In this document: positions 1 through 64,000 of the stretch, piece by piece
How positions within the stretch are numbered: the first letter of the stretch is position 1
Layout of the letters: each line of letters opens with the position of its first letter
IMG/VR virus record: IMGVR_UViG_3300032093_000060
Coordinates: 25,793 to 89,792 of that record
Strand: one strand, 5' to 3'
Length of the DNA: 64,000 bases
DNA from: a virus
The notes under the pieces: model-generated
The model's input: only the letters and a program-made list of their open reading frames with translations
Database searches by the model: none
Told to the model about the DNA's origin: nothing
Made by a program: the position numbers and the translations under genes

Positions 1-950
1 GTTGCATTCATTAAAGAGTAATAGTTATCTGTTAAGTTACTTAAGGGATTAAGAACTTTACCAACAGGAGATGTAATAGTTTTTTGAAATTTACTTATAC
101 CATTTGTAGCTTCCCATTCTTTTCTAACTGCATTTATGTCTTTTAAATCTTTTAGTTTTTGAGCATAAGTTCCAATTCCATCAAATGCTTTTCCTGCTTG
201 ATATTCTTTGAACAATAAATTTGCAGCTTTTGTTGTAACAGCTTTAGCACCAGTTAGAGCATTTATTCCAGCACCAACCCAGTTTTCCAAAAGAGCTGTT
301 GCCATTATACCAAATGTATAACTGGCATTTATAACAAGGTTGTTAAAGAAAGAACCAAGATTATCTTTAGAGGAATAGTTCTTTGCATTTATTCTAGCAT
401 AATCCCTTGCTAGTGCAGCATCCTCCCCAAAAAAATCACCCTCATTAAATATTTTACTCATACTAGCATAGGAACTTTTAAATCCATTCCATGCCATTGG
501 TAAAACTGCTTGAGTTATTGTTCTATATGTGTCACCTAAAAAATTTGTATTTCTGTTAAGCATAGTTTCATTATCCCTTAATGGGTGAAACTCTCTTTTT
601 CCATACTCTTGAAGATCAGCATATCTATCATAAAATGTTCCATTTGGGCCCGCATCATATGAATATACTTTTGACCACTCATTATTATCTTGAAACCCTT
701 GATTAAAACTTCTTAAGTACTCTCTCTTAGCAGCTACATCATCTTGATGGTTATAACTACCTGGATTTGGAGGTGGTACTTGAGAAGGTAATAATCCAGG
801 GGATTTACCAGTTACTCTTTTCTGAACTTGTATTGGATCAGGTAATGGATCTGTAATATTAAGACTTGAGACAATAGGTTTTACATCAGGCTTTTGATAA
901 AGACTATTTACACTATTTTCAAAACTGTTTTCAAAACTATTTTCCCCCAT
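1..950 (-). CDS. N-terminal part of a large virion cargo-type protein (runs off the left edge)
   Basis: ATG at 950 (MGENSFENSFENSV...); frame read by hand stays open to position 1; overlaps the stop of the upstream gene; absent from the ORF track because it is truncated. Confidence 0.8.
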   Translation of the reverse strand, partial: MGENSFENSFENSVNSLYQKPDVKPIVSSLNITDPLPDPIQVQKRVTGKSPGLLPSQVPPPNPGSYNHQDDVAAKREYLRSFNQGFQDNNEWSKVYSYDAGPNGTFYDRYADLQEYGKREFHPLRDNETMLNRNTNFLGDTYRTITQAVLPMAWNGFKSSYASMSKIFNEGDFFGEDAALARDYARINAKNYSSKDNLGSFFNNLVINASYTFGIMATALLENWVGAGINALTGAKAVTTKAANLLFKEYQAGKAFDGIGTYAQKLKDLKDINAVRKEWEATNGISKFQKTITSPVGKVLNPLSNLTDNYYSLMNA

Positions 951-3900
951 ATTGTCTTCTTGTTTGATTTACAGAAATTTGATTTTGCATAGCAAAATTA
1001 TTAAAATAAGCATCTCTATGTGCTCTAAGATTAACTCCCATGTTTGATAAATTGTCTATATCTTTATCAAAGACAACCTTTCCTTTATTAGGATCATATG
1101 AAGCAAAAACTGATTCTACAACAATATTTCCTCCATTACCCATTTTATAATTAACTGAATAACCAGGAAGTCTAGGATCAGTATAAGTTACACCTTCACC
1201 ACCAGCTCTTTCAATGTTTATCATTTCACGTGACTTGAAAGAGTTTTTAAACATTGTAAGATTTGATAAATTATTTGCATCTGTAATAATTGTAATACCA
1301 TTTTTAAGTACATCATTATATACATCTTTATTCATTAATCCTACTCCTTTTTCATCTTGTTTAAATTTCTTTAAATATTCTTCTGGTAGTCTAAATTGAA
1401 TTGCAGCTTTACCCATATCTTGTCCAGCTATAGGAGATGTAACAACTTGAAATGATTTTAATACGTCATTTTTCTTATTCGTTCTTTGTTTTAAATCTGC
1501 CCATATTCCATTCCATATTTCATTATTTTCTTTAGGATCTTCAATACCTTTATCTTTACCCATTGGAAGAAAAGATTTATTTACACCCTCAAAAGAAATA
1601 TAAGTACTACCGTCATCTCTTCCAGTATCTAAGTTTCTAAGGGTTTTTGCAACTTCTAAGTAATGCTGATATGTAGGTGAAAAAACTCCTGGTTGAATAG
1701 TAATTCCAGCACCATTAGCAGTATATAAACCTGTCCCTTGTTTTTCAAATCCAAGAAACTGACCAACAGCACTATTTTTAAATTGGCCATATAAACCAAT
1801 TGATGATTCACCAACTGGATTATTTAATACAGCTAGTGGACTTTTTAGTCTACTATCCTCTACCATACTTTCATAGTCATCTTGCATTGCTTGATATTCT
1901 TCTGCAACATTTCTGTGATGTCCTGTCCAAGAATATGAAGCTCTATCAAGTTCAACATCATCACTATCTCCAAACAAACTATTATAACCCAATTCTAAAA
2001 GTCCAGTCCCTACATATGATCCAGCAGCTATAAGACCACCTGCTGCAGCACCAACGGGAATAGTTATTTCAGCAAATGGACCTCCAAGTACTCCAGTAGC
2101 AGCACCAGCTGTACCACCACCAAGAATTGCATTTACAAGACCACCCCATGACATACCATCCTGTGTACTCACTTCATCCGGATGTTCCATGGCTACTTTT
2201 GCTTTGAATTCTTCTTTTGAACGAGGATTATAATCTTCATCAAAAAGATACTCTGCATACTGAAAACCATCTGCTTTCATATTAGCAATTACTTCTTTAG
2301 CATGATTTTTTTTATCTTGCTTATATGCTTTTAAGTAACCACTATAGTCATTCAAATCATGACCTAAAGAAATCATTTTTGCTACTGTTCCACTGTTTCT
2401 AATGTTAGGATTATCTTTTTTCTTAGCAATTATGTTATTCATTCTTTGAGTAAGAGAAATAATTTGCTCTGGTTTTAAAGAACTAAAGTCTCCTTTTTTA
2501 AGTTGAGCTTGAATCTTTTTTCTTTCATCACCCTGTATTTTAGTATTTGCATCTTTAAGAGTTTTAGCAATGGTTGGATCCTGAACTAATATCTTTGAAA
2601 AAGCACCTTTACCTATACCTAACATTTCTTCAACAGGTTTAGCTTTCCCCTTTATACTGTTATCTCCAAATATATAATTCATATCTTCTTTACTTAGAAC
2701 TCCTTCTTTTTCAAATTCATCTAGTAAAGCTGTGATTGTTGTTGAAGCCGCAGCTGCATCTTTTTCAAACATCTTATTGACCGCACCTGCTAATTTTTTA
2801 GGATCTGTTTGACCAGTTACTGCCATCATATCGGCTACTGCTTGAACATCAGCAAGTTCTTCTTTTATTACTATTTCACCATTATCTTTTTTTGTATACA
2901 GTCCAGAATCTAATTTAGCTTTAGTTCCGATTTTGTCTAGTTCAAGAAGGTATTTATAATAAGCTACATCTTTTTGAGCATTTGCTCTTTGCGCTATTAA
3001 AGAAGAATCATATTGGAATTTTTGTCTTTGTACGGCAAATGGATTTGCATCATATGTTTTTTCATAGTTCATAAATGCAAAATCATTAGCTGCATTATCA
3101 AGATCTTCTTGTAGTAATGAACCAGCTTTTACTGCATCAACTCTACCTCTTAACTCTGTTAAGTCAGCTTTTGATAAATCACTACCCCCTTGACTATTTA
3201 GAGTTTTGTTCATATCACCATCTAACAGTTTCATGTCTTCTTCAGCTTTTTGTAGCAAAGTTCCAATTTGCTCATTAGCTTGTTTATATTTTTCTAATGA
3301 AGATGCAGTAGTTTCTATATCTGTACCATCTTCAATAGACTTCTCCATCTTCTCAATCATTTTATCATTTACATTTTTTTGATTAAGAAGGTAATCTCTA
3401 TTCTGAACAGTTTGATTTTTTAGTATTTTAAGATTTTCATTAATATAATCTCTCTCAGCAGCCATTGCATTTCCACCATATTTTGGTAAATCCTTGTCAG
3501 AGGCAATGGTATCTTTTCTTTTTATATATGCCAATGTTGAATAAAACTCTTTTACACGCGGATCATTCCCTAACTCAGCATAGAACACAGATTTTAATGG
3601 GGCTATTATTTGTTCTCCATTTTGTTCAGTAACAAGCCAATCTCCTTGAGGAGTTGTGGTCTTTACTTTATACTTCATTTTTTCAGCCATCTCTCTGGCC
3701 ATCTTTTCTACATTAACATATGGGGTATATTTTACATCACCGAATGAAGTAAGTTGCTCATATGGAGTATTTTTAAATTCTTCAATTCTATAATCTATGG
3801 CTCTTATTCCATCTCCCCAATACCCATTATATATATCTTCATCAGTAGAATATCTCTTGCCTTCTCCGAGTGACCTTTCAAAAGTTGCATTTTTTGTAAA

Positions 3901-4230
3901 GGCCATATCTTTCATAAGACTACTATCTTCATAGAAAGGTCTGAATAACTGAGTAGCTTGTTGAACATTCTGGTCTAATGATAAATCTAATCCAGTAATT
4001 CTTTTCAGATCAAAGTCCATTCTTTTAAAAGTATTATCTCTCTTCTTAATACTTTCACTATGTGTTAAAGGAGCATTTAAAAGTTGTCCATACATACTGT
4101 TAAGTCTGCTCCAGTTTTGATCATACTGAGTTTGCTTTAGCTGTAATACATTAGCTAAAAGATTTAAGTCTGGTTGAGATGCTTGGTAATCAGGTATATA
4201 ATCTGTAACTCCCTGTGGATATTGTGCCAT
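937..4230 (-). CDS. Virion cargo / ejection protein (1097 aa)
   Basis: Long helical ORF downstream of the muzzle gene; glycine-rich hydrophobic stretch (GGGTAGAATGVLGGP...AAGGLIAAG); position matches crAss-like cargo genes. Confidence 0.6.
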   Translation of the reverse strand: MAQYPQGVTDYIPDYQASQPDLNLLANVLQLKQTQYDQNWSRLNSMYGQLLNAPLTHSESIKKRDNTFKRMDFDLKRITGLDLSLDQNVQQATQLFRPFYEDSSLMKDMAFTKNATFERSLGEGKRYSTDEDIYNGYWGDGIRAIDYRIEEFKNTPYEQLTSFGDVKYTPYVNVEKMAREMAEKMKYKVKTTTPQGDWLVTEQNGEQIIAPLKSVFYAELGNDPRVKEFYSTLAYIKRKDTIASDKDLPKYGGNAMAAERDYINENLKILKNQTVQNRDYLLNQKNVNDKMIEKMEKSIEDGTDIETTASSLEKYKQANEQIGTLLQKAEEDMKLLDGDMNKTLNSQGGSDLSKADLTELRGRVDAVKAGSLLQEDLDNAANDFAFMNYEKTYDANPFAVQRQKFQYDSSLIAQRANAQKDVAYYKYLLELDKIGTKAKLDSGLYTKKDNGEIVIKEELADVQAVADMMAVTGQTDPKKLAGAVNKMFEKDAAAASTTITALLDEFEKEGVLSKEDMNYIFGDNSIKGKAKPVEEMLGIGKGAFSKILVQDPTIAKTLKDANTKIQGDERKKIQAQLKKGDFSSLKPEQIISLTQRMNNIIAKKKDNPNIRNSGTVAKMISLGHDLNDYSGYLKAYKQDKKNHAKEVIANMKADGFQYAEYLFDEDYNPRSKEEFKAKVAMEHPDEVSTQDGMSWGGLVNAILGGGTAGAATGVLGGPFAEITIPVGAAAGGLIAAGSYVGTGLLELGYNSLFGDSDDVELDRASYSWTGHHRNVAEEYQAMQDDYESMVEDSRLKSPLAVLNNPVGESSIGLYGQFKNSAVGQFLGFEKQGTGLYTANGAGITIQPGVFSPTYQHYLEVAKTLRNLDTGRDDGSTYISFEGVNKSFLPMGKDKGIEDPKENNEIWNGIWADLKQRTNKKNDVLKSFQVVTSPIAGQDMGKAAIQFRLPEEYLKKFKQDEKGVGLMNKDVYNDVLKNGITIITDANNLSNLTMFKNSFKSREMINIERAGGEGVTYTDPRLPGYSVNYKMGNGGNIVVESVFASYDPNKGKVVFDKDIDNLSNMGVNLRAHRDAYFNNFAMQNQISVNQTRRQYGGK

Positions 4231-4290
4231 AATATTTTTATATTATAAAACTATCAAAATTTTTTAAGTTTAATAAACTTAATAAGTTTA

Positions 4291-6894
4291 TCATAATAAA
4301 AATGGATATATATTACTAGCTAAAACATAGCCACCATTTGCCATTCTTTGTCCTCCATACATACCTTTATTTAATCTAGCTTCTTTATAAGCCATATCAA
4401 ATGCTTTGTCATAGTCACCAGTTTTTCCAGCATAGTATGTAATTCTATCTTCTAAAGATGAACCACCTGCACCAGTGAAAGGTTTTTCCATTCCTGTGTT
4501 ATAAACAAATTCATTTTCATAATCTCCTGCAAATTGTGGTGTTCTTGTATTTATCTGTTGTATTGCAGCCATTCTATCAATACCAGCAATATCAGCACCC
4601 ATTGTGTTATAGAGCCATTTATTTTCATTTGCAATCTCTCTTGCTCTATCATCTTTTTGCCCTGCCAATGCTGTATTCATAATGTTTGTATTGGCAAGCA
4701 TATTAGAATTATCTATTGTAGCTTTTTGTACATTGGTTTCTCTTTGTCTATCAACATTTCTAGACTGAACACCAGCTACAGCATCCATAGAAGCTCTAAG
4801 TCCTTTACCAAGTAGATCTTTCATCTGAGCTTGTTTAGCACCAGTAGCTCCAGCCATACCGGTCATTACTGCATTTTGTAATGCATTAACTGCAGCCTGA
4901 GCTGTATCAACTTTAGTTTGATATTCTTCATAAGCTCCTTCTACCTGTGCTCTTGGTGTAAGTACTACATTTGAACGAGGAACTTTTGTTTTCATTAATG
5001 CATTCCTAGCAATATCCAATCTTGATCTTTTACTTAAATGTGGTCTGTCCATACCACCACCTGATACTTCTCCTCTAGCCCCACCTTCACATACACACTC
5101 TTCTTCTTTTTCAATTGGAAATTCTTTTACTTCTCCAGTATTAGGGTCAACACATCTGCAATATAAATCATCTGGAGTATCAGGACAATCTGAACATTTT
5201 CCAGTAACTGGATCTTTAGTTCTTACAATAGGTTTACCAGTTGCATCAACCATTGCTTTACCTGTATTAGGATCTATACAAGGTTCACAATCTTGAGTAG
5301 GATCTTCATCATCCTTAAACACTGCCTCTTTTTTCTCAAATTTTTTATTTGCTGCTTCAATACAATTTTTATATCGTGGATTAGCAGAAAGTTTAGCTAC
5401 ACCTGCTTCAAGAGCTTCTTCATAACCCTCATCACCTGGTCTTTTACCTTTTAAATAAGCCGGAAAAACTTCTAGTACTGCTTGTTTTACGTCACCAGAT
5501 TGTTGTATTTTTTTACAGACACCTTGAGCCACACTCTCTTCTGTTCCACCACCGCTACCAGTATAATATTTTACTGCTTGTCCTTTACCTCTTGTTGTTC
5601 TATACCAACCTTGCGCATTCTTACCAGTAGTTCCTACAGGAGTTCCTGATACCCAACCAGCATCAGTAGGTGCTGCTGTAGTTCTTGTTGCTGGAATATT
5701 ATTTACAGTAACAGTAGTTCCAGTACCTGTTCCATTACCATTACCTGTTCCATTACCATTACCTGTTCCATTACCATTACCTGTTCCATTACCATTACCT
5801 GTTCCATTACCATTACCTGTTCCATTACCATTAACTTGACTATTGTCAGTACCTGCAAACTTAGGAACACCTCCATAAGCCATTTGATCAGGATAATATG
5901 GAAAATCATATCCACCCATCTGCATACCATACATAGCATATGGCATACCACCATACTGCATCATACCTTCTTGTGGAGGCATCATACCTTGCTCAGGCAT
6001 CATATCAGGAGGAGGCATAGAACCTTGCATTTGTGCTGTATCAGTAGGTCTAGCTATAGCTTCTCCACTTGGCATTTGCTCAGGATATGCTGGAGCTTCT
6101 TGTGGTTGTTGAAGCATTTGTTGTTGAGCCATCATTGCTTGCTCAGGATTTGCTTGTTGCATTTCTTGAGCCATCATTGGATTTTGTTCTTGTGGCATTT
6201 GTTGACCACCCGGTGTTTGTCCTTGAGCTAATGCAGTTTCTAAAGCTTCTGCTTGTTCTTTTAGTTCAGGTATTAAATCCTCTTCATTAATTTGATTAGC
6301 TTCCATATAAGGTTTAGCCATAGCGGGAACACCTTGAGGAAATCCTTTCATAGATTCTTGTACAAGAGCAAGAGCACCCAACTTCATGATATAGTTCTTA
6401 ATCATAATAGTTGCAGTATTTCTTTCTAACTTACCACTATCTGGATCAAGAAGTATTGATTTGTATTTACTTATATCATAAGGTTTAGCTAATTCAGCTG
6501 GAGTATATCCTCCTTTCTTTGGTGTTTTATTAAACATTGCTAATACAGCAGGATCATTTATTCTTAATGATGCTGTATCACTAAAGATAAATGTATCATC
6601 CGGGAGGTTCAAAGGAGTTCCCCCTTCAAAATGTCTTTTACCTTTTATCTTTAAATGATCTGGAATTGTTTGACCTGTGATAGGACCAAAGGCTGTTTCT
6701 CCACGTTCTGCCTCTAGATTTGCTTCATCTCTTGAAACCTCATCCACTGTACTTTTTACTCCTTTGTAAGCTTTGCTATCCATAGCTTTATAATCAGCAC
6801 CTCCAAAGGCACCAGGTTGTAATGATAATGAACCATCAACCTGCTTACCATAAGCAGCTTTACCCAAAGGCATTTTTGTAATTTGAACTCTCAT
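4291..6894 (-). CDS. Virion cargo protein (867 aa)
   Basis: N-terminal EAERGE...GKRHFEGG...FIFSD block resembling crAss-like cargo proteins; Q/M/P-rich linker, NGNGTG repeats, Cys/DPxTG segment. Confidence 0.6.
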   Translation of the reverse strand: MRVQITKMPLGKAAYGKQVDGSLSLQPGAFGGADYKAMDSKAYKGVKSTVDEVSRDEANLEAERGETAFGPITGQTIPDHLKIKGKRHFEGGTPLNLPDDTFIFSDTASLRINDPAVLAMFNKTPKKGGYTPAELAKPYDISKYKSILLDPDSGKLERNTATIMIKNYIMKLGALALVQESMKGFPQGVPAMAKPYMEANQINEEDLIPELKEQAEALETALAQGQTPGGQQMPQEQNPMMAQEMQQANPEQAMMAQQQMLQQPQEAPAYPEQMPSGEAIARPTDTAQMQGSMPPPDMMPEQGMMPPQEGMMQYGGMPYAMYGMQMGGYDFPYYPDQMAYGGVPKFAGTDNSQVNGNGTGNGNGTGNGNGTGNGNGTGNGNGTGNGNGTGTGTTVTVNNIPATRTTAAPTDAGWVSGTPVGTTGKNAQGWYRTTRGKGQAVKYYTGSGGGTEESVAQGVCKKIQQSGDVKQAVLEVFPAYLKGKRPGDEGYEEALEAGVAKLSANPRYKNCIEAANKKFEKKEAVFKDDEDPTQDCEPCIDPNTGKAMVDATGKPIVRTKDPVTGKCSDCPDTPDDLYCRCVDPNTGEVKEFPIEKEEECVCEGGARGEVSGGGMDRPHLSKRSRLDIARNALMKTKVPRSNVVLTPRAQVEGAYEEYQTKVDTAQAAVNALQNAVMTGMAGATGAKQAQMKDLLGKGLRASMDAVAGVQSRNVDRQRETNVQKATIDNSNMLANTNIMNTALAGQKDDRAREIANENKWLYNTMGADIAGIDRMAAIQQINTRTPQFAGDYENEFVYNTGMEKPFTGAGGSSLEDRITYYAGKTGDYDKAFDMAYKEARLNKGMYGGQRMANGGYVLASNIYPFLL
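5725..5832. repeat. Perfect 18-bp tandem repeat x6 (ACCTGTTCCATTACCATT) encoding (NGNGTG)6
   Basis: Directly visible in the sequence. Confidence 0.95.
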
Positions 6895-6901
6895 GTGTTA
6901 G

Positions 6902-9900
6902 TTATAAAAATTTTATTTGTCCACCAGCAGCTAATATTTTTCCTATCTCTTCTTGAGTAAGATCATATACTCCACCTTTTTTATATTTTAATTCACCACC
7001 TTCTTTAGTAAATGCATCAGTACCAACAACTCTATTAAAGCCAGTGCTTCCACGTCCTTGACCCTTAGAACCAATTCTTTGATCAAGACCACTATAACCT
7101 CCACGAGTAGGAGTATAAGTTATTACATCTCTATTATCTGATCCAGTAAGTTCATTTAAATAATTCTCATCATAGATATTCTCCATTGTTTGTCCAATAC
7201 CTTGAGCAGCATAACCAGCAGCTGCACCTAAATTAGCAACACCCGTGAGATTTAATGTTCTTGCTTTATTGATATCATACTCAGCTGTAAAGTCTTGTGG
7301 AGTATTTGAATCTACATAAGCTTCATTATAACAAGGATCTCCAGGTTTTGCATTCTTTACAGCTTCTTCTGTACAAGGACCTACACCACCTGTAGCAATA
7401 CTTGTATTGTTAGGATCAAAAGGACCTACACCACTAAACTGTCCACCTGGATCGAATGTTGGCATATAACCACCAAATTGTTTTTTCTCTTGCGTGTTAT
7501 AATATCCTTCAACTTCTGACGGAGATTTTTGACCTGGTATCATTTTACTTTGTCTATCATACCAATTATTATCATTATCCCTTACTGTTTTTACTTGACC
7601 TTGATTTTGATAATCTTCAGAAGCAGTATAACCAGCACCTAAGAATTGAGCATCTTCTTTAGAAACAGGATTTATTGCATTATAGAAATCCTGTGGATTT
7701 GTATAATTAGTAATACTTCCTTCCATAGGTACATACTCTTCTTCATTTCTTGCTGCTCTTCTATCCCATCTCTCTATTCTTCTATCCAATCTTGCGTCTC
7801 TTCTAGAATCTTTATCATTTGATCTAGTATCAGAATCTGACTTAGGTTCATTTAATGCATTTGCTTGCATTGGTTGTTCCTTGTATGGTTCATTAGAAAG
7901 GAAAGGAGCTCCTGTATATTGTTTGTTTGATCCATAACCATATGTGCTTGGATTATTTGGATCTATATAATTACCTTTAATAGTCATCTTATGACTAAAT
8001 GGTTTATCAACTCTCTCATAGTCATAATAGTATCCTGCTTGATTTGGTTGACCTTTACCAGATGAACCAAAATTTTCCATAATTGCACCTTTGCCATCAC
8101 TTATCTGAACTCCATTTCTCCAAACTGATCCATCTGCTCTTACTTCATCACCTACTTGAAATCCTCCAGAAGTATTTGGTTGACCTTGTCCTTGAGGTGC
8201 ACCTGTTCCGGTTCCTTGTCCTTGTGGTTGGAACATCTGACCTTGAGCATTCATAATAGGACCTCTTTGACTCATCCATTCAAAGTCATAGTTTCTTCCT
8301 GTTTGAGGATTTCTTTTAAAAATACCAAAGGTATCTCTGATTTCTTCAAGTAACCCTTTTGGTTGAACAGGATATTGATAACCACCACGATAACCACCAC
8401 CAGAAGGTCTTGTAGTTACATTAGGTTTATAGCCACCTTGGTTTTGACCTGTTGCATAGATTTTTGTATTATCATATGTAGCATTTGGATCTAAAGTACC
8501 CGATGATTTTAAATATTCAAAGGCAGCTTTATTCTGTTGCTCTGATAAATTTGGATTAAATCTTTGAAAAGCAGGACTTTGGTATTGTGGATTTGTGTTA
8601 CCTTTTACATCACCAGTAACTGTCCATCCATCAGCAGCTTTAACTAAACCTCCTCTTCTGTAATATGGATCTGTAGTATCTTTAGTACTAATATCATTAT
8701 TATCATAGTATACTATAGGAGATATATTCATTTCATTACCATTTCCTCCAGAAACAAACTTTTGTAGATTACCAAATTGATCTGGTTGAACTCCTGTAGC
8801 TGCTCCACCAAACTGTTGTTTTTTTAGTTTTGCAAATTGTTCTGGATAGTTAGTTCTAAAATATTCATCACCACCTATATTTTGGTATGACTCTCTATTT
8901 TTATCGTACTCATATTGTAACCAATCATCTGGACTATACCAGCCTTGAACTTCTGCATCCGCTTCCCAAACATCTGAACCAGGTTTTTGATATCCTTCTC
9001 CAAATACTTTATCAGGATGTTTAAGTCTAGCAGCTACTTCAGCATCTACTTGAGTTGGTTGCCAATTTTCATCTCCCATACTTAGTATAGGATATTCAGA
9101 TTGTGTTTGATAGTACTGACCCGTTTTAGGATCTTTAAAATAAAACATTCCTGACTGGTAATTTTCAGGATCTTGTAAAATATTAAAATCATATTGAGTA
9201 CCATAAGCTTTATTTTCAGGATCTAAAATATTTTCTCTAAATGATGGAACATATTCATCTGTACTTGTATCCGTTGTGACATTAACATCTGTACCTTGAG
9301 GGTTTGGATTTTCTAAATAATCCGCAATACCATTACCATTACTATCTGCATTAAAACCTTCATAACCAGGACCATAAGATCCTGTTGTTGGATTATTTTT
9401 TAATCCTGGTGAAGTTTTTCCAGGATCAGCAACAGCATTAACATTAGATGCTTTTCTTCTTACTATTTCTCCAGGGTATGTACTGTGTGTACTCCAAGAA
9501 GATCCATAACTAGAGCCATATGCTGCTGGCATATAACCATATCCCGGCATCACACCTCTTCCTCTTCCTGCCCCCATCATTCCTGATAACATAGCAGCAG
9601 GAATTCCTTTAGCTGACCATTCTCTTTTTCCTGACCACCATGGACCTTTTTTATATTGTACATCTATAAATGGACCTTGAGGAGCTTGACCACTTCCTTG
9701 TTGTCCTTGTGGTGCTTGTACTATCTGAGGTGAAATAAATTGCAAGTAATCTGGTAAACCAGAAACACCAGAATATCCAGCAGCCATATCTCCAAACATT
9801 CTGTTCCAATCCTTACCCATTTTACGTTGCTGTCTTCTTTCTTGTCTTTGCTCACGTCCTCTTCTAGCTTCAGGCATTTGTTCATAGCCTGCACCATGTA

Positions 9901-10729
9901 TTTGATTCATAGGTGTATTAAATATATTTGACACAGATCCTGTATATGCTTGTAAATGATGCATAGGATTTTCTACATCCTGTTGTTGCATCTCCATTCC
10001 ATCTTGAGCCATGGGCATAGATGGTAATGATTTTACTTCTTCTTGTAATTTTTTAGTGTGGTCATAAATTTCCTTTGCATAAAACTCATTCCCAAGATTT
10101 TTAATTCCTCTTTTAAAACTACCTATAAAATTTTCTCTACCATTTACAGGTGTATCTAATATTGATGGATTGGCATTTCTTTGCTCTTGCTCCATCCCCT
10201 CGGCAGCTTTCTTTAATCCATTCACAATATTTTTTACAAACTTCTTTTTATTCACGGCTCCTCCTTTTTTTTCAATTGATAAGGCTGCGTCATCTTCAGC
10301 AGCTAAATCATCTGACTCTTCATCAAAATCATCCCAGCCTGAGTCATCATCTGAAACCCACTGATCTGTTAAACTATAGAGTTTTTCTTTTTTAATTACT
10401 TCTTCTTCTGATTCTGAGTCAGGAATCATCTCTTCTGTTTCCTCTCTTTTTTCTTCAGCATCTTTTAATAGTTCTTTTACATCTTCTATTTCTGCTTCAG
10501 CCTCAACATAAGATAAACCAAATGTACTTTGTAAATGATCAATTACATCTTCTTCACTGTTTGTTAATGTAAATTGATCTAAGATTTCATTTTTAATTGC
10601 TTGGGAATCTTGTTGCATTCCTACCCTAGCTTTTTTAGTTCCTCCATAAAGGAATGCGGCAGTTTTATTAATAAACTTACCTTCACCACCATTTGGGTTT
10701 TTAGAAATCCGGACTTTAATTTTTTTCAT
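6902..10729 (-). CDS. Low-complexity virion cargo protein (1275 aa)
   Basis: Long G/Q/P/Y-rich ORF with acidic N-terminal region and many xxxGG motifs; in the cargo block. Confidence 0.55.
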   Translation of the reverse strand: MKKIKVRISKNPNGGEGKFINKTAAFLYGGTKKARVGMQQDSQAIKNEILDQFTLTNSEEDVIDHLQSTFGLSYVEAEAEIEDVKELLKDAEEKREETEEMIPDSESEEEVIKKEKLYSLTDQWVSDDDSGWDDFDEESDDLAAEDDAALSIEKKGGAVNKKKFVKNIVNGLKKAAEGMEQEQRNANPSILDTPVNGRENFIGSFKRGIKNLGNEFYAKEIYDHTKKLQEEVKSLPSMPMAQDGMEMQQQDVENPMHHLQAYTGSVSNIFNTPMNQIHGAGYEQMPEARRGREQRQERRQQRKMGKDWNRMFGDMAAGYSGVSGLPDYLQFISPQIVQAPQGQQGSGQAPQGPFIDVQYKKGPWWSGKREWSAKGIPAAMLSGMMGAGRGRGVMPGYGYMPAAYGSSYGSSWSTHSTYPGEIVRRKASNVNAVADPGKTSPGLKNNPTTGSYGPGYEGFNADSNGNGIADYLENPNPQGTDVNVTTDTSTDEYVPSFRENILDPENKAYGTQYDFNILQDPENYQSGMFYFKDPKTGQYYQTQSEYPILSMGDENWQPTQVDAEVAARLKHPDKVFGEGYQKPGSDVWEADAEVQGWYSPDDWLQYEYDKNRESYQNIGGDEYFRTNYPEQFAKLKKQQFGGAATGVQPDQFGNLQKFVSGGNGNEMNISPIVYYDNNDISTKDTTDPYYRRGGLVKAADGWTVTGDVKGNTNPQYQSPAFQRFNPNLSEQQNKAAFEYLKSSGTLDPNATYDNTKIYATGQNQGGYKPNVTTRPSGGGYRGGYQYPVQPKGLLEEIRDTFGIFKRNPQTGRNYDFEWMSQRGPIMNAQGQMFQPQGQGTGTGAPQGQGQPNTSGGFQVGDEVRADGSVWRNGVQISDGKGAIMENFGSSGKGQPNQAGYYYDYERVDKPFSHKMTIKGNYIDPNNPSTYGYGSNKQYTGAPFLSNEPYKEQPMQANALNEPKSDSDTRSNDKDSRRDARLDRRIERWDRRAARNEEEYVPMEGSITNYTNPQDFYNAINPVSKEDAQFLGAGYTASEDYQNQGQVKTVRDNDNNWYDRQSKMIPGQKSPSEVEGYYNTQEKKQFGGYMPTFDPGGQFSGVGPFDPNNTSIATGGVGPCTEEAVKNAKPGDPCYNEAYVDSNTPQDFTAEYDINKARTLNLTGVANLGAAAGYAAQGIGQTMENIYDENYLNELTGSDNRDVITYTPTRGGYSGLDQRIGSKGQGRGSTGFNRVVGTDAFTKEGGELKYKKGGVYDLTQEEIGKILAAGGQIKFL

Positions 10730-10787
10730 AATACTCCGCTATATATTAATATAATAAAATTTAGTTTAACAAATAAACATAATAAGT

Positions 10788-13700
10788 TTACTTTTCATAA
10801 ACTAAATATCCTCTAGATACATAATCTTTTATTTCCTCTGGAGTTAATTCTAAATCCATTGAGGCCTCTCCTCCAAATTTTTTTTCATTGTCATTACCAA
10901 TAGCATCATCAAAAGATAATATCCACTCATAACGGTCATTACTTATTTTTTTAATTTTTTTTGGTGGTTCAATATACCCGTCTTTTGTAATTACGTAAGG
11001 TTCTCCAGTTGGCCACGTGTCTCTCCACATATCAGAAAGTAACCACTCTTGTGCTATATCAGGTAATTTTTGTAGAAAATTATTTTTTAATACTACATTT
11101 TTTTCTGCTTTATAATAATCTTTAAATGATTTTTCTCGTGACAGTTTGAGTTTTCTTTTTTGTCTTTCTCTTTCTCTATCTTGTAGTCTACCTTTTTCAC
11201 CTAATTTTTCCAATCCTAAATAACCAAGACCAATAGCTGCAGCAGCAGCGCCACCTGTTATAAGAATATTATACATTTTATCTAACCGTGCCATTCTGCC
11301 TATAAATTCTGGCAGATCTTTAAAATTAAGATTATAAAGTCTATCTTGTAACTTAGTAATTTCTGCATTTAATTGCTCTAATTCAACATCATCTGAATTT
11401 TTTAGTCTTGCAATAAGTTCATCTCTATAGTTATTTGCTGCTTCAATTTGTGCTTTTGTTTGATTTATTCTACTTTCTAATGTATTTCTTCCACCATCCA
11501 AAATAGAATATAGTCTTTGAAAATCTTCTTTTGTTTTTAAAGAATAACTACTACCAGATGTTCTTTTATTTTTTACTTCTTTTAATGCATTTTTTCTTTC
11601 ATTAAGTGTTTTAGGAGAAGCATGATATTCTTTTAATGAATACATCATAGCATCCATTGCTTCATCAAATTTTCCTAAAACTGATGCATATGCAGCATTT
11701 GCCCTACCATAACCTCCTGTTGTTACTTCTTCTTTTCTAATTGCTCTAATACCTGTTTTTTCTGAAAGTTCATTTAGAAAATTTTTAGGAGCATCACTAT
11801 TTAAATTACGTGGATACCAGTCTAGGATCTTTCTTGATGTGAAATCTTGACCTATACTTGACTTAACATCTGGTAAATATTTTTCTGCTAACTCCTCAAC
11901 AATTTTTAATTCTTCTGGAGTAAACACATAATTTCCACTAGTTCCTTTTATAACTGATTCAACATATGCAACTGGATCTGAAGTATTTAAGTTTAATCCT
12001 AATTGTCTGTGACCAATTACTGGATTTTCATTAGAAGGTATATGTGTTGGATTTCCTTTCTGTACAGTATTTAATCCAATACCGTTAACAGAACCTCCCT
12101 TACCTGGAAACCATTCTGTTAAAGCTGTTTTAACTATATCTTCTGTATATTTTTGACCGGGTAATGAAGCTGCACTTATCTCTCTAGAAAATACTGTATT
12201 GTTTATATAATAATCATTTAATGCTAATTGCATTCTTTTAGGATCTTGAGCAGTTTGAAGTATATCTCCATTAAAATCCATTTTTAAAAGTGCGTCAACA
12301 TTTTTGTTAACATCACTTAATTCTTCTGGTTTAAATTGATGGCCTAGATTTCCTTTAGGACCAACAATAGATTTAATATAAGCTTCTTGTCCTTTAGCTA
12401 CAACTTCAGGATTACCATAAGCAATTAAAACATCAGGTCTTAAGATATGTTTTTCTTTATTAGGATTATAATTACCCCATTTACTAAACGGAGAAGTTTC
12501 ATATGAATCAATTACAGTTTTTACTTCTGGATTAATACCAGCCATAAAATCTTTTGAAGTCATATTTATTTCAATTGGTTTTCCAGAAACCATTGCTTTT
12601 GTTGCTGCTTCTTGAAATTTTTCAGGATAAAATTGTCTAAACAATTCTATTTCTGTTGGAGTTTTATCAGGAGTAGCTGGATTATAAAATGGTTTAACCA
12701 TTCCATTTGCATCTTCATGTATTATATTAAAATCTAAAATTCCTTCTTCTCCATATTGTGGATAAACAGTATGTTGTTTTGCTGGTCCATAATCTTGTAC
12801 AAATTTAAAATTGTCTTTTACATTTTTATTATAGTCTGATTGAGTAATAATAACATCTATATCACCAGTAATATGTGGCATACCTGCTTCAGTAACTAAA
12901 ACACTTGATCCAAAAACCTTAGCTCCAGAAATCTTTGCTTCTACATCAGCTCTGGAATTCTTTAATGCAGTTATATAATCCCCAGAAATAATTGGTTGTT
13001 GCTCTATAACACTTGTGTTTACAATTTCTCCATTTACAAGTTTATATTCTTCACGTGCACCAGGAAGTCTTACCTCTGCATTTACAACTTGTCCAGTACT
13101 TAAATCTGTAACAGGTTTAACACCAGTTGTTGTTACTCCTTCAAAAAGACCACGAGAAGTTTTTTCAAGTCCTTCAGGTGTAATATTAAAGATTTGTCCC
13201 ACTTTATCCATGAAATCTAATCTAGTCTCTTGTGCATTTAAAAACTGTTCAGGAGTTGTTTTTAATTGATATTGATCATTTAATTCTTGAATTATCTCAC
13301 GCGGTAATTTACCTTCTGCTGCCACATCTCTCATTTTTAAGAAACTTTTAAACTTCTGTTTACGTGTTTCTGTTTTTCCAATAAGTTCAGTTTGTTTTTG
13401 AGTTAATCCCTTGGGACTATTATATCCTATCCCTAATTCATCCCATATATCTGTTTTTTCTTTTTCTAAATTTTGAATTTGTTTTGTTAAGTATCTTTTA
13501 TCTAGCATTTTTAATTCTTTTAATGCTACATTCCCATACTTATTAAAGTTATTTACTAAACCTTGCAATCTTTTAGAAGTTTTAATTGCATTTGGATTTC
13601 TACTTATGAATGCCAAAAATAATCCTAAACCAGCCTCACTTACATTTGAATCTTTATCATCATTTGTTAATTCATTTACGGCAAGTCCTCCACCAATTAT

Positions 13701-16700
13701 CATTGGTAATTTATTAAGCACCTTACTCATTATATCAAAATTCTTTGGCTTATCTTTTATGATGTCATATATTCTTAGTGGATATTTTTCACCTTTCATT
13801 CCTTTATATTGATCATAATGTTTTTTAAGTAAGTCTGGTGTAATTGGATCATATTCATGTTTAATCAATCCTTTATCAAGCATATCTTGTCTCACCTCTG
13901 CTAGGAAAGGAACTCTCTCTGTACCTTTAGAACCTTTATCAAAATATTTAAGTGTTTCACTTACATAGTTAGGTCTTGCATTTCCAAATAGATCATGTGC
14001 TTTTGATTCTTCAGCTACATCTAATCCAGGTATTTCTAATTGTTTAGACTCTGGTTTTACAAGATCAAGTTCTTTTAATGTTTCATCCAAATATGTTGTA
14101 CCAGATTTTCTTCCTGCATAAGATCCAAGAAAATGTCCAAGTTCATGTGCTGTTACTTTTGGTAATTCTCCTTTTGAAAACAAACCAGGTGTTATAGCAA
14201 TTTCATTTTTTCCACCTCCATAAAATGCACTTTGATTAATATCTTGGCTTAATTCAGAAATATTATTATCTATTATACCTAATTTCTCATCCAAGTCAAC
14301 TTGAATATTAAAATAATCCGATTTTGATATTTGACCATTTTCATACATTTTATCATACATGCTCATCTCATTAAGCAATTCATTTCTCTGAGCTAATTGT
14401 GTTGAATAATGATTATTAATATTATTCATAGATGCCATACCTTCTATTAAAGTATCAGGAGTCTGACCTTGTAATGATGGGGTATTGTCTATCATTTCTT
14501 GAAGTCTTTTCTGTCCTTCTTCTGTTTGCCATAATTCTATTTTATTTGCTCTCATGTCATTAATAACATTTGTAGCAATTTCATTATCTGACAGGGCTTC
14601 AATATTTTTTGTTTTCTGAGTATTTAACTTTTCATCTACAGTATTTAATTTATTAGTTAACTCATCATTTGTTTTTACATATTCATCAAATTCAATAACA
14701 CCGTCTTCAAACTTTTTTTGTAATTCTAGTTGATCAGTTAATAAAAGTTCTTTTTCAGCATTTAAATCTCTAAGTGGAGCAGATATACCAAGATTATCAG
14801 GTGAAGCTATACCCTGCATATTTGGATCACCAGTATATTTTTGTAATACAGTTTGATTATCTAAAGGTGTTACACTTGCACTACCTTGAGTAGGAATTCT
14901 AAAATTTCCAACTAACTTATCAATATTAAAGTCACTTGTTTTTAACTCTAATAAACTTGGAGCAAGAGCAGGAGTTGTAGTCTTTACTGTTTGTCCTACA
15001 GTTGCCATATCACCAAGAGTCATACCTTCTGCAACAGTACTTGCATAACCATATGATGTTGGAGTTTGTTTCATTATTTTAAATTCACCTAAGCCCAATC
15101 CTCCAAATGAAGTACCTGCTGCTCTAGAGAATTTATTAAAGGCTTCAGTAACTCCAGTTAAAACTTGTTCTGATCCATTTAAGTTTGGATTACCAACTAG
15201 TAAACCACCCTCTGCTGGTGATTTATATAAAAAAGAATAATTACCTGATTTAGGTAATACTTGAATTGATCCTGGAGTTTTTAGTTGCTTTAAAATTTGT
15301 GCTCCCTGAACAGTAGGTTTTACAAATGGTAATAAACCTAATGCTCCCCACCCAGCTTCTACAGCTCCTTCTCTTATATTACCTTCTGAAAAAGCATCTA
15401 CAGATTTTGAAATATTTCCACCTGGTCTAATAGCTTCATATCCAAAATATGCATTAAGAGCATTACCAGCTGTTAACCATGGAGCAGAAGCAATTGGTGC
15501 ATAACTTAAAACAGAGGATACAGCACCCATTATAGGTTTAGCAGATAAACCACCAGCCACACCCATAATCCATTCTTTATCTAACATATCAACAGCTCCG
15601 GATGCAGCATTTTTTCTATTAGTGCCGGCAGACCATTTAGGACCTTCAGCTGTTATATTAAAATCACTTTTAAGTTGATTCTGACCTGGTAATCCCGAAG
15701 CTTGAATATATCCTGTAGTTGAACCTTCTGGAGCGTATACCCAGTTAACATAACTTTCATATATTTTTTGAAATTCTTTTGGATCTTCTAAAAATTTTTT
15801 TCTTTGCTCATTAGTAAGATTTTTTTCTAAAAGTATAGCTTTAGCAGCTTGAGCCTGTAGTGCTGTAGTTCTATTAAAGTTATCTATAGCCTGCTGATGA
15901 AGAAACTCTTGTGATTGAGCTTCTTCAGCTGCTGTATTATTATTAGGTGCAACCCACTGTTTTTTACCTGTTGCAGGATCTGTAGTCCATGCACCTACCT
16001 TATTTCTTATAGCTGTACTTTCAGAAGGTAATATAGAATTTGGATGTATAGCATATGGACTTAAAATTTTTGAACCATCTTCTAATACAATATAATCTTT
16101 ACCTGTTTGTTTATCACGTTCTTCTTGAACCCATGCATCAATATTTAAAAGATTTTGTTTTTGATAATTAGTTAAATTATTTGGATTAGTTGCACCAGCT
16201 GCTAGTAATTTTTTTGCTTCTGCTTGACGTGCTTTATATGTTTTTTCTGTATAGTCACCGTAAAGTTTTGTTAATCCAGATTTTGTACCCTCACCCTCCT
16301 CTACAAGTTGATCAATTGCTTGAGTTTTTGTAAGACCAGTTTTAATTAGATTATCAATTTTTTCTTTATTCCTTTTAGCATGAATCATTGATGCATTTTG
16401 ATATATAGGATCAAAATATGTTTTTAATTCTGTTGCATCACCTAAATCTAATTCAGTAGATAATTCATTTGGATTAAGTCCTTTTGTATAAATTAAATCT
16501 GCTACATCTTTACTTGAAAAAATTTCATAATCACCTTCTGGAGTTTTTTTAGGATAATAACCACTATTTTTTAATTCTGTAAGTAGCTCATCTGTCATAT
16601 CTTCTCCAGGAACAAAAGAACCTTTTGGTCTTGATAGATCTTTATATGTTAATTCTTTTGGTGCATATGCATTTATTTTTTCTAGTTTTCTATCTTGTGC

Positions 16701-17939
16701 TTCTTTTCTTATACGATAATCATCTATTTGTTCAGGTGTATAATCAGGTAATTTTATTTCTGCCACAGGAGTAGGAGATACTGTGGGAAGAGAAAAGGGA
16801 TCTTGACCCGGAGTAATTATCTCAGGAGTAACCCCACTCCAAACCGTATTATTCATAGGTTCTTGTGGTTCTCTTCTTTTTTTTCTTTTTTCCCCACCTT
16901 CATCCATTCTAGTTAATGAAGGTACAGAGATGTCTTCTACTACATACCCTCCCTTTACATATTTGTCTATATCTGCTTCATCTATTTCTATTTCTATTGC
17001 TCCTCCAAATTGTAGATATGGTATGTCTTCTGTTTGCCCTGGGACAGAGACCATATCATTTGATAAATTTACTATAGCTTTAGTTCCCTTAGTAACTCCC
17101 CTTAAATCTTCTATATCTGGATCTAATGCTTCTCCAGCTTCTTTTTTTCTTTTAAAACAATCTTCAATATCTTTTACTGTAACAACTTGATCAGGTTTAA
17201 ATCCACATTCATTTCTAAGTGTCATTACTCTTTGTTGTAACTCATTTGCATTAGTTATCTCATCAAAGTTCTTTTTTAAATTTTTATCCCATTCAGGATT
17301 TCCAGTCTTTATTTCTTTAGGTTCTATAATGTTTTGTTCTACAAGATATTGATGAGGTTTTTCTAAAACATCAGAAAACTTATCTCCTGCTTGTATATGA
17401 TGTCCAAACTCATGATGTTTTGTAGCTTCTATTTGAGCTTCTGGTAAATCTTTATTTAAGATTATTTGTTGAGTTTCTGGATCATAATATCCAGCTTCAT
17501 TAGACTTTAATTCTTCAGAATAAATATAAGGCACATTTTGAGATGCTCTTTCTAAAGCTTCAGGACGTATTTTTTCTAAAAGCTTTTGTCCTTCTGGAGT
17601 AGGCATTACTCTATTTTTATACCAATATTTATAGAATTCTTCTGGTGGTCCACCTGGATTGTTTTCTATTATACCACCATTGTCAAAAGCCATTCCGTAT
17701 GGATCATAAATTTTATTTTTATAATTAGGCTTTTTATATAATGGATTTTTCTTTGGCTTTTTATATAAAGCATTCTTAGTGTAAAGTACATTCTTTGCAC
17801 CAAGGTTACTTGAAAATTTTTTAACCCCTCCTTTTTTTAATTTTCCAAGAGGACTTTCTTCAATATCTTTTTTCTTAACCGGCGCTTTAGTTTGGTTAAG
17901 ATTTTTTAACGCAGTAAGTAAAAGCTTTTTATTATACAT
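10788..17939 (-). CDS. Polyvalent virion protein (2383 aa) with two HExxH zincin-like motifs, a nucleotidyltransferase-like motif and hydrophobic helices
   Basis: HHEFGH and AHELGH; FGSS..(x13)..DID motif; hydrophobic GG-rich segments; directly follows the muzzle gene. Confidence 0.6.
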   Translation of the reverse strand: MYNKKLLLTALKNLNQTKAPVKKKDIEESPLGKLKKGGVKKFSSNLGAKNVLYTKNALYKKPKKNPLYKKPNYKNKIYDPYGMAFDNGGIIENNPGGPPEEFYKYWYKNRVMPTPEGQKLLEKIRPEALERASQNVPYIYSEELKSNEAGYYDPETQQIILNKDLPEAQIEATKHHEFGHHIQAGDKFSDVLEKPHQYLVEQNIIEPKEIKTGNPEWDKNLKKNFDEITNANELQQRVMTLRNECGFKPDQVVTVKDIEDCFKRKKEAGEALDPDIEDLRGVTKGTKAIVNLSNDMVSVPGQTEDIPYLQFGGAIEIEIDEADIDKYVKGGYVVEDISVPSLTRMDEGGEKRKKRREPQEPMNNTVWSGVTPEIITPGQDPFSLPTVSPTPVAEIKLPDYTPEQIDDYRIRKEAQDRKLEKINAYAPKELTYKDLSRPKGSFVPGEDMTDELLTELKNSGYYPKKTPEGDYEIFSSKDVADLIYTKGLNPNELSTELDLGDATELKTYFDPIYQNASMIHAKRNKEKIDNLIKTGLTKTQAIDQLVEEGEGTKSGLTKLYGDYTEKTYKARQAEAKKLLAAGATNPNNLTNYQKQNLLNIDAWVQEERDKQTGKDYIVLEDGSKILSPYAIHPNSILPSESTAIRNKVGAWTTDPATGKKQWVAPNNNTAAEEAQSQEFLHQQAIDNFNRTTALQAQAAKAILLEKNLTNEQRKKFLEDPKEFQKIYESYVNWVYAPEGSTTGYIQASGLPGQNQLKSDFNITAEGPKWSAGTNRKNAASGAVDMLDKEWIMGVAGGLSAKPIMGAVSSVLSYAPIASAPWLTAGNALNAYFGYEAIRPGGNISKSVDAFSEGNIREGAVEAGWGALGLLPFVKPTVQGAQILKQLKTPGSIQVLPKSGNYSFLYKSPAEGGLLVGNPNLNGSEQVLTGVTEAFNKFSRAAGTSFGGLGLGEFKIMKQTPTSYGYASTVAEGMTLGDMATVGQTVKTTTPALAPSLLELKTSDFNIDKLVGNFRIPTQGSASVTPLDNQTVLQKYTGDPNMQGIASPDNLGISAPLRDLNAEKELLLTDQLELQKKFEDGVIEFDEYVKTNDELTNKLNTVDEKLNTQKTKNIEALSDNEIATNVINDMRANKIELWQTEEGQKRLQEMIDNTPSLQGQTPDTLIEGMASMNNINNHYSTQLAQRNELLNEMSMYDKMYENGQISKSDYFNIQVDLDEKLGIIDNNISELSQDINQSAFYGGGKNEIAITPGLFSKGELPKVTAHELGHFLGSYAGRKSGTTYLDETLKELDLVKPESKQLEIPGLDVAEESKAHDLFGNARPNYVSETLKYFDKGSKGTERVPFLAEVRQDMLDKGLIKHEYDPITPDLLKKHYDQYKGMKGEKYPLRIYDIIKDKPKNFDIMSKVLNKLPMIIGGGLAVNELTNDDKDSNVSEAGLGLFLAFISRNPNAIKTSKRLQGLVNNFNKYGNVALKELKMLDKRYLTKQIQNLEKEKTDIWDELGIGYNSPKGLTQKQTELIGKTETRKQKFKSFLKMRDVAAEGKLPREIIQELNDQYQLKTTPEQFLNAQETRLDFMDKVGQIFNITPEGLEKTSRGLFEGVTTTGVKPVTDLSTGQVVNAEVRLPGAREEYKLVNGEIVNTSVIEQQPIISGDYITALKNSRADVEAKISGAKVFGSSVLVTEAGMPHITGDIDVIITQSDYNKNVKDNFKFVQDYGPAKQHTVYPQYGEEGILDFNIIHEDANGMVKPFYNPATPDKTPTEIELFRQFYPEKFQEAATKAMVSGKPIEINMTSKDFMAGINPEVKTVIDSYETSPFSKWGNYNPNKEKHILRPDVLIAYGNPEVVAKGQEAYIKSIVGPKGNLGHQFKPEELSDVNKNVDALLKMDFNGDILQTAQDPKRMQLALNDYYINNTVFSREISAASLPGQKYTEDIVKTALTEWFPGKGGSVNGIGLNTVQKGNPTHIPSNENPVIGHRQLGLNLNTSDPVAYVESVIKGTSGNYVFTPEELKIVEELAEKYLPDVKSSIGQDFTSRKILDWYPRNLNSDAPKNFLNELSEKTGIRAIRKEEVTTGGYGRANAAYASVLGKFDEAMDAMMYSLKEYHASPKTLNERKNALKEVKNKRTSGSSYSLKTKEDFQRLYSILDGGRNTLESRINQTKAQIEAANNYRDELIARLKNSDDVELEQLNAEITKLQDRLYNLNFKDLPEFIGRMARLDKMYNILITGGAAAAAIGLGYLGLEKLGEKGRLQDRERERQKRKLKLSREKSFKDYYKAEKNVVLKNNFLQKLPDIAQEWLLSDMWRDTWPTGEPYVITKDGYIEPPKKIKKISNDRYEWILSFDDAIGNDNEKKFGGEASMDLELTPEEIKDYVSRGYLVYEK

Positions 17940-20900
17940 TATCTTGGAGAAAAAGTAGTTTTAGTATTTACTATTTTTAAAATCATGTTTGTATCTCTTG
18001 AATTACTTTTAGAAAGTTTTATAAAGTTAATATAATGTCTAAATTTCTTTCTTTGTAATTCAGGTTTTGTATAATCTAGATTTAAATTATTTAAATCTTT
18101 TACATACCCATTAGGTGATGTTACCCAAATATTTCTTTCATCATAATTACCAAGTAATACTGTAGAATCTGGACTCGGGAAATATGGACCTTGTCCTGGA
18201 GGATAAGGTGAACCTATAGGAAACTCTCCTCTGTTTTTAGTAATATCCCAAAACTGATTTATTCTATACTTATGTTCTTCTTTAGAATAAAGTATATCAT
18301 AACCATTCTGATTAGAATTCAATTTAGGAAACTGTAATGATAATGGGATATCATTTTTAGGATATAGATTTAAATTAAGATATCCGGAAACTTGTTCTGA
18401 GTTATGTATAATTGCCTGATCAAAATTATAATCAAGAACATGAAACTGATCAACACATAAAGCTCTATCTCTTTTATAACACTCTAAATAGTATTCAATA
18501 CTCTTTACAGTATTAGTCATTTGTGCAGTAGGTACAGGTAGTTCAACTTCAAATGGATATTGCACCCCATAGAAATTACAATAGTCATTACAGAATGCAC
18601 TATGTTTCCATATACCATTTCCTTTTGTAGTAAGAAATGTTCCTTTACTGGGTACATAAAAATTAGGATGCCAGTCATGATAACTTATCCAGAACTCAAG
18701 TTTTGGATCATAACTTACAGTCCATGAAGCATCTTCAAAATATCTTGAATCTCCAATTTTTGCTTTCATAGAAATACCTTGACCATTTGGTAAAACAGCC
18801 CCTGGTACAATAAATGAATCTATGTCAGCATTATAAGTTACAAGACCTTTGTATTGTTCTTTTAATCTGTAATCTTTTTTAGAAAAATACAAAACACTAT
18901 TGTCATTATCATAACTTGCCATACATGCAATACCAGCAACTGGATTATCTGTATGTGGATAGTCAGGAAAGTCTTCTAATAATTTAAATGGTAAGAATTC
19001 ACTAAACCACCATTTCATTCCTGATTGAGATATCTCTTGAAGACCTTGTCTATAAGAAAAAACTTTTCCTTGATTTTGTGAAATATAAAATAAACCAGCA
19101 GGAGTTGAAACAACTCCGTATTTATTTTGTGATGAACCATACTCATATGGTTTTTCTGCTACTACAATATTTTGAGGTGCTTGATTAAATAATCCTCCGT
19201 CACCTACAGTAACTTTAGTACCACTATCATCAAGTTGTATAGTATCTACACCTTGATAAATTAAAGGGCTGTCATTTTCAAAAGTGATAAACATACCAGT
19301 CTTAGCAAAGTTTCTTACAGAACTAAGTTTACTTTTAAAGTCTACTTTATTGAGAGGTAAGAATGTTAGCCAAGCATCTATCTCAGAATTTTCTTGTTGT
19401 GGTAAGGAGTATGTTATTCTATTTGGATAACTTACATAACAGAGTTCAGCAACATTGGGATCATAAGAATAACCTTGTAAATATCCTGCTGTAAAATACT
19501 GATTAAATAAAAATCTTGATGCACTTAATGTATAGTCATATGCATAAAAGTTTCCTTTTGTTAAGACTTGCGGATCAGAATCAAATAAAGATTCTAAATC
19601 TGTAAACCTATATTTATTATATGAATTTTGCCAAGGGAAGTTTCCTCTATCTCTAAAATCTACAATTACATCTGACTCAACAAAAAAGTCTCTAATCCCA
19701 TTTGCTGAAGTATAGAAGTAAGAATTTTTAACTCCAAATAATCCGGGATATGCTAATGAGGTATTAAATTGCTTTGAATAAAATGGACTATCTAAATCAT
19801 AATAACTTGATGGCAATATACCTTGACCATAGTCTGGATTATTTGTAAAAGCTTGCAATATATTTGACAAACTAAAATCACTTATATCCCAAGGTTGACT
19901 ATTAACTTGAAACTTAGGTTCTGGGATCATTTGATTTAAAAAATAATTCCATTCAATATTATCAGGAACATCATACAACCAATCATAGAAAAAGTGCATA
20001 ATGTTTTTTTCTGTAAATCTTGTTATATATGTATCACCTCCAAAAAAAGTTGGTGTATACAATTTTGATTGAGAAAAATTATTAATATTACATACTGTGC
20101 CAAAAAAGCTTGTAGCTACAGAGTTAGCTCCTGTTGTGGCATTAAAGTCAATCTTCTGTTCACAAGGGGTTGCTACAACTTGTTGTATTGTATCTATCTG
20201 ACCATATTGGTTTTCTATTCTATATTTAATACCAACATAGTGACTAGCAATTTTATTTATAAAATTTTTAGATTTACCTTGTTCGGTCCAGTTAACTTTA
20301 TTTTTTACAAAGTTTAAATATTGAGCTCCAATAAGATATGTAGCTGGGTTTCCTGCTAATGGATTAAATGTATCAATTGCATAACCTAATGTCATTAATG
20401 ATTGATCTATACTATAACCATTTGAATCAAGAATATAATGAGGACCATCTGTCTGACCATTACCTCTTGTTGTTCTTAATACAACTAATTTAGGTCGTTT
20501 AATATTATTAATTCTATACTGAACTAAATTGTTGGAACTATTATAATATTCAGGAAGTGCTTGTAACTGATCATTAATATAGATGCCCTCATTCATTATA
20601 AATCTTCTGTCTTGTGAATAGTCTGGATTTACAAAGGCATTATAATCCCCATGTCCTACAAGTTCCAATGCATATTGTCTTTTTCTTATGATAGCATAGA
20701 TTGTATCAATTGCTAAATTCATTCCTTCTACAAAGTAGAATAATAACTGACCTCCTGATGTTGCAGCACTTAAAAAACCACTAATTGCAGGACCAAGCAT
20801 TTGATAACCGGTATATGTTTTATCATAGGTTGGTGTAGTTATATATTTACCATCTTGTGCTACCTGCTCATATGTACTTGAGAAAATAGATTCAAGTGAT

Positions 20901-23485
20901 GTACCACTTCCAAATGTTTCAAAGTATGCACCACCAGTAGTCATATAAGTATTTAATTGACCCTTAAAGTTTCCAGGACCAGAAAATAAAGTATTGTATA
21001 CATCATTATAGTAAGTTTGACCACCAACATTATTTAAGAATATTGGATCACCTTGACCTTGTTGATCATAGTTATCACCATCAATTTTAGTATTAATGTT
21101 ACTTATTACTGTTGTAAATCCACCACTATTACCATTAGGTCCATTTATTGTGTTAGTTGCAGCACCACCATCAATTTTTAATTTAGCTTCAAATTGTGGA
21201 TCAAAGTTACCAGCAGGATAATTAATCTTAACTTCTCCAAGTCCTTTTAGTATAGCATTAATTACTCCTGTTGCAATTGCAAATGGAAGAATCTTATTAG
21301 ATATTAATTTGAACTGTGGATGTTTGCTTGGTTCAATAAAATATTGATATGCATCTCCTCTCAAACTTCCATAAATTTTAAGTTCAGTAGTAGATAGATA
21401 TGGATTAATAAAACTAGTATCCGGAGAGTGAAATGAAATTATATCTCTTGGAATAAACTGGTTTTCTTTGTCGTTATTGTTATCTCTTACTGTTATATAA
21501 GGATCATTAAATACATAATTATAATTACCTGGATTAGTTAAATCATTTAGTTTAGGAACAATACAATTAAATGGATAGTTAGCATAAAGACCATCTACTC
21601 CAGCATCTTGCGCACTTCCTCTAGGATTATAATTTCTAAAATTATTAATCATACCTTTTGCAAGAACACTCTTATTACCGTGTCTTGAACCTCTTAATAT
21701 TTCATAACCAACAATTCCCGGTATATCATTACCATCATTATCTTTTGGAAATATAATATTTTTAAATTCTACCCCCATTAATCTAATTACAAATTCACCA
21801 TTTTGTTTTCTTGCAAAATGATAAGCTTGTCCAAACAAATCATTATCAGGAAATCTGTGGTGTCTAATATATTTTCCACAAAGATCATAATCAGGATTTG
21901 TAGTTTGTGTCCAACAGTGTGAAGATGAATTCCATATAAATGGTTTAGTATCGGGATATTTTTCAGTTGACTGCCAATAACCCATTTTACCTTTTGCAAC
22001 TACAAGACCTCCATCTGGAAGTGTAGATTGAACTGCTGAAGTTACAGAAGCTGTATTTATACTTTGAAACAACATTGTATCTCCAGGTAAAGTAACTCCT
22101 GTTGTATTAGAAAAACCATCTGTCTCAAGTGGATAGTTTACTCCAGCATACGTATAACTTCCAGGAGGTCTTCCTGGAATATGATATGAAGCTGATTTAT
22201 CTCCAGTATCATAGACCCATCTAATAAAGAATGAGTAAACCTCATCTCTTAAATAAGATGTATGTTTCCCACCATTATTATAATAAGTTTCTGGATATTC
22301 AACAGCTACCCACTCTGCCTCTATTAAGTTAGCTAAGGGTTGATAGTTAAAATCAAATTTACCTGTTGGCCCTATTCTTAATAAATAACTATTTACTTCA
22401 GACATCTGAGCAGATTTTTCAAAAACAGGATTTTGTAATATTAAATCTTCTACAGGTACAGTAACTGTTGTTTCACGTATTTGATCTAAAAGAATTGTTT
22501 TTGTTCTAGTAGAATAATATCCAATTCTTTTTGCACTTAAGTTCTGATCTATAAATCTTACAACAACAAGTTCAAACTCTTCAAAATGTTCTGAGTCAGC
22601 ATCAACTGTAATTTCAAATGATCCTCTAAAGTTTACTTCATTCCAAACAGGTTGAATATAACTTGCTGAGAAATAGTTAGTTACTCTGTTTCTATTAATA
22701 ACATATGCTGCGGTAATAGCATATGAGCCATTTTCTAAAACTCCTTGTTGATCAGAAATATTAATATCAAAGCATGGAGTCTTTACTAATGATGCTAATC
22801 TTATTGCATCACAGTTTAAAGTATTTGTTGGATTACATATTTTACATGGAGTGGGCCCTACTCCAGGTTGCGTAACACATTTTTCATCCCATGCAACATT
22901 TGGCCAAAGTATTAAATTACCAGATTGATCTGAGTAATAGTTTATATTTGGTCCAGGACCTACCCAAACATAATTATGTGAAGGCCATGACTTTGGATCT
23001 CCTATATTTAATACTCTATCTGGATTTAAATTATCTGCCCAATAAACTTGCCATGTACAGTCATCTTTTAATTTTGATGCTCCTGTTATTAAATGTAATT
23101 TGCTAAAGTTTAAACAGTTATCCTGAACTATTGGTCTATAACTACACAGATCAGATTCAAACAATCCAATTTCAGAATTTAAAGCTTTTGAATTTTGTAC
23201 ATCATAAGCAACAGAATAAACAACCCACTTATCACTAAATAAATGTATAGCACCTATGATATAGGTAAACTGAGAATTCATTGTTGTTCCAACTAGAGCA
23301 CACAATGCATTAGATTCTTCATTAGATAATGTACCAAGATCTCCTTCTGCTGTATTATTTACAGCATTCCGGGCATGTGTCCACATACCCTCTTGTACAA
23401 ATAAAGGATCAGCATCTTTATTTAATCCCTTTATAAATGAATTACTTTGCGTAGAAGAAGCATCAGCTTGTTGTTTTTTAGCCAT
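17939..23485 (-). CDS. Tail stabilisation / muzzle protein (P22 gp10-like, crAss Tstab)
   Basis: N-terminal FIKGLNKD...ARNAVN...GTLSNEESN; YWADNLNPDR; SYLRDEVYSFFIRW; C-terminal WTVSY..WISYHDWHP; follows the ring-protein genes. Confidence 0.75.
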   Translation of the reverse strand: MAKKQQADASSTQSNSFIKGLNKDADPLFVQEGMWTHARNAVNNTAEGDLGTLSNEESNALCALVGTTMNSQFTYIIGAIHLFSDKWVVYSVAYDVQNSKALNSEIGLFESDLCSYRPIVQDNCLNFSKLHLITGASKLKDDCTWQVYWADNLNPDRVLNIGDPKSWPSHNYVWVGPGPNINYYSDQSGNLILWPNVAWDEKCVTQPGVGPTPCKICNPTNTLNCDAIRLASLVKTPCFDINISDQQGVLENGSYAITAAYVINRNRVTNYFSASYIQPVWNEVNFRGSFEITVDADSEHFEEFELVVVRFIDQNLSAKRIGYYSTRTKTILLDQIRETTVTVPVEDLILQNPVFEKSAQMSEVNSYLLRIGPTGKFDFNYQPLANLIEAEWVAVEYPETYYNNGGKHTSYLRDEVYSFFIRWVYDTGDKSASYHIPGRPPGSYTYAGVNYPLETDGFSNTTGVTLPGDTMLFQSINTASVTSAVQSTLPDGGLVVAKGKMGYWQSTEKYPDTKPFIWNSSSHCWTQTTNPDYDLCGKYIRHHRFPDNDLFGQAYHFARKQNGEFVIRLMGVEFKNIIFPKDNDGNDIPGIVGYEILRGSRHGNKSVLAKGMINNFRNYNPRGSAQDAGVDGLYANYPFNCIVPKLNDLTNPGNYNYVFNDPYITVRDNNNDKENQFIPRDIISFHSPDTSFINPYLSTTELKIYGSLRGDAYQYFIEPSKHPQFKLISNKILPFAIATGVINAILKGLGEVKINYPAGNFDPQFEAKLKIDGGAATNTINGPNGNSGGFTTVISNINTKIDGDNYDQQGQGDPIFLNNVGGQTYYNDVYNTLFSGPGNFKGQLNTYMTTGGAYFETFGSGTSLESIFSSTYEQVAQDGKYITTPTYDKTYTGYQMLGPAISGFLSAATSGGQLLFYFVEGMNLAIDTIYAIIRKRQYALELVGHGDYNAFVNPDYSQDRRFIMNEGIYINDQLQALPEYYNSSNNLVQYRINNIKRPKLVVLRTTRGNGQTDGPHYILDSNGYSIDQSLMTLGYAIDTFNPLAGNPATYLIGAQYLNFVKNKVNWTEQGKSKNFINKIASHYVGIKYRIENQYGQIDTIQQVVATPCEQKIDFNATTGANSVATSFFGTVCNINNFSQSKLYTPTFFGGDTYITRFTEKNIMHFFYDWLYDVPDNIEWNYFLNQMIPEPKFQVNSQPWDISDFSLSNILQAFTNNPDYGQGILPSSYYDLDSPFYSKQFNTSLAYPGLFGVKNSYFYTSANGIRDFFVESDVIVDFRDRGNFPWQNSYNKYRFTDLESLFDSDPQVLTKGNFYAYDYTLSASRFLFNQYFTAGYLQGYSYDPNVAELCYVSYPNRITYSLPQQENSEIDAWLTFLPLNKVDFKSKLSSVRNFAKTGMFITFENDSPLIYQGVDTIQLDDSGTKVTVGDGGLFNQAPQNIVVAEKPYEYGSSQNKYGVVSTPAGLFYISQNQGKVFSYRQGLQEISQSGMKWWFSEFLPFKLLEDFPDYPHTDNPVAGIACMASYDNDNSVLYFSKKDYRLKEQYKGLVTYNADIDSFIVPGAVLPNGQGISMKAKIGDSRYFEDASWTVSYDPKLEFWISYHDWHPNFYVPSKGTFLTTKGNGIWKHSAFCNDYCNFYGVQYPFEVELPVPTAQMTNTVKSIEYYLECYKRDRALCVDQFHVLDYNFDQAIIHNSEQVSGYLNLNLYPKNDIPLSLQFPKLNSNQNGYDILYSKEEHKYRINQFWDITKNRGEFPIGSPYPPGQGPYFPSPDSTVLLGNYDERNIWVTSPNGYVKDLNNLNLDYTKPELQRKKFRHYINFIKLSKSNSRDTNMILKIVNTKTTFSPR

Positions 23486-23486
23486 A

Positions 23487-24500
23487 TCACAATACTCTTA
23501 ACCTGTTATAGTTTCTATAGTAATCATTATTAGGAGAATGACTCTTAAACATATCATAGTATTTACCGTACATGGCTTTTCTATTTGATTCCCAAAGTTT
23601 CTCAAGTTCTCTAAAGTTTGGAGTATTAACTAAACTCAATGCATTATTTCTTGCCATTTTTAGTTTAGGTACAATCAATTGTAATCTTTGAGCAACATCT
23701 TCTCCATTCATAAATAGATTTTCAAGTATCCTTTCTTTTAAGGCATACTCATAATATTCATTAAGAAGTTCATGATCAGGAACTAATAAATTACCATTAT
23801 CATCTTCTAACTGACCTTGATAATTTAAATATACGGTACCTTCTTTAAATGTAGTATATAAGAATCCAAACTTAATCCAACCTTCATTAGTAGTATTATG
23901 ATATAAATTTGGACAGTCACATTCTATTTCTTGACTTGGTTTCATCCTTAATGGTGAAGTATATTTGTAAACCCTAGTTTGAGTAGGATTTACAACTTGT
24001 ACTAATTCATATGCATCACCTTTACAATTAACAAATACTCTTGGTTTTACCATTCTTGGTGGAGTACATGTGTCACCATATGGTTGTTCAGGATTGTGTG
24101 TAACACAAACTCCTTCCTTACCATTGTAACAACATGGTTGATGTGCCGGAGCCTCACAACAGTTTAATGTTGTTTTAGAAGGAAACTCTTGATATGGTAT
24201 TTCTTCAATATGTGTACCACCTGTTGGATAACTTGAATAATGAACATACTCACCACAAACCAATGCATAATTAAAAGTATAGAAATCATCTGGCAACTTT
24301 ACTTTACCATGATGCACATCTAAAAGAATTTCTCTTTGTTGATTTATTCTTAAACCCAATTCATAATTAAGCTTTCTAACTAATTTAATTAGTTGTTGTG
24401 GCTCAATCATATTTTCAAGAGCAAATGTATTAAGATCTACACTAACTTCTTCTAGAAGCTGATCAAAGGTTCTATATTTGAGAGTATAATTAAAATCCAT
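23487..24500 (-). CDS. Tail tubular / ring protein (crAss Ttub-like)
   Basis: KVKLPDDF, VYLNYQG..DDNGNLLVPD motifs; directly upstream of the muzzle gene. Confidence 0.7.
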   Translation of the reverse strand: MDFNYTLKYRTFDQLLEEVSVDLNTFALENMIEPQQLIKLVRKLNYELGLRINQQREILLDVHHGKVKLPDDFYTFNYALVCGEYVHYSSYPTGGTHIEEIPYQEFPSKTTLNCCEAPAHQPCCYNGKEGVCVTHNPEQPYGDTCTPPRMVKPRVFVNCKGDAYELVQVVNPTQTRVYKYTSPLRMKPSQEIECDCPNLYHNTTNEGWIKFGFLYTTFKEGTVYLNYQGQLEDDNGNLLVPDHELLNEYYEYALKERILENLFMNGEDVAQRLQLIVPKLKMARNNALSLVNTPNFRELEKLWESNRKAMYGKYYDMFKSHSPNNDYYRNYNRLRVL

Positions 24501-25162
24501 TATCTTAAAATATTTTGACCGTCATCTGCACCATCTACAGGTATTTGAGCAATCATTGTTAATTCTTTTAATGCAAATTGCTCTACTTCAGAAAATAAAT
24601 ATTCTGGTACATTTAATGGTTGATCTTGAATAAGTTGGCACTCATCACTATCACATGTAGGAACATCATTTTCAAATATAGCTTCAATTCTAATTGCATC
24701 CCAATCTACATTTGGAACATATATATAACCATTAAGATACCAGAAGTATGGTCTCTTATTATATTTGAATGTTGTTGTTTTAGTCATAGAAACCCAAGTA
24801 CCTGGATCTGTTCTAAACATTTCTATACTACCATCTATTGAAGATGTAGTGCGTATAATAGGACCAAACATACCATCTAGTATGCTAGGAAGTTTATCCT
24901 TAGATCTTTTAAAGTAACAACCTGAATAAACTCCAATACAACCAGCTTCTACTTTGTCTACATCAATAAGTTCAACATAAGGAAGCACTTTGAATATAGA
25001 ACTAATTTTCATTAATCTAAATTGATTGTCTTCTCTTTTAAGCAATGTTTTAGAATACTTTGTAAGTACAAAATATATTTGCCTATCAGTTAAGAAAGGA
25101 TCCTCCTTAACAGCTTTTAGTGCATTTCTAACTCTTGATATAGCTTCTCCAATTGTGGTCAT
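24500..25162 (-). CDS. Tail ring protein
   Basis: T(I)GEAISRVRN...LTDRQI start and YLNGYIY...IEAIFEN typical of crAss-like ring proteins; gene order. Confidence 0.6.
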   Translation of the reverse strand: MTTIGEAISRVRNALKAVKEDPFLTDRQIYFVLTKYSKTLLKREDNQFRLMKISSIFKVLPYVELIDVDKVEAGCIGVYSGCYFKRSKDKLPSILDGMFGPIIRTTSSIDGSIEMFRTDPGTWVSMTKTTTFKYNKRPYFWYLNGYIYVPNVDWDAIRIEAIFENDVPTCDSDECQLIQDQPLNVPEYLFSEVEQFALKELTMIAQIPVDGADDGQNILR

Positions 25163-25740
25163 AAATCAAACTCATTATAAGTTTTTAAAGCTTCTTTTTC
25201 TTTTTCAGCGGCTATGTTTCTATACACAGCCTTTTGATATATTTCTCTTAGTTTTGTTGCAGCATCTACCACAACATACATGTTCCAATTCTCAGGATAA
25301 TTTTTAGAAACTGCTCTTTTAAATTCCCTACATGCTACAAAACTCCAAAACTCTTTATTCTTCATCTTATGTTTTGGTGCATGGCTTGTAAAAAATATTT
25401 TAGCAAGTTTACCGTCAGTGTCAAAGTTTTTGTTTGTAACAGTAACACCATACTTATGGGACTTGGCATAATCAACATTTGTCTTTTTACTTCTCTGACA
25501 TGTTCCGATAAATAACCAACCAATTGTTTCTGGTAACTGTACCCCATCTCTTTTTTCAATAACAGTATTAAAAACTAATTTATTAAATGACTTAATTATA
25601 TTTCTCAAGTCTTCATTTGTATAGTCTTTATACTTACTATGCTTCTTTCTAAAATTATCAAAGAACGTTTTATCTAACACACTGTACACCTCTGGTCTAT
25701 ACCTTGGTGCTTTTAAATCTGGTTTCTTAAATTCCTTCAT
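25159..25740 (-). CDS. IHF/HU-like DNA-binding protein (crAss-like conserved position)
   Basis: Basic; IIKSFN..VIEKRDGVQLPETIG resembles the HU/IHF helix-strand region; position next to ring genes. Confidence 0.45.
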   Translation of the reverse strand: MKEFKKPDLKAPRYRPEVYSVLDKTFFDNFRKKHSKYKDYTNEDLRNIIKSFNKLVFNTVIEKRDGVQLPETIGWLFIGTCQRSKKTNVDYAKSHKYGVTVTNKNFDTDGKLAKIFFTSHAPKHKMKNKEFWSFVACREFKRAVSKNYPENWNMYVVVDAATKLREIYQKAVYRNIAAEKEKEALKTYNEFDL

Positions 25741-25782
25741 ATTAATATACTAAAAATAAATGACTTTAGCAAATATAGGTAT

Positions 25783-25813
25783 AAAAACAAAACCCCCACG
25801 AGTGTAGGGGTCT
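25783..25813 (-). terminator. Rho-independent terminator
   Basis: Minus strand reads GACCCCTACACTCGTGGGGGTTTTGTTTTT: GC hairpin plus U tract. Confidence 0.7.
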
Positions 25814-25849
25814 TGCCTGCTTGTTACAGAAACCAACAAACCTGCAACG

Positions 25850-27022
25850 TTATCCTATGACAGTAACTCTAATTGCACCACCACCAAATGCTGCATCATT
25901 AACATCTATTGTGTTTGAACTTGTAATAGTGTAAGTGTAGTCAACACCAGGAACTAAACCATTTAAAGGTGGAAGACCATCTCCAGAAACAGCAACAACA
26001 ACATCTAGTGTACCTAAGTTATGTGTAATAGTAACACTACCTGCTCCTGGAAGAACGGTTGGTGTTGAATATTTATTCAAAGTAGTTCGAATAGTAATAT
26101 CTGTACTTGTTGAACCTAATAAAATTCCAGTACCTGCTTTTAATCCTTTAGTAGCTAAAGCAGGACCAGTTCCATCATTTACTAATGACTCATGAGTAGT
26201 AGTACCTGCATCTGCTAAAGTAACAGCTGAACCAGTATCAGTATTGGTAATAGTAAAATTAGGGTAAGTACCTGAAGTAGAAATACCTGCTCCAGCTGTA
26301 AGTACTACTGGTACATTTGGTGCTGAGTTAGTAATAGTTACATCAGTAGCTGTGCTTGAAAGAGTAATTCCTGTACCAGCAGTTAAACCTTTAGTTGCTA
26401 ATGCTGGACCTACACCATCATTAACAAGGGATTCAGTTCCACCAGCAGAAGTCAAAGATGCTTCAATAATACTTGCTGGAACAACAGATGCACCAGTAAC
26501 ATGTCCAAAAGTATCAAATGTAAAGAATACATCTTGAATAAAAGTATTACCTGAATTATTACTATTTATATCGGCTACAGATGATGTATCAGCATGAGAT
26601 ATAGTAACTGTTCCTGTAAATGGATTTGGAGATACTAAAATACCTGGTCCTGCAAGAATTGATGCTAAAATATCATTCTGAAATACGGTATCAAAATATG
26701 CTTGAAGTGCTGGAATATCTACAGATACCGTATATGTAGTTACATTTCCAACAGTATTAGGAACTACATCAATATATGTTGATCCTACAACCACGGTTAC
26801 AGGAGCATTTGTATTACAGATGAAGTTTACTAGTTTAGTAATTACAGTATCTAAGTAATCATATCTGCTAATAACAGTTGTTTGATTACATACTACGTCT
26901 GTACCGGTATAAACAATGCATTGTGCATTAAACACTTCCGGACAAGAAGGTGGGCATGGAGTAGTTACTACATAAGTATCTGTGCACCCACAAGTGTTAC
27001 AATTTGAATTTGAAGTTGCCAT
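25850..27022 (-). CDS. Tail fibre-like structural protein (390 aa)
   Basis: Cys-rich N-terminus; duplicated ESLVNDG.GPALATKGL.AGTGI repeat; C-terminal ITHNLGT..V.V motif. Confidence 0.65.
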   Translation of the reverse strand: MATSNSNCNTCGCTDTYVVTTPCPPSCPEVFNAQCIVYTGTDVVCNQTTVISRYDYLDTVITKLVNFICNTNAPVTVVVGSTYIDVVPNTVGNVTTYTVSVDIPALQAYFDTVFQNDILASILAGPGILVSPNPFTGTVTISHADTSSVADINSNNSGNTFIQDVFFTFDTFGHVTGASVVPASIIEASLTSAGGTESLVNDGVGPALATKGLTAGTGITLSSTATDVTITNSAPNVPVVLTAGAGISTSGTYPNFTITNTDTGSAVTLADAGTTTHESLVNDGTGPALATKGLKAGTGILLGSTSTDITIRTTLNKYSTPTVLPGAGSVTITHNLGTLDVVVAVSGDGLPPLNGLVPGVDYTYTITSSNTIDVNDAAFGGGAIRVTVIG

Positions 27023-27054
27023 TTTTTTTATTTTTATTAAACATATATATACAA

Positions 27055-28779
27055 TTAACTACATGGGTTAGGTGTAGGAATAACTGGATCACAAGGAGCA
27101 ACAAAAGCTCTCATACCATCTATTCTTATTATAAACCCTCCCAGTTGATCTGCATGACCAGCATTTTGACTAAATTTCCATTCATCATCTACTTGAAATA
27201 TTTCAGCATTATAAGGATTTGATTGCGGTGCTGGCGGTATAGCAGGAGTAGGTGCATTATAACTTGATGGTGCAGCAGGTATAAATGTTGGTATTTTTTC
27301 TCCAGCAATTGGATTACTTATCATGCTTCTACCAATTCCACTATACTCCCAACCAGAAGTGGCTGAAGCATATGTCTCATCATATAAAGGACCTCCCCAA
27401 AACAATACACCAGTGCTTGAAATTGAAAGACTTCCTAATGAATGTAAGGCAGCATTTTTACCACCAGTAGTTCTTACAGTTCTAAAAATAATAGTTCTTG
27501 TTCCACCTCCTAATGCATATGATCCATCTAAGTTTTGTCCAGGTGAAAGTATACCAGCAGGTATTACAGAATTACCACGATTAAAACTTAATCCAATACC
27601 ATCATTTCCTGAAGCCCATGCAGCATTAGCATATGTAACTATTAAACATGAGTCAGGTGCATTTCCTGATTGTACTGTGTTAAATGTATTACCATAATCT
27701 AATAAAATATAATCATCAGCATCTGTAGAAACTTGTATATTTCCTCCACCACCAGAATTTCCAGTACCCATTGGTACCACAATATATCCTCTAAAATGTA
27801 CTTCATTTCCAATTCTTCTACATTGTGGTCTACCTGGATTAGATGACATAAATGCAAAACCATTTAAATTAATCCATCCTGTATCCTGTACTTGAGCTGT
27901 TAAAGTTCCTGATGTATAAGTTAAGTTAACCGTAGTTGTATCTTGAACAGCAAATGATATATTTTGAACTGCATTATAAACATCACATAATGCTACCCAG
28001 ATATTATTTATTGCATCTGCTACAGTATTGTATGAAGCAGACTCAATCCAATTTGGATTATCTGAAAATGGAGTTCCAGTTGTTAATTGTAAATCAGCAT
28101 CTAAAATACAAATAGCATTTACAGCTGATAATAAATCACTTGTGCTTCCTGTAGCTGCATAGTAACCACACCAAACATTATTGATAAACTGCTCTAGTGT
28201 TACATTAATTGCTTGAGTTGAACCAGTAGGTAATGACCCTATTGTACATCCTAAAGTAAAAGATGGGATTACAAATGTTGGTGCCGGTGTATTTTCTAAA
28301 ATAGTTACTCTAATATCTAAAGCATCAATCTGATCTTGTAAATCAGCAATTGATGCAATAAGATCACAGATCTTATTAGCAAGCATTTGCACATAATCAA
28401 GTAACTGCATTGTTGCAGGAAGACTTTGATCTGTTTCTCTTAAACAAGATGCAACAGATACTAAACAATCAGGACAAGCAGAAGTATCTTTAATATCTGC
28501 TGGAACACCTTGAAGTTCACAAATCTTATTAATAAGTAATTGAATAAGAGCTTGAAAATCTTTTGGACCGCATGCTGTAATACCTAAACAAGTAAGATCA
28601 TAGTTAGTCACATTTGTTTGATCAAGCAAAGTACAAAGTTCAGTAGCAAGAGCAGCAACAACATCTGATACAGTATCCCCTTTACATATATTGATACATG
28701 AGATGTCTGGTCCTTGCCAAATAACACAGTTACTTGAAATTGGACTACATGGTTTATTATCTAAGTTTAATGGCTTCAT
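27055..28779 (-). CDS. Tail fibre-like structural protein (574 aa)
   Basis: CSPISSNCVIWQGPDI.C N-terminus, coiled coil, DTGW...RRIGNEVHFRG fibre-type motif. Confidence 0.65.
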   Translation of the reverse strand: MKPLNLDNKPCSPISSNCVIWQGPDISCINICKGDTVSDVVAALATELCTLLDQTNVTNYDLTCLGITACGPKDFQALIQLLINKICELQGVPADIKDTSACPDCLVSVASCLRETDQSLPATMQLLDYVQMLANKICDLIASIADLQDQIDALDIRVTILENTPAPTFVIPSFTLGCTIGSLPTGSTQAINVTLEQFINNVWCGYYAATGSTSDLLSAVNAICILDADLQLTTGTPFSDNPNWIESASYNTVADAINNIWVALCDVYNAVQNISFAVQDTTTVNLTYTSGTLTAQVQDTGWINLNGFAFMSSNPGRPQCRRIGNEVHFRGYIVVPMGTGNSGGGGNIQVSTDADDYILLDYGNTFNTVQSGNAPDSCLIVTYANAAWASGNDGIGLSFNRGNSVIPAGILSPGQNLDGSYALGGGTRTIIFRTVRTTGGKNAALHSLGSLSISSTGVLFWGGPLYDETYASATSGWEYSGIGRSMISNPIAGEKIPTFIPAAPSSYNAPTPAIPPAPQSNPYNAEIFQVDDEWKFSQNAGHADQLGGFIIRIDGMRAFVAPCDPVIPTPNPCS

Positions 28780-28805
28780 AGTGATATCTATTTATAATAT
28801 ACAAA

Positions 28806-30860
28806 TTAATTTCCACAATTGCAAGTAGAATATGTTTTTCCTGAACTGCATGAACAAGGACACTCAGGACACTTATAATTAGGATCCTTGAGAGCTTGTA
28901 AATCTATCAATTCTTTTAAGAGTAACCACTTCTCATCTTCATCTGGACAACAGTTTGTAATCCCATATCTTTTTTCTAAAACAATCTTGTACATAATATC
29001 TGCAAAACGACATGTGATCTCATCATATCTATCAGAGTTACAGTTAGGTGTATTATATCCTGGACGTACTGTTCTATTATTTACAAAGACCGGATGAGGA
29101 CAAACACCATTTTGACATGTACCAAATGTTTCTACATATAGAAATTGACCTTCTGGTAAGTCTGGAAGTATCCACCTCTTAGCACAAATTTTATCAGAAG
29201 TTTCATTTACTAATAATGTAATTTCTACTTCATTATTTTCACAATCAATATAACTTACTGTTTTTGTTGACGCTGTAAGATTTGTGATTTTATTGCAAAG
29301 ACATGGTGCATCTACAAAACAATCTTCACATGTTTCAAAATTAGATACTACAACTACATCTGTAGTTTGTGTAAACACTCTTGTTTCTGTTACTTGCCAA
29401 CAGTTATCACAATTTTCAATTTTGATTACTTCACCAACATGTGTACTTAAGTTTGTTGTAGTGTACAGTATATTGGTTTGATCAAAGCAATCTACTAATT
29501 TATAGTATGTTTTTTTACATGCTGTACAATTCTCAAAAATAAAATCTACAACAACCGGTGTGTCTGTTGGAGGAGCAATTTTTATTTGTTCAACCAAATA
29601 ACATCCACAGTCTATTTCAATAGTTTGACCAATATATTGAGACAAATCTGTTGTAGTATAGAAATGCACTTGATCTGTGTCACAATCAATTAATTTATAT
29701 GCAATTACTGGAATACATGTTTCACAAGAACTATAAAATTGTGTAACTATTACTTCCTGTGCACAATCACAGTCATCAGTGATTTCAATTTCCCAACACC
29801 CTTCTTGACCTACAATTACAACTACTTGGTTATTTAAATAATATTGATTTAAATTTGATTGAGTAGTAATTGTTTCACCAGTTTGACAATTAGTAAGTAA
29901 ATAACATACTTCAGGACATTCTCCATCTATACAAGGAAAACCTTGAACTACTTGATACTCACCAGGAGTTCCTGTTACCCATGGATATACTCTTGAACAA
30001 AACTCATTTGCTGTTGGATCTTTTACAACTTGATTGTCACAGTTAATGTATTGCAATTGCCTTACAGTTCCTGTAATATTATAACATAAACAAGGACATG
30101 GGGCAATGGCTACTGCATTAAATATGACATCTACTGCATTTGAACATGGAGTATCTTTTAAAATTACAAACCAAGTTCCAGCAATTGGACCTGCTTGATT
30201 TGATATTGTTATATACTGACCTATATAAGCTGATAGATCAGTATTAGTATCAAAGAATAAGCCTTCACAGTTTACTAATGTATAACATGGAGGAGGTGGA
30301 CACTCTGGACATTCCCCTGCATAGTCATCACATTCAGCATCAAAGCTTGCTCCATATACAATAAAATTAGCAGGAGGAGGTGGTGCAGGTAGGTTAATGA
30401 ATTCATTAAAATCTATTTCAATAACTTCTACTGAATAACATGAATTTATAAATCCCGGAGGTAATGCAAACAATGGACTTGGTGCAATTACACCACCATA
30501 TTGTAAATAGTCATTTCCTTGAAATTCAAAAAAGTTGTTTTTATCACAACAACTTGAGAATATCATTTTTAAATATGGTGCTGGAATATCACATGGTATA
30601 CAGTCTGCACTTAAACATCCAAAATCTGTTACTGTAAAATCAGCAACATCAGGTGCATTTGGATATAAGTTAAATACAGCACCCTGATAAGTAATGGTGT
30701 AACAATATCCGGTTTGGAAATTTACACCACCTGAAATTGTTGGTAGCCCAGTATAGACAAAAGTTCCATTAAGTGGTAATGTTGCATTTGGAATATTAAA
30801 AAGACCATCCTGATCTCCATCACAACAAGCAATTATTCTATAATAGGGTACTCCAGACAT
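28806..30860 (-). CDS. Highly Cys-rich repeat structural protein (684 aa), possible tail hub/fibre anchor
   Basis: Four or more repeats of Y.L..C......YT.TDLS.Y.GQ.I.I..C..CW; helical C-terminal domain. Confidence 0.55.
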   Translation of the reverse strand: MSGVPYYRIIACCDGDQDGLFNIPNATLPLNGTFVYTGLPTISGGVNFQTGYCYTITYQGAVFNLYPNAPDVADFTVTDFGCLSADCIPCDIPAPYLKMIFSSCCDKNNFFEFQGNDYLQYGGVIAPSPLFALPPGFINSCYSVEVIEIDFNEFINLPAPPPPANFIVYGASFDAECDDYAGECPECPPPPCYTLVNCEGLFFDTNTDLSAYIGQYITISNQAGPIAGTWFVILKDTPCSNAVDVIFNAVAIAPCPCLCYNITGTVRQLQYINCDNQVVKDPTANEFCSRVYPWVTGTPGEYQVVQGFPCIDGECPEVCYLLTNCQTGETITTQSNLNQYYLNNQVVVIVGQEGCWEIEITDDCDCAQEVIVTQFYSSCETCIPVIAYKLIDCDTDQVHFYTTTDLSQYIGQTIEIDCGCYLVEQIKIAPPTDTPVVVDFIFENCTACKKTYYKLVDCFDQTNILYTTTNLSTHVGEVIKIENCDNCWQVTETRVFTQTTDVVVVSNFETCEDCFVDAPCLCNKITNLTASTKTVSYIDCENNEVEITLLVNETSDKICAKRWILPDLPEGQFLYVETFGTCQNGVCPHPVFVNNRTVRPGYNTPNCNSDRYDEITCRFADIMYKIVLEKRYGITNCCPDEDEKWLLLKELIDLQALKDPNYKCPECPCSCSSGKTYSTCNCGN

Positions 30861-31054
30861 TATTGAGTATATTTTTTTAGTTCATCCACTTTGTTTGGTT
30901 CTTTTGTATAATCAATTTGAACCGGTTGTATTTTTGTTTTAAGAGATGCTTCATAAGATAATAAGCAAGTAGAACAAACTGCTTTTCCATCACTTGCGGT
31001 TCTTCTTTGACATCCACAAGAAAGAGCACTTTTACAATTTATACATGTTGACAT
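30860..31054 (-). CDS. Small Cys-rich (Zn-binding-like) protein
   Basis: CxxC...CGC...CxxC; coupled to the next gene; A-rich leader. Confidence 0.65.
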   Translation of the reverse strand: MSTCINCKSALSCGCQRRTASDGKAVCSTCLLSYEASLKTKIQPVQIDYTKEPNKVDELKKYTQ

Positions 31055-31073
31055 AGTTGTTGGTTTTTATAGT

Positions 31074-31613
31074 TTAACAATTTTTACATTCAAATTTATT
31101 TAAAAGTTTTACTGCATAGTTAAATAAAGTCATACCTTCTTGACTTAAATGGCATGTTTCTATTTTAGCTTTTGCGGCATCCAAATACATTCTAATTAAT
31201 CTTAGCTCTCTCAGCTTCTCTTTAATCTTTGCAGGAGGATCACAATTTGCAGCATCTATATTACAAAGAATTTTCTCATATTTATTTAATGCACATGTAA
31301 TTCTTAAGTGATTATATTCTACATACACTTTACACTCTGGATCTACTGCATATTTTACTATATATAAACCATCAGGTAAGTTTACGTAAGAAGTACCACA
31401 ACTTTCTGTTTGTAATTCTAAATCACATGCTGTAAGAGTTGGAGTTGAATTTGGAACAAAATGTAATTCAACAGCACTGAATCCAGGAACCGTTACAAAT
31501 AATCTAGGTCTGAATATTCCTACTAATGGTGAATATACACTTGTGTCAAATATCTTAAACACACATGAATTTGAAACAGTAGGTATTTCTAAACTTAATA
31601 CATGATTTGCCAT
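31074..31613 (-). CDS. Structural protein, possible tail hub
   Basis: IFDTSVY...LPDGLYIVKYAV motif and helical C-terminus; in the tail block. Confidence 0.5.
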   Translation of the reverse strand: MANHVLSLEIPTVSNSCVFKIFDTSVYSPLVGIFRPRLFVTVPGFSAVELHFVPNSTPTLTACDLELQTESCGTSYVNLPDGLYIVKYAVDPECKVYVEYNHLRITCALNKYEKILCNIDAANCDPPAKIKEKLRELRLIRMYLDAAKAKIETCHLSQEGMTLFNYAVKLLNKFECKNC

Positions 31614-31624
31614 ATTCTTTATAA

Positions 31625-31663
31625 TAAAAAAGGAGAGGAGAGATTATACTCTCACTCTCCTTT
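31625..31663 (-). terminator. Rho-independent terminator
   Basis: AAAGGAGAG.GAG...CTC.CTCTCCTTT hairpin followed on the minus strand by a U tract. Confidence 0.75.
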
Positions 31664-31684
31664 ATGAGTTTATATCTACTAAAA

Positions 31685-33097
31685 TTAGATTACCGGACTA
31701 GTTACAGCAGGTAGTGGCACATTAGGTGTAGATGCTGCACAAGCTACTCCAAGAGGAATGCTGTCAACAATACAACTAGATTCACAACTTGTTAACCAAG
31801 CAACTAACTGATTGTAGATGGTAGTACCAATTGCACCCAAAGTTCCATTAAGAGCTGGGTTAGCTGGAGTAATGATCTCAATTAAATACTGATCATTATC
31901 AAACGTTCCAGTTGGATTGTAAAGTCTAGGAACATTATGCTGAATGAAAATTCTATCATAGTAAGCATTTCTAGACAAACCAGCAGCTTGATACAAGTCA
32001 TATCCTTGAGTAATTTCTCGGATACGTAGATCAGTTGCAAGATGGTTTTGTCTGTATGCTTCAGAAAGAACTACATCTCTTACTACAGTTTCTCCAATAC
32101 CATTTGATTGGCGACCATAACATTGTACACCAACACAAAGTGATTGGAATTCACAAGGTGAACCTGTGTAATCTACTTCAGAAGCATAGATTCTTACTGG
32201 CTCTAATTCATAGAAATCAGAAACTTGGAACGTACAGTTACCAAATTTAGTTTCTACATAAGCTCCATTAAGAACTAAACCAGCACACTCACCAGCTTGA
32301 TATCCAAGATCTGGATCTGCAGGAGTACCGAAAGTACTATAGTGTAAATAACTTACACCAGGAATTACAGGTAAAGAAGTTAATACAACTTCTTCTGGAT
32401 AGTAATATTTCCAGTTTAAACCATTATCGTTAGTAAATGTAACAATAGGATACGCAAATTGATTTAATAATACATTTTGTCTTAATTGTTGAGCCCATGC
32501 AATAAATACTCTACGTGGATCTACTGGAGTTGGAGTAGCAAGTGGAGTTACAGGACAACATCCAGTGTAAGCTTCAAGAGTCTCATATCCATTGTGGTTC
32601 AAAGTTCTAAGAACTGGAGAACCTTTAACATCAATGCGTAAGTAATAAGTCTCACCACATAAGAATTGCTTACAACAAGTACCAGCAGTTTCTCCTGGTT
32701 CAGAAGAAGAAGGTGGGTTAAGTAAGTTCCATGGAGTTACACCAACGTTCAAAATATAGTTTTGTGGAGCATTTGCAGGAACTGCATACATTCTACTAGC
32801 ATATCTAGATTTGATAGTCTTACTTTTGTTAGACTCTAAGTATCCTCCAGCGAAAGGACCAATTTTGTCATTTGCCATTAAAGATCCAGTTGCAATAATT
32901 ACTTCACAACAAGAAGGATCTAATGGAGATGGACTGTTAAGAACAGGTCTTACTGTAAATGTATTAGGGTCAATCCAAGTAAGTTGCCCTGCAGTAAGCA
33001 TGTTTGCTGTAGATGTACCTAACTGTACACCACTAAGCGGAGAAATACCCTGGGTTGCCACCATGGTCTTTCTATAAGCGTGATTAAAATAAGCCAT
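31685..33097 (-). CDS. Structural protein, possible auxiliary capsid protein (470 aa)
   Basis: Own promoter and terminator; codon usage resembles that of the capsid gene; CGETYYLRIDVKG motif; crAss-like position. Confidence 0.5.
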   Translation of the reverse strand: MAYFNHAYRKTMVATQGISPLSGVQLGTSTANMLTAGQLTWIDPNTFTVRPVLNSPSPLDPSCCEVIIATGSLMANDKIGPFAGGYLESNKSKTIKSRYASRMYAVPANAPQNYILNVGVTPWNLLNPPSSSEPGETAGTCCKQFLCGETYYLRIDVKGSPVLRTLNHNGYETLEAYTGCCPVTPLATPTPVDPRRVFIAWAQQLRQNVLLNQFAYPIVTFTNDNGLNWKYYYPEEVVLTSLPVIPGVSYLHYSTFGTPADPDLGYQAGECAGLVLNGAYVETKFGNCTFQVSDFYELEPVRIYASEVDYTGSPCEFQSLCVGVQCYGRQSNGIGETVVRDVVLSEAYRQNHLATDLRIREITQGYDLYQAAGLSRNAYYDRIFIQHNVPRLYNPTGTFDNDQYLIEIITPANPALNGTLGAIGTTIYNQLVAWLTSCESSCIVDSIPLGVACAASTPNVPLPAVTSPVI

Positions 33098-33158
33098 TTG
33101 TTTTTGTTTTAGTTAATAAATATACTATAATATAGTAAAAAGTTTTTTAATCTCCAAA

Positions 33159-33677
33159 TTATTTTAAGAAAAGTAATTTATACTTAGCTGAGTTAAGCGC
33201 ATCCTTTACCAAGTCTAAGTTATTTACTATTTCTGAGTAAGGCAACATGCCTTGTAACTTGTTAATCATTCCATAAATATCTCTGATGTAACCAACTGCA
33301 TCAGCTGTTGTATCTAGAGTTCTTGGTGGTACCTCTTTATATGAAAGTAATTTCTCAGCAGCTCCCTGATATCCTTCTATAAGAGTATCTGCAAAATCTG
33401 GTATTGCATCATAAAGATTATTCAAAGCTTTATGTGCAGCATATGATCCTTCACCTTTTACCTTTAAGTGCAGTTTATGAAAGCTTGTTCTTGCATTCAT
33501 TAATTCACTAGCACATGCAGCAACCATTGTATCTAATGAACTACCACCTACACCAGTATCTGGAGTTGGTTGTGGTTTTGCAGGTTCACTTTTTGGTTGA
33601 GTTACTGTTACCTGTGGTCTACTAATTGTTTTAGTAGGTTCAGGATTTCTTTTTAAAAGTCTTGATTTTGCTTCCAT
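33159..33677 (-). CDS. Ferritin/Dps-like protein (DUF5856-like)
   Basis: HLKV..EGSYAAHKALNNLYD...DTLIEGYQG four-helix signature; ends KYKLLFLK. Confidence 0.75.
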   Translation of the reverse strand: MEAKSRLLKRNPEPTKTISRPQVTVTQPKSEPAKPQPTPDTGVGGSSLDTMVAACASELMNARTSFHKLHLKVKGEGSYAAHKALNNLYDAIPDFADTLIEGYQGAAEKLLSYKEVPPRTLDTTADAVGYIRDIYGMINKLQGMLPYSEIVNNLDLVKDALNSAKYKLLFLK

Positions 33678-33679
33678 TA

Positions 33680-34378
33680 TTAGTTATTTCTTTCTGCACC
33701 TTCTGTACCTCTAGAGAATTGATTACCTGATTCAATATCTCCGGCAAGTATACTAGCTGCCTCATCTATTATTAATTCAATTATATCATCTTTAAATTCT
33801 GACTCAACATTGGTTGTAGAAGCTATGTTAGTATAAGGATCTACACAACCGTCAATTTGAATTTTAATTGGTTGTCTATAATATATAAGATCAACCTCTT
33901 CAATATCAAATTCATTATTTGTATAGACATTTACATTACCACTCTTTAATGTTGCAAAAGTTTCACTCCATTCAAAATTTGGTTGTTTTGATTTGTCTCT
34001 TAAAAGTTCTCTTAAGTTACCTTCTTCTGCAAGGTATACCATCATTGATCTTTTATCACAACAGTCTTTTCTAGCTAGTACATCAACTCTTTTCCATTGA
34101 AGATAGTCTTCAGGTAAAGCACCAGTATAATAGTATTCTTTATCTGCAATAGTGACGTCATAAGTTTGAAGAAGAACTTGTAAATCATCTTTTCTTCTTG
34201 TTGAACCTTCATCACCTTCTTTAGTAAGATTAATACCATGAAGTTGTCTCCGGGCCCATTCAACCTGAGCCTTATTAAAGGCCTCAACAATTTGCCAGCA
34301 AGTTATGTTATCATAGTCCTGACTGTCTAGCTTATTGAGCCTTTGTTTAATCTTTATGGTAAGAGTACTATTAAGCAT
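33680..34378 (-). CDS. Head-tail ring protein (crAss-like conserved)
   Basis: LNKLDS...EAFNKAQ...EGST.RKDDLQ.L...LPEDYL...YYRQP motifs. Confidence 0.6.
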   Translation of the reverse strand: MLNSTLTIKIKQRLNKLDSQDYDNITCWQIVEAFNKAQVEWARRQLHGINLTKEGDEGSTRRKDDLQVLLQTYDVTIADKEYYYTGALPEDYLQWKRVDVLARKDCCDKRSMMVYLAEEGNLRELLRDKSKQPNFEWSETFATLKSGNVNVYTNNEFDIEEVDLIYYRQPIKIQIDGCVDPYTNIASTTNVESEFKDDIIELIIDEAASILAGDIESGNQFSRGTEGAERNN

Positions 34379-34381
34379 GTC

Positions 34382-34948
34382 TTATTTTTTTCTTTTTACA
34401 GGACCACCTTTTTTACTCTTGGTCTTTTGAACATTCATATATTCTTCATATGCTCCTTGTATGGGTGGATAAACAATTGGTGCATTAGCTCTACTCTTTA
34501 GTAGTTTTTTTACGTCCATGTTACGTTCTTCACTAGGTGCATACATTCTTGGACCTCTACCATTAGACATTGGGTCATTATTTAATGCTGCAGCATTAGC
34601 AAAAATAGATTGTGCTTCAGTCATAGGTCCCATTTGTATACCATTGTCAGCTCTTTTTAATGACTTTTTAAACATATCCATTTCCCCACCAGCTTGCTTA
34701 ATAGCTTTTTCTTTATTATCATTAAAGAATTTAAGTGGATTTACTTTTGTATCTCTAGACATTCTAGAAACTACATCTCCCTTTTTATTAGTTCTAGTTT
34801 TCTCAATGTGTTTTCCACCACTTGGCATTTTAAAAACCTCCTTGGACATTTTACTGCCAAATAAACCGGCTCTTTCAATAAGTTTTCCTTGAACTTCTTT
34901 ACCATCAAATTCTCTAGATATTGATGAAACTTTTCTACCCTTTCCCAT
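34382..34948 (-). CDS. Lysine-rich small protein
   Basis: ORF ending KKGGPVKRKK; tightly packed operon. Confidence 0.65.
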   Translation of the reverse strand: MGKGRKVSSISREFDGKEVQGKLIERAGLFGSKMSKEVFKMPSGGKHIEKTRTNKKGDVVSRMSRDTKVNPLKFFNDNKEKAIKQAGGEMDMFKKSLKRADNGIQMGPMTEAQSIFANAAALNNDPMSNGRGPRMYAPSEERNMDVKKLLKSRANAPIVYPPIQGAYEEYMNVQKTKSKKGGPVKRKK

Positions 34949-34953
34949 AATTA

Positions 34954-35334
34954 TTATTTTTTACGCATTTTACTTAATGTAATAGCAAGTCTTGCTCTTT
35001 GCCCAAGCTTACCACCCTTCTTTGCCGCAGCTTGTAGTTTGGCTTTAGGAATTTTCTCACCTTTTTTAACACCAAGAGATTCTCTTAATGCCCCAGGTTT
35101 TTTAATAGCTCCTTTTATCCAACCACCTTTTTTAGCACTAAAAAGTTTAGGCTCTGGTTTTTCAGGTTCCATATTTATCGTAGGTTTATTAGCACCTCTT
35201 AAAACTCCTTTAAGTGTTCTTGTTTCTTTAACACTTTCAGGTTCACCATATCTTTTTTTAACTACTGTTTTGTAGTTACCATCTGGAGAGTAAAACTTTT
35301 GTTTTGCTTCTCTTGGATTTTTTTTATTAGGCAT
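34954..35334 (-). CDS. Lysine-rich conserved phage protein
   Basis: WIKGAIKKPGALRESLGVKKGEKIP...GQRARLAITL motif recurrent in aquatic phages. Confidence 0.7.
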   Translation of the reverse strand: MPNKKNPREAKQKFYSPDGNYKTVVKKRYGEPESVKETRTLKGVLRGANKPTINMEPEKPEPKLFSAKKGGWIKGAIKKPGALRESLGVKKGEKIPKAKLQAAAKKGGKLGQRARLAITLSKMRKK

Positions 35335-35379
35335 GACTTTACTTTTTTACTTTACCTTTATTTCTACAACTACACATAA

Positions 35380-35562
35380 CTATTTCTTTTTACCTGCTCT
35401 TTTTTTAGCTCCAGCTATTCTATCAGCAGCAGTTGGTTTAGGATTATTATCAATACCAGCTATTACTGAAAGTAAACCAAATTTACTTTTAGCACCACCT
35501 TCTTTGTATTTACCTTGGATCATTGCTTTAGGCATTGCCTTTTTAGTCATCATCTTTTTCAT
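35380..35562 (-). CDS. Lysine-rich small protein with D-N-x-x-x-T-x-A-D motif
   Basis: Likely start MKKMMTKK at 35562, which avoids overlap with the upstream gene; GIDNNPKPTAADRI. Confidence 0.6.
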   Translation of the reverse strand: MKKMMTKKAMPKAMIQGKYKEGGAKSKFGLLSVIAGIDNNPKPTAADRIAGAKKRAGKKK

Positions 35563-35576
35563 ATCTATTGATTTAA

Positions 35577-35825
35577 TTATCCTCCATATAATGGTCTTGT
35601 ACCGCAACCCCCACTAGCTAATCTAACTAGCCCTGGAGCACAACTGTGTTTAACTTTATCAACCATACCACCAGCTTTCATAACCATTGGATTAGTTGTA
35701 GCATTATATCCAGGCATAGTTTTAGTCATATAAGCTTGACCACCCGCAGCCATTTTTATTTTTTTTACAGGACCACCAGCTTTCATTTTGCCGCATCCCA
35801 TTTTACAAGTCTTCATAGTTTTCAT
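35577..35825 (-). CDS. Basic small protein with repeated MKAGG motifs
   Basis: MKAGG, MAAGG, MKAGG; ends LYGG. Confidence 0.65.
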   Translation of the reverse strand: MKTMKTCKMGCGKMKAGGPVKKIKMAAGGQAYMTKTMPGYNATTNPMVMKAGGMVDKVKHSCAPGLVRLASGGCGTRPLYGG

Positions 35826-35841
35826 AATAATATATAATAAT

Positions 35842-36123
35842 TTAACAATTCCATTTTCTCAAGGACTTGTTAATCCTTGAATCAGGATCATTAGCTGTCT
35901 TTGAGCTTGTTAGTTTTTTCTTCATACCAGACATTCTTGCACAGAAAGACTTTCTTCTATTAGCATCTTTACTTCCAGCTTTTAGTTTAGATGGTTTAGT
36001 AGTCACAGCTGTCTTAAGTTTACTACCAGGATTAGCTGCTCTATAACTAGCTACTCCTTTAGCATTAAGACCTCCTTCTGGATTCTTACCCTCTTTTCTT
36101 TGCCATGCTGGTGACTTTGCCAT
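35842..36123 (-). CDS. DUF6321-like basic protein
   Basis: KSPAWQRKEGKNPEGGLNAKG...RRKSFCARM...SRINKSLRKWNC. Confidence 0.75.
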   Translation of the reverse strand: MAKSPAWQRKEGKNPEGGLNAKGVASYRAANPGSKLKTAVTTKPSKLKAGSKDANRRKSFCARMSGMKKKLTSSKTANDPDSRINKSLRKWNC

Positions 36124-36542
36124 TATTTTTTCTTTGTCTTTAATGTACCACCTTTTTTATAAGTACCAAAAGACGGTCCGGAAAGAGGTTGAAAATTTTT
36201 CTTTTCTCTTCTTGCACTCTTTCTTAATAATCTTTTTTCCTCTCTTATATCTGCTTTTGCATTAGCTTTTTCAGTTGTTTTTTCACTATTTGCAATTTTA
36301 GCTGCTACACCAATTGCAGTTCCACCAGCAATTGCCCCTAGAATATTTTTCAATGGGGATGTTGGTTTAGCATAATTAGTTGTATTACATGGATAACAAT
36401 TAGGTATTGTACCACATTGACCTGCAGGACAATCTGTTTTAACTGATGTTCCTGTCTTAGCTTTTTTTAAAGCTTTAGGTTTTTTACCAGCTTTCTTCAT
36501 TGAGATAGCTATTGCTGCTTGTTGTGCTTTACTTCCTGCCAT
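36123..36542 (-). CDS. Lysine-rich protein
   Basis: QQAAIAISMKKAGKKPK N-terminus; ends YKKGGTLKTKKK. Confidence 0.65.
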   Translation of the reverse strand: MAGSKAQQAAIAISMKKAGKKPKALKKAKTGTSVKTDCPAGQCGTIPNCYPCNTTNYAKPTSPLKNILGAIAGGTAIGVAAKIANSEKTTEKANAKADIREEKRLLRKSARREKKNFQPLSGPSFGTYKKGGTLKTKKK

Positions 36543-36768
36543 TTTTTTTCTTTTTAGGATAAGGATTTTCCTTGTGCCATTTTTTAGTTGCTGCTATACC
36601 TTGTTTAATAGTTTTTGCTCCTGCTTTCTGTGTTAAGTTAATTGTGTCCCATTTACCTTTATCTTTTGTGGGATGATTAACCATTATATCACCAGGTTTA
36701 CCTTTTCCTATTTTATTAGTTTTTTTGTAAATCCTATGTTTTTCACCATCAGCAGTAACTCTTGCCAT
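36529..36768 (-). CDS. Basic small protein
   Basis: Overlapping ORF in the operon. Confidence 0.65.
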   Translation of the reverse strand: MARVTADGEKHRIYKKTNKIGKGKPGDIMVNHPTKDKGKWDTINLTQKAGAKTIKQGIAATKKWHKENPYPKKKKNGRK

Positions 36769-36770
36769 GA

Positions 36771-37010
36771 TTAAATCTTTTTGCCAGCAGCAATGCTATT
36801 AAACTCTTTAGCTTTTTCTGCTGCCATCTTTTTTACATCTGCCATTAACTTTGCATTCTTCTGAATCTCAGAAGCTCTCTGTAATGTAGACATAGCAGAT
36901 TCAATTTCCCATTTTCTCATGTCTGCTTTGCTACCACCTAAAATAGAAATACCAAGTGAAGAGGATTTCTTAGCTGGTGTTGATTTTGTTGTTGTTTTCT
37001 TAATTGCCAT
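36771..37010 (-). CDS. Basic small protein
   Basis: KWEIESAMSTLQRASEI helical motif; operon packing. Confidence 0.65.
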   Translation of the reverse strand: MAIKKTTTKSTPAKKSSSLGISILGGSKADMRKWEIESAMSTLQRASEIQKNAKLMADVKKMAAEKAKEFNSIAAGKKI

Positions 37011-37012
37011 AA

Positions 37013-37351
37013 CTATACTTTTTTAACTCTATTTCCCATTCCTACTCTTGACTTCTCAGCTTTCTTAGCAGCTAGTTTAGAAGGAGTTAGTTCATACTTT
37101 GTTTTTGGAGTCTTACTAGAGACTCTTTTTGTAGGCCGGCAGTATTCATTTTTACCACCGGCACCACAAGCTTTTCCTGATTTAGTATCTTGCCATTTCT
37201 CTGCTTGCCATCTTTTTAACTCTGCACCCTTTTCAGTCTTTCTTACTTGCCCTTTACCTTTGCGGCATTTGGCAATAGCTTGAGAAGCTCTTGCTGAAGG
37301 GAACACGGCATACCGTGCTTTTACACTATGATAGCATGCATCCTTTGCCAT
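37013..37351 (-). CDS. DUF5872-like basic protein
   Basis: KDACYHSVKARY..FPSARAS...LKRWQAEKW...YCRP.KRVS.KTPKT. Confidence 0.7.
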   Translation of the reverse strand: MAKDACYHSVKARYAVFPSARASQAIAKCRKGKGQVRKTEKGAELKRWQAEKWQDTKSGKACGAGGKNEYCRPTKRVSSKTPKTKYELTPSKLAAKKAEKSRVGMGNRVKKV

Positions 37352-37353
37352 GA

Positions 37354-37689
37354 TTATGGGTTTGCTTTTTTAGGAGCTTTGGATTTACCACCAACTCTAC
37401 CTTTAGCTTTTTTAGATGCAGAAATTTTTGCGTTAGTTCCAGACTTAACACCTTTAGAACCAGGAGTATTGTCTACAATAGCTTTAGCATTAGAGTTTAC
37501 TACTCCACCAGTTTTCATCATAGAAGCTTTCATAACTTTTCCATACATGGCTTTAGGTTTAGCTCCACCTTTCATAAAAGTACTATTAGTTCTACCTTCT
37601 ACAGCAGCTGAAGATTTTTGATAAGATTTATTATCCATTAATGCTTTTTCTGCATTACTCATTTTAGGGTTTTTAGGTCTATTCATCAT
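37354..37689 (-). CDS. Lysine-rich small protein
   Basis: MKGG, MYG, MKTGG motifs; very basic. Confidence 0.65.
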   Translation of the reverse strand: MMNRPKNPKMSNAEKALMDNKSYQKSSAAVEGRTNSTFMKGGAKPKAMYGKVMKASMMKTGGVVNSNAKAIVDNTPGSKGVKSGTNAKISASKKAKGRVGGKSKAPKKANP

Positions 37690-37709
37690 TTTATTTAATT
37701 TTATATAAA

Positions 37710-38600
37710 TTATTTTTTTCTTTTAATAGTAGAATCTTTACGCATTTTTCTAACTGAACCTCCTCTTCTCATTGCTGGAACTGGTTCATCAAACTTTATT
37801 TTTCCTGATAACTCATCTTGAACATTTTGTTCCATTTCTTTTCTAAATAGTTCATTATCAGTTGCAGCTTTATTTGATTTAACAGTATTTCTATTGACAG
37901 AACCAGACTTTAACTTTTTCATCAAAGCAATATTAGAACTTGCTGTACCATCAGTTAATCCTTGCTTTTTAGCTTCAGACCAACTAGTTCCAGTTTTTTC
38001 TTGCCACAACTGTGATAGAGTTGGTTCAGAATTTTTTCTTGGAGTTACAACAACTTCAGGCTTAATTGTTTCTTTTCTAATCTCTGGTCTTTTTAAAGAT
38101 TCAATTTTAGATTTTACTTTTTTAGGTTCTTCTTTTTTAGAATCTCCAATTTTTTTAACTAAAGTTTTAAAATCAGGATTTGCTTCAAGTTTACCAGTCT
38201 TAGTGTTTAAATAAAAAGCATTTCCAGATCTTGTCAGTTTTTCAAGCATCTCCTTAGACATAGGTTTAGCAGCTGGTTTTTTAACTTCAGGCTTTTTAGC
38301 TTCTACTTTTTTAACTACTTTCTTTTCATCTGAAGTTTTAGATGCCATACCATATGGTTTTTTCTTAGAATCAGAAGGTTTGTTAACTACTGGTTTTCCA
38401 TATTGATCTCTAACTTTTGTATCATCCATGGATGGTCCAAACTTTTTAGTTTCAACCTTTTTCTTAGTTTCAACTTTTTTATTAGGTGTAGTAACTTTAG
38501 GTTTTGCACTTAAATTTATTTTTGGAAAACCATAACCATTATAAGGAGCTAGTTGACTTAATATATAAGAATTTGCTTTATTAGATTTTGTTTTTGCCAT
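37710..38600 (-). CDS. Lysine-rich protein with a DUF3597-like short motif
   Basis: KKVETKK repeats; TDGTASSNIALMKKL; ends MRRGGSVRK...KRKK. Confidence 0.6.
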   Translation of the reverse strand: MAKTKSNKANSYILSQLAPYNGYGFPKINLSAKPKVTTPNKKVETKKKVETKKFGPSMDDTKVRDQYGKPVVNKPSDSKKKPYGMASKTSDEKKVVKKVEAKKPEVKKPAAKPMSKEMLEKLTRSGNAFYLNTKTGKLEANPDFKTLVKKIGDSKKEEPKKVKSKIESLKRPEIRKETIKPEVVVTPRKNSEPTLSQLWQEKTGTSWSEAKKQGLTDGTASSNIALMKKLKSGSVNRNTVKSNKAATDNELFRKEMEQNVQDELSGKIKFDEPVPAMRRGGSVRKMRKDSTIKRKK

Positions 38601-38612
38601 TTCATAAAATAT

Positions 38613-39626
38613 TTAAGAATTCCATATTTTCTCAACAGATGAACTAAGTTCATTTAAAATATCCTCATGTAAAGGATTCTTTAAATGCTCTACAACGTCA
38701 GATACATTTCTACCTAGAAGTGATCCTGATTTTGCATGATAGATATATCCATCTGGCTTACTAATAATATACTTAAAAAAACTGGAATCACGAACAATTG
38801 ATTTAATTTTTAATGTTTCCATATCTAAATTAGCTGCATCAATAAATGATTTTGCTGATCTTTCTTTATTACTTTCAGACCCTTCTCCATTAATATGTCT
38901 ATCCATATTTTCATAAATAACATCTAGTGGAGTAGATTTTCTGTATTGTGAACTATTACCATCAACAAGTTTAGCAATATAGAATAACTTAGTACTGTTC
39001 TTATCATAAAGTTTTTGTAATTCAGAAAGAGCTTTATTACGCATTTTTTTGTACTCAGTTCTTATCATTGAAGTTTCCTCTTCTTTATCCAAATAGAATT
39101 TAGGAGGTGTTGGTCTAGATCTTGCATCCTCATAGCTCTTTGCTACAATAGAAAAACCTCCAGCTTCAATAGCCATAAATTTAATTCTATCAAAAGGATT
39201 ATTCATATCTAAGAAAAGTGGTTCATTACCACACTTAATATCTATCTTATTCCAAAACTCTTTATTGTCTGGTTTAAGAAGTTTTACTTGATTCCAAAAA
39301 TCTTTGTCTTCCGGATCAATAAGATTTGCAGCTAATTCTTTTTCTAAATCTGCAATTGTTTCTCTAATTTGTTTTACTCTAGCTTCTCTTTCTTCTTTAG
39401 GTAATAATTTTATCTCAGGTGCAAATTCATTTAAACCTGTAATATATCTAACTACTCCATTGATTTCTAAACAAGCTAATTGTTCTTGATGTCTTACACC
39501 ATCATATAGTGCAAGACCATACTCTTCTAGACCCATGTTAGTATTATTTGAGTCTACAAAAGGTCTGATAGCTAATTTTGTTTTTCTTCCGCTACCAGTT
39601 TCTACCATTGTGAATTGAGTTTCCAT
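38613..39626 (-). CDS. Conserved crAss-like protein downstream of MCP (gene 75-like)
   Basis: YITGLNEFAPE, NKEFWN, LDMNNPFD, G.LLGRN motifs; gene order. Confidence 0.65.
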   Translation of the reverse strand: METQFTMVETGSGRKTKLAIRPFVDSNNTNMGLEEYGLALYDGVRHQEQLACLEINGVVRYITGLNEFAPEIKLLPKEEREARVKQIRETIADLEKELAANLIDPEDKDFWNQVKLLKPDNKEFWNKIDIKCGNEPLFLDMNNPFDRIKFMAIEAGGFSIVAKSYEDARSRPTPPKFYLDKEEETSMIRTEYKKMRNKALSELQKLYDKNSTKLFYIAKLVDGNSSQYRKSTPLDVIYENMDRHINGEGSESNKERSAKSFIDAANLDMETLKIKSIVRDSSFFKYIISKPDGYIYHAKSGSLLGRNVSDVVEHLKNPLHEDILNELSSSVEKIWNS

Positions 39627-39669
39627 TTTTTTGTTGGTTTTTATTTTGTTGGTTATTAAGTTAATTTTT

Positions 39670-39703
39670 AAAAAAGAGGGAGGAGTTTCCCCCTCCCCTT
39701 TTT
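39670..39703 (-). terminator. Rho-independent terminator after MCP
   Basis: GGGGAGGGGG AAAC TCCTCCCTC hairpin plus U tract on the minus strand. Confidence 0.8.
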
Positions 39704-39718
39704 ACTATATATAATAGA

Positions 39719-41335
39719 TTAGAATGATCCACCAGTAACTGGGTTTCTCATAACAATCTTAAGGACCTTAGTAGGGTCTTTTACCCAAATAGCTGGGAAT
39801 GTTTGGGTCATCATTACACGGTATCCGTTGAATTGTCCAGAAGACTGGAATCCTTGGGTACGTCCCATGTAATCCATAGTACCATTTTGATACCACCACT
39901 TCAATTGATTATCCCAAGACAACTTCAATAAGTAGATGTTATCATTAGTGTTATCAGTGATATCAAAGATGATAAAGCTATAAGAAGATAATGGGAAACC
40001 ATCAATGATTGGGTTCTCAATATCATTTGTATGAACATTGTCAAATGCTGGATTCAATACAAACTTAACGTTAGCCAAGAATGGAATAACATAAGAAGTA
40101 TAAGCAAATCCAAAGTTCAAGTCCATACCTTTACCAGTGATTGCACCGATATCAGCAGCCTGGATAGTAAGACCAGAAGCAATTGCTTCTCTTTTAATAG
40201 CCTCATTTACCATTCTCATTCCACCCATACCAGTTTGAACTACTAGAGATCTTTTTGGATCTGGACCTTGGAACTCAACTTTACCATTGAAGAAGTTGTA
40301 GATTTCTCCACGGAACAAATCAAGTGTAAAGTTATTTTTGTTGTATACTCTTTTGAATGAGTTATCCAACTGTCTCCAAAGACCTACAGAAAGTCTCATG
40401 TCATCAGCACCATCTTGACGAAGTCTACCTCCATGTCCCCACATTAAGTAAGTCTCAATGTCAGTTGCAATTTTAGAAAGGTGAGCTGCTTCCATTTGAG
40501 TTAAGAAAGTTCTAGAAAGATCACCATTATCAAATGCTCTTTTAACTTTATCTTTACCCATAACTTTGATCATGTCCTCTAATGATGTAATAGATGGATC
40601 ATTAGTAGCACCAAAGTTTCTCCAGATTTCTGTTACTGGAATAGTACCATCTGCATTCATACCACCTTTAAGCATCAAGTCAGCACGAGAAGATACTGAA
40701 TAATGAACGTGAGCTTCAGCACCTCCTACAAAGTTGTAGAATTCACGGAAACCAGTTCTTGTAGTGATGTCAGAGAATCTTTCACCGTACTCACCTCTTG
40801 CAGAACCTTTTCTGAAAAGTTTGGTTCCGTTAGTAAGGTACTTGTGATCTAAAAATTTATAGTTGTCATTGTTAACCAATTGTACAGTATAAACAAATCC
40901 ATCTCCAATAGGTAGAATGTCTTCATCTGTAATGTACATCTCAACCCCGTTATATTTGTCATAAGTGATGATATCACCATGTCCAAACTCACGTCTGTTA
41001 ACTTTGATTTTGAAAGTTGAACCATCAGTACCAAGAATTCTTGATGGGCTTTCAATGTCCTCAACAATATAAGGAAGGTCAACAGATACAGGAGTCTGCC
41101 ATCTATACTCTCCTCTGTGGTTATCCACATTGATTACATTTTTGCCACCAAAGCTAGACATTTGGTAAAGGGGCATTTCAACTTTCTGAGCCATAGCCCA
41201 TAAGTCAACTGGACCTAAATCCATAGGTTCAGCATCTTTCAGCATGTTAACCAAGTGGTATGAATCCACATGGGAACTTGCATTGTAAGCGGTATCTCTG
41301 AGGAATATACCATTGTTTAAAACTGGAGTTGCCAT
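39719..41335 (-). CDS. Major capsid protein (crAss-like)
   Basis: 538 aa; position portal-scaffold-MCP; TYLMWG, GLWRQL, VVQTGMGGM motifs; highly expressed codon bias; strong terminator. Confidence 0.85.
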   Translation of the reverse strand: MATPVLNNGIFLRDTAYNASSHVDSYHLVNMLKDAEPMDLGPVDLWAMAQKVEMPLYQMSSFGGKNVINVDNHRGEYRWQTPVSVDLPYIVEDIESPSRILGTDGSTFKIKVNRREFGHGDIITYDKYNGVEMYITDEDILPIGDGFVYTVQLVNNDNYKFLDHKYLTNGTKLFRKGSARGEYGERFSDITTRTGFREFYNFVGGAEAHVHYSVSSRADLMLKGGMNADGTIPVTEIWRNFGATNDPSITSLEDMIKVMGKDKVKRAFDNGDLSRTFLTQMEAAHLSKIATDIETYLMWGHGGRLRQDGADDMRLSVGLWRQLDNSFKRVYNKNNFTLDLFRGEIYNFFNGKVEFQGPDPKRSLVVQTGMGGMRMVNEAIKREAIASGLTIQAADIGAITGKGMDLNFGFAYTSYVIPFLANVKFVLNPAFDNVHTNDIENPIIDGFPLSSYSFIIFDITDNTNDNIYLLKLSWDNQLKWWYQNGTMDYMGRTQGFQSSGQFNGYRVMMTQTFPAIWVKDPTKVLKIVMRNPVTGGSF

Positions 41336-41363
41336 TTTTTATTTGTTTTTAAATTGTTACTAA

Positions 41364-42629
41364 TTAAAACCGTTTAAACATATTATTATTTGAACGGGAT
41401 ATTGTTCTTGTTGGTTTAGAAGAACTTCTCGGTTCTGGTCTGTCTTCTACACCATTTGAAGAAGTATTTTTTCTACCTTCTTCTGTTTTAAGTTGTCTTA
41501 CTGTTTTTTCTACAGCTTGTTTACTTCCTTGATCTCTTACTTTATTTCTATAACCATCCGGATCAGAAAGTAACCATAATGCTTCTGCAATCAGGTCATG
41601 TCTTGGTTCTACAAACTGATACTTTTCCAAAAGGTGGCCTAGTAAGTTTGTAGGTCTACCAGAAATTGAAGGATAGTTTGGTTGAACTAATCCAGAATAT
41701 AAATTACTTTGAACTTTTCTATCAAGTTTGATTCCACTAAGTTCACCAACTGATAGTGTGTTATATACATTATCTTGATAAGCTTTAGCTTGTTCAGCTT
41801 GTTGTTGTTTTTTATACTCTTGTTCTGCAAGTTTTCTATTTACAATATCCTCTTGCATTTTATCCAACTTCGGTTTAAATTGTTTAGCTTTTTGTTCAAG
41901 CCTATTTAATTCTGACCAATCTTGAATTTCCTGTTCAATTTCTTCTGGAGTACCAAATTGTGTAGCATGTAAATATTGTCTTGCAATTTCTGCTTGATCA
42001 TATTCATCTAATGGATCTAATTGTCTCATCTCTTCCACATGGGCAAGAGTTCTAAATAAACCTTTAAGATCTGTACCACCATCTGCTACATATTTAGCTG
42101 CATACTGAAGTTCTTCTGGAAGTGCATTAAAAAACTCTTTTGGAGTATTTTCTCTAATTTGATTTTCTCTTTCTTGGAAGTTAGCTTCAAATAGCTCACG
42201 GAAATCTTTTGTAGTGTAATCTTCTAATGGTTTGTCATCATCAAAAGGTACTAAAGATCCTTCCTCAATCATTTTAGTTGCTAAATCATATAAGCCAGAT
42301 TTATCTACTTTAGGTCTGCCTTTGTTACCAGCATCTTCTTCTTGTATAATTAAATCATTTAGCTCGTTGATAGTTTCTTCAACTTCTGCTTGTTTTTCAG
42401 CAGCACTTGATTTATCATCATTAGTTTGTGCTCCTGGGTTGTCAAAGAACGTCATATCTGTCTTCTCTGCTTTGAAGACAGATTTTTTTTCTGGCTCCTT
42501 CTCATCATCTGGTAGCATTATGCTATCTGCACCAGGTGCTCCGAAAAGAGAATCAATATCTACATCTACCTGACCTACCGTTGTAGAGTCTTGTACCTGT
42601 TCATCAGGGTTTAAGTTTTGATCACTCAT
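41364..42629 (-). CDS. Acidic scaffold-like protein (crAss gene 77-like)
   Basis: Very acidic N-terminus and coiled coil; between portal and MCP. Confidence 0.65.
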   Translation of the reverse strand: MSDQNLNPDEQVQDSTTVGQVDVDIDSLFGAPGADSIMLPDDEKEPEKKSVFKAEKTDMTFFDNPGAQTNDDKSSAAEKQAEVEETINELNDLIIQEEDAGNKGRPKVDKSGLYDLATKMIEEGSLVPFDDDKPLEDYTTKDFRELFEANFQERENQIRENTPKEFFNALPEELQYAAKYVADGGTDLKGLFRTLAHVEEMRQLDPLDEYDQAEIARQYLHATQFGTPEEIEQEIQDWSELNRLEQKAKQFKPKLDKMQEDIVNRKLAEQEYKKQQQAEQAKAYQDNVYNTLSVGELSGIKLDRKVQSNLYSGLVQPNYPSISGRPTNLLGHLLEKYQFVEPRHDLIAEALWLLSDPDGYRNKVRDQGSKQAVEKTVRQLKTEEGRKNTSSNGVEDRPEPRSSSKPTRTISRSNNNMFKRF

Positions 42630-42723
42630 TTGTTGTTGGTTTTTTATGTTATACTTTAATATACTAAATAAACTTGGAAAATTTAAAACTTAAAAATTAA
42701 TTTTTTGCACTATATAGCTAAGT

Positions 42724-45474
42724 CTATTTTTTCTTCTTATCAGAAGATTTAGCATCATATTTATTTTTATTTACTCTAGCTATTTCCAACTGTTTATTTG
42801 CTATATCTTGTTGCACTTGAAGTTTCTCTTGTTCAATGTTCATCTTCTGTGAATGCTTTACCATATCATCACTTTGCTTCTGTCTCTGAAGATCTGTTTG
42901 ACTTTGATATTGTTCAGTCTCCCGGATTTCTTTCATAGCATCTCTAAAGTCAGATTGTTGGTTTTGATTAATGTCAGCCATAGAACCATATCCTGCAGCT
43001 CTAATTTCTGCAACAGTAATATCCTTCTGAATCATCTTGTCATCTCTTTGAGCAGCAGCATCAATTTCCATTTGTTTTTGTTTCTCTTGAGAAGCAAGTT
43101 GCTCTTGTTGCATTTGCTGTTGCTGTTGCATTTCTTGTTGTTTCTGCTCTTGTGATCTCTTCTCAGACATTTTCATTACTGTGTTTATCTCAGAGATTGA
43201 GTCAGATTGAATAAGTTTACCTAGGTCATAAATAGAAGCTCCGGTAGTATTATTCTGTAATGCCATTTGTTTCAATTGTTCTAGAATAGCTCTATGATTT
43301 GCATTTGTACTACAGAAGATATTTAAATCTCTCATTAAAAGATCTGTACCATCTACTTGAAAAGTTACTTTCTCATCTAACTCAGTAACATATGTAAGCC
43401 TTGTAGATGGTTTAGTAGAATGATAGAACTGTGCTAAGTCAGTTCTCATCTGATGTACTCTTGGCATTAAGTAATCACAATGCTGAATAAAATACATTTC
43501 CGTTTGAGCATATGATGATGCAGCAGCTTGCTCTACACCTGTAGCTGTCATTTTAGATAACTCTTGACCCATTCTTTGTGGGTTAACTCCAATTACTTCA
43601 TAAGCCTGAGACTTAAAGTGTGTGGCAAGTTGTACCCTAGACATTAATCTTTCTGTCTGAGATAAGTCAAGTTTTTGAAAATGCTGAAAGTTTAATGCAT
43701 TCTCTGTATTTGTGATAGATGTATCTAACGGTAGCATCTGGAAGTTCTTCATTGCTACATATGCTTTAGCCAAGTTTCCTTTACCCCAATCTTCTCCTAA
43801 TGAATGTCTTGGTAAAGTATTTTGATCTAGCATAATAATAGTACCAAGCTCATCTACTAAGATATCTGCAATCTGATTATTTACAATGTTATATCCAATC
43901 TGATATGGCTTCATTAAGTCAATAAGTGCAGTAGATCTTGTATTTCTATCAGAGAATACTGCTCCTTCTACTGGTAATTTACATCCATATAATGAGCTAT
44001 CACCTTTAAACTGAAACTTTAATGGCCCAATCTTAGGTCTATTAACTCCTATATAAATAGGTGTAAACCCTCCAGGATTATTCATACCCCAGTAAGAAGG
44101 AATATTTGGTCCAATCTTAATACCTCCCCAAACCTCATTGATCCAGATCCAATCTATGTGTTCTCCAAATATTAGATTATCTTTTGTTTTATTCTTAAAT
44201 AATCTAGTATCATAAAGTGGCTTATCTGTTATACTATAATCTTCACTAATTATTTCTGTTGTTACTTCACCAAGATCATTTACTTTAGTTAAGTGTCCAA
44301 CTTTCTTCTGAGACTTCCAGTATCCTGTTGTTATTCTCAATAGATAAGCAGTACCTTGATCAACATAATCTTCTCCTTCAGCAAGTATCTGTGTAATAAT
44401 ATCAGAACCATCTAATACATTTCCTGACATAAATGAAGTATATTGTCTGTATGCTAATGATGGCATATTTGTATTCCAGTCATGTGACTTTGTTCCATCA
44501 TAGAAAGACCCATCATTTTGTAAACCTCCAATATTATAGGCAGCAGATCTAATTGGATAAATTGCTTCTAAAGCAGCCAGTTGATCTTCATCCATTAAAT
44601 ATCCATACTTATCAATTACATCTGATGGTGTATACATATCTGTTTTACCTACCCAGTTAGCTTGTGAGATATATCTGTTATCTGGAGACTTATGATAGAA
44701 TGTAATAACAGGATTCCAAAGCTCTACTTCATAATCATCTTCCATCATTCTAAAGTGCCAGAACTCTCGATCTGTAATTAACATGTCTCTAAAACCTCTT
44801 TCTTCAAGCTCATCCATTCTAAATCTTTCCACATCTACTTTGTGCTGATGAGATGCCCATTGTTCTATTAATGATCTATAATCCTTTTGAAAAAACTTTT
44901 CAATTTCTGGTAAAGATTTGATATTCTCTGGAGCTAATTGTTGTTGTGCTTCTTCAGAATTTGGGTCTAGTCCTTGCTCTAGTAAAGCAGAAATAATTTT
45001 TGTTTGAGCATCTGCCATAAGTGTTTCTTCAATCATGGCTCTTTTTTGTTCTAACATTTCATTATATGAAATATCATCAACAGCTCTGTAATTTAATTTA
45101 GTAGATCTTTTAGCAAATTCAGCTACAAGAACATTAATAACATTTGGAATAATAGGATAGAACTTTAATTCTAGTGCTGAAGAATCTTCTTTTGTAAGTG
45201 ATTCAATAATATCTCTATATTCATTATCCTCTTCAACAATATAATCTGTTCTATCTATAACCCCTTTTGCCAACTTATAATTTTTCATTAATCTTCTGGC
45301 ATTTCTACGGATTTGTTTTAATCCTTGCCATTCTAACCAATCTAAATTCCAAGCAGCCCATTCTTCATCCTTTTCTTTTTTAGGAAGAAACTGTAAAGGT
45401 TGAGTTACACTACCCAATCGGTTGTGTTCAACTTTTGCTCCTTTCTTTAATTGCATTGCATTATATACCTGCAT
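42724..45474 (-). CDS. Portal protein
   Basis: QFLPKKEKDEEW, FYPIIPNVINVL..E..KR, DLMKPYQI.YNI, GVNPQRMGQ and Q-rich C-terminal coil; follows TerL. Confidence 0.9.
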   Translation of the reverse strand: MQVYNAMQLKKGAKVEHNRLGSVTQPLQFLPKKEKDEEWAAWNLDWLEWQGLKQIRRNARRLMKNYKLAKGVIDRTDYIVEEDNEYRDIIESLTKEDSSALELKFYPIIPNVINVLVAEFAKRSTKLNYRAVDDISYNEMLEQKRAMIEETLMADAQTKIISALLEQGLDPNSEEAQQQLAPENIKSLPEIEKFFQKDYRSLIEQWASHQHKVDVERFRMDELEERGFRDMLITDREFWHFRMMEDDYEVELWNPVITFYHKSPDNRYISQANWVGKTDMYTPSDVIDKYGYLMDEDQLAALEAIYPIRSAAYNIGGLQNDGSFYDGTKSHDWNTNMPSLAYRQYTSFMSGNVLDGSDIITQILAEGEDYVDQGTAYLLRITTGYWKSQKKVGHLTKVNDLGEVTTEIISEDYSITDKPLYDTRLFKNKTKDNLIFGEHIDWIWINEVWGGIKIGPNIPSYWGMNNPGGFTPIYIGVNRPKIGPLKFQFKGDSSLYGCKLPVEGAVFSDRNTRSTALIDLMKPYQIGYNIVNNQIADILVDELGTIIMLDQNTLPRHSLGEDWGKGNLAKAYVAMKNFQMLPLDTSITNTENALNFQHFQKLDLSQTERLMSRVQLATHFKSQAYEVIGVNPQRMGQELSKMTATGVEQAAASSYAQTEMYFIQHCDYLMPRVHQMRTDLAQFYHSTKPSTRLTYVTELDEKVTFQVDGTDLLMRDLNIFCSTNANHRAILEQLKQMALQNNTTGASIYDLGKLIQSDSISEINTVMKMSEKRSQEQKQQEMQQQQQMQQEQLASQEKQKQMEIDAAAQRDDKMIQKDITVAEIRAAGYGSMADINQNQQSDFRDAMKEIRETEQYQSQTDLQRQKQSDDMVKHSQKMNIEQEKLQVQQDIANKQLEIARVNKNKYDAKSSDKKKK

Positions 45475-45479
45475 AACTC

Positions 45480-47687
45480 TTATTTAAAGTTTTTGAATGG
45501 TGATCTTTTAATACTATTTGGATTAAAAGAAGAGTTGGTTCCAATATTACGGAACGGACTCTTATTTAATTTAAACAAATTTTCTGACTTTTGCAAGTTT
45601 TTAGAAGCATCATCACTAATATGTCTTTTTAAATATCCTCTGTTAGAATCTTGTATTTTCATAAAAGAAACTAATGCTGCAAATGATACTAGTCTATCCA
45701 CGTTGAGACCATCTCTATATTCTTGCATTTCTCTTATTAGCATAGGATCTGGAATTCTTTCTATGCCATATTTTGTTTTTACTATTGTACCATCTGGTTT
45801 TGTTTCTACATCTAATTCTTCTTTAGTAAACTCAATAGCATAACTAAGTAAGTGAGCTTTAAATAATGTACCCGTGTTTTTCCATCCATACTCCTGATAC
45901 ACATTTGCATTTGCTCCCAAATCTTTTAGGAAAAGAATTTGACTTTTAGGTACAAGATATCTTTGCTTTCTTCTTGATATTATATACTGTATAAATAATG
46001 AAATGTTATTCTCTACAACTGTCCATGCATTATACCACTCCATAATTAACTCAAGCATTTGGTGAGTTTTATTAATATCATCATATCTACCACACCAAGA
46101 TGCTACTATTTTGCTTTGTTCTATATATGTTTCTACTTCTCCAGCTACTTCTTTATTTACTTCTATAGAAGATTTCATAACATATATAGAGCACAGGGAT
46201 TCTGAAGTTGTTGTCTTACCTTCACCAACAGGGTCAATAGATGCATAATACATTCCAAATGTAGGATTGTCTACTGGTCTTTCCCATACAGCAAGACAAC
46301 TAGTTTTATCTTCTGTCTTTTTATTTATTGGAAACTCTGATATAGGTCTTTTATTACTTGTCTTTACAGCAGGTTTACCATGCTCATCTGTAAAAATATC
46401 TAGATACTCAACACCATATTCTTTTTCTTCTATTCTTCTTTGTTGTGCAGCTAACAAGTGAGTTGGAAAAACTGATACAGTTCTATTTGCAAAAGCTTCA
46501 TGTATATTTCTTGGGTGCTGAGAGATTCTTAATTGATATTCTTCTGGTGCAAGTTCATCTTTCCAAATTTTAAACTGGTCATTAAGTGCATTTAATGCAT
46601 CTTCCACAAGTGAATTACCATGCTCATCAATATGTGGTGGCATAGACCATTGCTCTGGAATAAATAAACCTGAGAGACCTGTTGTACCTTTATCATCTAT
46701 TAAGTCTGTTTCCACAGCATAAATATCTTTAGCTGTTGGATTTAGAATCATATCTTTTAATGGAAGACATTGAGCTAAATCACCTACAGATCCTGCGGCT
46801 ATAAACATACCAGTAGTAATCAAACCAGATCTCATTGCAGGTCTCATGTACTCATATGTTTGATCCATCTTTGGTGCAATACCAGCCTCCTCATGAAAGA
46901 AGTACTTTACTGGACCCCCTACACCATTTGTTGGATCTTTCTCAAATGACATACCTTGTATAGTACCTTTTAAACCAACTTCATTCTTTCTATCTCCTTT
47001 TCTTACTTCAATCTTCTGCTGCCACATCATGACTTTATCCGGAGACATTGGTCTATACCATGCAGTATGTTCATTTAAGAATGCAGCATATTCTTGTAAG
47101 AACTTCCAAGAACCTTTCTCATTTATATAATCTTTAAGACTTGCTCCTATCTTTAAAGTAACCCCGGCTTCAAACCATTGTTGATTTATAAGTTTACCCA
47201 TATGATAATAAGAAGAAGCAATCTGTCTTTTTTTAAGAATAGCAACATGTTTATATGCTAACTCAGCTAATAATTCATACAAAGCCATATGATACTGAGC
47301 ATCTCTAATTTTGGCAAAATCAAACTTCTGTTGTTCTTTATCAAAGATTGGTAAAAAGTTTAACCACATGTAGTATTCTCTGCAGACATACCATGTAAGA
47401 TTTCCTTCTTTTACTAGTATACCTTTTCTACATCTATTTTTTTGTTCATCCCAATATGTTATATAGTCTTTAGACTTAAAGGGAGATGTACAATATACTC
47501 CGTCTCTTCTAAACTTTGTAGACTCTGAAGTAAATAGTTCACTTGTTGTTTTATTAAATTTATATTTTCCAGGTTCACTAAATACTTCATTAAGTATAAA
47601 CTGTTTAAATTCATCTCTAGATTCGAAACTGGTTGTTATCCAATTTCCATTATCATAGGTTGGTATGTCTTGATAAATTTCACTCAT
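45480..47687 (-). CDS. terL: Terminase large subunit
   Basis: Walker A KKRQIASSY, Walker B FFHEEAG, nuclease YYASIDP and NVDRLVS. Confidence 0.92.
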   Translation of the reverse strand: MSEIYQDIPTYDNGNWITTSFESRDEFKQFILNEVFSEPGKYKFNKTTSELFTSESTKFRRDGVYCTSPFKSKDYITYWDEQKNRCRKGILVKEGNLTWYVCREYYMWLNFLPIFDKEQQKFDFAKIRDAQYHMALYELLAELAYKHVAILKKRQIASSYYHMGKLINQQWFEAGVTLKIGASLKDYINEKGSWKFLQEYAAFLNEHTAWYRPMSPDKVMMWQQKIEVRKGDRKNEVGLKGTIQGMSFEKDPTNGVGGPVKYFFHEEAGIAPKMDQTYEYMRPAMRSGLITTGMFIAAGSVGDLAQCLPLKDMILNPTAKDIYAVETDLIDDKGTTGLSGLFIPEQWSMPPHIDEHGNSLVEDALNALNDQFKIWKDELAPEEYQLRISQHPRNIHEAFANRTVSVFPTHLLAAQQRRIEEKEYGVEYLDIFTDEHGKPAVKTSNKRPISEFPINKKTEDKTSCLAVWERPVDNPTFGMYYASIDPVGEGKTTTSESLCSIYVMKSSIEVNKEVAGEVETYIEQSKIVASWCGRYDDINKTHQMLELIMEWYNAWTVVENNISLFIQYIISRRKQRYLVPKSQILFLKDLGANANVYQEYGWKNTGTLFKAHLLSYAIEFTKEELDVETKPDGTIVKTKYGIERIPDPMLIREMQEYRDGLNVDRLVSFAALVSFMKIQDSNRGYLKRHISDDASKNLQKSENLFKLNKSPFRNIGTNSSFNPNSIKRSPFKNFK

Positions 47688-48202
47688 TACATGTCATATG
47701 CTAGTCCTTGTCCACCTCTTACTTTGCTTGATTGTTCTTCTTGAAGATCTTTATATGCACCTTTAAATGATTGTCTTATTGCCTCATAGTTTTTTGCTGC
47801 AGCAATTATAGAATTAAAGTTACCATCTCTTCCATGTGTAATAGGAGTATTTTCCATATACCTACCTAATCTATCTAACATAGTTGCAATACCTCTATAT
47901 GCTCTAGATGTAGGTGTTTCATACATTCTTTCACAAAACTTTAATGCTGCAAAGATTGTTTCATCTTCAGTAGAGAACTCTGCCTCAATCTCTTTTAGAA
48001 TAATAAATTCTTTATCTTGTTCTGGAACAAAAAAGAAAGGATTCATATCCGGATTTGGGCAACACATGTAGAATAAATACAAGTATATTTTTAAGTGATC
48101 ATCTGGATATTCATCCATCACATCTTTAAGTGCCTTTAATGTGTAGCAATGTTCTGTTGGAACAACTACACCATTTTGAATATCAAACAATTTTGCAAAC
48201 AT
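47687..48202 (-). CDS. Conserved protein upstream of TerL (small terminase-like candidate)
   Basis: Coupled to terL; helical; ends VRGGQGLAYD. Confidence 0.5.
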   Translation of the reverse strand: MFAKLFDIQNGVVVPTEHCYTLKALKDVMDEYPDDHLKIYLYLFYMCCPNPDMNPFFFVPEQDKEFIILKEIEAEFSTEDETIFAALKFCERMYETPTSRAYRGIATMLDRLGRYMENTPITHGRDGNFNSIIAAAKNYEAIRQSFKGAYKDLQEEQSSKVRGGQGLAYDM

Positions 48203-48204
48203 GG

Positions 48205-49041
48205 TTATTTTCTTTTAATAAAGTTTGGACTATTTTTCATATGATTTATTACTGCAATTACTTCATCATATAAATATGGTACTGGTATTAAGTTAACATC
48301 TTTTACAATAGGTTCTCCATTTAGATCTAATTTTGCAATAGGATACCCCCATTTATCTTTACCCTCAGTTTCAAATACAATATGGTGAATGTATATTGTT
48401 CCTGGTAATAACTTAGGATTATGCTTCAATATCATATACATATAGATACTAAGTTGTAATGAGTAATGATTAAAATTACAATCATCCAAATTAGAAATAG
48501 GATGGAGCATCTTCTCTGAGATTCCCTCCCAGTCCTTGAATGACTCCATCTTAATTTCTTTATTTGTTTTGTAATCAATAATATTTACTCTACCATTAAC
48601 TACTTCTACGAGATCTGATTGTCCACAGATGCCTGCAGACTTAAGATAAACCATATGCTCTGGATAAACACCCGGTTCTAGTTTTTGTGATGGCGCATAT
48701 TTTATACCATCTTTTAAAGGTAAAGGTGCAAAAATTGGAACTACTGTACCTTCTCTTTCTATTGATGCCAAAGAACATAAGTCAGCTTCTCTTTGGTTAT
48801 GATACCAAGTACCTAAGTCTACAGCTCTCTTAGCTTCATTTGCCCAGATCTCTTCAATGATCTTAGGTTCTATTCCGTGCCATTTAGACTTAGTATTCTT
48901 ACTAACTTTTTGAGCAGTCTTTTTTGCATCAAATGGTTTCTTTAAAGATGATACTACAGTAGTTACACTATACCATGCTATTTCAGGTTCAGTAGTTAAA
49001 CTCTTATAACTATGATCTTTTGCATTAAAGAAAATACTCAT
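48205..49041 (-). CDS. PD-(D/E)XK nuclease
   Basis: SVTT, GTWYH, ICGQSDLV, IIDYKTNK, YSLQLSIY motifs. Confidence 0.85.
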   Translation of the reverse strand: MSIFFNAKDHSYKSLTTEPEIAWYSVTTVVSSLKKPFDAKKTAQKVSKNTKSKWHGIEPKIIEEIWANEAKRAVDLGTWYHNQREADLCSLASIEREGTVVPIFAPLPLKDGIKYAPSQKLEPGVYPEHMVYLKSAGICGQSDLVEVVNGRVNIIDYKTNKEIKMESFKDWEGISEKMLHPISNLDDCNFNHYSLQLSIYMYMILKHNPKLLPGTIYIHHIVFETEGKDKWGYPIAKLDLNGEPIVKDVNLIPVPYLYDEVIAVINHMKNSPNFIKRK

Positions 49042-49331
49042 AACTGTTCAAGTTTAGTTTCTTCTTCTTCTGTAGCAATAGCACCCCATTTTCCAAGTGG
49101 ACATTCAGAAGATAATGATCTAGTTTTAAATGTAAGTGAACATCCACATTCATTACAACAAGGTGCCGTTCCTTTTACTGCACATTTTCTACCTTTACTT
49201 GAACAACTATCACAGATGTCATATCTAAGTCTAGATATTTCTTCTACTGTTTCATCTCTTACAACACTATTAGTAATTCCTTCTATAATTTGTTTTCTGT
49301 TGTCCCAAATTAGTTTAAGCGTGTTTTTCAT
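49038..49331 (-). CDS. Zn-ribbon protein
   Basis: RYDICDSC...C...CNECGC...K...CPLGKW. Confidence 0.75.
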   Translation of the reverse strand: MKNTLKLIWDNRKQIIEGITNSVVRDETVEEISRLRYDICDSCSSKGRKCAVKGTAPCCNECGCSLTFKTRSLSSECPLGKWGAIATEEEETKLEQL

Positions 49332-49686
49332 TTTTTATTTTTTTAAATTGTTCTTTTTTCAATTCTGTTTCATCTAATTTTTTATCTATCTTCTCAAGAC
49401 TCTCAACTTTTTCTTCAAGCATTTTTTTATTATAATATGCTTTAAAGGTTGATGTATCATGATCAGATAATGCTTTTTTATATCTCTGAATTGATTTTTT
49501 AATTAAGCCTGGCCTTGCAACAAATTGACCTAATCCTTCAACATTTATTCTAGGATGACTAAGACTTGTTAAATTACTTCTTACATTCTTATAATACTCC
49601 TCTATTAAATCTTGTATAAGTTCTAAAGGAACGTTTTGTTCTTCTGCTAACTCTTTGAATAACTGTGTAGATTTTTTAGGAATCAT
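49315..49686 (-). CDS. HU/IHF-like DNA-binding protein
   Basis: LFKELAEEQNVPLELIQDLI...INVEGLGQF HU-like pattern. Confidence 0.6.
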   Translation of the reverse strand: MIPKKSTQLFKELAEEQNVPLELIQDLIEEYYKNVRSNLTSLSHPRINVEGLGQFVARPGLIKKSIQRYKKALSDHDTSTFKAYYNKKMLEEKVESLEKIDKKLDETELKKEQFKKIKNEKHA

Positions 49687-50042
49687 CTTCCAAGAAATTT
49701 ATAATCTAAAAAAATGTTTCCCTCAGTTTGTATTTGTAAATTAGGATTAAGACTAACTACCTTTTTATTTTTCGGATCCTTTACAACTAATGCATTCTTT
49801 TCACATTTATTTATACAGTTCCTAACGGTTTGTTCTGACTTAAAAATTAAATGTTCATCTGATGCCTCAAAACAAAAACTTGATAATTCAATCGGTCCTA
49901 TAGTACTAAGCAAAGTCAAGCACTCCAAATCAGAATCACTCAATGATATTTTATTAATATAACAATGAGTAAGTATCTGATATTTAATAACGTCTTTTTT
50001 AGACATTACTACTTTCTTCTGTACTTGATTTACTAAAGCCAT
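49683..50042 (-). CDS. Winged-HTH-like DNA-binding protein
   Basis: LSDSDLECL...SEQTVRNCINKCEKNALV.K...LNP pattern. Confidence 0.6.
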   Translation of the reverse strand: MALVNQVQKKVVMSKKDVIKYQILTHCYINKISLSDSDLECLTLLSTIGPIELSSFCFEASDEHLIFKSEQTVRNCINKCEKNALVVKDPKNKKVVSLNPNLQIQTEGNIFLDYKFLGR

Positions 50043-50044
50043 TT

Positions 50045-50332
50045 CTATTGTTTTTTAAGCTTTCTTGGAGAAGGCATTTCCTCTGGATTTGGAAAGTCAG
50101 AATCATCATCTTCTGATTGATCTGGGTTTTCCATTTGATTCATTAACATAGCATATTGCATTTGAACAGTTGTTCTTTTAAATCTTACTTCATCAATTTG
50201 AAAGAGTAGTTGCTCGTGCTCTAATTGTGCAGTTAAATACGGCTTAGATTCATTATAGAAATTAAGCATTTCTTTTCTTTTCATTTCTAGTTCTTCAGGT
50301 GTAAATACCTTTTCTTGAGATTGATTTTCCAT
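50045..50332 (-). CDS. Hypothetical helical protein
   Basis: ORF with its own TATATTTG promoter element. Confidence 0.7.
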   Translation of the reverse strand: MENQSQEKVFTPEELEMKRKEMLNFYNESKPYLTAQLEHEQLLFQIDEVRFKRTTVQMQYAMLMNQMENPDQSEDDDSDFPNPEEMPSPRKLKKQ

Positions 50333-50393
50333 TTTTATATATTTTTAGTTTACACAAATATACAAGAAAAGTTTAAACAAGATATATTTAAAC

Positions 50394-50425
50394 AAAAAAA
50401 TCCAGGTACTGTATATACCTGGATT
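50394..50425 (-). terminator. Rho-independent terminator
   Basis: AATCCAGGTA...TACCTGGATT hairpin plus U tract on the minus strand. Confidence 0.8.
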
Positions 50426-50452
50426 ATCTTACTTAGAGAAGATTAAGTAATA

Positions 50453-50611
50453 TTATCTATTTTTAAATGTAAAATTTAAAACAGTAAGTGCATAAAAATT
50501 TCTTGCAGGATCAATCTCTAAAGAAAAGATATCTACTAGAGATACTCTACATCTTATTGTAATTGTTCTCCAACTAGGTTTATGACTTTTCCAACCGTTT
50601 CTAAATTTCAT
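50453..50611 (-). CDS. Small hypothetical protein (52 aa, not in the ORF track)
   Basis: MKFRNGWKSHKPSWRTITIRCRVSLVDIFSLEIDPARNFYALTVLNFTFKNR; ATGA overlap with the amidase stop; ends before the terminator. Confidence 0.7.
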   Translation of the reverse strand: MKFRNGWKSHKPSWRTITIRCRVSLVDIFSLEIDPARNFYALTVLNFTFKNR

Positions 50612-51294
50612 TTTGATAAAGATTTAAGCATTTCAATCATTTTTGGCTGAGGAGAAATATCACTCTTATCTTTACGGTAAGAGTTGTGAGTATATAATCC
50701 AGGAACTGCACTCAGCGCATTCTTGGATACTTCCCACATATCTTTCTCATTATATGTGAGTGGGATATCCCATATCTTATTCCAATAGACTAGTAATTGT
50801 TTTACAGATTCTATTTGAGCATCCGTGTAAGCATGATAATAAAGATGTCCTTTATAAGGTCTATCTAGTTTGCATACTTGATCAATAGGTACTTCTCTAT
50901 TTACATAGTTGTAATACTTTCCATCTTTCAAAGTCAATGGTCCCCAATTGCATATCTCAATTCCTATTGATAATGGGTCAAGAGATTTATATGGCAATCC
51001 ATTTGCACGGAATACATCTGGTTTAATACCTAAATGATATGCCCAATATTTAGATGAGAATGCCTGACAAATTTCTCCATCATATGTATCTTTAGATATA
51101 CCTTTTCCAGATATAGTTACACATGTTGCAATTCTACCCCTATTATCAGTATTCCACATTTTAATTACTCCAGGACCTGATGAATTACCTGCAGTATGAT
51201 GTAAAACAATCTGAAGTTTTTTAATATCAGATTTGATATATTGAGATTCTGATAAAGGAACTTGTTTTATTTTCTTTAAGTCTAAAGAACTCAT
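50608..51294 (-). CDS. Endolysin, N-acetylmuramoyl-L-alanine amidase
   Basis: IVLHHTAG, AYH, SIGIEICN, YTDAQIES, THNS..KDKSD Zn-amidase motifs. Confidence 0.88.
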   Translation of the reverse strand: MSSLDLKKIKQVPLSESQYIKSDIKKLQIVLHHTAGNSSGPGVIKMWNTDNRGRIATCVTISGKGISKDTYDGEICQAFSSKYWAYHLGIKPDVFRANGLPYKSLDPLSIGIEICNWGPLTLKDGKYYNYVNREVPIDQVCKLDRPYKGHLYYHAYTDAQIESVKQLLVYWNKIWDIPLTYNEKDMWEVSKNALSAVPGLYTHNSYRKDKSDISPQPKMIEMLKSLSK

Positions 51295-51599
51295 TTTTTT
51301 TTCTTATTAAATTTTTTAGCATAGAATTTAGCAAGCCATTCTCCTACTCTTTTTAATGCAGAATTTTTAGCATCAACATTAACTACAGTACCTTCTTCTG
51401 TTTTAGTTACATTCACATCAAGTTTCTCACTATCCAATTTGAATTCTTTCTTTTCTTCATCTTTGTGAATTTCAACATCAACTTTTTGAGTATCAACTAC
51501 TACATCAACTTTTTGACCTTCTTTCTTGGCCTTTACATTTACTTTTTTGGTTTTTATTTCCACCTCAAAGTCTTCTACTTTTTTTTCTTTCTTTGACAT
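51291..51599 (-). CDS. Hypothetical protein with K(V/L)DV repeats
   Basis: Coupled ORF in the lysis cassette. Confidence 0.65.
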   Translation of the reverse strand: MSKKEKKVEDFEVEIKTKKVNVKAKKEGQKVDVVVDTQKVDVEIHKDEEKKEFKLDSEKLDVNVTKTEEGTVVNVDAKNSALKRVGEWLAKFYAKKFNKKKK

Positions 51600-51609
51600 T
51601 TTATATTAT

Positions 51610-51843
51610 TTATGGATTTACAATAATTTCAGAATCATCAACTGTTAACTGGGCAGTTGTTGCTACTGTTGCACTTACTGCTGCGATATATGTAGCAGTT
51701 GTTATAATTGCTGCTGGTAATGCTACTGGTGCAGCTATAATTGCTCCTGCAACTGCTCCTGTAATAATAGCCCACCTTTGTACTTTTTTCCAAAACTTTG
51801 GTGTCTTACTATTCCATCTTTCTTTAATTGTTTTCTTTCTCAT
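51610..51843 (-). CDS. Holin-like membrane protein
   Basis: TPKFWKKV followed by two hydrophobic helices; next to the amidase. Confidence 0.65.
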   Translation of the reverse strand: MRKKTIKERWNSKTPKFWKKVQRWAIITGAVAGAIIAAPVALPAAIITTATYIAAVSATVATTAQLTVDDSEIIVNP

Positions 51844-52372
51844 GATTTATTGGTTTTATAGGTTCATCTTTTATATATTTTGATAGTTGTTTGAGTATTG
51901 GAGAATACTCTGTCCATCCTAATCTTTTAAAGTTTTCTAGATTTGACCAGATTAAATTAATAATTACATAGTTATAAAAAGCATAATGCAACCATTCATA
52001 AATATTAAAAGTGAATCCAAAGATAGGTTTTATTTTTATATTAGTTGCCATTGCATGAGATATTCCTATCATTAACATATAAACAAATAATTTAAACCAG
52101 CCTTTTCCAAAGAGTTCAGAATCAAATTTTTTACCTTCTTTCTTAGAAGCTTTAAGTCCTGTATAGAATTCAAGTCCAAAAAGAAGTACAATCCCAATAC
52201 CTACTGGCAGTACTATTCCAAACACTGTGTTAAAATAATAAGCAATAGCTGCAAAAATAGCACTTACACCTGTACAAGTTCCAGCCATTTGAGGATGAAA
52301 TGCACTTGTTAGAAAATGATCCATATCTCTGTATCCTACTGAAATTACCAATTTTGTAAGTGTTGTTTTCAT
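51824..52372 (-). CDS. Holin-like multi-TM protein
   Basis: TG.KAS.KEG..F.S..F.KG..K and SNLENF motifs typical of phage holin_4-like proteins. Confidence 0.65.
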   Translation of the reverse strand: MKTTLTKLVISVGYRDMDHFLTSAFHPQMAGTCTGVSAIFAAIAYYFNTVFGIVLPVGIGIVLLFGLEFYTGLKASKKEGKKFDSELFGKGWFKLFVYMLMIGISHAMATNIKIKPIFGFTFNIYEWLHYAFYNYVIINLIWSNLENFKRLGWTEYSPILKQLSKYIKDEPIKPINHEKENN

Positions 52373-52384
52373 TTCCTACCAATA

Positions 52385-52933
52385 TCAATATATTTTATTT
52401 AATGTAAAGATATCTGAGTAAATAGAATTAAGTGGTGATGTACTACTAAACTCTGCTGTAACATCTAATGTATTTGATGTTGTTGTATCAAAGGTTGTAT
52501 TGTTTACTGTATTAAAACCAAATCCTTCTGATGTTCCATTAGATTGTTTTATACTTAAAAAATTAGCAAGTGTAACAATTGAAGCTACTCCTGCAGCACC
52601 AACGGCTCTAATAGTAAAGTCCAATGATAAAGACCAAACAGCATTTGTAGTAGCAGGTAAGGTTTGTGCTCCACTATCAGCTAATATTATAGATCCTGTT
52701 TTAATTCTGATTCTAATTGTATCACCATTTTTTGCTGACAGTAAACCACCAAAGTCTCCTCTGAAAGTATCTCCAACTGAAAATCCATTTGCTGGAACTG
52801 TTAAGCTACCTACTCCACCATCAATTAAAGTTAACTCAGCTGTTGTACCAGTAATTACTGGACTATTTCCCAACTGTGCAAATAAACCATAGTTAGTAGC
52901 TGCAGGTCCACGCAAATAAATTTCAGTGCTCAT
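52385..52933 (-). CDS. Structural / fibre-associated beta protein
   Basis: T/G/S-rich beta-strand composition; adjacent to the fibre gene. Confidence 0.5.
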   Translation of the reverse strand: MSTEIYLRGPAATNYGLFAQLGNSPVITGTTAELTLIDGGVGSLTVPANGFSVGDTFRGDFGGLLSAKNGDTIRIRIKTGSIILADSGAQTLPATTNAVWSLSLDFTIRAVGAAGVASIVTLANFLSIKQSNGTSEGFGFNTVNNTTFDTTTSNTLDVTAEFSSTSPLNSIYSDIFTLNKIY

Positions 52934-52936
52934 TAT

Positions 52937-53284
52937 TTATGATAACCAAGTGATTAAAAATGTTGTACCTGTTGCATCATAGTTTACACCATTGATGGTA
53001 TTATTTAAAGTTCCTGGATCAAAATTAACTGTTGTTCCTGCAGGAATTGGTTGTCCATCCATTATACCAGGAGCTGATCCAACATTTGCTATAGAAAATC
53101 CATAAGAAGGTGGTATACTTCCAGAACCTGCAGTACTTAATATATTAGCACTTCTTGTTTGAGGACCAAAGTATTGAGCTATACCAGTATATATATTATC
53201 TAATCCTTTTAAAACTCTAAACTGCCATGGCCAGTTATTTCCTTGTAGACCACTATTTTTTAAGTCTCCTATACTATTTGACAT
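52937..53284 (-). CDS. Structural protein (hypothetical)
   Basis: Packed ORF with beta-rich C-terminus. Confidence 0.55.
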   Translation of the reverse strand: MSNSIGDLKNSGLQGNNWPWQFRVLKGLDNIYTGIAQYFGPQTRSANILSTAGSGSIPPSYGFSIANVGSAPGIMDGQPIPAGTTVNFDPGTLNNTINGVNYDATGTTFLITWLS

Positions 53285-53304
53285 GACTTTAAATATTAAT
53301 TAAT

Positions 53305-53556
53305 TTATATACTTCCTGGTCTTACAATCTGAACATTAAATTCTAGTTCAGGAGTTTCTCGGTCATCAATAACTACAAAAGCTCCTACAGGAACACCATC
53401 TTCATATGCAGCTTGAACAGAATCATAAATTCCTGCATTTAATAACATTCTTAAAAGATTAGTTAGTTCTACTGCTTTTGAATCATTGTTCTCAACAAAA
53501 AGTTTATTTATTGTATAAACTTGAGCTGAAATATTATCTATCGTTAGTATTTCCAT
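53305..53556 (-). CDS. Hypothetical protein
   Basis: YDSVQAAYEDGVPVGAF resembles the neighbour's YANNAAAIAAGLTKGDF. Confidence 0.6.
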   Translation of the reverse strand: MEILTIDNISAQVYTINKLFVENNDSKAVELTNLLRMLLNAGIYDSVQAAYEDGVPVGAFVVIDDRETPELEFNVQIVRPGSI

Positions 53557-53563
53557 GATATTT

Positions 53564-53812
53564 TTAATTTACAATTTTAACAATTAAATCTGTACCAGAT
53601 ACTGTTACATAAAAATCTCCTTTTGTTAAACCAGCAGCTATAGCAGCTGCATTGTTTGCATACTGTCTTGCAGCAAATTTTACTCCGGCATCTTTTAGAA
53701 ATTTATCAGCAGATCTGTTTTGATATTGCCACATTTGTGTAAGTGGAGATCCATACTCCGGCATTACACTCTGTGCATTATCTACATTTTCGTATTCAGG
53801 TAGTGCTCCCAT
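53564..53812 (-). CDS. Small fibre-type protein
   Basis: YANNAAAIAAGL..GDFY motif common at phage fibre ends. Confidence 0.6.
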   Translation of the reverse strand: MGALPEYENVDNAQSVMPEYGSPLTQMWQYQNRSADKFLKDAGVKFAARQYANNAAAIAAGLTKGDFYVTVSGTDLIVKIVN

Positions 53813-53830
53813 GATTATATTATTTGGTTA

Positions 53831-56242
53831 TTATACGGTTAATAAAAGTTTATATGCTACACCATTTATAGTTACTGGCAAGTAATGTGTTTGTGTTTCA
53901 GTAGAAAGTACAACTGGACCTACTGGAGTTGCTAAACTACCAATTACAAGTTGTCCACTTCCGGTAGCTGTAGCACCTTGTCCAATTACAATACAGTTAT
54001 TAAATGCACCAGTATCAGTATCAGAACCAATTGCTGTGTTATTAGATCCTGTTGCAGAAGCCATTGATCTACCTCCAATTGCAGTATTCTTTAAACCTGT
54101 AATATTATTAGCTAATGTATTATATCCTAAAGATGTGTTATTGGCTCCAGTTGTCATATTTTGACCTGCCAAATGTCCAACGCTTGTGTTGTTATTTCCA
54201 GTTGTAAGATTTTGGTAACTTGCATTACCAATTACAATATTATATGATCCACTTAATGATGCTGAATTTAATACTGAACCTGAACCCATAGCTACGTTAT
54301 TACTACCTGTTGCACTACCAGATAAGGTTTGATAACCAAATGCTGTATTATTTGAACCAGTATTATTATTACTTAAAGCAAAAGTTCCTACAGCAGTATT
54401 ATAACCACCATTGGTAGTACTTCTTAAGGCATATCTACCCATAGCAACATTGGATGTGCCAGTCGAAAGAGTTCCTAAAGCACCTTCACCAAAAGCTGAA
54501 TTATTAGTTCCAGTTGAAACAAATGCTAATGCACTCTGTCCAAAAGCTGAATTACTAGTTCCACTTGATATATTTGATAATGCACCCTCTCCAAACTGTG
54601 TATTACTTGAAATATTACCCGTCCCATTACACCATACAGTTCTATTACTATTATCATATTCAAACTGCGGTGGTAAACTGTAGTTAGGTACATTTAAAGT
54701 TGAACCTACTAAAGTTGCAACACCAGTTGTACCAGTTGTAGTTAGAGTTGCAATACCTGATGGACCAGCTGGACCTTGAGGACCAATTGGACCAGTTGCA
54801 CCCGCAGGTCCTACGGGACCTACAAGACCTTGTGGTCCTACTGCACCAGGTGCACCAGTTGCTCCTGTTGCCCCAGCAGCTCCGGCAGGACCTGTTGCTC
54901 CTACAGCAGCTAATAGTGCCCAATTTCCTGGATCAGATGGAGGATCTAAAAAAGATGGACCTGCACCTGCAGGATTATAACAGAAATAAGATGCTCCACC
55001 AAAAGAAACAGCATCATTTTGTGCATAAGTTGCGGATGGATCCCAAAGTCCTTGCCAAGTTAATCCTGCAGGTCCGATTGGACCCTGTGGACCCGTTGCT
55101 CCTGTAGGACCTTGTGGGCCAGTAGCACCTGTCGCGCCACTAGCTCCAGTAGCACCAACAGGACCGGTAGCACCAACAGGTCCAGCAATTCCTTGTAGTC
55201 CTGTAGCTCCGGCTGCTCCAGCTGGTCCTGCTGGACCTGTAGCACCTATTGATGTTAATAATGCCCAGTTACCTGGATCTGAAGCTGGGTCACTTGCAGA
55301 TGTTACACCTGCAGGATTTGTACAAAAATATGTAGAACCTCCAAATGCTACTGCATCATTTAATGCATATGTAGCCATAGAAACCCAGTTACCTTGCCAG
55401 TTTAAACCTGCTGGTCCTACTGGTCCTTGAGGCCCTTGAGCACCTGTTGCCCCTTGAGGTCCCGCAACTCCTTGAATTCCTTGAGGTCCGGCAGGTCCTG
55501 TTAATCCAATTGGACCTTGTAAACCTGTAGCTCCTGTTGGACCGACTGGACCCGCAGAGCCTGTGGCACCTGTAATACCCTGAATACCTTGAGCTCCTGT
55601 AAGACCAATAGGTCCTTGAGGGCCAGTTAAACCTATAGGTCCTTGTATACCTTGATTTCCTTGTGGACCTTGTGCACCTTGAGATGCAAGTAAAGCCCAA
55701 TTAGTAGAATCTAAATCAGGAGTTAATGTTCCTGCTGTTGCATTAATACAAAAATATGATGCTCCACCATAAGCTACTGCATCATCAACCACATATGATC
55801 CACCAGATACCCATGAACCTTGCCAATTTAATCCAGCTGGACCAACAGCACCTGCTGGGCCTTGGATTCCTTGAGGACCTGCAACCCCTTGGACTCCTGA
55901 TGCTCCCGTTGCTCCAGTTAATCCTTGAGATCCTATTAATCCTTGAGGTCCTTGAAGTCCTTGCGCACCCTGTGGACCAACAGGTCCCTGTGCTCCATTA
56001 GCTCCCTGAACTCCAGTTATACCTTGGATACCTTGTGCTCCTTGAGGTCCAACGGGTCCTTGTGGACCAACTTGACCTTGACCAACTTGAGTTAAAAAAT
56101 TTTGAACAGATATGCCTGCAGCTAAAAAATCATCATCTCTTTGATCATCTTTAATACCGATTGGTATTAAGGTTTTAGTAGGATCAACAGAAGTTACTAC
56201 ACGTCTACTTCGTAACCAGTATATAAAATTTAAAATGTCCAT
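53831..56242 (-). CDS. Collagen-like fibre protein with three CBM5/12-like modules and YadA-head-like repeats
   Basis: Long (Gly-X-Y)n runs; three copies of L.WQG.W.....Y..DAV..GG..YFC...NWALL; C-terminal N.A.G..AL repeats. Confidence 0.85.
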   Translation of the reverse strand: MDILNFIYWLRSRRVVTSVDPTKTLIPIGIKDDQRDDDFLAAGISVQNFLTQVGQGQVGPQGPVGPQGAQGIQGITGVQGANGAQGPVGPQGAQGLQGPQGLIGSQGLTGATGASGVQGVAGPQGIQGPAGAVGPAGLNWQGSWVSGGSYVVDDAVAYGGASYFCINATAGTLTPDLDSTNWALLASQGAQGPQGNQGIQGPIGLTGPQGPIGLTGAQGIQGITGATGSAGPVGPTGATGLQGPIGLTGPAGPQGIQGVAGPQGATGAQGPQGPVGPAGLNWQGNWVSMATYALNDAVAFGGSTYFCTNPAGVTSASDPASDPGNWALLTSIGATGPAGPAGAAGATGLQGIAGPVGATGPVGATGASGATGATGPQGPTGATGPQGPIGPAGLTWQGLWDPSATYAQNDAVSFGGASYFCYNPAGAGPSFLDPPSDPGNWALLAAVGATGPAGAAGATGATGAPGAVGPQGLVGPVGPAGATGPIGPQGPAGPSGIATLTTTGTTGVATLVGSTLNVPNYSLPPQFEYDNSNRTVWCNGTGNISSNTQFGEGALSNISSGTSNSAFGQSALAFVSTGTNNSAFGEGALGTLSTGTSNVAMGRYALRSTTNGGYNTAVGTFALSNNNTGSNNTAFGYQTLSGSATGSNNVAMGSGSVLNSASLSGSYNIVIGNASYQNLTTGNNNTSVGHLAGQNMTTGANNTSLGYNTLANNITGLKNTAIGGRSMASATGSNNTAIGSDTDTGAFNNCIVIGQGATATGSGQLVIGSLATPVGPVVLSTETQTHYLPVTINGVAYKLLLTV

Positions 56243-56311
56243 GGTATTTTTTGATTAGTTAAATATACTATAATATACAAAAAATAATTTAGATAACAAA
56301 CTATTCAAAAC

Positions 56312-56342
56312 AAAAAAATCCCCAGTTTTGCAACCGGGGATC
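56312..56342 (-). terminator. Rho-independent terminator
   Basis: ATCCCCGGTT GCAA AACTGGGGAT plus U tract on the minus strand. Confidence 0.8.
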
Positions 56343-56381
56343 ATTTTGCTGTATTGCTAGAAACAAGGAAAGAAACACAGA

Positions 56382-56573
56382 CTATAGTAGTAAGCCGATT
56401 GTTAGTGCAAGAGCTAACATAACTGTAATACAAATATTTGCAAGTTTAAAATCATCTTCATTAATAACATACTGCTGTGATATTTTATCATACACAGGCT
56501 TATATAAGATGTGTGCTATTGCCCAAAACATGGCAATAACAACGAACATAATTATAATTGCAATTATTTTCAT
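56382..56573 (-). CDS. Small two-TM membrane protein
   Basis: Two hydrophobic helices. Confidence 0.65.
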   Translation of the reverse strand: MKIIAIIIMFVVIAMFWAIAHILYKPVYDKISQQYVINEDDFKLANICITVMLALALTIGLLL

Positions 56574-56576
56574 GAC

Positions 56577-56885
56577 TTATAATTTATCAATCCTTCTTTG
56601 TAAATATACTAAAGCTTTTTGTAAATCTTCTTTTTTGTTAGAAGTTTTTTTACCAGCTCGCGCTAAGTACTTCATAACATTGCCTAGATAAAAGTCTTTA
56701 TCTAGTTCCCAGGCTTCTAGTACATTAAATACTTCATAAGTATTTCCGGCCCCACCATAATACTTAGGTCTGTTATAATCCAATATTCTATCATCAATAG
56801 GTTTTTCAATAGAATTTATTGTATTATACTTTCTGTACATTTGGGTATTGTACAAGTTTTCTGACTCTTCTGTATAATTTACCAT
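56577..56885 (-). CDS. DUF3310 (SaV-like) protein
   Basis: NRPKYY...FYLGNVMKYLARAGKK...EDLQKA..YL. Confidence 0.85.
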   Translation of the reverse strand: MVNYTEESENLYNTQMYRKYNTINSIEKPIDDRILDYNRPKYYGGAGNTYEVFNVLEAWELDKDFYLGNVMKYLARAGKKTSNKKEDLQKALVYLQRRIDKL

Positions 56886-57157
56886 ACTATTGCTATAGAA
56901 TTATCTGGAACAAGTATTTTTATTTTTCCATCGATCTCTATTTTTTCTCCAGTTTCTAAAGCATATGATTGAATATAAACTTTATCACCTGCTTTTAAAT
57001 CAGCTACTTCATCACCTACGGCAAAGATTTCAAGCTTTTGCCATTTCTTCATTGCTTCTTGCATGATTGCTTCTTCATCTTTAGCAGATAATTCAACCGG
57101 TGATTTTTTAATTTCTGGTATTGTTACCAAAATTCTTTTTCCTCTTAGACTTTTCAT
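56879..57157 (-). CDS. GroES-like co-chaperonin
   Basis: LRGKRILV...AVGDEV..LKAGDKV...IEIDG...SIAIV GroES pattern. Confidence 0.7.
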   Translation of the reverse strand: MKSLRGKRILVTIPEIKKSPVELSAKDEEAIMQEAMKKWQKLEIFAVGDEVADLKAGDKVYIQSYALETGEKIEIDGKIKILVPDNSIAIVW

Positions 57158-57174
57158 TATATTGGTTTTATTTA

Positions 57175-57387
57175 TTACGCATCATATTTTTGACCTATTG
57201 TAATTACAGGTGTAGATACAGAGGTTTCTTTTTTTTCTGGTTTAATTTCTGTATCTGATAGTAAAGATAACTTAATTTGTTCTATTAAACCTACTAAGCC
57301 AAAATTACCATAAGCTTTTTCATTTATGTGGATTTCCATTCCTTCTTCAGTTTCTACTATAGAAAGCATTATTGATTTTTCTGTCAT
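57175..57387 (-). CDS. Hypothetical protein
   Basis: Probable start MTEKSIML at 57387, 3 nt after a TACATTTG promoter element; LVGLIEQIKL.LL motif. Confidence 0.6.
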   Translation of the reverse strand: MTEKSIMLSIVETEEGMEIHINEKAYGNFGLVGLIEQIKLSLLSDTEIKPEKKETSVSTPVITIGQKYDA

Positions 57388-57403
57388 ATGCAAATGTAAT
57401 AAA

Positions 57404-58036
57404 TTATTCGTTATCATAGAACATTCTTTCTGAATCTTCTGTACTCCACTTCTCAAATCCCTCACAATTATAGTAATCTTTGTTTACCAAATAATCTGGT
57501 TTTTCAGGGAATGGTTTAGTAACAAAGCTAGGCTCAGACCATTTGATTCTATTATTTGGTTGCAAAGCTATCTGCCCATTGTCAAGTAAAATAATGTGAT
57601 GACTCTTATGCTCTAATGGATCTTCAGCTAAAGATATGTCAGTGTTAATATCTCCACTACCCCAGTTTATTGTAGCATAATATTTACCAGGATAAAACTT
57701 TCTATCCTTCATATAAACTTCTACAGGAGTATCATAAAGATATGATAGATGTATTATTGTAAAGTTATATGAGAAGCAGTTCCATATCTGTAAATAATGA
57801 AAGGGTAGATCTGGTTCTGGTAATTCTGGTTCTGTCAGTAATGCATGACTTGGTAGTTTATCTCTAAGTACTCCATTCTCTAACAGTACTTGGAACAATG
57901 CAGCTTGTCCCGGTAGACATCTTACAGATATAATTACCCCCGGGGTAAATTCTCCATGACCCTTTTCTCCTTGGTACATGTACTCATTCCTAACAAATAC
58001 TTTGAGAGGAAAAAAGTTGTGTTCAATATATGCCAT
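57404..58036 (-). CDS. Conserved phage protein of unknown function
   Basis: VRNEY...HGEF...LENG..RDKLP...QIWNCFSY...EHK..HII.LDNGQIALQPNNR motif series recurrent in aquatic phages. Confidence 0.75.
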   Translation of the reverse strand: MAYIEHNFFPLKVFVRNEYMYQGEKGHGEFTPGVIISVRCLPGQAALFQVLLENGVLRDKLPSHALLTEPELPEPDLPFHYLQIWNCFSYNFTIIHLSYLYDTPVEVYMKDRKFYPGKYYATINWGSGDINTDISLAEDPLEHKSHHIILLDNGQIALQPNNRIKWSEPSFVTKPFPEKPDYLVNKDYYNCEGFEKWSTEDSERMFYDNE

Positions 58037-58479
58037 TATTTTTTAAAGAAGTTTTTCTTTGGTTGTTCTTTAGAGCTAAAACCCAGCTTTTCAATTATCT
58101 TGTTTGCTTCGTCTTCTGCAAAGGTAATAACTTCTTCTTCTTTATCCTTGATATTCCAATTATTTAGTAAAATGCTCATGTGCACAGTTTCATGCATAAT
58201 AGCTGTAGCTTTCTCTGTAAGACTATACTTCTTAAAAGTACCCATATTCAAAAACAAGAAAGGTTTGTAGGGAGCTTTAGCTGTAAGTTTTTTATCAGCG
58301 GGATCATAGTTAGTAAGACCATAGATGTAAACTCCATTACCTTTAGTCTTATCTACTTCTTCAGCCTGAGCATCTGCTCTACTTAAGCCATGCATTTCCG
58401 GAACCTTGTAATAGTCAAATATCTCGGTAGCATCATTACCAATAAGTAAGATATACTTACCCATGTCAAACTTCTTCAT
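58036..58479 (-). CDS. HExxH metallopeptidase-like protein
   Basis: IMHETVH followed by EE. Confidence 0.6.
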   Translation of the reverse strand: MKKFDMGKYILLIGNDATEIFDYYKVPEMHGLSRADAQAEEVDKTKGNGVYIYGLTNYDPADKKLTAKAPYKPFLFLNMGTFKKYSLTEKATAIMHETVHMSILLNNWNIKDKEEEVITFAEDEANKIIEKLGFSSKEQPKKNFFKK

Positions 58480-58494
58480 ATACTAATATACAAA

Positions 58495-58626
58495 TTATTT
58501 ACCAAACTCTGTATTACCATAAGCATCACATTTCTGAGAGGACTTGCACCCAGTCATGAAATACCCTATAGCAACTCCTATACATACAGCAAATATATAC
58601 AGGCAAAATAGTTTCCACTTATCCAT
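58495..58626 (-). CDS. Small lipoprotein (43 aa, not in the ORF track)
   Basis: MDKWKLFCLYIFAVCIGVAIGYFMTGC-KSSQKCDAY: hydrophobic signal plus lipobox-like MTGC; TATATTTG 4 nt upstream. Confidence 0.65.
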   Translation of the reverse strand: MDKWKLFCLYIFAVCIGVAIGYFMTGCKSSQKCDAYGNTEFGK

Positions 58627-58643
58627 AGAACAAATATAATAAA

Positions 58644-58680
58644 ATAACAAAGGCCCGGGCTTTCAACTCCAGACCTTTGT
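58644..58680 (-). terminator. Terminator-like hairpin
   Basis: ACAAAGGTCTGG...CCGGGCCTTTGT followed by TATTTT on the minus strand. Confidence 0.6.
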
Positions 58681-58722
58681 GCTATGTATTAACCCCTTAA
58701 TATAGCTTCACAAATATATAAA

Positions 58723-59601
58723 TTAAATTGGGAAAGATCTACTATCCACTTTTTTTTCTATATAATTTTTATCATTTTCATCAACTGAGTCTTTTACAGA
58801 AAAAGTAATTATTCTACCACCTAATGGTTTTGGAGGAGCACCCCTCTCTATATGCCAACCATGTGATCCTTCACCATACTCTTCTTTGTATGTCCCAGTA
58901 ATGCAATGATGAATCTGTCTTTGTTGAATCTTGTATTTACCATTATGGTTTAATAAACTTTCTCTAACATCATTACGAGAAGAGTTCTCATGTATGTGAC
59001 CCATGGTAAACAAATCCATATCCTCATACATCTCTAAAGCACGAGTAAGATTCAAAGCACCTTTAGTCACAATACCTCCACCGCCAGAACCATGATAGTA
59101 CTTATGCTTAAATGAAGCTGTTGAGTTTTTTCTATAGTGCATAGTATAAACTATCCAACCACCATACCCGCCAATTTGCATATTAGTATTATACTTAAGG
59201 TTCATCATCTCAACAAACCTCTTAAGTAGATCAGTCTCCTGATACTTAATTATCCCGGTCTCATGATTACCATAACCAATAACCTTGATAATATCGGCAT
59301 ATGGTTTAAACCACTCTACCGCAGTCTCTACAATTGAATCTAAGTAAAATGCATTATTATGTTCCGGGAGTATATCTGACTTATTCCTTCTATTATCCCC
59401 CCTCCCTTGCATAAGACAGAATAGATCCCCTACAATAACAACAGGTAGACTATTCTCCTTACAGTAATTAAGATGTTTCTTTAAAAGCTTTCTATCACAA
59501 TGTGGATTATCCCAGTGTATGTCTGACAACACAGCAACCTCTGCTGTCTTTCCAGTAAGACTTATACTATGTATATTCTTACTAATCTTCTTAACCTCCA
59601 T
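58723..59601 (-). CDS. Calcineurin-like metallophosphoesterase
   Basis: SDIH, GDLF, GNHE, HG, GHIH motifs. Confidence 0.88.
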   Translation of the reverse strand: MEVKKISKNIHSISLTGKTAEVAVLSDIHWDNPHCDRKLLKKHLNYCKENSLPVVIVGDLFCLMQGRGDNRRNKSDILPEHNNAFYLDSIVETAVEWFKPYADIIKVIGYGNHETGIIKYQETDLLKRFVEMMNLKYNTNMQIGGYGGWIVYTMHYRKNSTASFKHKYYHGSGGGGIVTKGALNLTRALEMYEDMDLFTMGHIHENSSRNDVRESLLNHNGKYKIQQRQIHHCITGTYKEEYGEGSHGWHIERGAPPKPLGGRIITFSVKDSVDENDKNYIEKKVDSRSFPI

Positions 59602-59625
59602 GTATCTGGTTTAGTGGGTTACATT

Positions 59626-59656
59626 ATAATATACAAAAATTTTTCTTGGCACCAAA
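59626..59656 (-). promoter_or_regulatory. Bacteroidota sigma70-type promoter of the late arm (TTTG-N19-TATATTAT)
   Basis: Same architecture at 56270-56300, 33127-33158 and 25742-25773; perfect TAnnTTTG at 50355, 57391, 58631 and 58711. Confidence 0.65.
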
Positions 59657-59686
59657 ATTATTTCATATTAGAGGAGGAGATGGATC

Positions 59687-59871
59687 CCGGCTGCAGGGGC
59701 CCCCACCCCTTAGCCGGACTGGTGGTACCCCCCAGTCTGAGCCAGCTGGCAGATTGCATCTGACCATCTGTCTAAGAAAATTTCCTTGGCAGGAAATGTT
59801 TCTATGACTGTACCATGCTGTGCATGCTACACTAGCTGTCATGTCATCACAAGCTCTGACATAGGACAGCT
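59687..59871. other. GC-rich array of about six consecutive hairpins at the strand switch
   Basis: CCGGCT/AGCCGG, ACTGG/CCAGT, GGCAGAT/ATCTGTC, AGAAAATTTCCT/AGGAAATGTTTCT, TGTA-CATGC/GCATG-TACA, AGCTGTC-ATGTCA/TGACAT-GACAGCT. Confidence 0.75.
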
Positions 59872-59878
59872 CTTCTGG

Positions 59879-59894
59879 CTAGCCCTGAACATAA
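59879..59894 (+). promoter_or_regulatory. Early promoter-like motif copy 1 (CTAGCCCTGAACATAA)
   Basis: Conserved motif repeated five times ahead of plus-strand units. Confidence 0.75.
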
Positions 59895-59917
59895 TATAAA
59901 ATATTAAATTTTATCTT

Positions 59918-60187
59918 ATGAATAATCTTATCATTCGGGTTATTGCTAACCCAAACTCAAAGAAAACCTGGGTTGTCTATCCCAGTGCAGGCATAAAGCC
60001 TTTCGTTATAGACAAGACCAGGTGCAAAGGTGTCAAGCTTAAGCCCAACAAACATTATGTTGTTGAGCTTAAGCATGCAAAGAGTAAAACTCCACCTTTG
60101 CCTGACACCATATTTGTATATTGCATATATGCATATGGTGAGCTGATGTTAGACAAGTCTACCACAGCTAAGAAGAAAGGGAAGTAA
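59918..60187 (+). CDS. Early hypothetical protein
   Basis: Between motif copy 1 and a terminator; AT-rich leader. Confidence 0.75.
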   Translation: MNNLIIRVIANPNSKKTWVVYPSAGIKPFVIDKTRCKGVKLKPNKHYVVELKHAKSKTPPLPDTIFVYCIYAYGELMLDKSTTAKKKGK

Positions 60188-60199
60188 GATTCCCTTTCT

Positions 60200-60222
60200 A
60201 AAGGGATTTTATCCCTTTTTTT
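60200..60222 (+). terminator. Rho-independent terminator
   Basis: AAAGGGAT TTT ATCCCTTT TTTT; near-identical copy at 60583-60607. Confidence 0.8.
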
Positions 60223-60226
60223 CTTT

Positions 60227-60242
60227 CTAGCCCAGAACATAA
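60227..60242 (+). promoter_or_regulatory. Early promoter-like motif copy 2 (CTAGCCCAGAACATAA)
   Basis: Repeat motif. Confidence 0.75.
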
Positions 60243-60261
60243 CATAAATAAATTTATTGTT

Positions 60262-60576
60262 ATGAAAACACTTTTTGACCTGTCAAAAACTATTCCTGTG
60301 ATAACTGAAGTTCCACAGGCATCAATGGCCATATTAGACTGTGGCTCCACCAAAGTCTTAATGCCCCTATTATCAGATGAATACAATGGTATTCAACAGA
60401 TAAACAGTCTTTGTTGGACAACATTGTCCAAAAAGACTTTTGACCAAATGTATGAACTTATTTCCAAGGAAATAACTTGCATACATATTGATTCTCATAT
60501 CTATTGCCTTGCAGACAAAAGTTATGAGAATAGAATGGCCAAGGCCATTAATGATGATTATGCTTTAGCACCATAA
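60262..60576 (+). CDS. Early protein with ssrA-like C-terminus (AINDDYALAP)
   Basis: Cassette ORF. Confidence 0.75.
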   Translation: MKTLFDLSKTIPVITEVPQASMAILDCGSTKVLMPLLSDEYNGIQQINSLCWTTLSKKTFDQMYELISKEITCIHIDSHIYCLADKSYENRMAKAINDDYALAP

Positions 60577-60582
60577 TCATCA

Positions 60583-60607
60583 AAAGGGATTTTATCCCTT
60601 TCTTTTT
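60583..60607 (+). terminator. Rho-independent terminator
   Basis: AAAGGGAT TTT ATCCCTTT CTTTTT. Confidence 0.8.
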
Positions 60608-60617
60608 CCCTTTCTTT

Positions 60618-60633
60618 CTAGCCCTTAACTTAA
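60618..60633 (+). promoter_or_regulatory. Early promoter-like motif copy 3 (CTAGCCCTTAACTTAA)
   Basis: Repeat motif. Confidence 0.75.
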
Positions 60634-60665
60634 AATGAAATCATTTTAAGTAAATCAATTTTATT

Positions 60666-60857
60666 ATGCTAACAAAATTAATTTTTGCACTATACCTGTT
60701 AACAGGCACAGTGACCCCTCAAGATGAACATGAGGGGAGAGAAACATATACAATCTTCTTAGAAGATGGTACATGTATAGAACATGCCTATGCAGGCGAA
60801 GTTCTAGAATGGATTGAGACAGGCTCATTCCATTATAACGAAGACTTAGAGGATTAA
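60666..60857 (+). CDS. Small acidic protein with a signal-peptide-like N-terminus
   Basis: MLTKLIFALYLLTG followed by an acidic domain. Confidence 0.7.
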   Translation: MLTKLIFALYLLTGTVTPQDEHEGRETYTIFLEDGTCIEHAYAGEVLEWIETGSFHYNEDLED

Positions 60858-60874
60858 CATCCTCTAACTCTTCT

Positions 60875-60902
60875 GAAGAGTTATTCTAACTCTTCTTTTT
60901 TT
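60875..60902 (+). terminator. Rho-independent terminator
   Basis: GAAGAGTTA TTC TAACTCTTC TTTTTTT. Confidence 0.8.
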
Positions 60903-60912
60903 CCCTTTTATT

Positions 60913-60928
60913 CTAGCCCTTAACATAA
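60913..60928 (+). promoter_or_regulatory. Early promoter-like motif copy 4 (CTAGCCCTTAACATAA)
   Basis: Repeat motif. Confidence 0.75.
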
Positions 60929-60957
60929 ATTGATAAATCAATTAAATTTTATAAATT

Positions 60958-61473
60958 ATGGCTTTACAAGCAAAATTTCTAAAAGTTGGCAAAGGTGGAA
61001 CCTTAGCCATCTATGAAGTGCGTGGCACTTCAACTGAGTTAGCATCTTACGTTGCTAACAACTTTAAAAACAGCGAACCTGTTTTCAAATCTACTCCGGA
61101 TGGCAAGCTCATCCTGAGTAATGGAAATAAAGTTCCACTTTATTTCACTTCTTACCCGTTACCGGGCAAGAATATGTGGCACCCTTTGTATCAAGTACAA
61201 ATGGGTGACAATGCAGGTTCTTGGACTTTAGACAAGTCAGAACTGCAATTTGATGCTCTTGTTGCCAAGAGCCTCGGTGCTGACTTAGGTCAGGCAATTG
61301 CAGCCGAGTCTGCAAAAAGGTATGCTGATAGCACACCTGTGTCATCATCTGCATCAAGCTTGCTTGATGAAGAAGATGATAGTGAAGAGGACTTCACTGC
61401 AGATGCTTCTGAAGAAGCAAATTTGGAAACTGTTGAAACAACAGCTCCCAAAACAGCTAAGACTAACAAGTAG
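60958..61473 (+). CDS. Early protein with acidic C-terminal tail
   Basis: LLDEEDDSEEDF tail; cassette ORF. Confidence 0.8.
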   Translation: MALQAKFLKVGKGGTLAIYEVRGTSTELASYVANNFKNSEPVFKSTPDGKLILSNGNKVPLYFTSYPLPGKNMWHPLYQVQMGDNAGSWTLDKSELQFDALVAKSLGADLGQAIAAESAKRYADSTPVSSSASSLLDEEDDSEEDFTADASEEANLETVETTAPKTAKTNK

Positions 61474-61488
61474 CCTTAGCAAAATAAT

Positions 61489-61525
61489 AAGAGTAGCCAC
61501 TAACGTGGTTACTCTTTTATTTTTT
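61489..61525 (+). terminator. Rho-independent terminator
   Basis: AAGAGTAGCCAC TAAC GTGGTTACTCTT TTATTTTTT. Confidence 0.85.
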
Positions 61526-61552
61526 CAAACCTGAAACATAACCCTCTTTCTT

Positions 61553-61568
61553 CTAGCCCGTAACATAG
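61553..61568 (+). promoter_or_regulatory. Early promoter-like motif copy 5 (CTAGCCCGTAACATAG), not followed by an ORF
   Basis: Repeat motif; next credible ORF starts at 61958. Confidence 0.7.
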
Positions 61569-61957
61569 TTTGCTATTGCACTCTTTATAGAGTGCTAATA
61601 CAAGAAACATACAAGTAATATGTAGTTATTTTAAACATTGTGTTTTAAATTTTACAGTTAATAGGCTCAAAGTATAGGGAAATATACTTGCTACTTGCAT
61701 GTATCAGGTTTCAGGTTTCTAACTTTTTGATTAAAATCTTTTGTCTCCACCGTGTGTAGCAAGTAGACTTTAGTATTGATAATCAGATAGTTACAAAATG
61801 CGGAAATAAGTATGTATATATCTGTATGTTATGTATATTGTTACTACTTACTACTTTATACCTTCTACTTATCTTGTATTATTGTATTATAATACTTTAG
61901 TATTATATAGATTTTATATAGCTAAACCTAATTGTGTAACCAACTAAACACATATAT

Positions 61958-62146
61958 ATGAATTCTGTTAATAGAATTACCATTACAGAAGATTATGCTT
62001 TACAGCTTAATACTTCTATTGAAGCTCTTATACTAGAGCAAGAGAAACAAGGCTTCCGGGAAGTTAATAGATACACACATCCTGCGGTAGGATTAGTAGT
62101 TGTTCTAACTGATGCACCTGTACCTGATTATTCTCTTGCACCATGA
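61958..62146 (+). CDS. Small early protein ending PDYSLAP
   Basis: ORF with ATGA coupling to the next gene. Confidence 0.7.
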   Translation: MNSVNRITITEDYALQLNTSIEALILEQEKQGFREVNRYTHPAVGLVVVLTDAPVPDYSLAP

Positions 62147-62388
62147 GTAATAGAGATTCATTCCTTATAGGCTTTATACTTGGAGCTGTTTCTTTCTGCG
62201 TACTTATACATATAGTATTACATGTTATTGTAAAGAAAGAAACTCCCGGGAAAGCCTCTCAGCACATCAAGACTGAATACTTTCTTGAAGTGTCTGAAGA
62301 CAGCATTAAAGTTGAATCTTTACATGGTAATGTTTATCAAGGTACATATAGTGACCTTGATAGCATTATCTGTAAGGATAATCTTTAA
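62143..62388 (+). CDS. Single-TM small protein
   Basis: N-terminal hydrophobic helix. Confidence 0.7.
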   Translation: MSNRDSFLIGFILGAVSFCVLIHIVLHVIVKKETPGKASQHIKTEYFLEVSEDSIKVESLHGNVYQGTYSDLDSIICKDNL

Positions 62389-62396
62389 TTATTAGT

Positions 62397-62925
62397 ACAT
62401 CAACTGTAAATAACCGAGGGGGAGTTTTTAACCTTTGCACTCTATGCGGTTTACATACAAGTAGCAATACTTGAGGGGGTTGTTGATGTCAAGCAAAGTT
62501 CATTACTGTTAGTAAACAGTGACAAACCTGTGGGGCTACTATTGGGTTCTATATTTCTCCTGCAAAGAGAGTATAGTACTGACATATCATTTGCAGTGAT
62601 ATGAATCCAAAGTTAGTGCAGACTTAAAAATCAGGTATTTTACACATAGTATTGATAAAGCTATGTGAGTTTAATTTAAACTATCATTATCATGAGAACT
62701 TATTAGTCTCATGTTATATGATTATCTATTCTCCTTCACAAGATTCCACTTGGGAGAATACAGCTGACTGAAGTGGAATTCAGTTTACTTACAAGAATAA
62801 GGATTCAGCGATCCTTCTCTATGGCCTAGGAAACCATATGTGTCTTGTACAGTTGTTTAAATATTGAGCACAATCAATATTATTATTATTACTAACAATC
62901 AAGTCCTGTGTACCTAGCACAGGCA
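62397..62925 (+). ncRNA. Candidate large structured ncRNA or ncRNA array
   Basis: No credible ORF over ~550 nt; many stems with G-U pairs on the + strand, a GCAA tetraloop, a 7-bp kissing loop and an H-type pseudoknot. Confidence 0.6.
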
Positions 62926-62951
62926 AGTCCTCAAACTAAAAAAATTAAGTT

Positions 62952-63086
62952 ATGATTGTTAAAACTATGATTGAATTGTTCCAAGGTAATTTAACCAAGG
63001 TACAATATGTTAAGTATTCTAATGGTAAAACTATTAAAAGAATACTTGGTAAAGATAATGTTCCTGAATTCATCATTAATCTGTAA
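62952..63086 (+). CDS. Small hypothetical protein (44 aa, not in the ORF track)
   Basis: MIVKTMIELFQGNLTKVQYVKYSNGKTIKRILGKDNVPEFIINL after an A-rich leader. Confidence 0.6.
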   Translation: MIVKTMIELFQGNLTKVQYVKYSNGKTIKRILGKDNVPEFIINL

Positions 63087-63090
63087 GACT

Positions 63091-63243
63091 ATGAAGAATT
63101 ATATGCCATATATCTTTGTTGTTCTTTTGTTAGGAACATTTTCCGGGTTACTTATGTCTATGGGAAGCAACATACTTGCTTCTGTAGGTATGATGTCATT
63201 ATTCTGGGCAGCTATGCTTGCTCCCGTATTGGTTAGCAAGTAA
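63091..63243 (+). CDS. Small two-TM membrane protein (50 aa)
   Basis: Likely true start 63091 (MKNYMPYIFV...), 4 nt after the previous stop. Confidence 0.65.
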   Translation: MKNYMPYIFVVLLLGTFSGLLMSMGSNILASVGMMSLFWAAMLAPVLVSK

Positions 63244-63249
63244 CCATAC

Positions 63250-63277
63250 TATCCTGAGTAGGATATAAAACTGCTCA
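63250..63277 (+). ncRNA. Small H-type pseudoknot (copy 1)
   Basis: TATCC/GGATA and TGAGTA/TGCTCA with an A-rich linker. Confidence 0.55.
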
Positions 63278-63390
63278 CTGCCTATTGTATTATTAAAGAC
63301 ATGAAAGAGTCAACTGTAAAAATCAGTTATAATACAATAAGAAATGGTGAAGCAAAACAGTTAAACAGAAACCATTAATAGCAGTTATTT

Positions 63391-63482
63391 ACTCTCATCC
63401 AAGCAGGATAACATACTACCATTGAGCTTATGATGCTCCGTGATGGATGTATGTCAAGGGTTGCAACCTTGTGAGAGTACCA
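63391..63482 (+). ncRNA. tRNA-like RNA with elongated anticodon arm and encoded CCA
   Basis: ACTCTCA/TGAGAGT acceptor + A + CCA; CAAGG-GTTGCAA-CCTTG T-like arm. Confidence 0.6.
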
Positions 63483-63484
63483 AT

Positions 63485-63599
63485 AATCAGATAGAGAAGA
63501 AAGTTCTCACTCAGCAGTATAACTGACTAGTATACACTTATGTCTAGTCAACATAAGAAAAACTGAGAGGTCAGCAGGTGAAAGTCCTGCTTCTGATTA
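63485..63599 (+). ncRNA. tRNA-like RNA with a 48-nt insert in place of the anticodon loop
   Basis: AATCAGA/TCTGATT; TA; GAGAA/TTCTC; A; CTCAG/CTGAG; AGGTC; AGCAGG-TGAAAGT-CCTGCT. Confidence 0.6.
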
Positions 63600-63632
63600 A
63601 GATACAATAGAAAGGCAGTGATATTCTGCGTA

Positions 63633-63659
63633 TACCTGAGCATGTAGACAAAAGGCTCA
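63633..63659 (+). ncRNA. Small H-type pseudoknot (copy 2)
   Basis: TAC/GTA and TGAGC/GCTCA; sequence similar to copy 1. Confidence 0.45.
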
Positions 63660-63699
63660 TTTTTTTAAACTTAATTAATCACTTATAAATAAACTTAAA

Positions 63700-64000
63700 A
63701 TGAAAATTCATTTAAACTCAAGACAAGGTCTCTATGAAGTAGAGACATATGGTAGAGATACAATTACATTATCTACCAAACATAATGTGTTTCAAGTACC
63801 AGTATCTGATTTTAAATCATTTGCCGGTGGTAATTGGAACTTTAATGTACCCAAAGAAAAAATGGATACATTTTTATCAGTTGTTCAACCTGATAAATAT
63901 AAAATACAAGTTGAACAAGAGAATCAAATACTAACTCTAGCTGTTAGATTAGGTATGATTCAAGATGCAGTTAAAGCACAACAATCAGTTGTTGTAGAAG
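63700..64000 (+). CDS. Hypothetical protein (runs off the right edge)
   Basis: ATG 63700 after an A-rich leader, MKIHLNSRQGLYEVETY...; frame open to the window end. Confidence 0.75.
   Translation, partial: MKIHLNSRQGLYEVETYGRDTITLSTKHNVFQVPVSDFKSFAGGNWNFNVPKEKMDTFLSVVQPDKYKIQVEQENQILTLAVRLGMIQDAVKAQQSVVVE

Follow-up and report, generated by a model that had tools for sequence, protein, structure and literature searches.

A hatchet ribozyme in a viral genome precedes a conserved structured tail that closes with a second copy of its predicted cut site

The locus considered here raises the question of what kind of RNA, if any, is encoded by approximately 530 nt of viral DNA that a sequence-only reading had described as ORF-free, dense in RNA structure, and a candidate for one large ornate phage non-coding RNA. 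GOLLD and ROOL, the RNAs to which it was compared, are phage-associated large ornate RNAs that are often located near tRNA genes. The region (62397 to 62925) is part of a 64,000-nt stretch of DNA, hereafter the window, which represents the last 64 kb of an IMG/VR virus record (IMGVR_UViG_3300032093_000060) that is 89,792 nt long and judged to be 75% complete.

The structural genes in the window are on the − strand, and small + strand ORFs are present from approximately 59.6 kb on. The structured unit is placed between + strand ORFs, and the next small gene downstream has its ATG at 62952. The capsid protein shows no more than 28.5% identity to any annotated phage, and a crAss-like phage label was dropped because the capsid is 28.5% identical to that of Leptolyngbya phage Lbo-JY46 and approximately 28% identical to those of Cellulophaga phages phi17:2 and phi4:1. 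Among annotated phages, no match was found by a distant-mode DNA search of 61900 to 64000, no PHROG family was found for six small ORFs tried around the structured region, and no tRNA genes were found in the 64-kb window. The description of the region as ORF-free holds in part. Mechanical ORFs of 33 to 44 aa do overlap it, but the longest ORF over the region differs in strand, place, and length (26 to 72 aa) among 27 relatives, so no ORF is conserved and the region is taken to be non-coding.

Folding analysis agreed with the description of dense RNA structure, and all of the pairings named by the sequence-only reading were located at their given positions. The 551 nt at 62390 to 62940 fold with an energy of −142.9 kcal/mol, compared to −120.8 ± 5.6 kcal/mol for 100 dinucleotide shuffles (z −3.94), and none of the 100 shuffles folded as well. 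The minus strand of the same 551 nt also beats its own shuffles (z −3.29), so energy alone cannot choose the strand. The + strand is instead fixed by the hatchet match described below and by conserved G-U pairs, which would read A-C on the opposite strand: UG is present in 23, 24, and 23 of 25 sequences at three pairs, as anticipated by the earlier suggestion that G-U pairs favour the + strand. The features of the region are collected in Table 1.

Table 1. Positions of the RNA features discussed in the text, numbered from the first letter of the window
Feature	Position	Strand	Remarks
Domain A, three-way-junction element	62397..62498	+	12-copy alignment A4
Domain A closing stem	62397-62404/62482-62489		ACATCAAC / GTTGATGT
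Domain A arm	62405-62416/62447-62455		Has inner hairpin; pairing TGTAAA..CCG / CGG..TTTACA
Domain A variable hairpin	62458-62473		CAAGTA-GCAA-TACTTG
Hatchet self-cleaving ribozyme	62499..62636	+	Rfam RF02678 match
First hatchet cut site	U62500 C62501 A62502 ↓ U62503	+	Predicted cut 62502/62503, at base of P1; by homology
P1	62503-62508/62517-62522		6 bp, UUACUG/CAGUGA
CAA linker	62523-62525		Between P1 and P2
P2	62526-62530/62632-62636		ACCUG with CAGGU
Extended P4, complementary loops	62560-62566 and 62590-62596		Two hairpins; invariant 7-nt loops
Conserved tail	62637..62933	+	About 290 nt; relatives' alignment, covariation
Tail part 1	62637..62684	+	Hairpin CACATAG 62643-62649 / CTATGTG 62661-62667
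A/U-rich near-palindrome	62668-62682		Directly after the tail part 1 hairpin
Tail part 2, variable insert	62685..62719	+	Here hairpin CATGAGA 62691-62697 / TCTCATG 62707-62713
H1 hairpin	62727-62735/62752-62760	+	99.5% paired; 2 pairs changed on both sides
H2 hairpin	62767-62770/62781-62784	+	
K1 loop-loop contact, H1-H2	62743-62751 with 62771-62779	+	100% paired
Three-way junction	62790..62849	+	Closing stem TACAAGA 62790-62796 / TCTTGTA 62843-62849
Junction arm AAGGAT/ATCCTT	62799-62804/62811-62816		Conserved loop TCAGCG; 2 of 4 pairs changed on both sides
Junction arm TATGG/CCATA	62820-62824/62834-62838		Loop CCTAGGAAA; 6 of 8 pairs changed on both sides
Hairpin AATATTGA / TCAATATT	62860-62867/62874-62881	+	5 of 6 pairs changed on both sides
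Terminal hairpin CCTGTG/CACAGG	62905-62910/62918-62923	+	3 of 7 stem pairs changed on both sides
K2 loop-loop contact	62912-62916 with 62827-62831	+	Terminal loop with junction-arm loop
Second cut-site copy	62927..62933	+	G U C C ↓ U C A; predicted cut C62930/U62931
Predicted excised RNA	62503..62930	+	428 nt; inferred from the two sites

The center of the region matches the Hatchet self-cleaving ribozyme family with 82.1 bits (gathering score 51, E 1.8e-15) over model positions 1 to 133 of 133, and nothing else in the 64-kb window exceeds an Rfam gathering score. Five relatives score between 77.7 and 81.4 bits. In a permissive Rfam scan of 61400 to 64000, which gave 12 matches up to E 10, no other family was near significance and GOLLD and ROOL were absent, in keeping with the failure of the sequence-only reading to match them by eye. 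That reading had also held that an Rfam hit would remove the novelty of the region. This applies to the 138 of 530 nt that are a known Hatchet; the tail matched no Rfam family.

The published descriptions place hatchet cleavage between position −1 and U1, where U1 belongs to the first pair of P1 and a CAA linker follows P1 (PMC4604424, PMC6561176); nearly every P1 has either 3 or 6 bp, with a conserved linker of three bases separating it from P2 (PMC4604424). The 6-bp P1 of the window, followed by CAA, fits this rule. By homology with the published numbering, the first cut is predicted between A62502 and U62503. The letters of the P1-P2 linker and the P2-P3 bulges match the consensus (CAA, UGUGGGGC, GUGCAGAC, AAAAUCAGG), and two consensus mismatches both fall within a stretch reported as dispensable for catalysis. 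No core position varies among 21 relatives, and six pairs of one P4 hairpin show covariation. The kissing loop previously assigned to a "domain B" was recovered as the two complementary 7-nt loops of the extended P4 (CTGCAAA and TTTGCAG). The window therefore shares with the published hatchet the whole model, the 6-bp P1, CAA, the bulge letters, structure at the P0 position, and a cut site at the 5′ end. It differs in that P4 has grown to hold two hairpins whose loops complement each other, in that the ACGU palindrome that forms a dimer contact in the hatchet crystal reads ACUU, and in that the published motif stops at P2, whereas approximately 290 more conserved structured bases follow here and close with a second cut-site copy. 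All 210 of the first hatchet examples were metagenomic (PMC4604424), and a remark in one preprint has hatchets mostly restricted to Crassvirales genomes.

Domain A is a separate module that, in the window, merely fills the position of P0. As described in PMC4604424, a non-conserved P0 hairpin is found upstream of approximately 90% of hatchets, and a helix predicted at this position ends 1 to 7 nt before P1 in 26 of 28 relatives. The helix formed with the GCAAAG extension of domain A ends 4 nt before P1, so domain A takes the place where most relatives have a plain hairpin. True copies of domain A were found in 15 places, namely directly before the hatchet in the window and five contigs and elsewhere in nine contigs, and only 6 of the 28 relatives carry it upstream of the hatchet. 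In the nine contigs where domain A stands away from any hatchet, it is followed by another conserved non-coding element. The 12 distinct copies in alignment A4 have 28 predicted pairs, 7 with compensatory changes. A pseudoknot between CTTTGC (62433-62438) and the 3′ extension GCAAAG (62492-62497) is probable from base complementarity; both strands are invariant in all 12 copies, which makes covariation uninformative for this pairing. The hairpin that had been noted for its GCAA loop is present, but the loop is not conserved, as relatives have TTTA, GAAA, GTAA, or a longer hairpin at its position. In three relatives (L127, L021, and L128) the hatchet stands directly after a tRNA-like or hairpin element.

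Relatives were collected by blastn and by motif scans of viral contigs, with one motif from the hatchet core and two from the tail, and alignment A2 comprises 27 related viral loci and the window after L096, a duplicate of L088, was dropped. The hatchet and the tail form one unit and are always joined. In all 27 viral contigs with the tail motifs, the hatchet is directly upstream of the tail, and similarity to the window starts at 62499 to 62502 and ends at approximately 62933, with at least six unrelated types of upstream flank. A scan of metagenome contigs with the tail-end motif gave 32 more copies, and a hatchet is located 388 to 485 nt upstream in 24 of the 24 contigs that reach far enough, the other 8 stopping at the contig end before the hatchet place. 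None of the 32 metagenome contigs held joined or tandem units, a result of little weight since these are apparently DNA assemblies. A search for a host, using the hatchet core motif in genome contigs, found the rest of the core in L203 alone among at least 120 stretches listed; the remaining stretches were chance matches, and no host was obtained.

The tail is a real fold, with helices and two loop-loop contacts that are kept by compensatory changes. We analyzed eight helices, including both loop-loop contacts, across 25 sequences (52 pairs, 62720 to 62938). Paired cells made up 96.2% of the total, compared to 36 to 41% with partners slid; 21 pairs were changed on both sides, compared to 2 to 6 with partners slid; and the covariation score was reached by none of 500 shuffles. 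Covariation among homologues thus backs the pseudoknot and kissing-loop contacts proposed from the single sequence, where "pseudoknot C" corresponds to interleaved helices at 62727 to 62784 with K1 as their loop-loop pairing. Two K1 pairs are changed on both sides, from L132, and a competing two-pair lengthening of H2 is conserved as well, suggesting that the two may alternate. The three-way junction is present with the arms that had been described. Its closing stem is conserved as CAAG/CTTG with other letters in L090 and L132 (by eye), and a column scan of this stem was disturbed by alignment gaps. K2 shows one compensatory change in L129 and another in the distant relative L065.

The beginning of the tail behaves differently along its length. 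Tail part 1 is nearly invariant in 28 relatives, with one pair that occurs as C-G, U-G, and U-A, while the place of the insert that follows holds at least five unrelated forms in relatives or is empty, and an RNA contig of run X19 carries 70 different letters there (joint 62683>62721). Beyond the close relatives, covariance model R1 finds the tail of L065/L072 directly after a hatchet (33.5 bits, E 1.5e-7), with K1 kept and K2 kept with changed letters, and gives a weak match to L092 (15 bits, E 0.06). The model found neither gut hatchet cluster, and an nhmmer tail profile found no similarity downstream of other hatchet clusters. The tail was also considered as an HDV-like nested fold, a hammerhead core, or a hairpin-ribozyme-like site, and each was rejected because the required elements were absent by eye and Rfam gave no match.

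Both ends of the unit carry the cut-site consensus. At the first site (UCN↓UUACUG, where the arrow marks the predicted cut), UC is present at −3 and −2 in 44 of 45 distinct relatives, the exception being L131, and position −1 is U in 17, A in 17, and C in 11. At the other end, UC(C/G)↓UCA closes the unit in all 43 distinct relatives with a complete tail, conservation stops at A62933, and the motif matches positions 2 to 7 of the Rfam hatchet model (U C u u c A). The UCA of this second site can pair with the three bases that end the 3′ strand of P1, which read UGA in 44 of 45 relatives. Because the second pair of the resident P1 is U-G in 21 of 21 relatives, the C of the second site would pair more strongly.

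At 73 hatchet loci outside the family, mostly on gut phage contigs, the next ORF of at least 50 aa lies at least 200 nt after the hatchet, and the regions downstream of hatchets fall into six clusters. Each cluster was searched for TC-N followed by the complement of the locus's own P1 end. The motif was found in 25 of 25 loci of the window's family, in 40 of 41 loci of the larger gut cluster (P1 of 3 bp, UCA/UGA), in two small clusters (3 of 3 and 2 of 2), and in a single locus (1 of 1) where P1 ends in UAA and the site reads UUA. The second gut cluster is ambiguous, with 18 of 31 loci by the strict pattern and two candidate places. Since the bare 5-base motif also occurs in 31 to 68% of shuffled 520-nt downstream stretches, the argument rests on its position and extended context. 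The last two hairpin loops of the larger gut cluster complement each other and have changed in concert in two distinct ways, and by eye (alignment A5) a hairpin in the same place as that of tail part 1, with other stem letters and a similar loop, is present in five of the six clusters.

Sequencing runs provide a view of where the stretch occurs. Once runs flagged as a possible source were set aside, 80 to 95% of the sampled words were present in five DNA runs (four studies) and 23 to 47% in six metatranscriptome runs (also four studies); the runs with the stretch were mostly labelled freshwater or lake. Contigs from all four metatranscriptome runs compared, representing four studies, cover 62513 to 62894 at 99 to 100% identity, which indicates presence and is not proof of transcription, as RNA libraries can carry DNA. 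The RNA contigs stop 10 to 11 nt inside the predicted 5′ end and 36 to 38 nt before the predicted 3′ end, and with neither end reached, no back-joint was found among the contigs of the four runs. Contigs of three studies end at 62892 to 62894, one of them continuing into adapter letters, and several begin at 62513 to 62514. These ends fall at a polymorphic base (62513) and in the stretch of the tail that varies most, so they are not read as RNA ends, and the gaps in cover at 61500 to 62387 and 62928 to 64000 carry no weight.

Taken from sequence comparisons, these results suggest that the region probably encodes a phage-borne, self-excising structured RNA in which the ribozyme cuts both sites and frees U62503 to C62930. 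Transcription of the + strand gene block would allow the hatchet to cut at UCA↓U62503, and this first cut would release the RNA upstream, with the folded domain A at its 3′ end. Folding through the kissing loops could then bring the end of the tail to the ribozyme, where the second-site UCA would take the place of the resident UUA in the three outermost P1 pairs, a C-G pair replacing the U-G wobble, and the ribozyme would cut after C62930. The second-site helix has three pairs compared to the six of the resident P1 and nothing is conserved after UCA, so the strand exchange is offered as conjecture. The 428-nt product would have a 5′-OH and a 2′,3′-cyclic phosphate, as left by Mg-dependent hatchet self-cleavage, and these ends could be joined by the reverse ribozyme reaction or by a host RtcB-type ligase, and the RNA perhaps closes into a ring. 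In such a circle the cut site would be restored, and the terminal hairpin would occupy the place of P0. Our guess is that it would serve as a nuclease-resistant non-coding RNA acting early in infection.

Other explanations have to be weighed against this one. The proposal of a single ornate RNA of approximately 530 nt, of the GOLLD or ROOL kind and acting as one unit, draws on the folding of the whole stretch beyond its shuffles and on its several tertiary-type contacts, yet domain A is missing from the upstream flank in 22 of 28 relatives, occurs away from the hatchet in nine contigs, and is divided from the remainder by a predicted self-cleavage site. Since neither a GOLLD or ROOL match nor a tRNA gene was found in the window, we regard this proposal as scarcely credible; the region is three units (domain A, hatchet, and conserved tail), not one giant RNA. 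More serious, though we consider it unlikely, is the possibility of one cut only, in which the hatchet matures just the 5′ end of an RNA that stays linear, the tail is either a stabilising or insulating 5′ leader of the small gene with its ATG at 62952 or a linear stable non-coding RNA, and the GUCCUCA at the terminus serves some other purpose, such as protein or ribosome contact. A leader would suit a unit that lies between + strand ORFs and is followed within approximately 20 to 45 nt by a start codon in most relatives, and the 3-bp second-site helix is weak against a 6-bp P1. The RNA contigs, which stop short of both predicted ends, likewise hold no back-joint. The tail is conserved whatever follows it, however, including several unrelated sequences among relatives and a different ORF in L118, and conservation ends exactly at the cut-site copy in 43 of 43 relatives. 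That the +1 to +3 letters follow the P1 end in other hatchet clusters also argues against one cut, as does a 290-nt fold with two kissing contacts, which far exceeds the needs of a leader, and as do circular hatchet RNAs described in a preprint (Lee et al. 2022, bioRxiv 10.1101/2022.07.19.500677), which agree with the unit in size, G+C, and habitat.

Those circles also bear on whether the phage instead carries, as DNA, a viroid-like RNA replicon that multiplies autonomously, with its rolling-circle multimers cut by the hatchet and the phage copy a captured passenger or a launch pad. One-polarity hatchet circles are classed as viroid-like in the preprint (bioRxiv 10.1101/2022.07.19.500677), and a sharp-ended unit in at least six unrelated upstream contexts is what a mobile piece would leave. 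Against this, all copies were found in phage-like DNA contigs (27 viral, 32 metagenome), and the G+C of the excised-unit family (0.36) matches that of the phage (0.30 to 0.37 in most segments), a value that the same preprint describes as unusually low among viroid-like circles. No polymerase able to copy RNA templates was identified, and a ribozyme in one polarity suffices for DNA-templated production. We consider a captured replicon to be very improbable and return to excision from a phage transcript as the preferred reading.

The predicted excised RNA can be compared with several known systems. Retrozymes produce DNA-encoded non-coding RNA that is excised by ribozymes and circular when mature, traits shared with the RNA proposed for the window. 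They rely on a pair of hammerheads located in repeats, whereas a single ribozyme would act at both sites here. GOLLD and ROOL are similarly phage-encoded and have large, ornate, protein-free folds, but the RNA of the window has no Rfam match to them, no tRNA neighbours, a smaller size, and a built-in ribozyme. In Lee et al. 2022 (bioRxiv 10.1101/2022.07.19.500677), retrozymes are retrotransposons that hijack the machinery of autonomous retrotransposons, and hatchets are reported in 34 clusters of circular RNAs of 357 to 567 nt, mostly aquatic, the most diverse of which is 440 nt, almost all freshwater, with a median G+C of 35%. The units of the window's family are 385 to 482 nt (median 448) with a G+C of 0.358, and both groups have one hatchet, one polarity, a freshwater or aquatic habitat, and branched predicted folds. 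They differ in that those RNA circles are of unknown origin, and the sections of the preprint at hand do not link them to DNA phages, whereas the unit described here is a single-copy piece of a DNA phage genome. Theta (HDV-like) ribozymes near phage tRNA genes are likewise phage-encoded, cut at their 5′ end, and trim the 3′ end of an upstream structured RNA (PMC10879173). They represent another ribozyme class, no conserved tail or second site is reported in the accessible part of that paper, and they adjoin tRNA genes, whereas no true tRNA is upstream in the window.

The hatchet itself is known, and by our searches nothing in print apparently describes its tail, its second site, or its origin in a phage. 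A full-text literature search found no paper tying hatchet circles to DNA phages and none describing the tail or second site. A broader proposal, which we hold as quite possible and more tentatively than excision itself, is that the hatchet "viroid-like" circles originate from DNA phages. A single hatchet, acting on two sites through a swap of the outer half of P1, would excise and close a ring locked by kissing loops, giving a new kind of phage circular non-coding RNA, and the same design, with shorter tails, would be used in the gut phage clusters.

To our knowledge, hatchet ribozymes have had no known biological role since their discovery. If one hatchet bounds and releases a folded RNA, the class would gain a testable function, the first natural job for an orphan ribozyme. 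Exchange of the outer three P1 pairs at the second site would account for a P1 of 3 or 6 bp, giving a reason for a preference that has been unexplained. RNAs currently filed as viroid-like replicators would then become phage gene products, and the design suggests a compact, single-ribozyme route to circular RNA.

A different conserved non-coding element was found 3' of domain A, a three-way-junction element, in the nine contigs in which no Hatchet ribozyme follows domain A; its positions and spacing are listed in the table. This element includes a hairpin with the loop TTCCCAAGG, which is followed by a long-range stem, CAGTTGTA/TACAACTG, enclosing a variable insert, and then by GAGTGCAGAGGG. 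A GIY-YIG-like ORF begins 53 nt inside the element in L115 and L118, and an Rfam scan of L115, L116, and L118 returned no match to the element at the gathering score. Overall, the element looks intron-like or ribozyme-like.

The flanks of the ribozyme and of domain A also share a recurrent hairpin, in which an 11-nt loop, TAACCAATAAT, is conserved but the stems beneath it differ (GTACAGC/GCTGTAC versus GTGTGGC/GCCACAC). This hairpin forms P0, the helix just 5' of the ribozyme, in six relatives (L119, L124, L017, L132, L117, and L121), and in L047 it is located 5' of domain A.

On the 3' side, the sequence TTTTACTTTTATATATTTGTGG lies just beyond the end of the tail, the conserved structured RNA that follows the ribozyme, in L128, L127, and L021 and in metagenome loci L278, L283, L293, L297, L306, and L307. 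It includes a box resembling TAnnTTTG, the promoter motif of Bacteroidota. A new transcription unit may begin right after the tail RNA in these loci. The covariance model of the tail also gave a weak match in L092 (15 bits, E 0.06), the 3' end of which is AGTCCTCAA.

Other genes were observed in the window and in one relative. The sole 2-kb bin of the window with a G+C of 0.44, the other bins ranging from 0.30 to 0.37, is the location of an 803-aa ORF that gives collagen-like tail-fibre matches, the best PHROG hit having an E of 3e-121. Two giant ORFs, one of 2383 aa and the other of 1848 aa, adjoin each other. In L116, approximately 3.2 kb downstream of the unit formed by ribozyme and tail, the Rfam tRNA model identifies a true tRNA gene at 69.6 bits.

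Positions of features in the window and in other contigs
Feature	Contig	Position	Strand or placement
Element 3' of domain A (directly in 7 of 9)	L115	3836-4100	directly 3'
	L137	8844-9000	directly 3'
	L144	2619-2840	directly 3'
	L118, L145, L153, L155		directly 3'
Same element (further 3' in 2 of 9)	L116	7600-7800	~115 nt further 3'
	L140		~115 nt further 3'
Tail-model match	L092	5716-5892	
803-aa ORF	window	53831-56242	minus
Two giant ORFs	window	10788-23485	minus
tRNA gene	L116	10052-10125	
Next ORF-free stretch	window	63250-63659	
Conserved patches of that stretch	window	63373-63485, 63454-63487, 63605-63658	
'tRNA mimic 1'	window	63391-63486	
Stretch with 'tRNA mimic 1' homologue before domain A	L155	7500-7662	minus strand of locus

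The next ORF-free stretch of the window contains patches that are conserved in the same relatives as the ribozyme-tail unit, and it includes an element labelled 'tRNA mimic 1'. A homologue of this element lies immediately 5' of domain A in L155, and the 3' half of a homologue lies immediately 5' of the predicted ribozyme cut site in L127. The window phage and its relatives appear to have an array of RNA modules that have been shuffled.

What the first reader, a model, noticed from the sequence alone, without database searches (positions are those of the whole stretch)
62526..62636. Multibranch RNA with a perfect 7-bp kissing loop
Seen: closing ACCTG/CAGGT and inner TTGGGTTC/GAATCCAA. Two adjacent hairpins have the 7-nt loops CTGCAAA (62560-62566) and TTTGCAG (62590-62596), which are exact reverse complements. 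An asymmetric purine-rich internal loop (GTGGGG / GCAGACTTAAAAAT) lies at the base. Inference: a tertiary-folded RNA such as a ribozyme, aptamer or protein sponge, or intermolecular loop-loop multimerisation as in phi29 pRNA.
Basis: partly seen in the sequence, partly recalled or inferred. Interest (0 to 1): 0.72.

Follow-up and report, generated by a model that had tools for sequence, protein, structure and literature searches.

The report
Hatchet ribozyme with kissing side-arms
This stretch of a freshwater crAss-like phage encodes a known kind of self-cutting RNA, a hatchet ribozyme, whose side arm carries two hairpins whose loops have stayed perfectly complementary through many sequence changes, an add-on I could not find described for this ribozyme.

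Summary
Window 62499-62636 (+) is a full-length Hatchet self-cleaving ribozyme (Rfam RF02678, 82.1 bits against a cut-off of 51).

The two hairpins are an extension of P4 into a three-way junction. In 50 unique relatives from viral and metagenome contigs, 29 keep a Watson-Crick match of 7 nt or more between the two halves of this arm (about 3.8% in controls), using nine different words. On an untouched alignment of nine other-family members the loop-loop helix is 63/63 paired, with double changes at 5 of 7 positions. Both hairpin stems covary too.

Whether the loops pair within one RNA or between copies is unresolved. From the helix lengths I lean to between copies.

RNA contigs from four metatranscriptome studies cover 62513-62894, which suggests the ribozyme heads a structured RNA of about 390 nt.

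This scan had already noted hatchets heading phage RNAs, and a two-hairpin P4 insertion, in other genomes. Verdict: known family, apparently undescribed peripheral module.

The parts
62469..62492 (+). Candidate P0 hairpin (ACUUGA...UCAAG) upstream of the cut site
   Evidence: Read from the sequence. The fold of 62440-62502 is no better than shuffles (z +1.22), so it is weak in this copy. Across relatives, 37 of 43 distinct upstream flanks have an MFE hairpin of 4 bp or more ending within 12 nt of the cut site (no shuffle control), with a compensatory pair of examples (GATCAGG/CCTGATC against GGTTAGG/CCTAACC).
62502..62503 (+). Predicted scissile bond (A-1 | U+1)
   Evidence: Inferred. The crystal numbering has U1 paired with A19 followed by C20-A22, and L1 U7-U13 equals Rfam model positions 11-17 (passages with the alignment), so U1 is model position 5 = 62503. 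One position upstream (after the conserved C62501) is not excluded. The context in 47 unique relatives is UC-N|U.
62503..62522 (+). P1 (62503-62508 with 62517-62522, 6 bp) and loop L1 (62509-62516)
   Evidence: P1 has 6 of 6 pairs in 38 of 47 unique relatives.
62523..62525 (+). Conserved CAA linker (C20-A22 of the crystal structure)
   Evidence: alignment.
62526..62530 (+). P2 5' strand (ACCUG), pairs with 62632-62636
   Evidence: In the nine sequences of A4, P2 is 100% paired with 2 of 5 pairs changed on both sides.
62531..62537 (+). Conserved UGGG (U28-G31) and the P3 5' strand (G62534-U62537, pairing with C62619, U62617, G62616, A62615)
   Evidence: alignment.
62542..62548 (+). P4 5' strand (UUGGGUU), pairs with 62604-62610
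   Evidence: In A4, P4 is 100% paired with 5 of 7 pairs changed on both sides.
62549..62576 (+). Hairpin hp1 of the P4 three-way junction; 7-nt loop CUGCAAA at 62560-62566
   Evidence: The upper stem is 92.5% paired in 16 distinct rows and 91.1% with 4 of 5 double changes in A4.
62577..62582 (+). 6-nt linker between the hairpins
   Evidence: The loop-to-loop spacing is 22-23 nt in 6 of 8 loop families; part of a seventh has 25 and the eighth has 38.
62583..62603 (+). Hairpin hp2; 7-nt loop UUUGCAG at 62590-62596
   Evidence: The stem is 100% paired with 4 of 5 double changes in A4.
62604..62636 (+). P4 3' strand, P3 3' strand, conserved GCAG (62618-62621) and AAA (62628-62630), and P2 3' strand
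   Evidence: alignment.
62637..62894 (+). Conserved structured block that travels with the ribozyme, ending in hairpin 62861-62880 plus a U-rich tract; RNA contigs end at 62892-62894
   Evidence: MFE -64.2, z -3.98. (43 consensus pairs, 8 with double changes, 16 sequences). (homology starts at 62499/62500). (contigs X15 62514-62893, X16 62582-62894, X17 62536-62892 followed by adapter letters).

Best explanation
Window 62499-62636 (+) is a Hatchet self-cleaving ribozyme in the + strand small-gene arm of a freshwater crAss-like phage (identity: about 0.97). The folded core, made of P1, P2, P3, P4 and the conserved CAA, UGGG, GCAG and AAA nucleotides, positions the phosphate just 5' of P1. The 2'-OH of the preceding nucleotide attacks it, which cuts the transcript between 62502 and 62503. 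The upstream RNA is left ending in a hairpin and a 2',3'-cyclic phosphate. The downstream RNA begins with a 5'-OH and has the compact ribozyme at its head. That downstream product appears to be a discrete structured RNA of about 390 nt ending near 62893 (about 0.6). P4, which laboratory constructs truncate, opens here into a three-way junction with two hairpins whose 7-nt loops are kept complementary by selection (about 0.9). SHOWN: family membership by covariance model; covariation of P2, P4, hp1, hp2 and the loop-loop pairs; presence of this stretch in RNA libraries. INFERRED: cleavage itself, the exact bond, the RNA ends, and pairing in trans rather than in cis.
For: IDENTITY. Hatchet is the only Rfam match in the 64 kb window at gathering threshold: 82.1 bits against 51, model positions 1-133 of 133, E 1.8e-15. 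It is also the only match with E up to 1 in 62300-62900. All the conserved segments named in the crystal-structure paper are present (alignment, passages). P1 has 6 bp, one of the two lengths reported for the class.

LOOP-LOOP PAIRING. 29 of 50 unique relatives have a Watson-Crick match of 7 nt or more between the two halves of the P4 interior, against 84 of 2170 non-cognate pairs and 375 of 10000 shuffles, and they use 9 different words. On A4, an untouched MAFFT alignment of 9 sequences from 5 other loop families, the loop-loop helix is paired in 63 of 63 cells, with 5 of 7 pairs changed on both sides. Of 500 shuffles, 0 reach the paired share, 0 reach the covariation score and 1 reaches the number of double-change pairs. 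Slid partners pair in only 30-46% of cells.

TWO-HAIRPIN FOLD. hp1 is 91-92% paired and hp2 100% paired, each with 4 of 5 double changes in A4. The nested alternative is the MFE fold in only 8 of 28 rows and in none of the rows of 6 of the 8 families.

IN TRANS. All seven nucleotides of both loops pair. In the fully paired loop-loop complexes I recall (ColE1 RNA I/II, TAR/TAR*), the stems stack on the loop helix to form one rod. Here that rod would be 23-24 bp (hp1 9-12 bp or equivalents, plus 7, plus hp2 5-7 bp; stem lengths read), yet both hairpin bases sit 0-2 nt from the same end of P4. L120 has a continuous 12-bp hp1 with no hinge. The loop spacing is constant at 22-23 nt in 6 of 8 families. 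As precedent, kissing loops of the phage RNAs ROOL and GOLLD, first read from covariation as tertiary contacts, were shown by cryo-EM to bridge different chains (passages).

TRANSCRIPT. RNA contigs from four studies lie on 62513-62894. Those of X15 and X16 stop at 62893 and 62894 with no loose end, and that of X17 stops at 62892 followed by adapter letters. None bridges 62494-62513, and one upstream contig ends at 62494. Homology between relatives begins at 62499/62500.
Against: No cleavage was tested, and contigs cannot show true RNA ends. The 62513/62514 starts could also come from a variant at 62512 (T here, C in many relatives) breaking the assembly graph. I did not lay a DNA run beside the RNA runs. 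In published work, a Hatchet with 44 nt of P4 replaced by UUCG still cleaves, so the arm is not needed for catalysis in vitro. The steric argument for trans pairing rests on recalled structures and on helix-length arithmetic; nothing was modelled in 3D. The sister subclass (74-77-nt inserts) has two hairpins of similar height, larger loops and only 3-5 complementary letters, which suits a contact within one molecule and is not above background in my test. The constant spacing could simply be inherited. The rows were chosen because they hold the word pair, so their 100% loop pairing is by construction. The nine rows of A4 were also drawn from the word-pair set, so their paired share is not independent of that choice; what A4 adds is register, compensatory changes and the stems. 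All 16 unique sequences of the window's own loop family share one loop pair, so that family adds no covariation of its own. I could not read the 2015 discovery paper or any supplement, which may already show this arm.
Confidence: 0.5

Rival explanations
1. Same Hatchet ribozyme, but the loops pair within one molecule. The kissing contact braces the P4 three-way junction, helps the ribozyme fold at cellular Mg2+ or hardens the RNA against nucleases, much as loop-loop contacts do in natural hammerheads.
For: The covariation fits cis pairing as well as trans. Hairpin lengths, linker and loop spacing are conserved, as expected for a fixed 3D arrangement. The sister subclass with larger loops and hairpins of similar height looks like a classic side-by-side contact. 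Minimal hatchets need about 5-10 mM Mg2+ to fold or reach full speed, and the authors themselves suggest that native constructs may do better. Li et al. cite the hammerhead precedent.
Against: With no unpaired loop nucleotide left, I know of no geometry that lets two hairpins rooted on the same helix end form a 7-bp loop-loop helix. hp1 is 3-7 bp longer than hp2, so the loops are not at the same height. L120 has no internal loop to act as a hinge. This argument was not modelled.
Confidence: 0.33
2. Same Hatchet ribozyme, but the two 7-mers are simply the two strands of an ordinary nested helix in one long, imperfect P4 hairpin, or of an alternative fold that switches with the two-hairpin fold. 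There is no loop-loop contact.
For: This is the MFE fold of the window's own copy (-18.5 against -15.9 kcal/mol for 62541-62612) and of 8 of 28 rows.
Against: The hp1 and hp2 stems covary, which the nested fold would break. In all rows of 6 of the 8 loop families the nested fold is not the MFE fold, and the flanks that would extend the nested helix are not complementary there, for example in L006.
Confidence: 0.07
3. Not a ribozyme at all: a chance match, or an aptamer or protein-binding RNA that merely resembles Hatchet.
For: No biochemical test was run. Single-sequence folding is only modestly better than shuffles (z -2.19, z -1.64).
Against: The score is 31 bits above the curated cut-off over the full model. 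All conserved core nucleotides are present. My own model R1 found exactly one full- or near-full-length copy in each of 77 sources at 74-152 bits; this is not independent, because those sources were collected with the core pattern. None of 14 control genomes matched.
Confidence: 0.03

Closest known systems
Hatchet self-cleaving ribozyme, Rfam RF02678 (Li et al. 2015, PMC4604424, parts 1-2 read; Zheng et al. 2019, PMC6561176, passages read; Weinberg et al. 2015, recalled, not held)
   Same: Four stems in the same order, a 6-bp P1 with the cut site at its 5' base, the conserved CAA linker, the UGGG / GCAG / AAA core, an L1 loop related to UGAGAAU, an upstream hairpin (P0) in most relatives, and a viral metagenomic origin.
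   Different: P4 is not a simple hairpin of variable length. It is a three-way junction with two hairpins whose 7-nt loops covary as a 7-bp helix. The published descriptions I could read give four stems, two loops and two bulges, list Hatchet among RNAs with 'simple secondary structures', never use the word 'kissing', and truncate P4 in every construct. The palindrome A67-U70 (per the Rfam consensus, ACGU), which the crystal paper blames for the strand-swapped dimer, is ACUU here.
Fully paired loop-loop ('kissing') complexes such as ColE1 RNA I/RNA II and HIV TAR/TAR* (recalled, not looked up)
   Same: Two hairpin loops of 6-7 nt in which every loop nucleotide is Watson-Crick complementary to the other loop. 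The loops have a pyrimidine-U start and a purine-rich end (CU-NNN-AA and UU-NNN-AG) with the variable letters in the middle.
   Different: Those complexes form between two separate RNAs with different roles. Here both loops are on one transcript, on neighbouring arms of one junction.
   Same: Phage-encoded non-coding RNA. Complementary loops within one gene that covary. In ROOL and GOLLD such pairs were first read as tertiary contacts and then shown to join different chains.
   Different: No multimer has been observed here. The RNA is smaller (about 390 nt) and carries a self-cleaving ribozyme, which those RNAs do not. There is no sequence or Rfam similarity.
Loop-loop tertiary contacts between stems I and II of natural hammerhead ribozymes (as cited by Li et al. 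2015)
   Same: A peripheral contact between two arms of a small self-cleaving ribozyme that minimal laboratory constructs lack.
   Different: The hammerhead contacts lie next to the active site and mostly involve few or non-canonical pairs. Here the contact lies beyond P4, far from the core, and is a perfect 7-bp helix.

Membership tests
Hatchet ribozyme (RF02678) | Covariance-model score above the curated gathering score, over the full model | tested here: met
   82.1 bits against 51, model positions 1-133 of 133, not truncated.
Hatchet ribozyme (RF02678) | Stems P1-P4 in order, with P1 of 3 or 6 bp (Li 2015) | tested here: met
   The structure line. P1 is UUACUG/CAGUGA, 6 bp including one G-U. 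P2 and P4 are 100% paired with double changes in relatives.
Hatchet ribozyme (RF02678) | Highly conserved nucleotides C20-A22, U28-G31, G63-G66, A73-A75 (Zheng 2019) | tested here: met
   CAA 62523-62525, UGGG 62531-62534, GCAG 62618-62621, AAA 62628-62630, read from the alignment. The mapping to the crystal numbers is mine.
Hatchet ribozyme (RF02678) | Cut site at the 5' base of P1 | not testable with these tools
   Predicted at 62502|62503 by alignment. The only hint is that no RNA contig of four runs bridges 62494-62513, which is weak and has another possible cause.
Hatchet ribozyme (RF02678) | P0 hairpin a few nucleotides upstream (about 90% of members, Li 2015) | tested here: inconclusive
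   A 5-6 bp candidate lies at 62469-62492, but the region folds no better than shuffles. 37 of 43 relatives' flanks have such a hairpin (no control).
Hatchet ribozyme (RF02678) | Mg2+-dependent self-cleavage giving a 2',3'-cyclic phosphate and a 5'-OH | not testable with these tools
   Needs a bench assay.
Fully paired kissing-loop complex | Two hairpin loops, every loop nucleotide Watson-Crick complementary, stems intact | tested here: met
   7 of 7 positions complementary, stems covary.
Fully paired kissing-loop complex | The loop-loop helix physically forms | not testable with these tools
   Covariation implies selection for pairing. No probing or structure is available.
Self-assembling phage RNAs (pRNA, ROOL, GOLLD type) | Complementary loops that cannot meet within one chain and so join chains | tested here: inconclusive
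   Helix-length arithmetic only. No 3D model.
Self-assembling phage RNAs (pRNA, ROOL, GOLLD type) | Observed homo-oligomer | not testable with these tools
   Needs native gels, mass photometry or cryo-EM.

The most novel reading that the evidence does not exclude
The covarying loops are a quaternary, not a tertiary, contact. The variable middle triplet would act as a lineage-specific address that keeps the RNAs of co-infecting relatives apart. That would make this the first small self-cleaving ribozyme with an evolved self-assembly module, and it would link ribozyme processing to the newly found world of RNA-only assemblies in phages.
Probability: 0.4. Interest if true: 0.8.

Novelty: new variant of a known kind. 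Interest (0 to 1): 0.55.

Why it matters
Hatchet is one of the least understood self-cleaving ribozymes. According to the papers I could read, its members came from metagenomes, its biological role is unknown, and all biochemistry and structures used constructs with P4 cut short.

This locus and its relatives show three things:
- In one environmental lineage, P4 carries a module under strong selection for a 7-bp loop-loop helix.
- The ribozyme sits at the head of a conserved, highly structured RNA that is present in RNA libraries from lakes.
- The ribozyme's 5' edge is also the edge of the conserved unit.

Together these give a concrete natural substrate and a testable role: making the 5' end of a stable phage non-coding RNA. 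They also give a simple mixing experiment to ask whether a natural ribozyme uses kissing loops to self-assemble, as recently shown for other phage RNAs. If the loops instead act in cis, they are a candidate explanation for the high Mg2+ demand of minimal hatchets.

Tried and rejected
LOOP DEFINITIONS THAT FAILED. Loops taken from MFE folds of each half were unusable because RNAfold closes UU..AG into a triloop. A stem-only rule slipped by one register in repetitive stems and missed G-U-closed hairpins.

ALIGNMENTS THAT FAILED. A2 was discarded because MAFFT aligned hp1 of some rows with hp2 of others. My covariance model R1 and its alignment A3 kept the window's subgroup one column out of register in hp2, so A3 was not used for counts. 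A1 has the same offset.

SEARCHES WITH NO USEFUL RESULT.
- The 'phages' collection holds nothing like 62440-62700.
- No tRNA lies in the window, so this is not a tRNA-processing setting.
- The eight small + strand ORFs next to the ribozyme have no PHROG family; the two - strand ORFs in the same call do.
- Promoter-like sites are not above shuffles (22 against 18.1).
- The loop word CTGCAAA is not enriched in the window (17 against 13.3 +/- 4.0) and occurs nowhere else in 62380-63700, so no third docking site was found.

CIRCULAR RNA OR SECOND CUT SITE (a lead from earlier notes). Not supported here. UUACUA at 62889-62894 matches P1's 5' strand in 5 of 6 letters, but many relatives have TTAACA there. 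The contigs end at 62892, 62893 and 62894 with no wrapped-around letters, and no back-joint was listed.

phi14:2. The cultured crAss-like phage with abundant early non-coding RNAs has no Hatchet.

PARTS OF THE LAID STRETCH WITHOUT RNA COVER. 61700-62387 and 62906-63700 had no contig in the four runs. As that tool states, this is no evidence of silence.

SISTER SUBCLASS. Its 3-5-nt loop matches (AAGG/CCTT, ACGG/CCGT, GGG/CCC) are not above the background of my test, so I claim nothing from them.

LITERATURE. 'Hatchet ribozyme' gave 45 papers. Hatchet + ribozyme + kissing gave 16, none about a Hatchet kissing loop judging by listing and abstracts. 'Hatchet ribozyme' + 'three-way junction' gave 10; in the one I opened the junctions belong to twister and twister-sister. 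The 2015 discovery paper is not held and supplements are closed, so I cannot say that the arm is unpublished, only that I did not find it.
Full report
WHAT IS THERE. ACCTG/CAGGT closes the element, TTGGGTT/AATCCAA lies inside it, and two hairpins carry the 7-nt loops CTGCAAA (62560-62566) and TTTGCAG (62590-62596), which are exact reverse complements. A scan of the whole 64 kb window against Rfam gives one match at gathering threshold: Hatchet ribozyme RF02678 at 62499-62636 on the + strand, 82.1 bits against a cut-off of 51, covering model positions 1-133 of 133. It is also the only match with E up to 1 in 62300-62900. The window's own record, an IMG/VR virus contig of 89,792 bases rated 75% complete, has this one copy, and none of 14 control genomes matched.

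The 'closing' helix is P2. The 'inner' helix is P4. The 'asymmetric purine-rich internal loop GTGGGG / GCAGACTTAAAAAT' is the conserved L2 region that builds the active site.

The crystal-structure paper (PMC6561176, passages) names C20-A22, U28-G31, G63-G66 and A73-A75 as the highly conserved segments. Here they are CAA 62523-62525, UGGG 62531-62534, GCAG 62618-62621 and AAA 62628-62630 (alignment; the mapping is mine). That paper has U1 pairing with A19 at the base of P1 and L1 as U7-U13. L1's consensus UGAGAAU is Rfam model positions 11-17, so U1 is model position 5, which is U62503. The predicted scissile bond is therefore 62502|62503. A cut one position upstream, after the conserved C62501, is not excluded. 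In 47 unique relatives the context is UC at -3,-2 (40 of 47), any base at -1 (T 31, A 8, C 8) and U at +1 (45 of 47). P1 has all six pairs in 38 of 47.

THE HOST GENOME. A 538-aa protein (39719-41335, - strand) matches Pfam Crass_capsid, the Crassvirus major capsid protein (E 6e-29, 101 bits against a cut-off of 27). The ribozyme lies in a block of small + strand ORFs without PHROG families. No tRNA gene is in the window. The DNA runs that hold this stretch are almost all labelled freshwater metagenomes.

ARE THE TWO HAIRPINS AND THEIR LOOP MATCH REAL? Folding of the window's copy alone does not decide. The MFE fold makes one long hairpin in which the two 7-mers form an ordinary helix (-18.5 kcal/mol for 62541-62612), against -15.9 for two hairpins with open loops, to which a 7-bp duplex of about -7.0 could add. 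So I collected relatives.

With the window that makes 116 instances, of which 87 have Hatchet-like flanks and 35 have unique P3-P4 inserts. A narrower pattern for the window's P3 type found 25 viral and 51 metagenome loci. These give 77 instances and 50 unique inserts.

A test that needs no hairpin calling compares the left and right halves of each P4 interior. The longest Watson-Crick match is 7 nt or more in 29 of 50 unique sequences, against 84 of 2170 non-cognate half-pairs and 375 of 10000 shuffles. The 29 use nine different words:
- CTGCAAA (the window's family, 16 unique sequences)
- TTATCAG
- CTACTAA
- CTACCAA
- CTGTTAA
- CTATCAA
- CTGTAAA
- TTAACAG (as a 9-mer)
- TAGCAAT

Three more sequences have 6-nt matches.

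For 28 rows (16 distinct), the five letters on each side of each word form stems. hp1 is 92.5% paired and hp2 100% paired, and 0 of 500 shuffles reach the paired share or the covariation score. These stems were not used to choose the rows; the loop pairing itself was, so its 100% in that table is by construction. L163 (TAGCAAT) was left out of that table because its word is not flanked by such stems.

A FORMAL COUNT ON AN UNTOUCHED ALIGNMENT. MAFFT and my covariance model kept putting the window's subgroup one column out of register in hp2. I therefore ran the counting tool on A4, a MAFFT alignment of nine full-length hatchets from five other loop families, whose loops MAFFT placed in register by itself.

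| Helix | Cells paired | Pairs changed on both sides |
|---|---|---|
| Loop-loop helix | 63 of 63 | 5 of 7 (other 2 invariant) |
| P4 | 100% | 5 of 7 |
| P2 | 100% | 2 of 5 |
| hp1 | 91.1% | 4 of 5 |
| hp2 | 100% | 4 of 5 |

Controls for the loop-loop helix alone: 0 of 500 shuffles reach the paired share or the covariation score (0.476 against a mean of 0.235), 1 of 500 reaches five double-change pairs, and partners slid by 1-3 columns pair in only 30-46% of cells. The measure 'further pair types' does not exceed the shuffles (500 of 500 reach it). These nine rows were themselves drawn from the set that holds a word pair, so what A4 adds is register, compensatory change and the stems, not an independent estimate of how often the loops match.

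The nested single-hairpin alternative is the MFE fold in 8 of 28 rows (7 in the window's family, 1 in another) and in none of the rows of six of the eight families. I conclude that the conserved fold is a three-way junction on P4 and that selection keeps the two loops complementary.

IS THIS DESCRIBED? In the text I could read, the Hatchet consensus is four stems, two loops and two internal bulges (PMC6101554, passages). Hatchet is listed among RNAs with 'simple secondary structures' (PMC5737381, passage). P4 was truncated for biochemistry, with 44 nt replaced by UUCG and activity retained (PMC4604424, parts 1-2). The word 'kissing' does not occur in the structure paper. Searches for Hatchet with 'kissing' (16 papers) and with 'three-way junction' (10 papers) turned up nothing on a Hatchet P4 junction, judging from listings, abstracts and one paper that I opened. 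The 2015 discovery paper is not held and supplements are closed, so prior depiction cannot be excluded. Notes of this scan on other genomes mention a 'two-hairpin P4 insertion' and 'a large folded side-arm, as most hatchets of these phages have'.

CIS OR TRANS? The loops read CU-NNN-AA and UU-NNN-AG. Positions 2 and 6 never vary, the middle three carry most of the variation, and in three families the two loop types sit on swapped hairpins. All seven letters of both loops pair. In the fully paired loop-loop complexes that I recall (ColE1 RNA I/II, TAR/TAR*), the two stems stack on the loop helix and form one bent rod. Here hp1 has 9-12 pairs or pair-equivalents, usually with a 2x2 U/U internal loop, and hp2 has 5-7 pairs. 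The rod would therefore be 23-24 bp, while both hairpin bases are 0-2 nt from the same end of P4 (sequences). L120 has an uninterrupted 12-bp hp1. I see no way to close that ring within one molecule.

Two molecules can close it neatly: loop 1 of A with loop 2 of B, and the reverse, giving two equal rods between two junctions. The loop-to-loop spacing is 22-23 nt in six of eight families; part of one family has 25, and one family with an inserted hairpin has 38.

Phage RNAs give a precedent. In ROOL and GOLLD, kissing loops first read from covariation as tertiary contacts proved to be bridges between chains (PMC12286853, passages). The manA motif forms pentamers through kissing loops (preprint 10.64898/2026.07.01.735769, passages).

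Against this reading:
- Nothing was modelled.
- The sister subclass looks built for a cis contact.
- Minimal hatchets need 5-10 mM Mg2+, which a cis brace could explain.

I put trans at 0.45-0.5, cis at about 0.33 and a nested or switching helix at about 0.07.

THE RIBOZYME HEADS A LARGER RNA. In a blastn of 59500-64000 against related loci, the homology blocks of 23 loci start at 62499 or 62500 (two more at 62496 and 62506) and run to 62787-63219, mostly 62933-63073. The 108 nt upstream (62392-62499) is a separate block that lies 750-900 nt downstream of the ribozyme in L004, L096, L139, L161 and L169.

The stretch 62637-62895 has no ORF above 39 aa on the + strand and folds at -64.2 kcal/mol against -47.0 +/- 4.3 for shuffles (z -3.98). 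In 16 aligned sequences the consensus fold has 43 pairs, 8 of them with double changes. These include a hairpin with the conserved loop (G/C)UAGGA(A/U)A, a stem supported by U-A to C-G and A-U to G-C changes, and a small hairpin with A-U to G-C changes in three sequences.

It ends in a hairpin (62861-62880) whose stem also changes compensatorily by eye in L004, L102 and L125, followed by UAUUAUUAUUAC.

Two neighbouring hairpins in this block (loops AUUCCA and GUGGAA) are again complementary, but they are invariant in my set, so they are untested.

RNA DATA. Six metatranscriptome runs from four studies hold part of 62380-62960. I laid one run per study; all are kept as contigs, which cannot prove ends.
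- X15 has one 380-nt contig lying exactly on 62514-62893.
- X16 has one 313-nt contig on 62582-62894.
- X17 has one on 62536-62892 with Illumina adapter letters on both sides.
- X19 has pieces on 62513/62514-62683 and 62724-62846, plus a 429-nt contig whose last 107 nt are 62388-62494.

No contig bridges 62494-62513. Three studies thus stop within three bases of each other at the 3' side, two of them with no loose end and one followed by adapter letters; the tool itself calls such agreement a weak hint. The 5' side at 62513/62514 may reflect loss of the first bases of a 5' end at 62503. It may equally reflect a break in the assembly graph at the T/C variant at 62512. Loose ends in X17 and X19 carry the loop words of other Hatchet families, so those are present in RNA libraries too.

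WHAT THIS SUGGESTS ABOUT FUNCTION (inferred). The ribozyme cuts a longer early transcript. The upstream product ends in a hairpin, P0, which 37 of 43 relatives' flanks have, followed by a cyclic phosphate. The downstream product starts with a 5'-OH inside a compact fold and ends at a terminator-like hairpin. That is the make-up of a stable non-coding RNA.

A cultured crAss-like phage, phi14:2, makes two early non-coding RNAs more abundant than most mRNAs, with unknown function (preprint 10.1101/2020.03.07.982082, passages). It has no Hatchet, however, so the link is by analogy only.

In other Hatchet classes, the first ORF of 50 aa or more in the 500 nt after the ribozyme starts 181-472 nt downstream in 24 of 36 sampled loci. 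Nine had none there and three had one starting at +32 to +34. The window's downstream motifs are not conserved beyond its close relatives.

LEADS FROM EARLIER NOTES, TESTED. Notes on other genomes propose that a second copy of the cut site lets the phage excise and circularise the RNA. Here UUACUA (62889-62894) resembles P1's 5' strand in 5 of 6 letters. But many relatives have TTAACA at that place, the contigs end at three adjacent positions beyond the would-be cut with no wrapped letters, and no back-joint was listed. I do not support a circle at this locus.

VERDICT. The finding is a true Hatchet ribozyme, a known family and a new member of it. Its P4 arm carries a covarying 7-bp loop-loop module that I could not find described, which makes it a new variant. 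It probably forms the 5' end of a structured phage RNA of about 390 nt.

Noticed in passing
window 62637-62894 (+): A conserved, ORF-poor, strongly folding block directly after the ribozyme (z -3.98; 43 consensus pairs, 8 with double changes in 16 sequences). It has a variable insert at about 62685-62740, which is absent in L125. No Rfam family matches it. RNA contigs of four studies lie on it.
   Followed up: partly
window 62725-62785 (+): Two neighbouring hairpins whose loops AUUCCA and GUGGAA(U) are complementary; the same letters can be drawn as an H-type pseudoknot. They are invariant in 16 relatives, so untested. The small 3' hairpin has an A-U to G-C double change in 3 sequences.
   Followed up: partly
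window 62392-62499 (+): The 108 nt just upstream of the cut site form a separate mobile block. In L004, L096, L139, L161 and L169 its homologue (88-92% identity) lies 750-900 nt downstream of the ribozyme instead. One RNA contig ends at 62494.
   Followed up: partly
window 63454-63485 and 63605-63658 (+): Short islands kept at 91-97% identity in many related loci although the sequence around them differs. They fall in and next to the stretches that earlier readers called tRNA mimics.
   Followed up: no
window 62899-62930 (+), and 260-410 nt after the ribozyme in L003, L120, L124, L145, L155: The word AAGTCCT is repeated on both sides of the hairpin CCUGUG...CACAGG just before the next ORF. The word recurs at a similar distance downstream of hatchets of other loop families.
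   Followed up: no
L003, L006, L123, L128, L140, L143, L145, L157, L168, L171: the 25-30 nt before the cut site: A shared motif GCGGAU-N4-5-AU(A/G)GCUAUAA ends a few bases before the Hatchet cut site in many loci that do not belong to the window's family. It contains a TATAAT-like word, so transcription might start almost at the ribozyme there.
   Followed up: no
L178 (Cellulophaga phage phi14:2, NC_021806) 4031-4502 (+): The long gene-free region before the gene annotated g006, which may correspond to one of the two abundant early non-coding RNAs reported for this phage, scores 46 bits against Rfam tmRNA (cut-off 47, E 6.8e-16, model positions 1-374 of 374).
   Followed up: no
L007, L059, L026 and other gut-type loci (85-88-nt P4 inserts): Hatchets with a different P3 (GUAAG...AUC) also have elaborate P4 arms with competing long-range pairings that change together between subtypes, for example AUAUUA-UU-CCC/GGGUAAUAU against CUUUAU-A-CC/GGAUAAAG (by eye).
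   Followed up: no
window 53831-56242 (-) and 57404-58036 (-): An 803-aa protein with collagen triple-helix repeats and a CBM_5_12 carbohydrate-binding module, and a 210-aa protein of PHROG 3704, which is annotated 'ferredoxin'.
   Followed up: no
RNA runs X17 and X19, loose ends at 62609/62610: Contigs carrying the loop words of other Hatchet families (UUAACAG and CUGAUAA types) are present in the same lake metatranscriptomes, so several Hatchet lineages occur in RNA libraries side by side.
   Followed up: no
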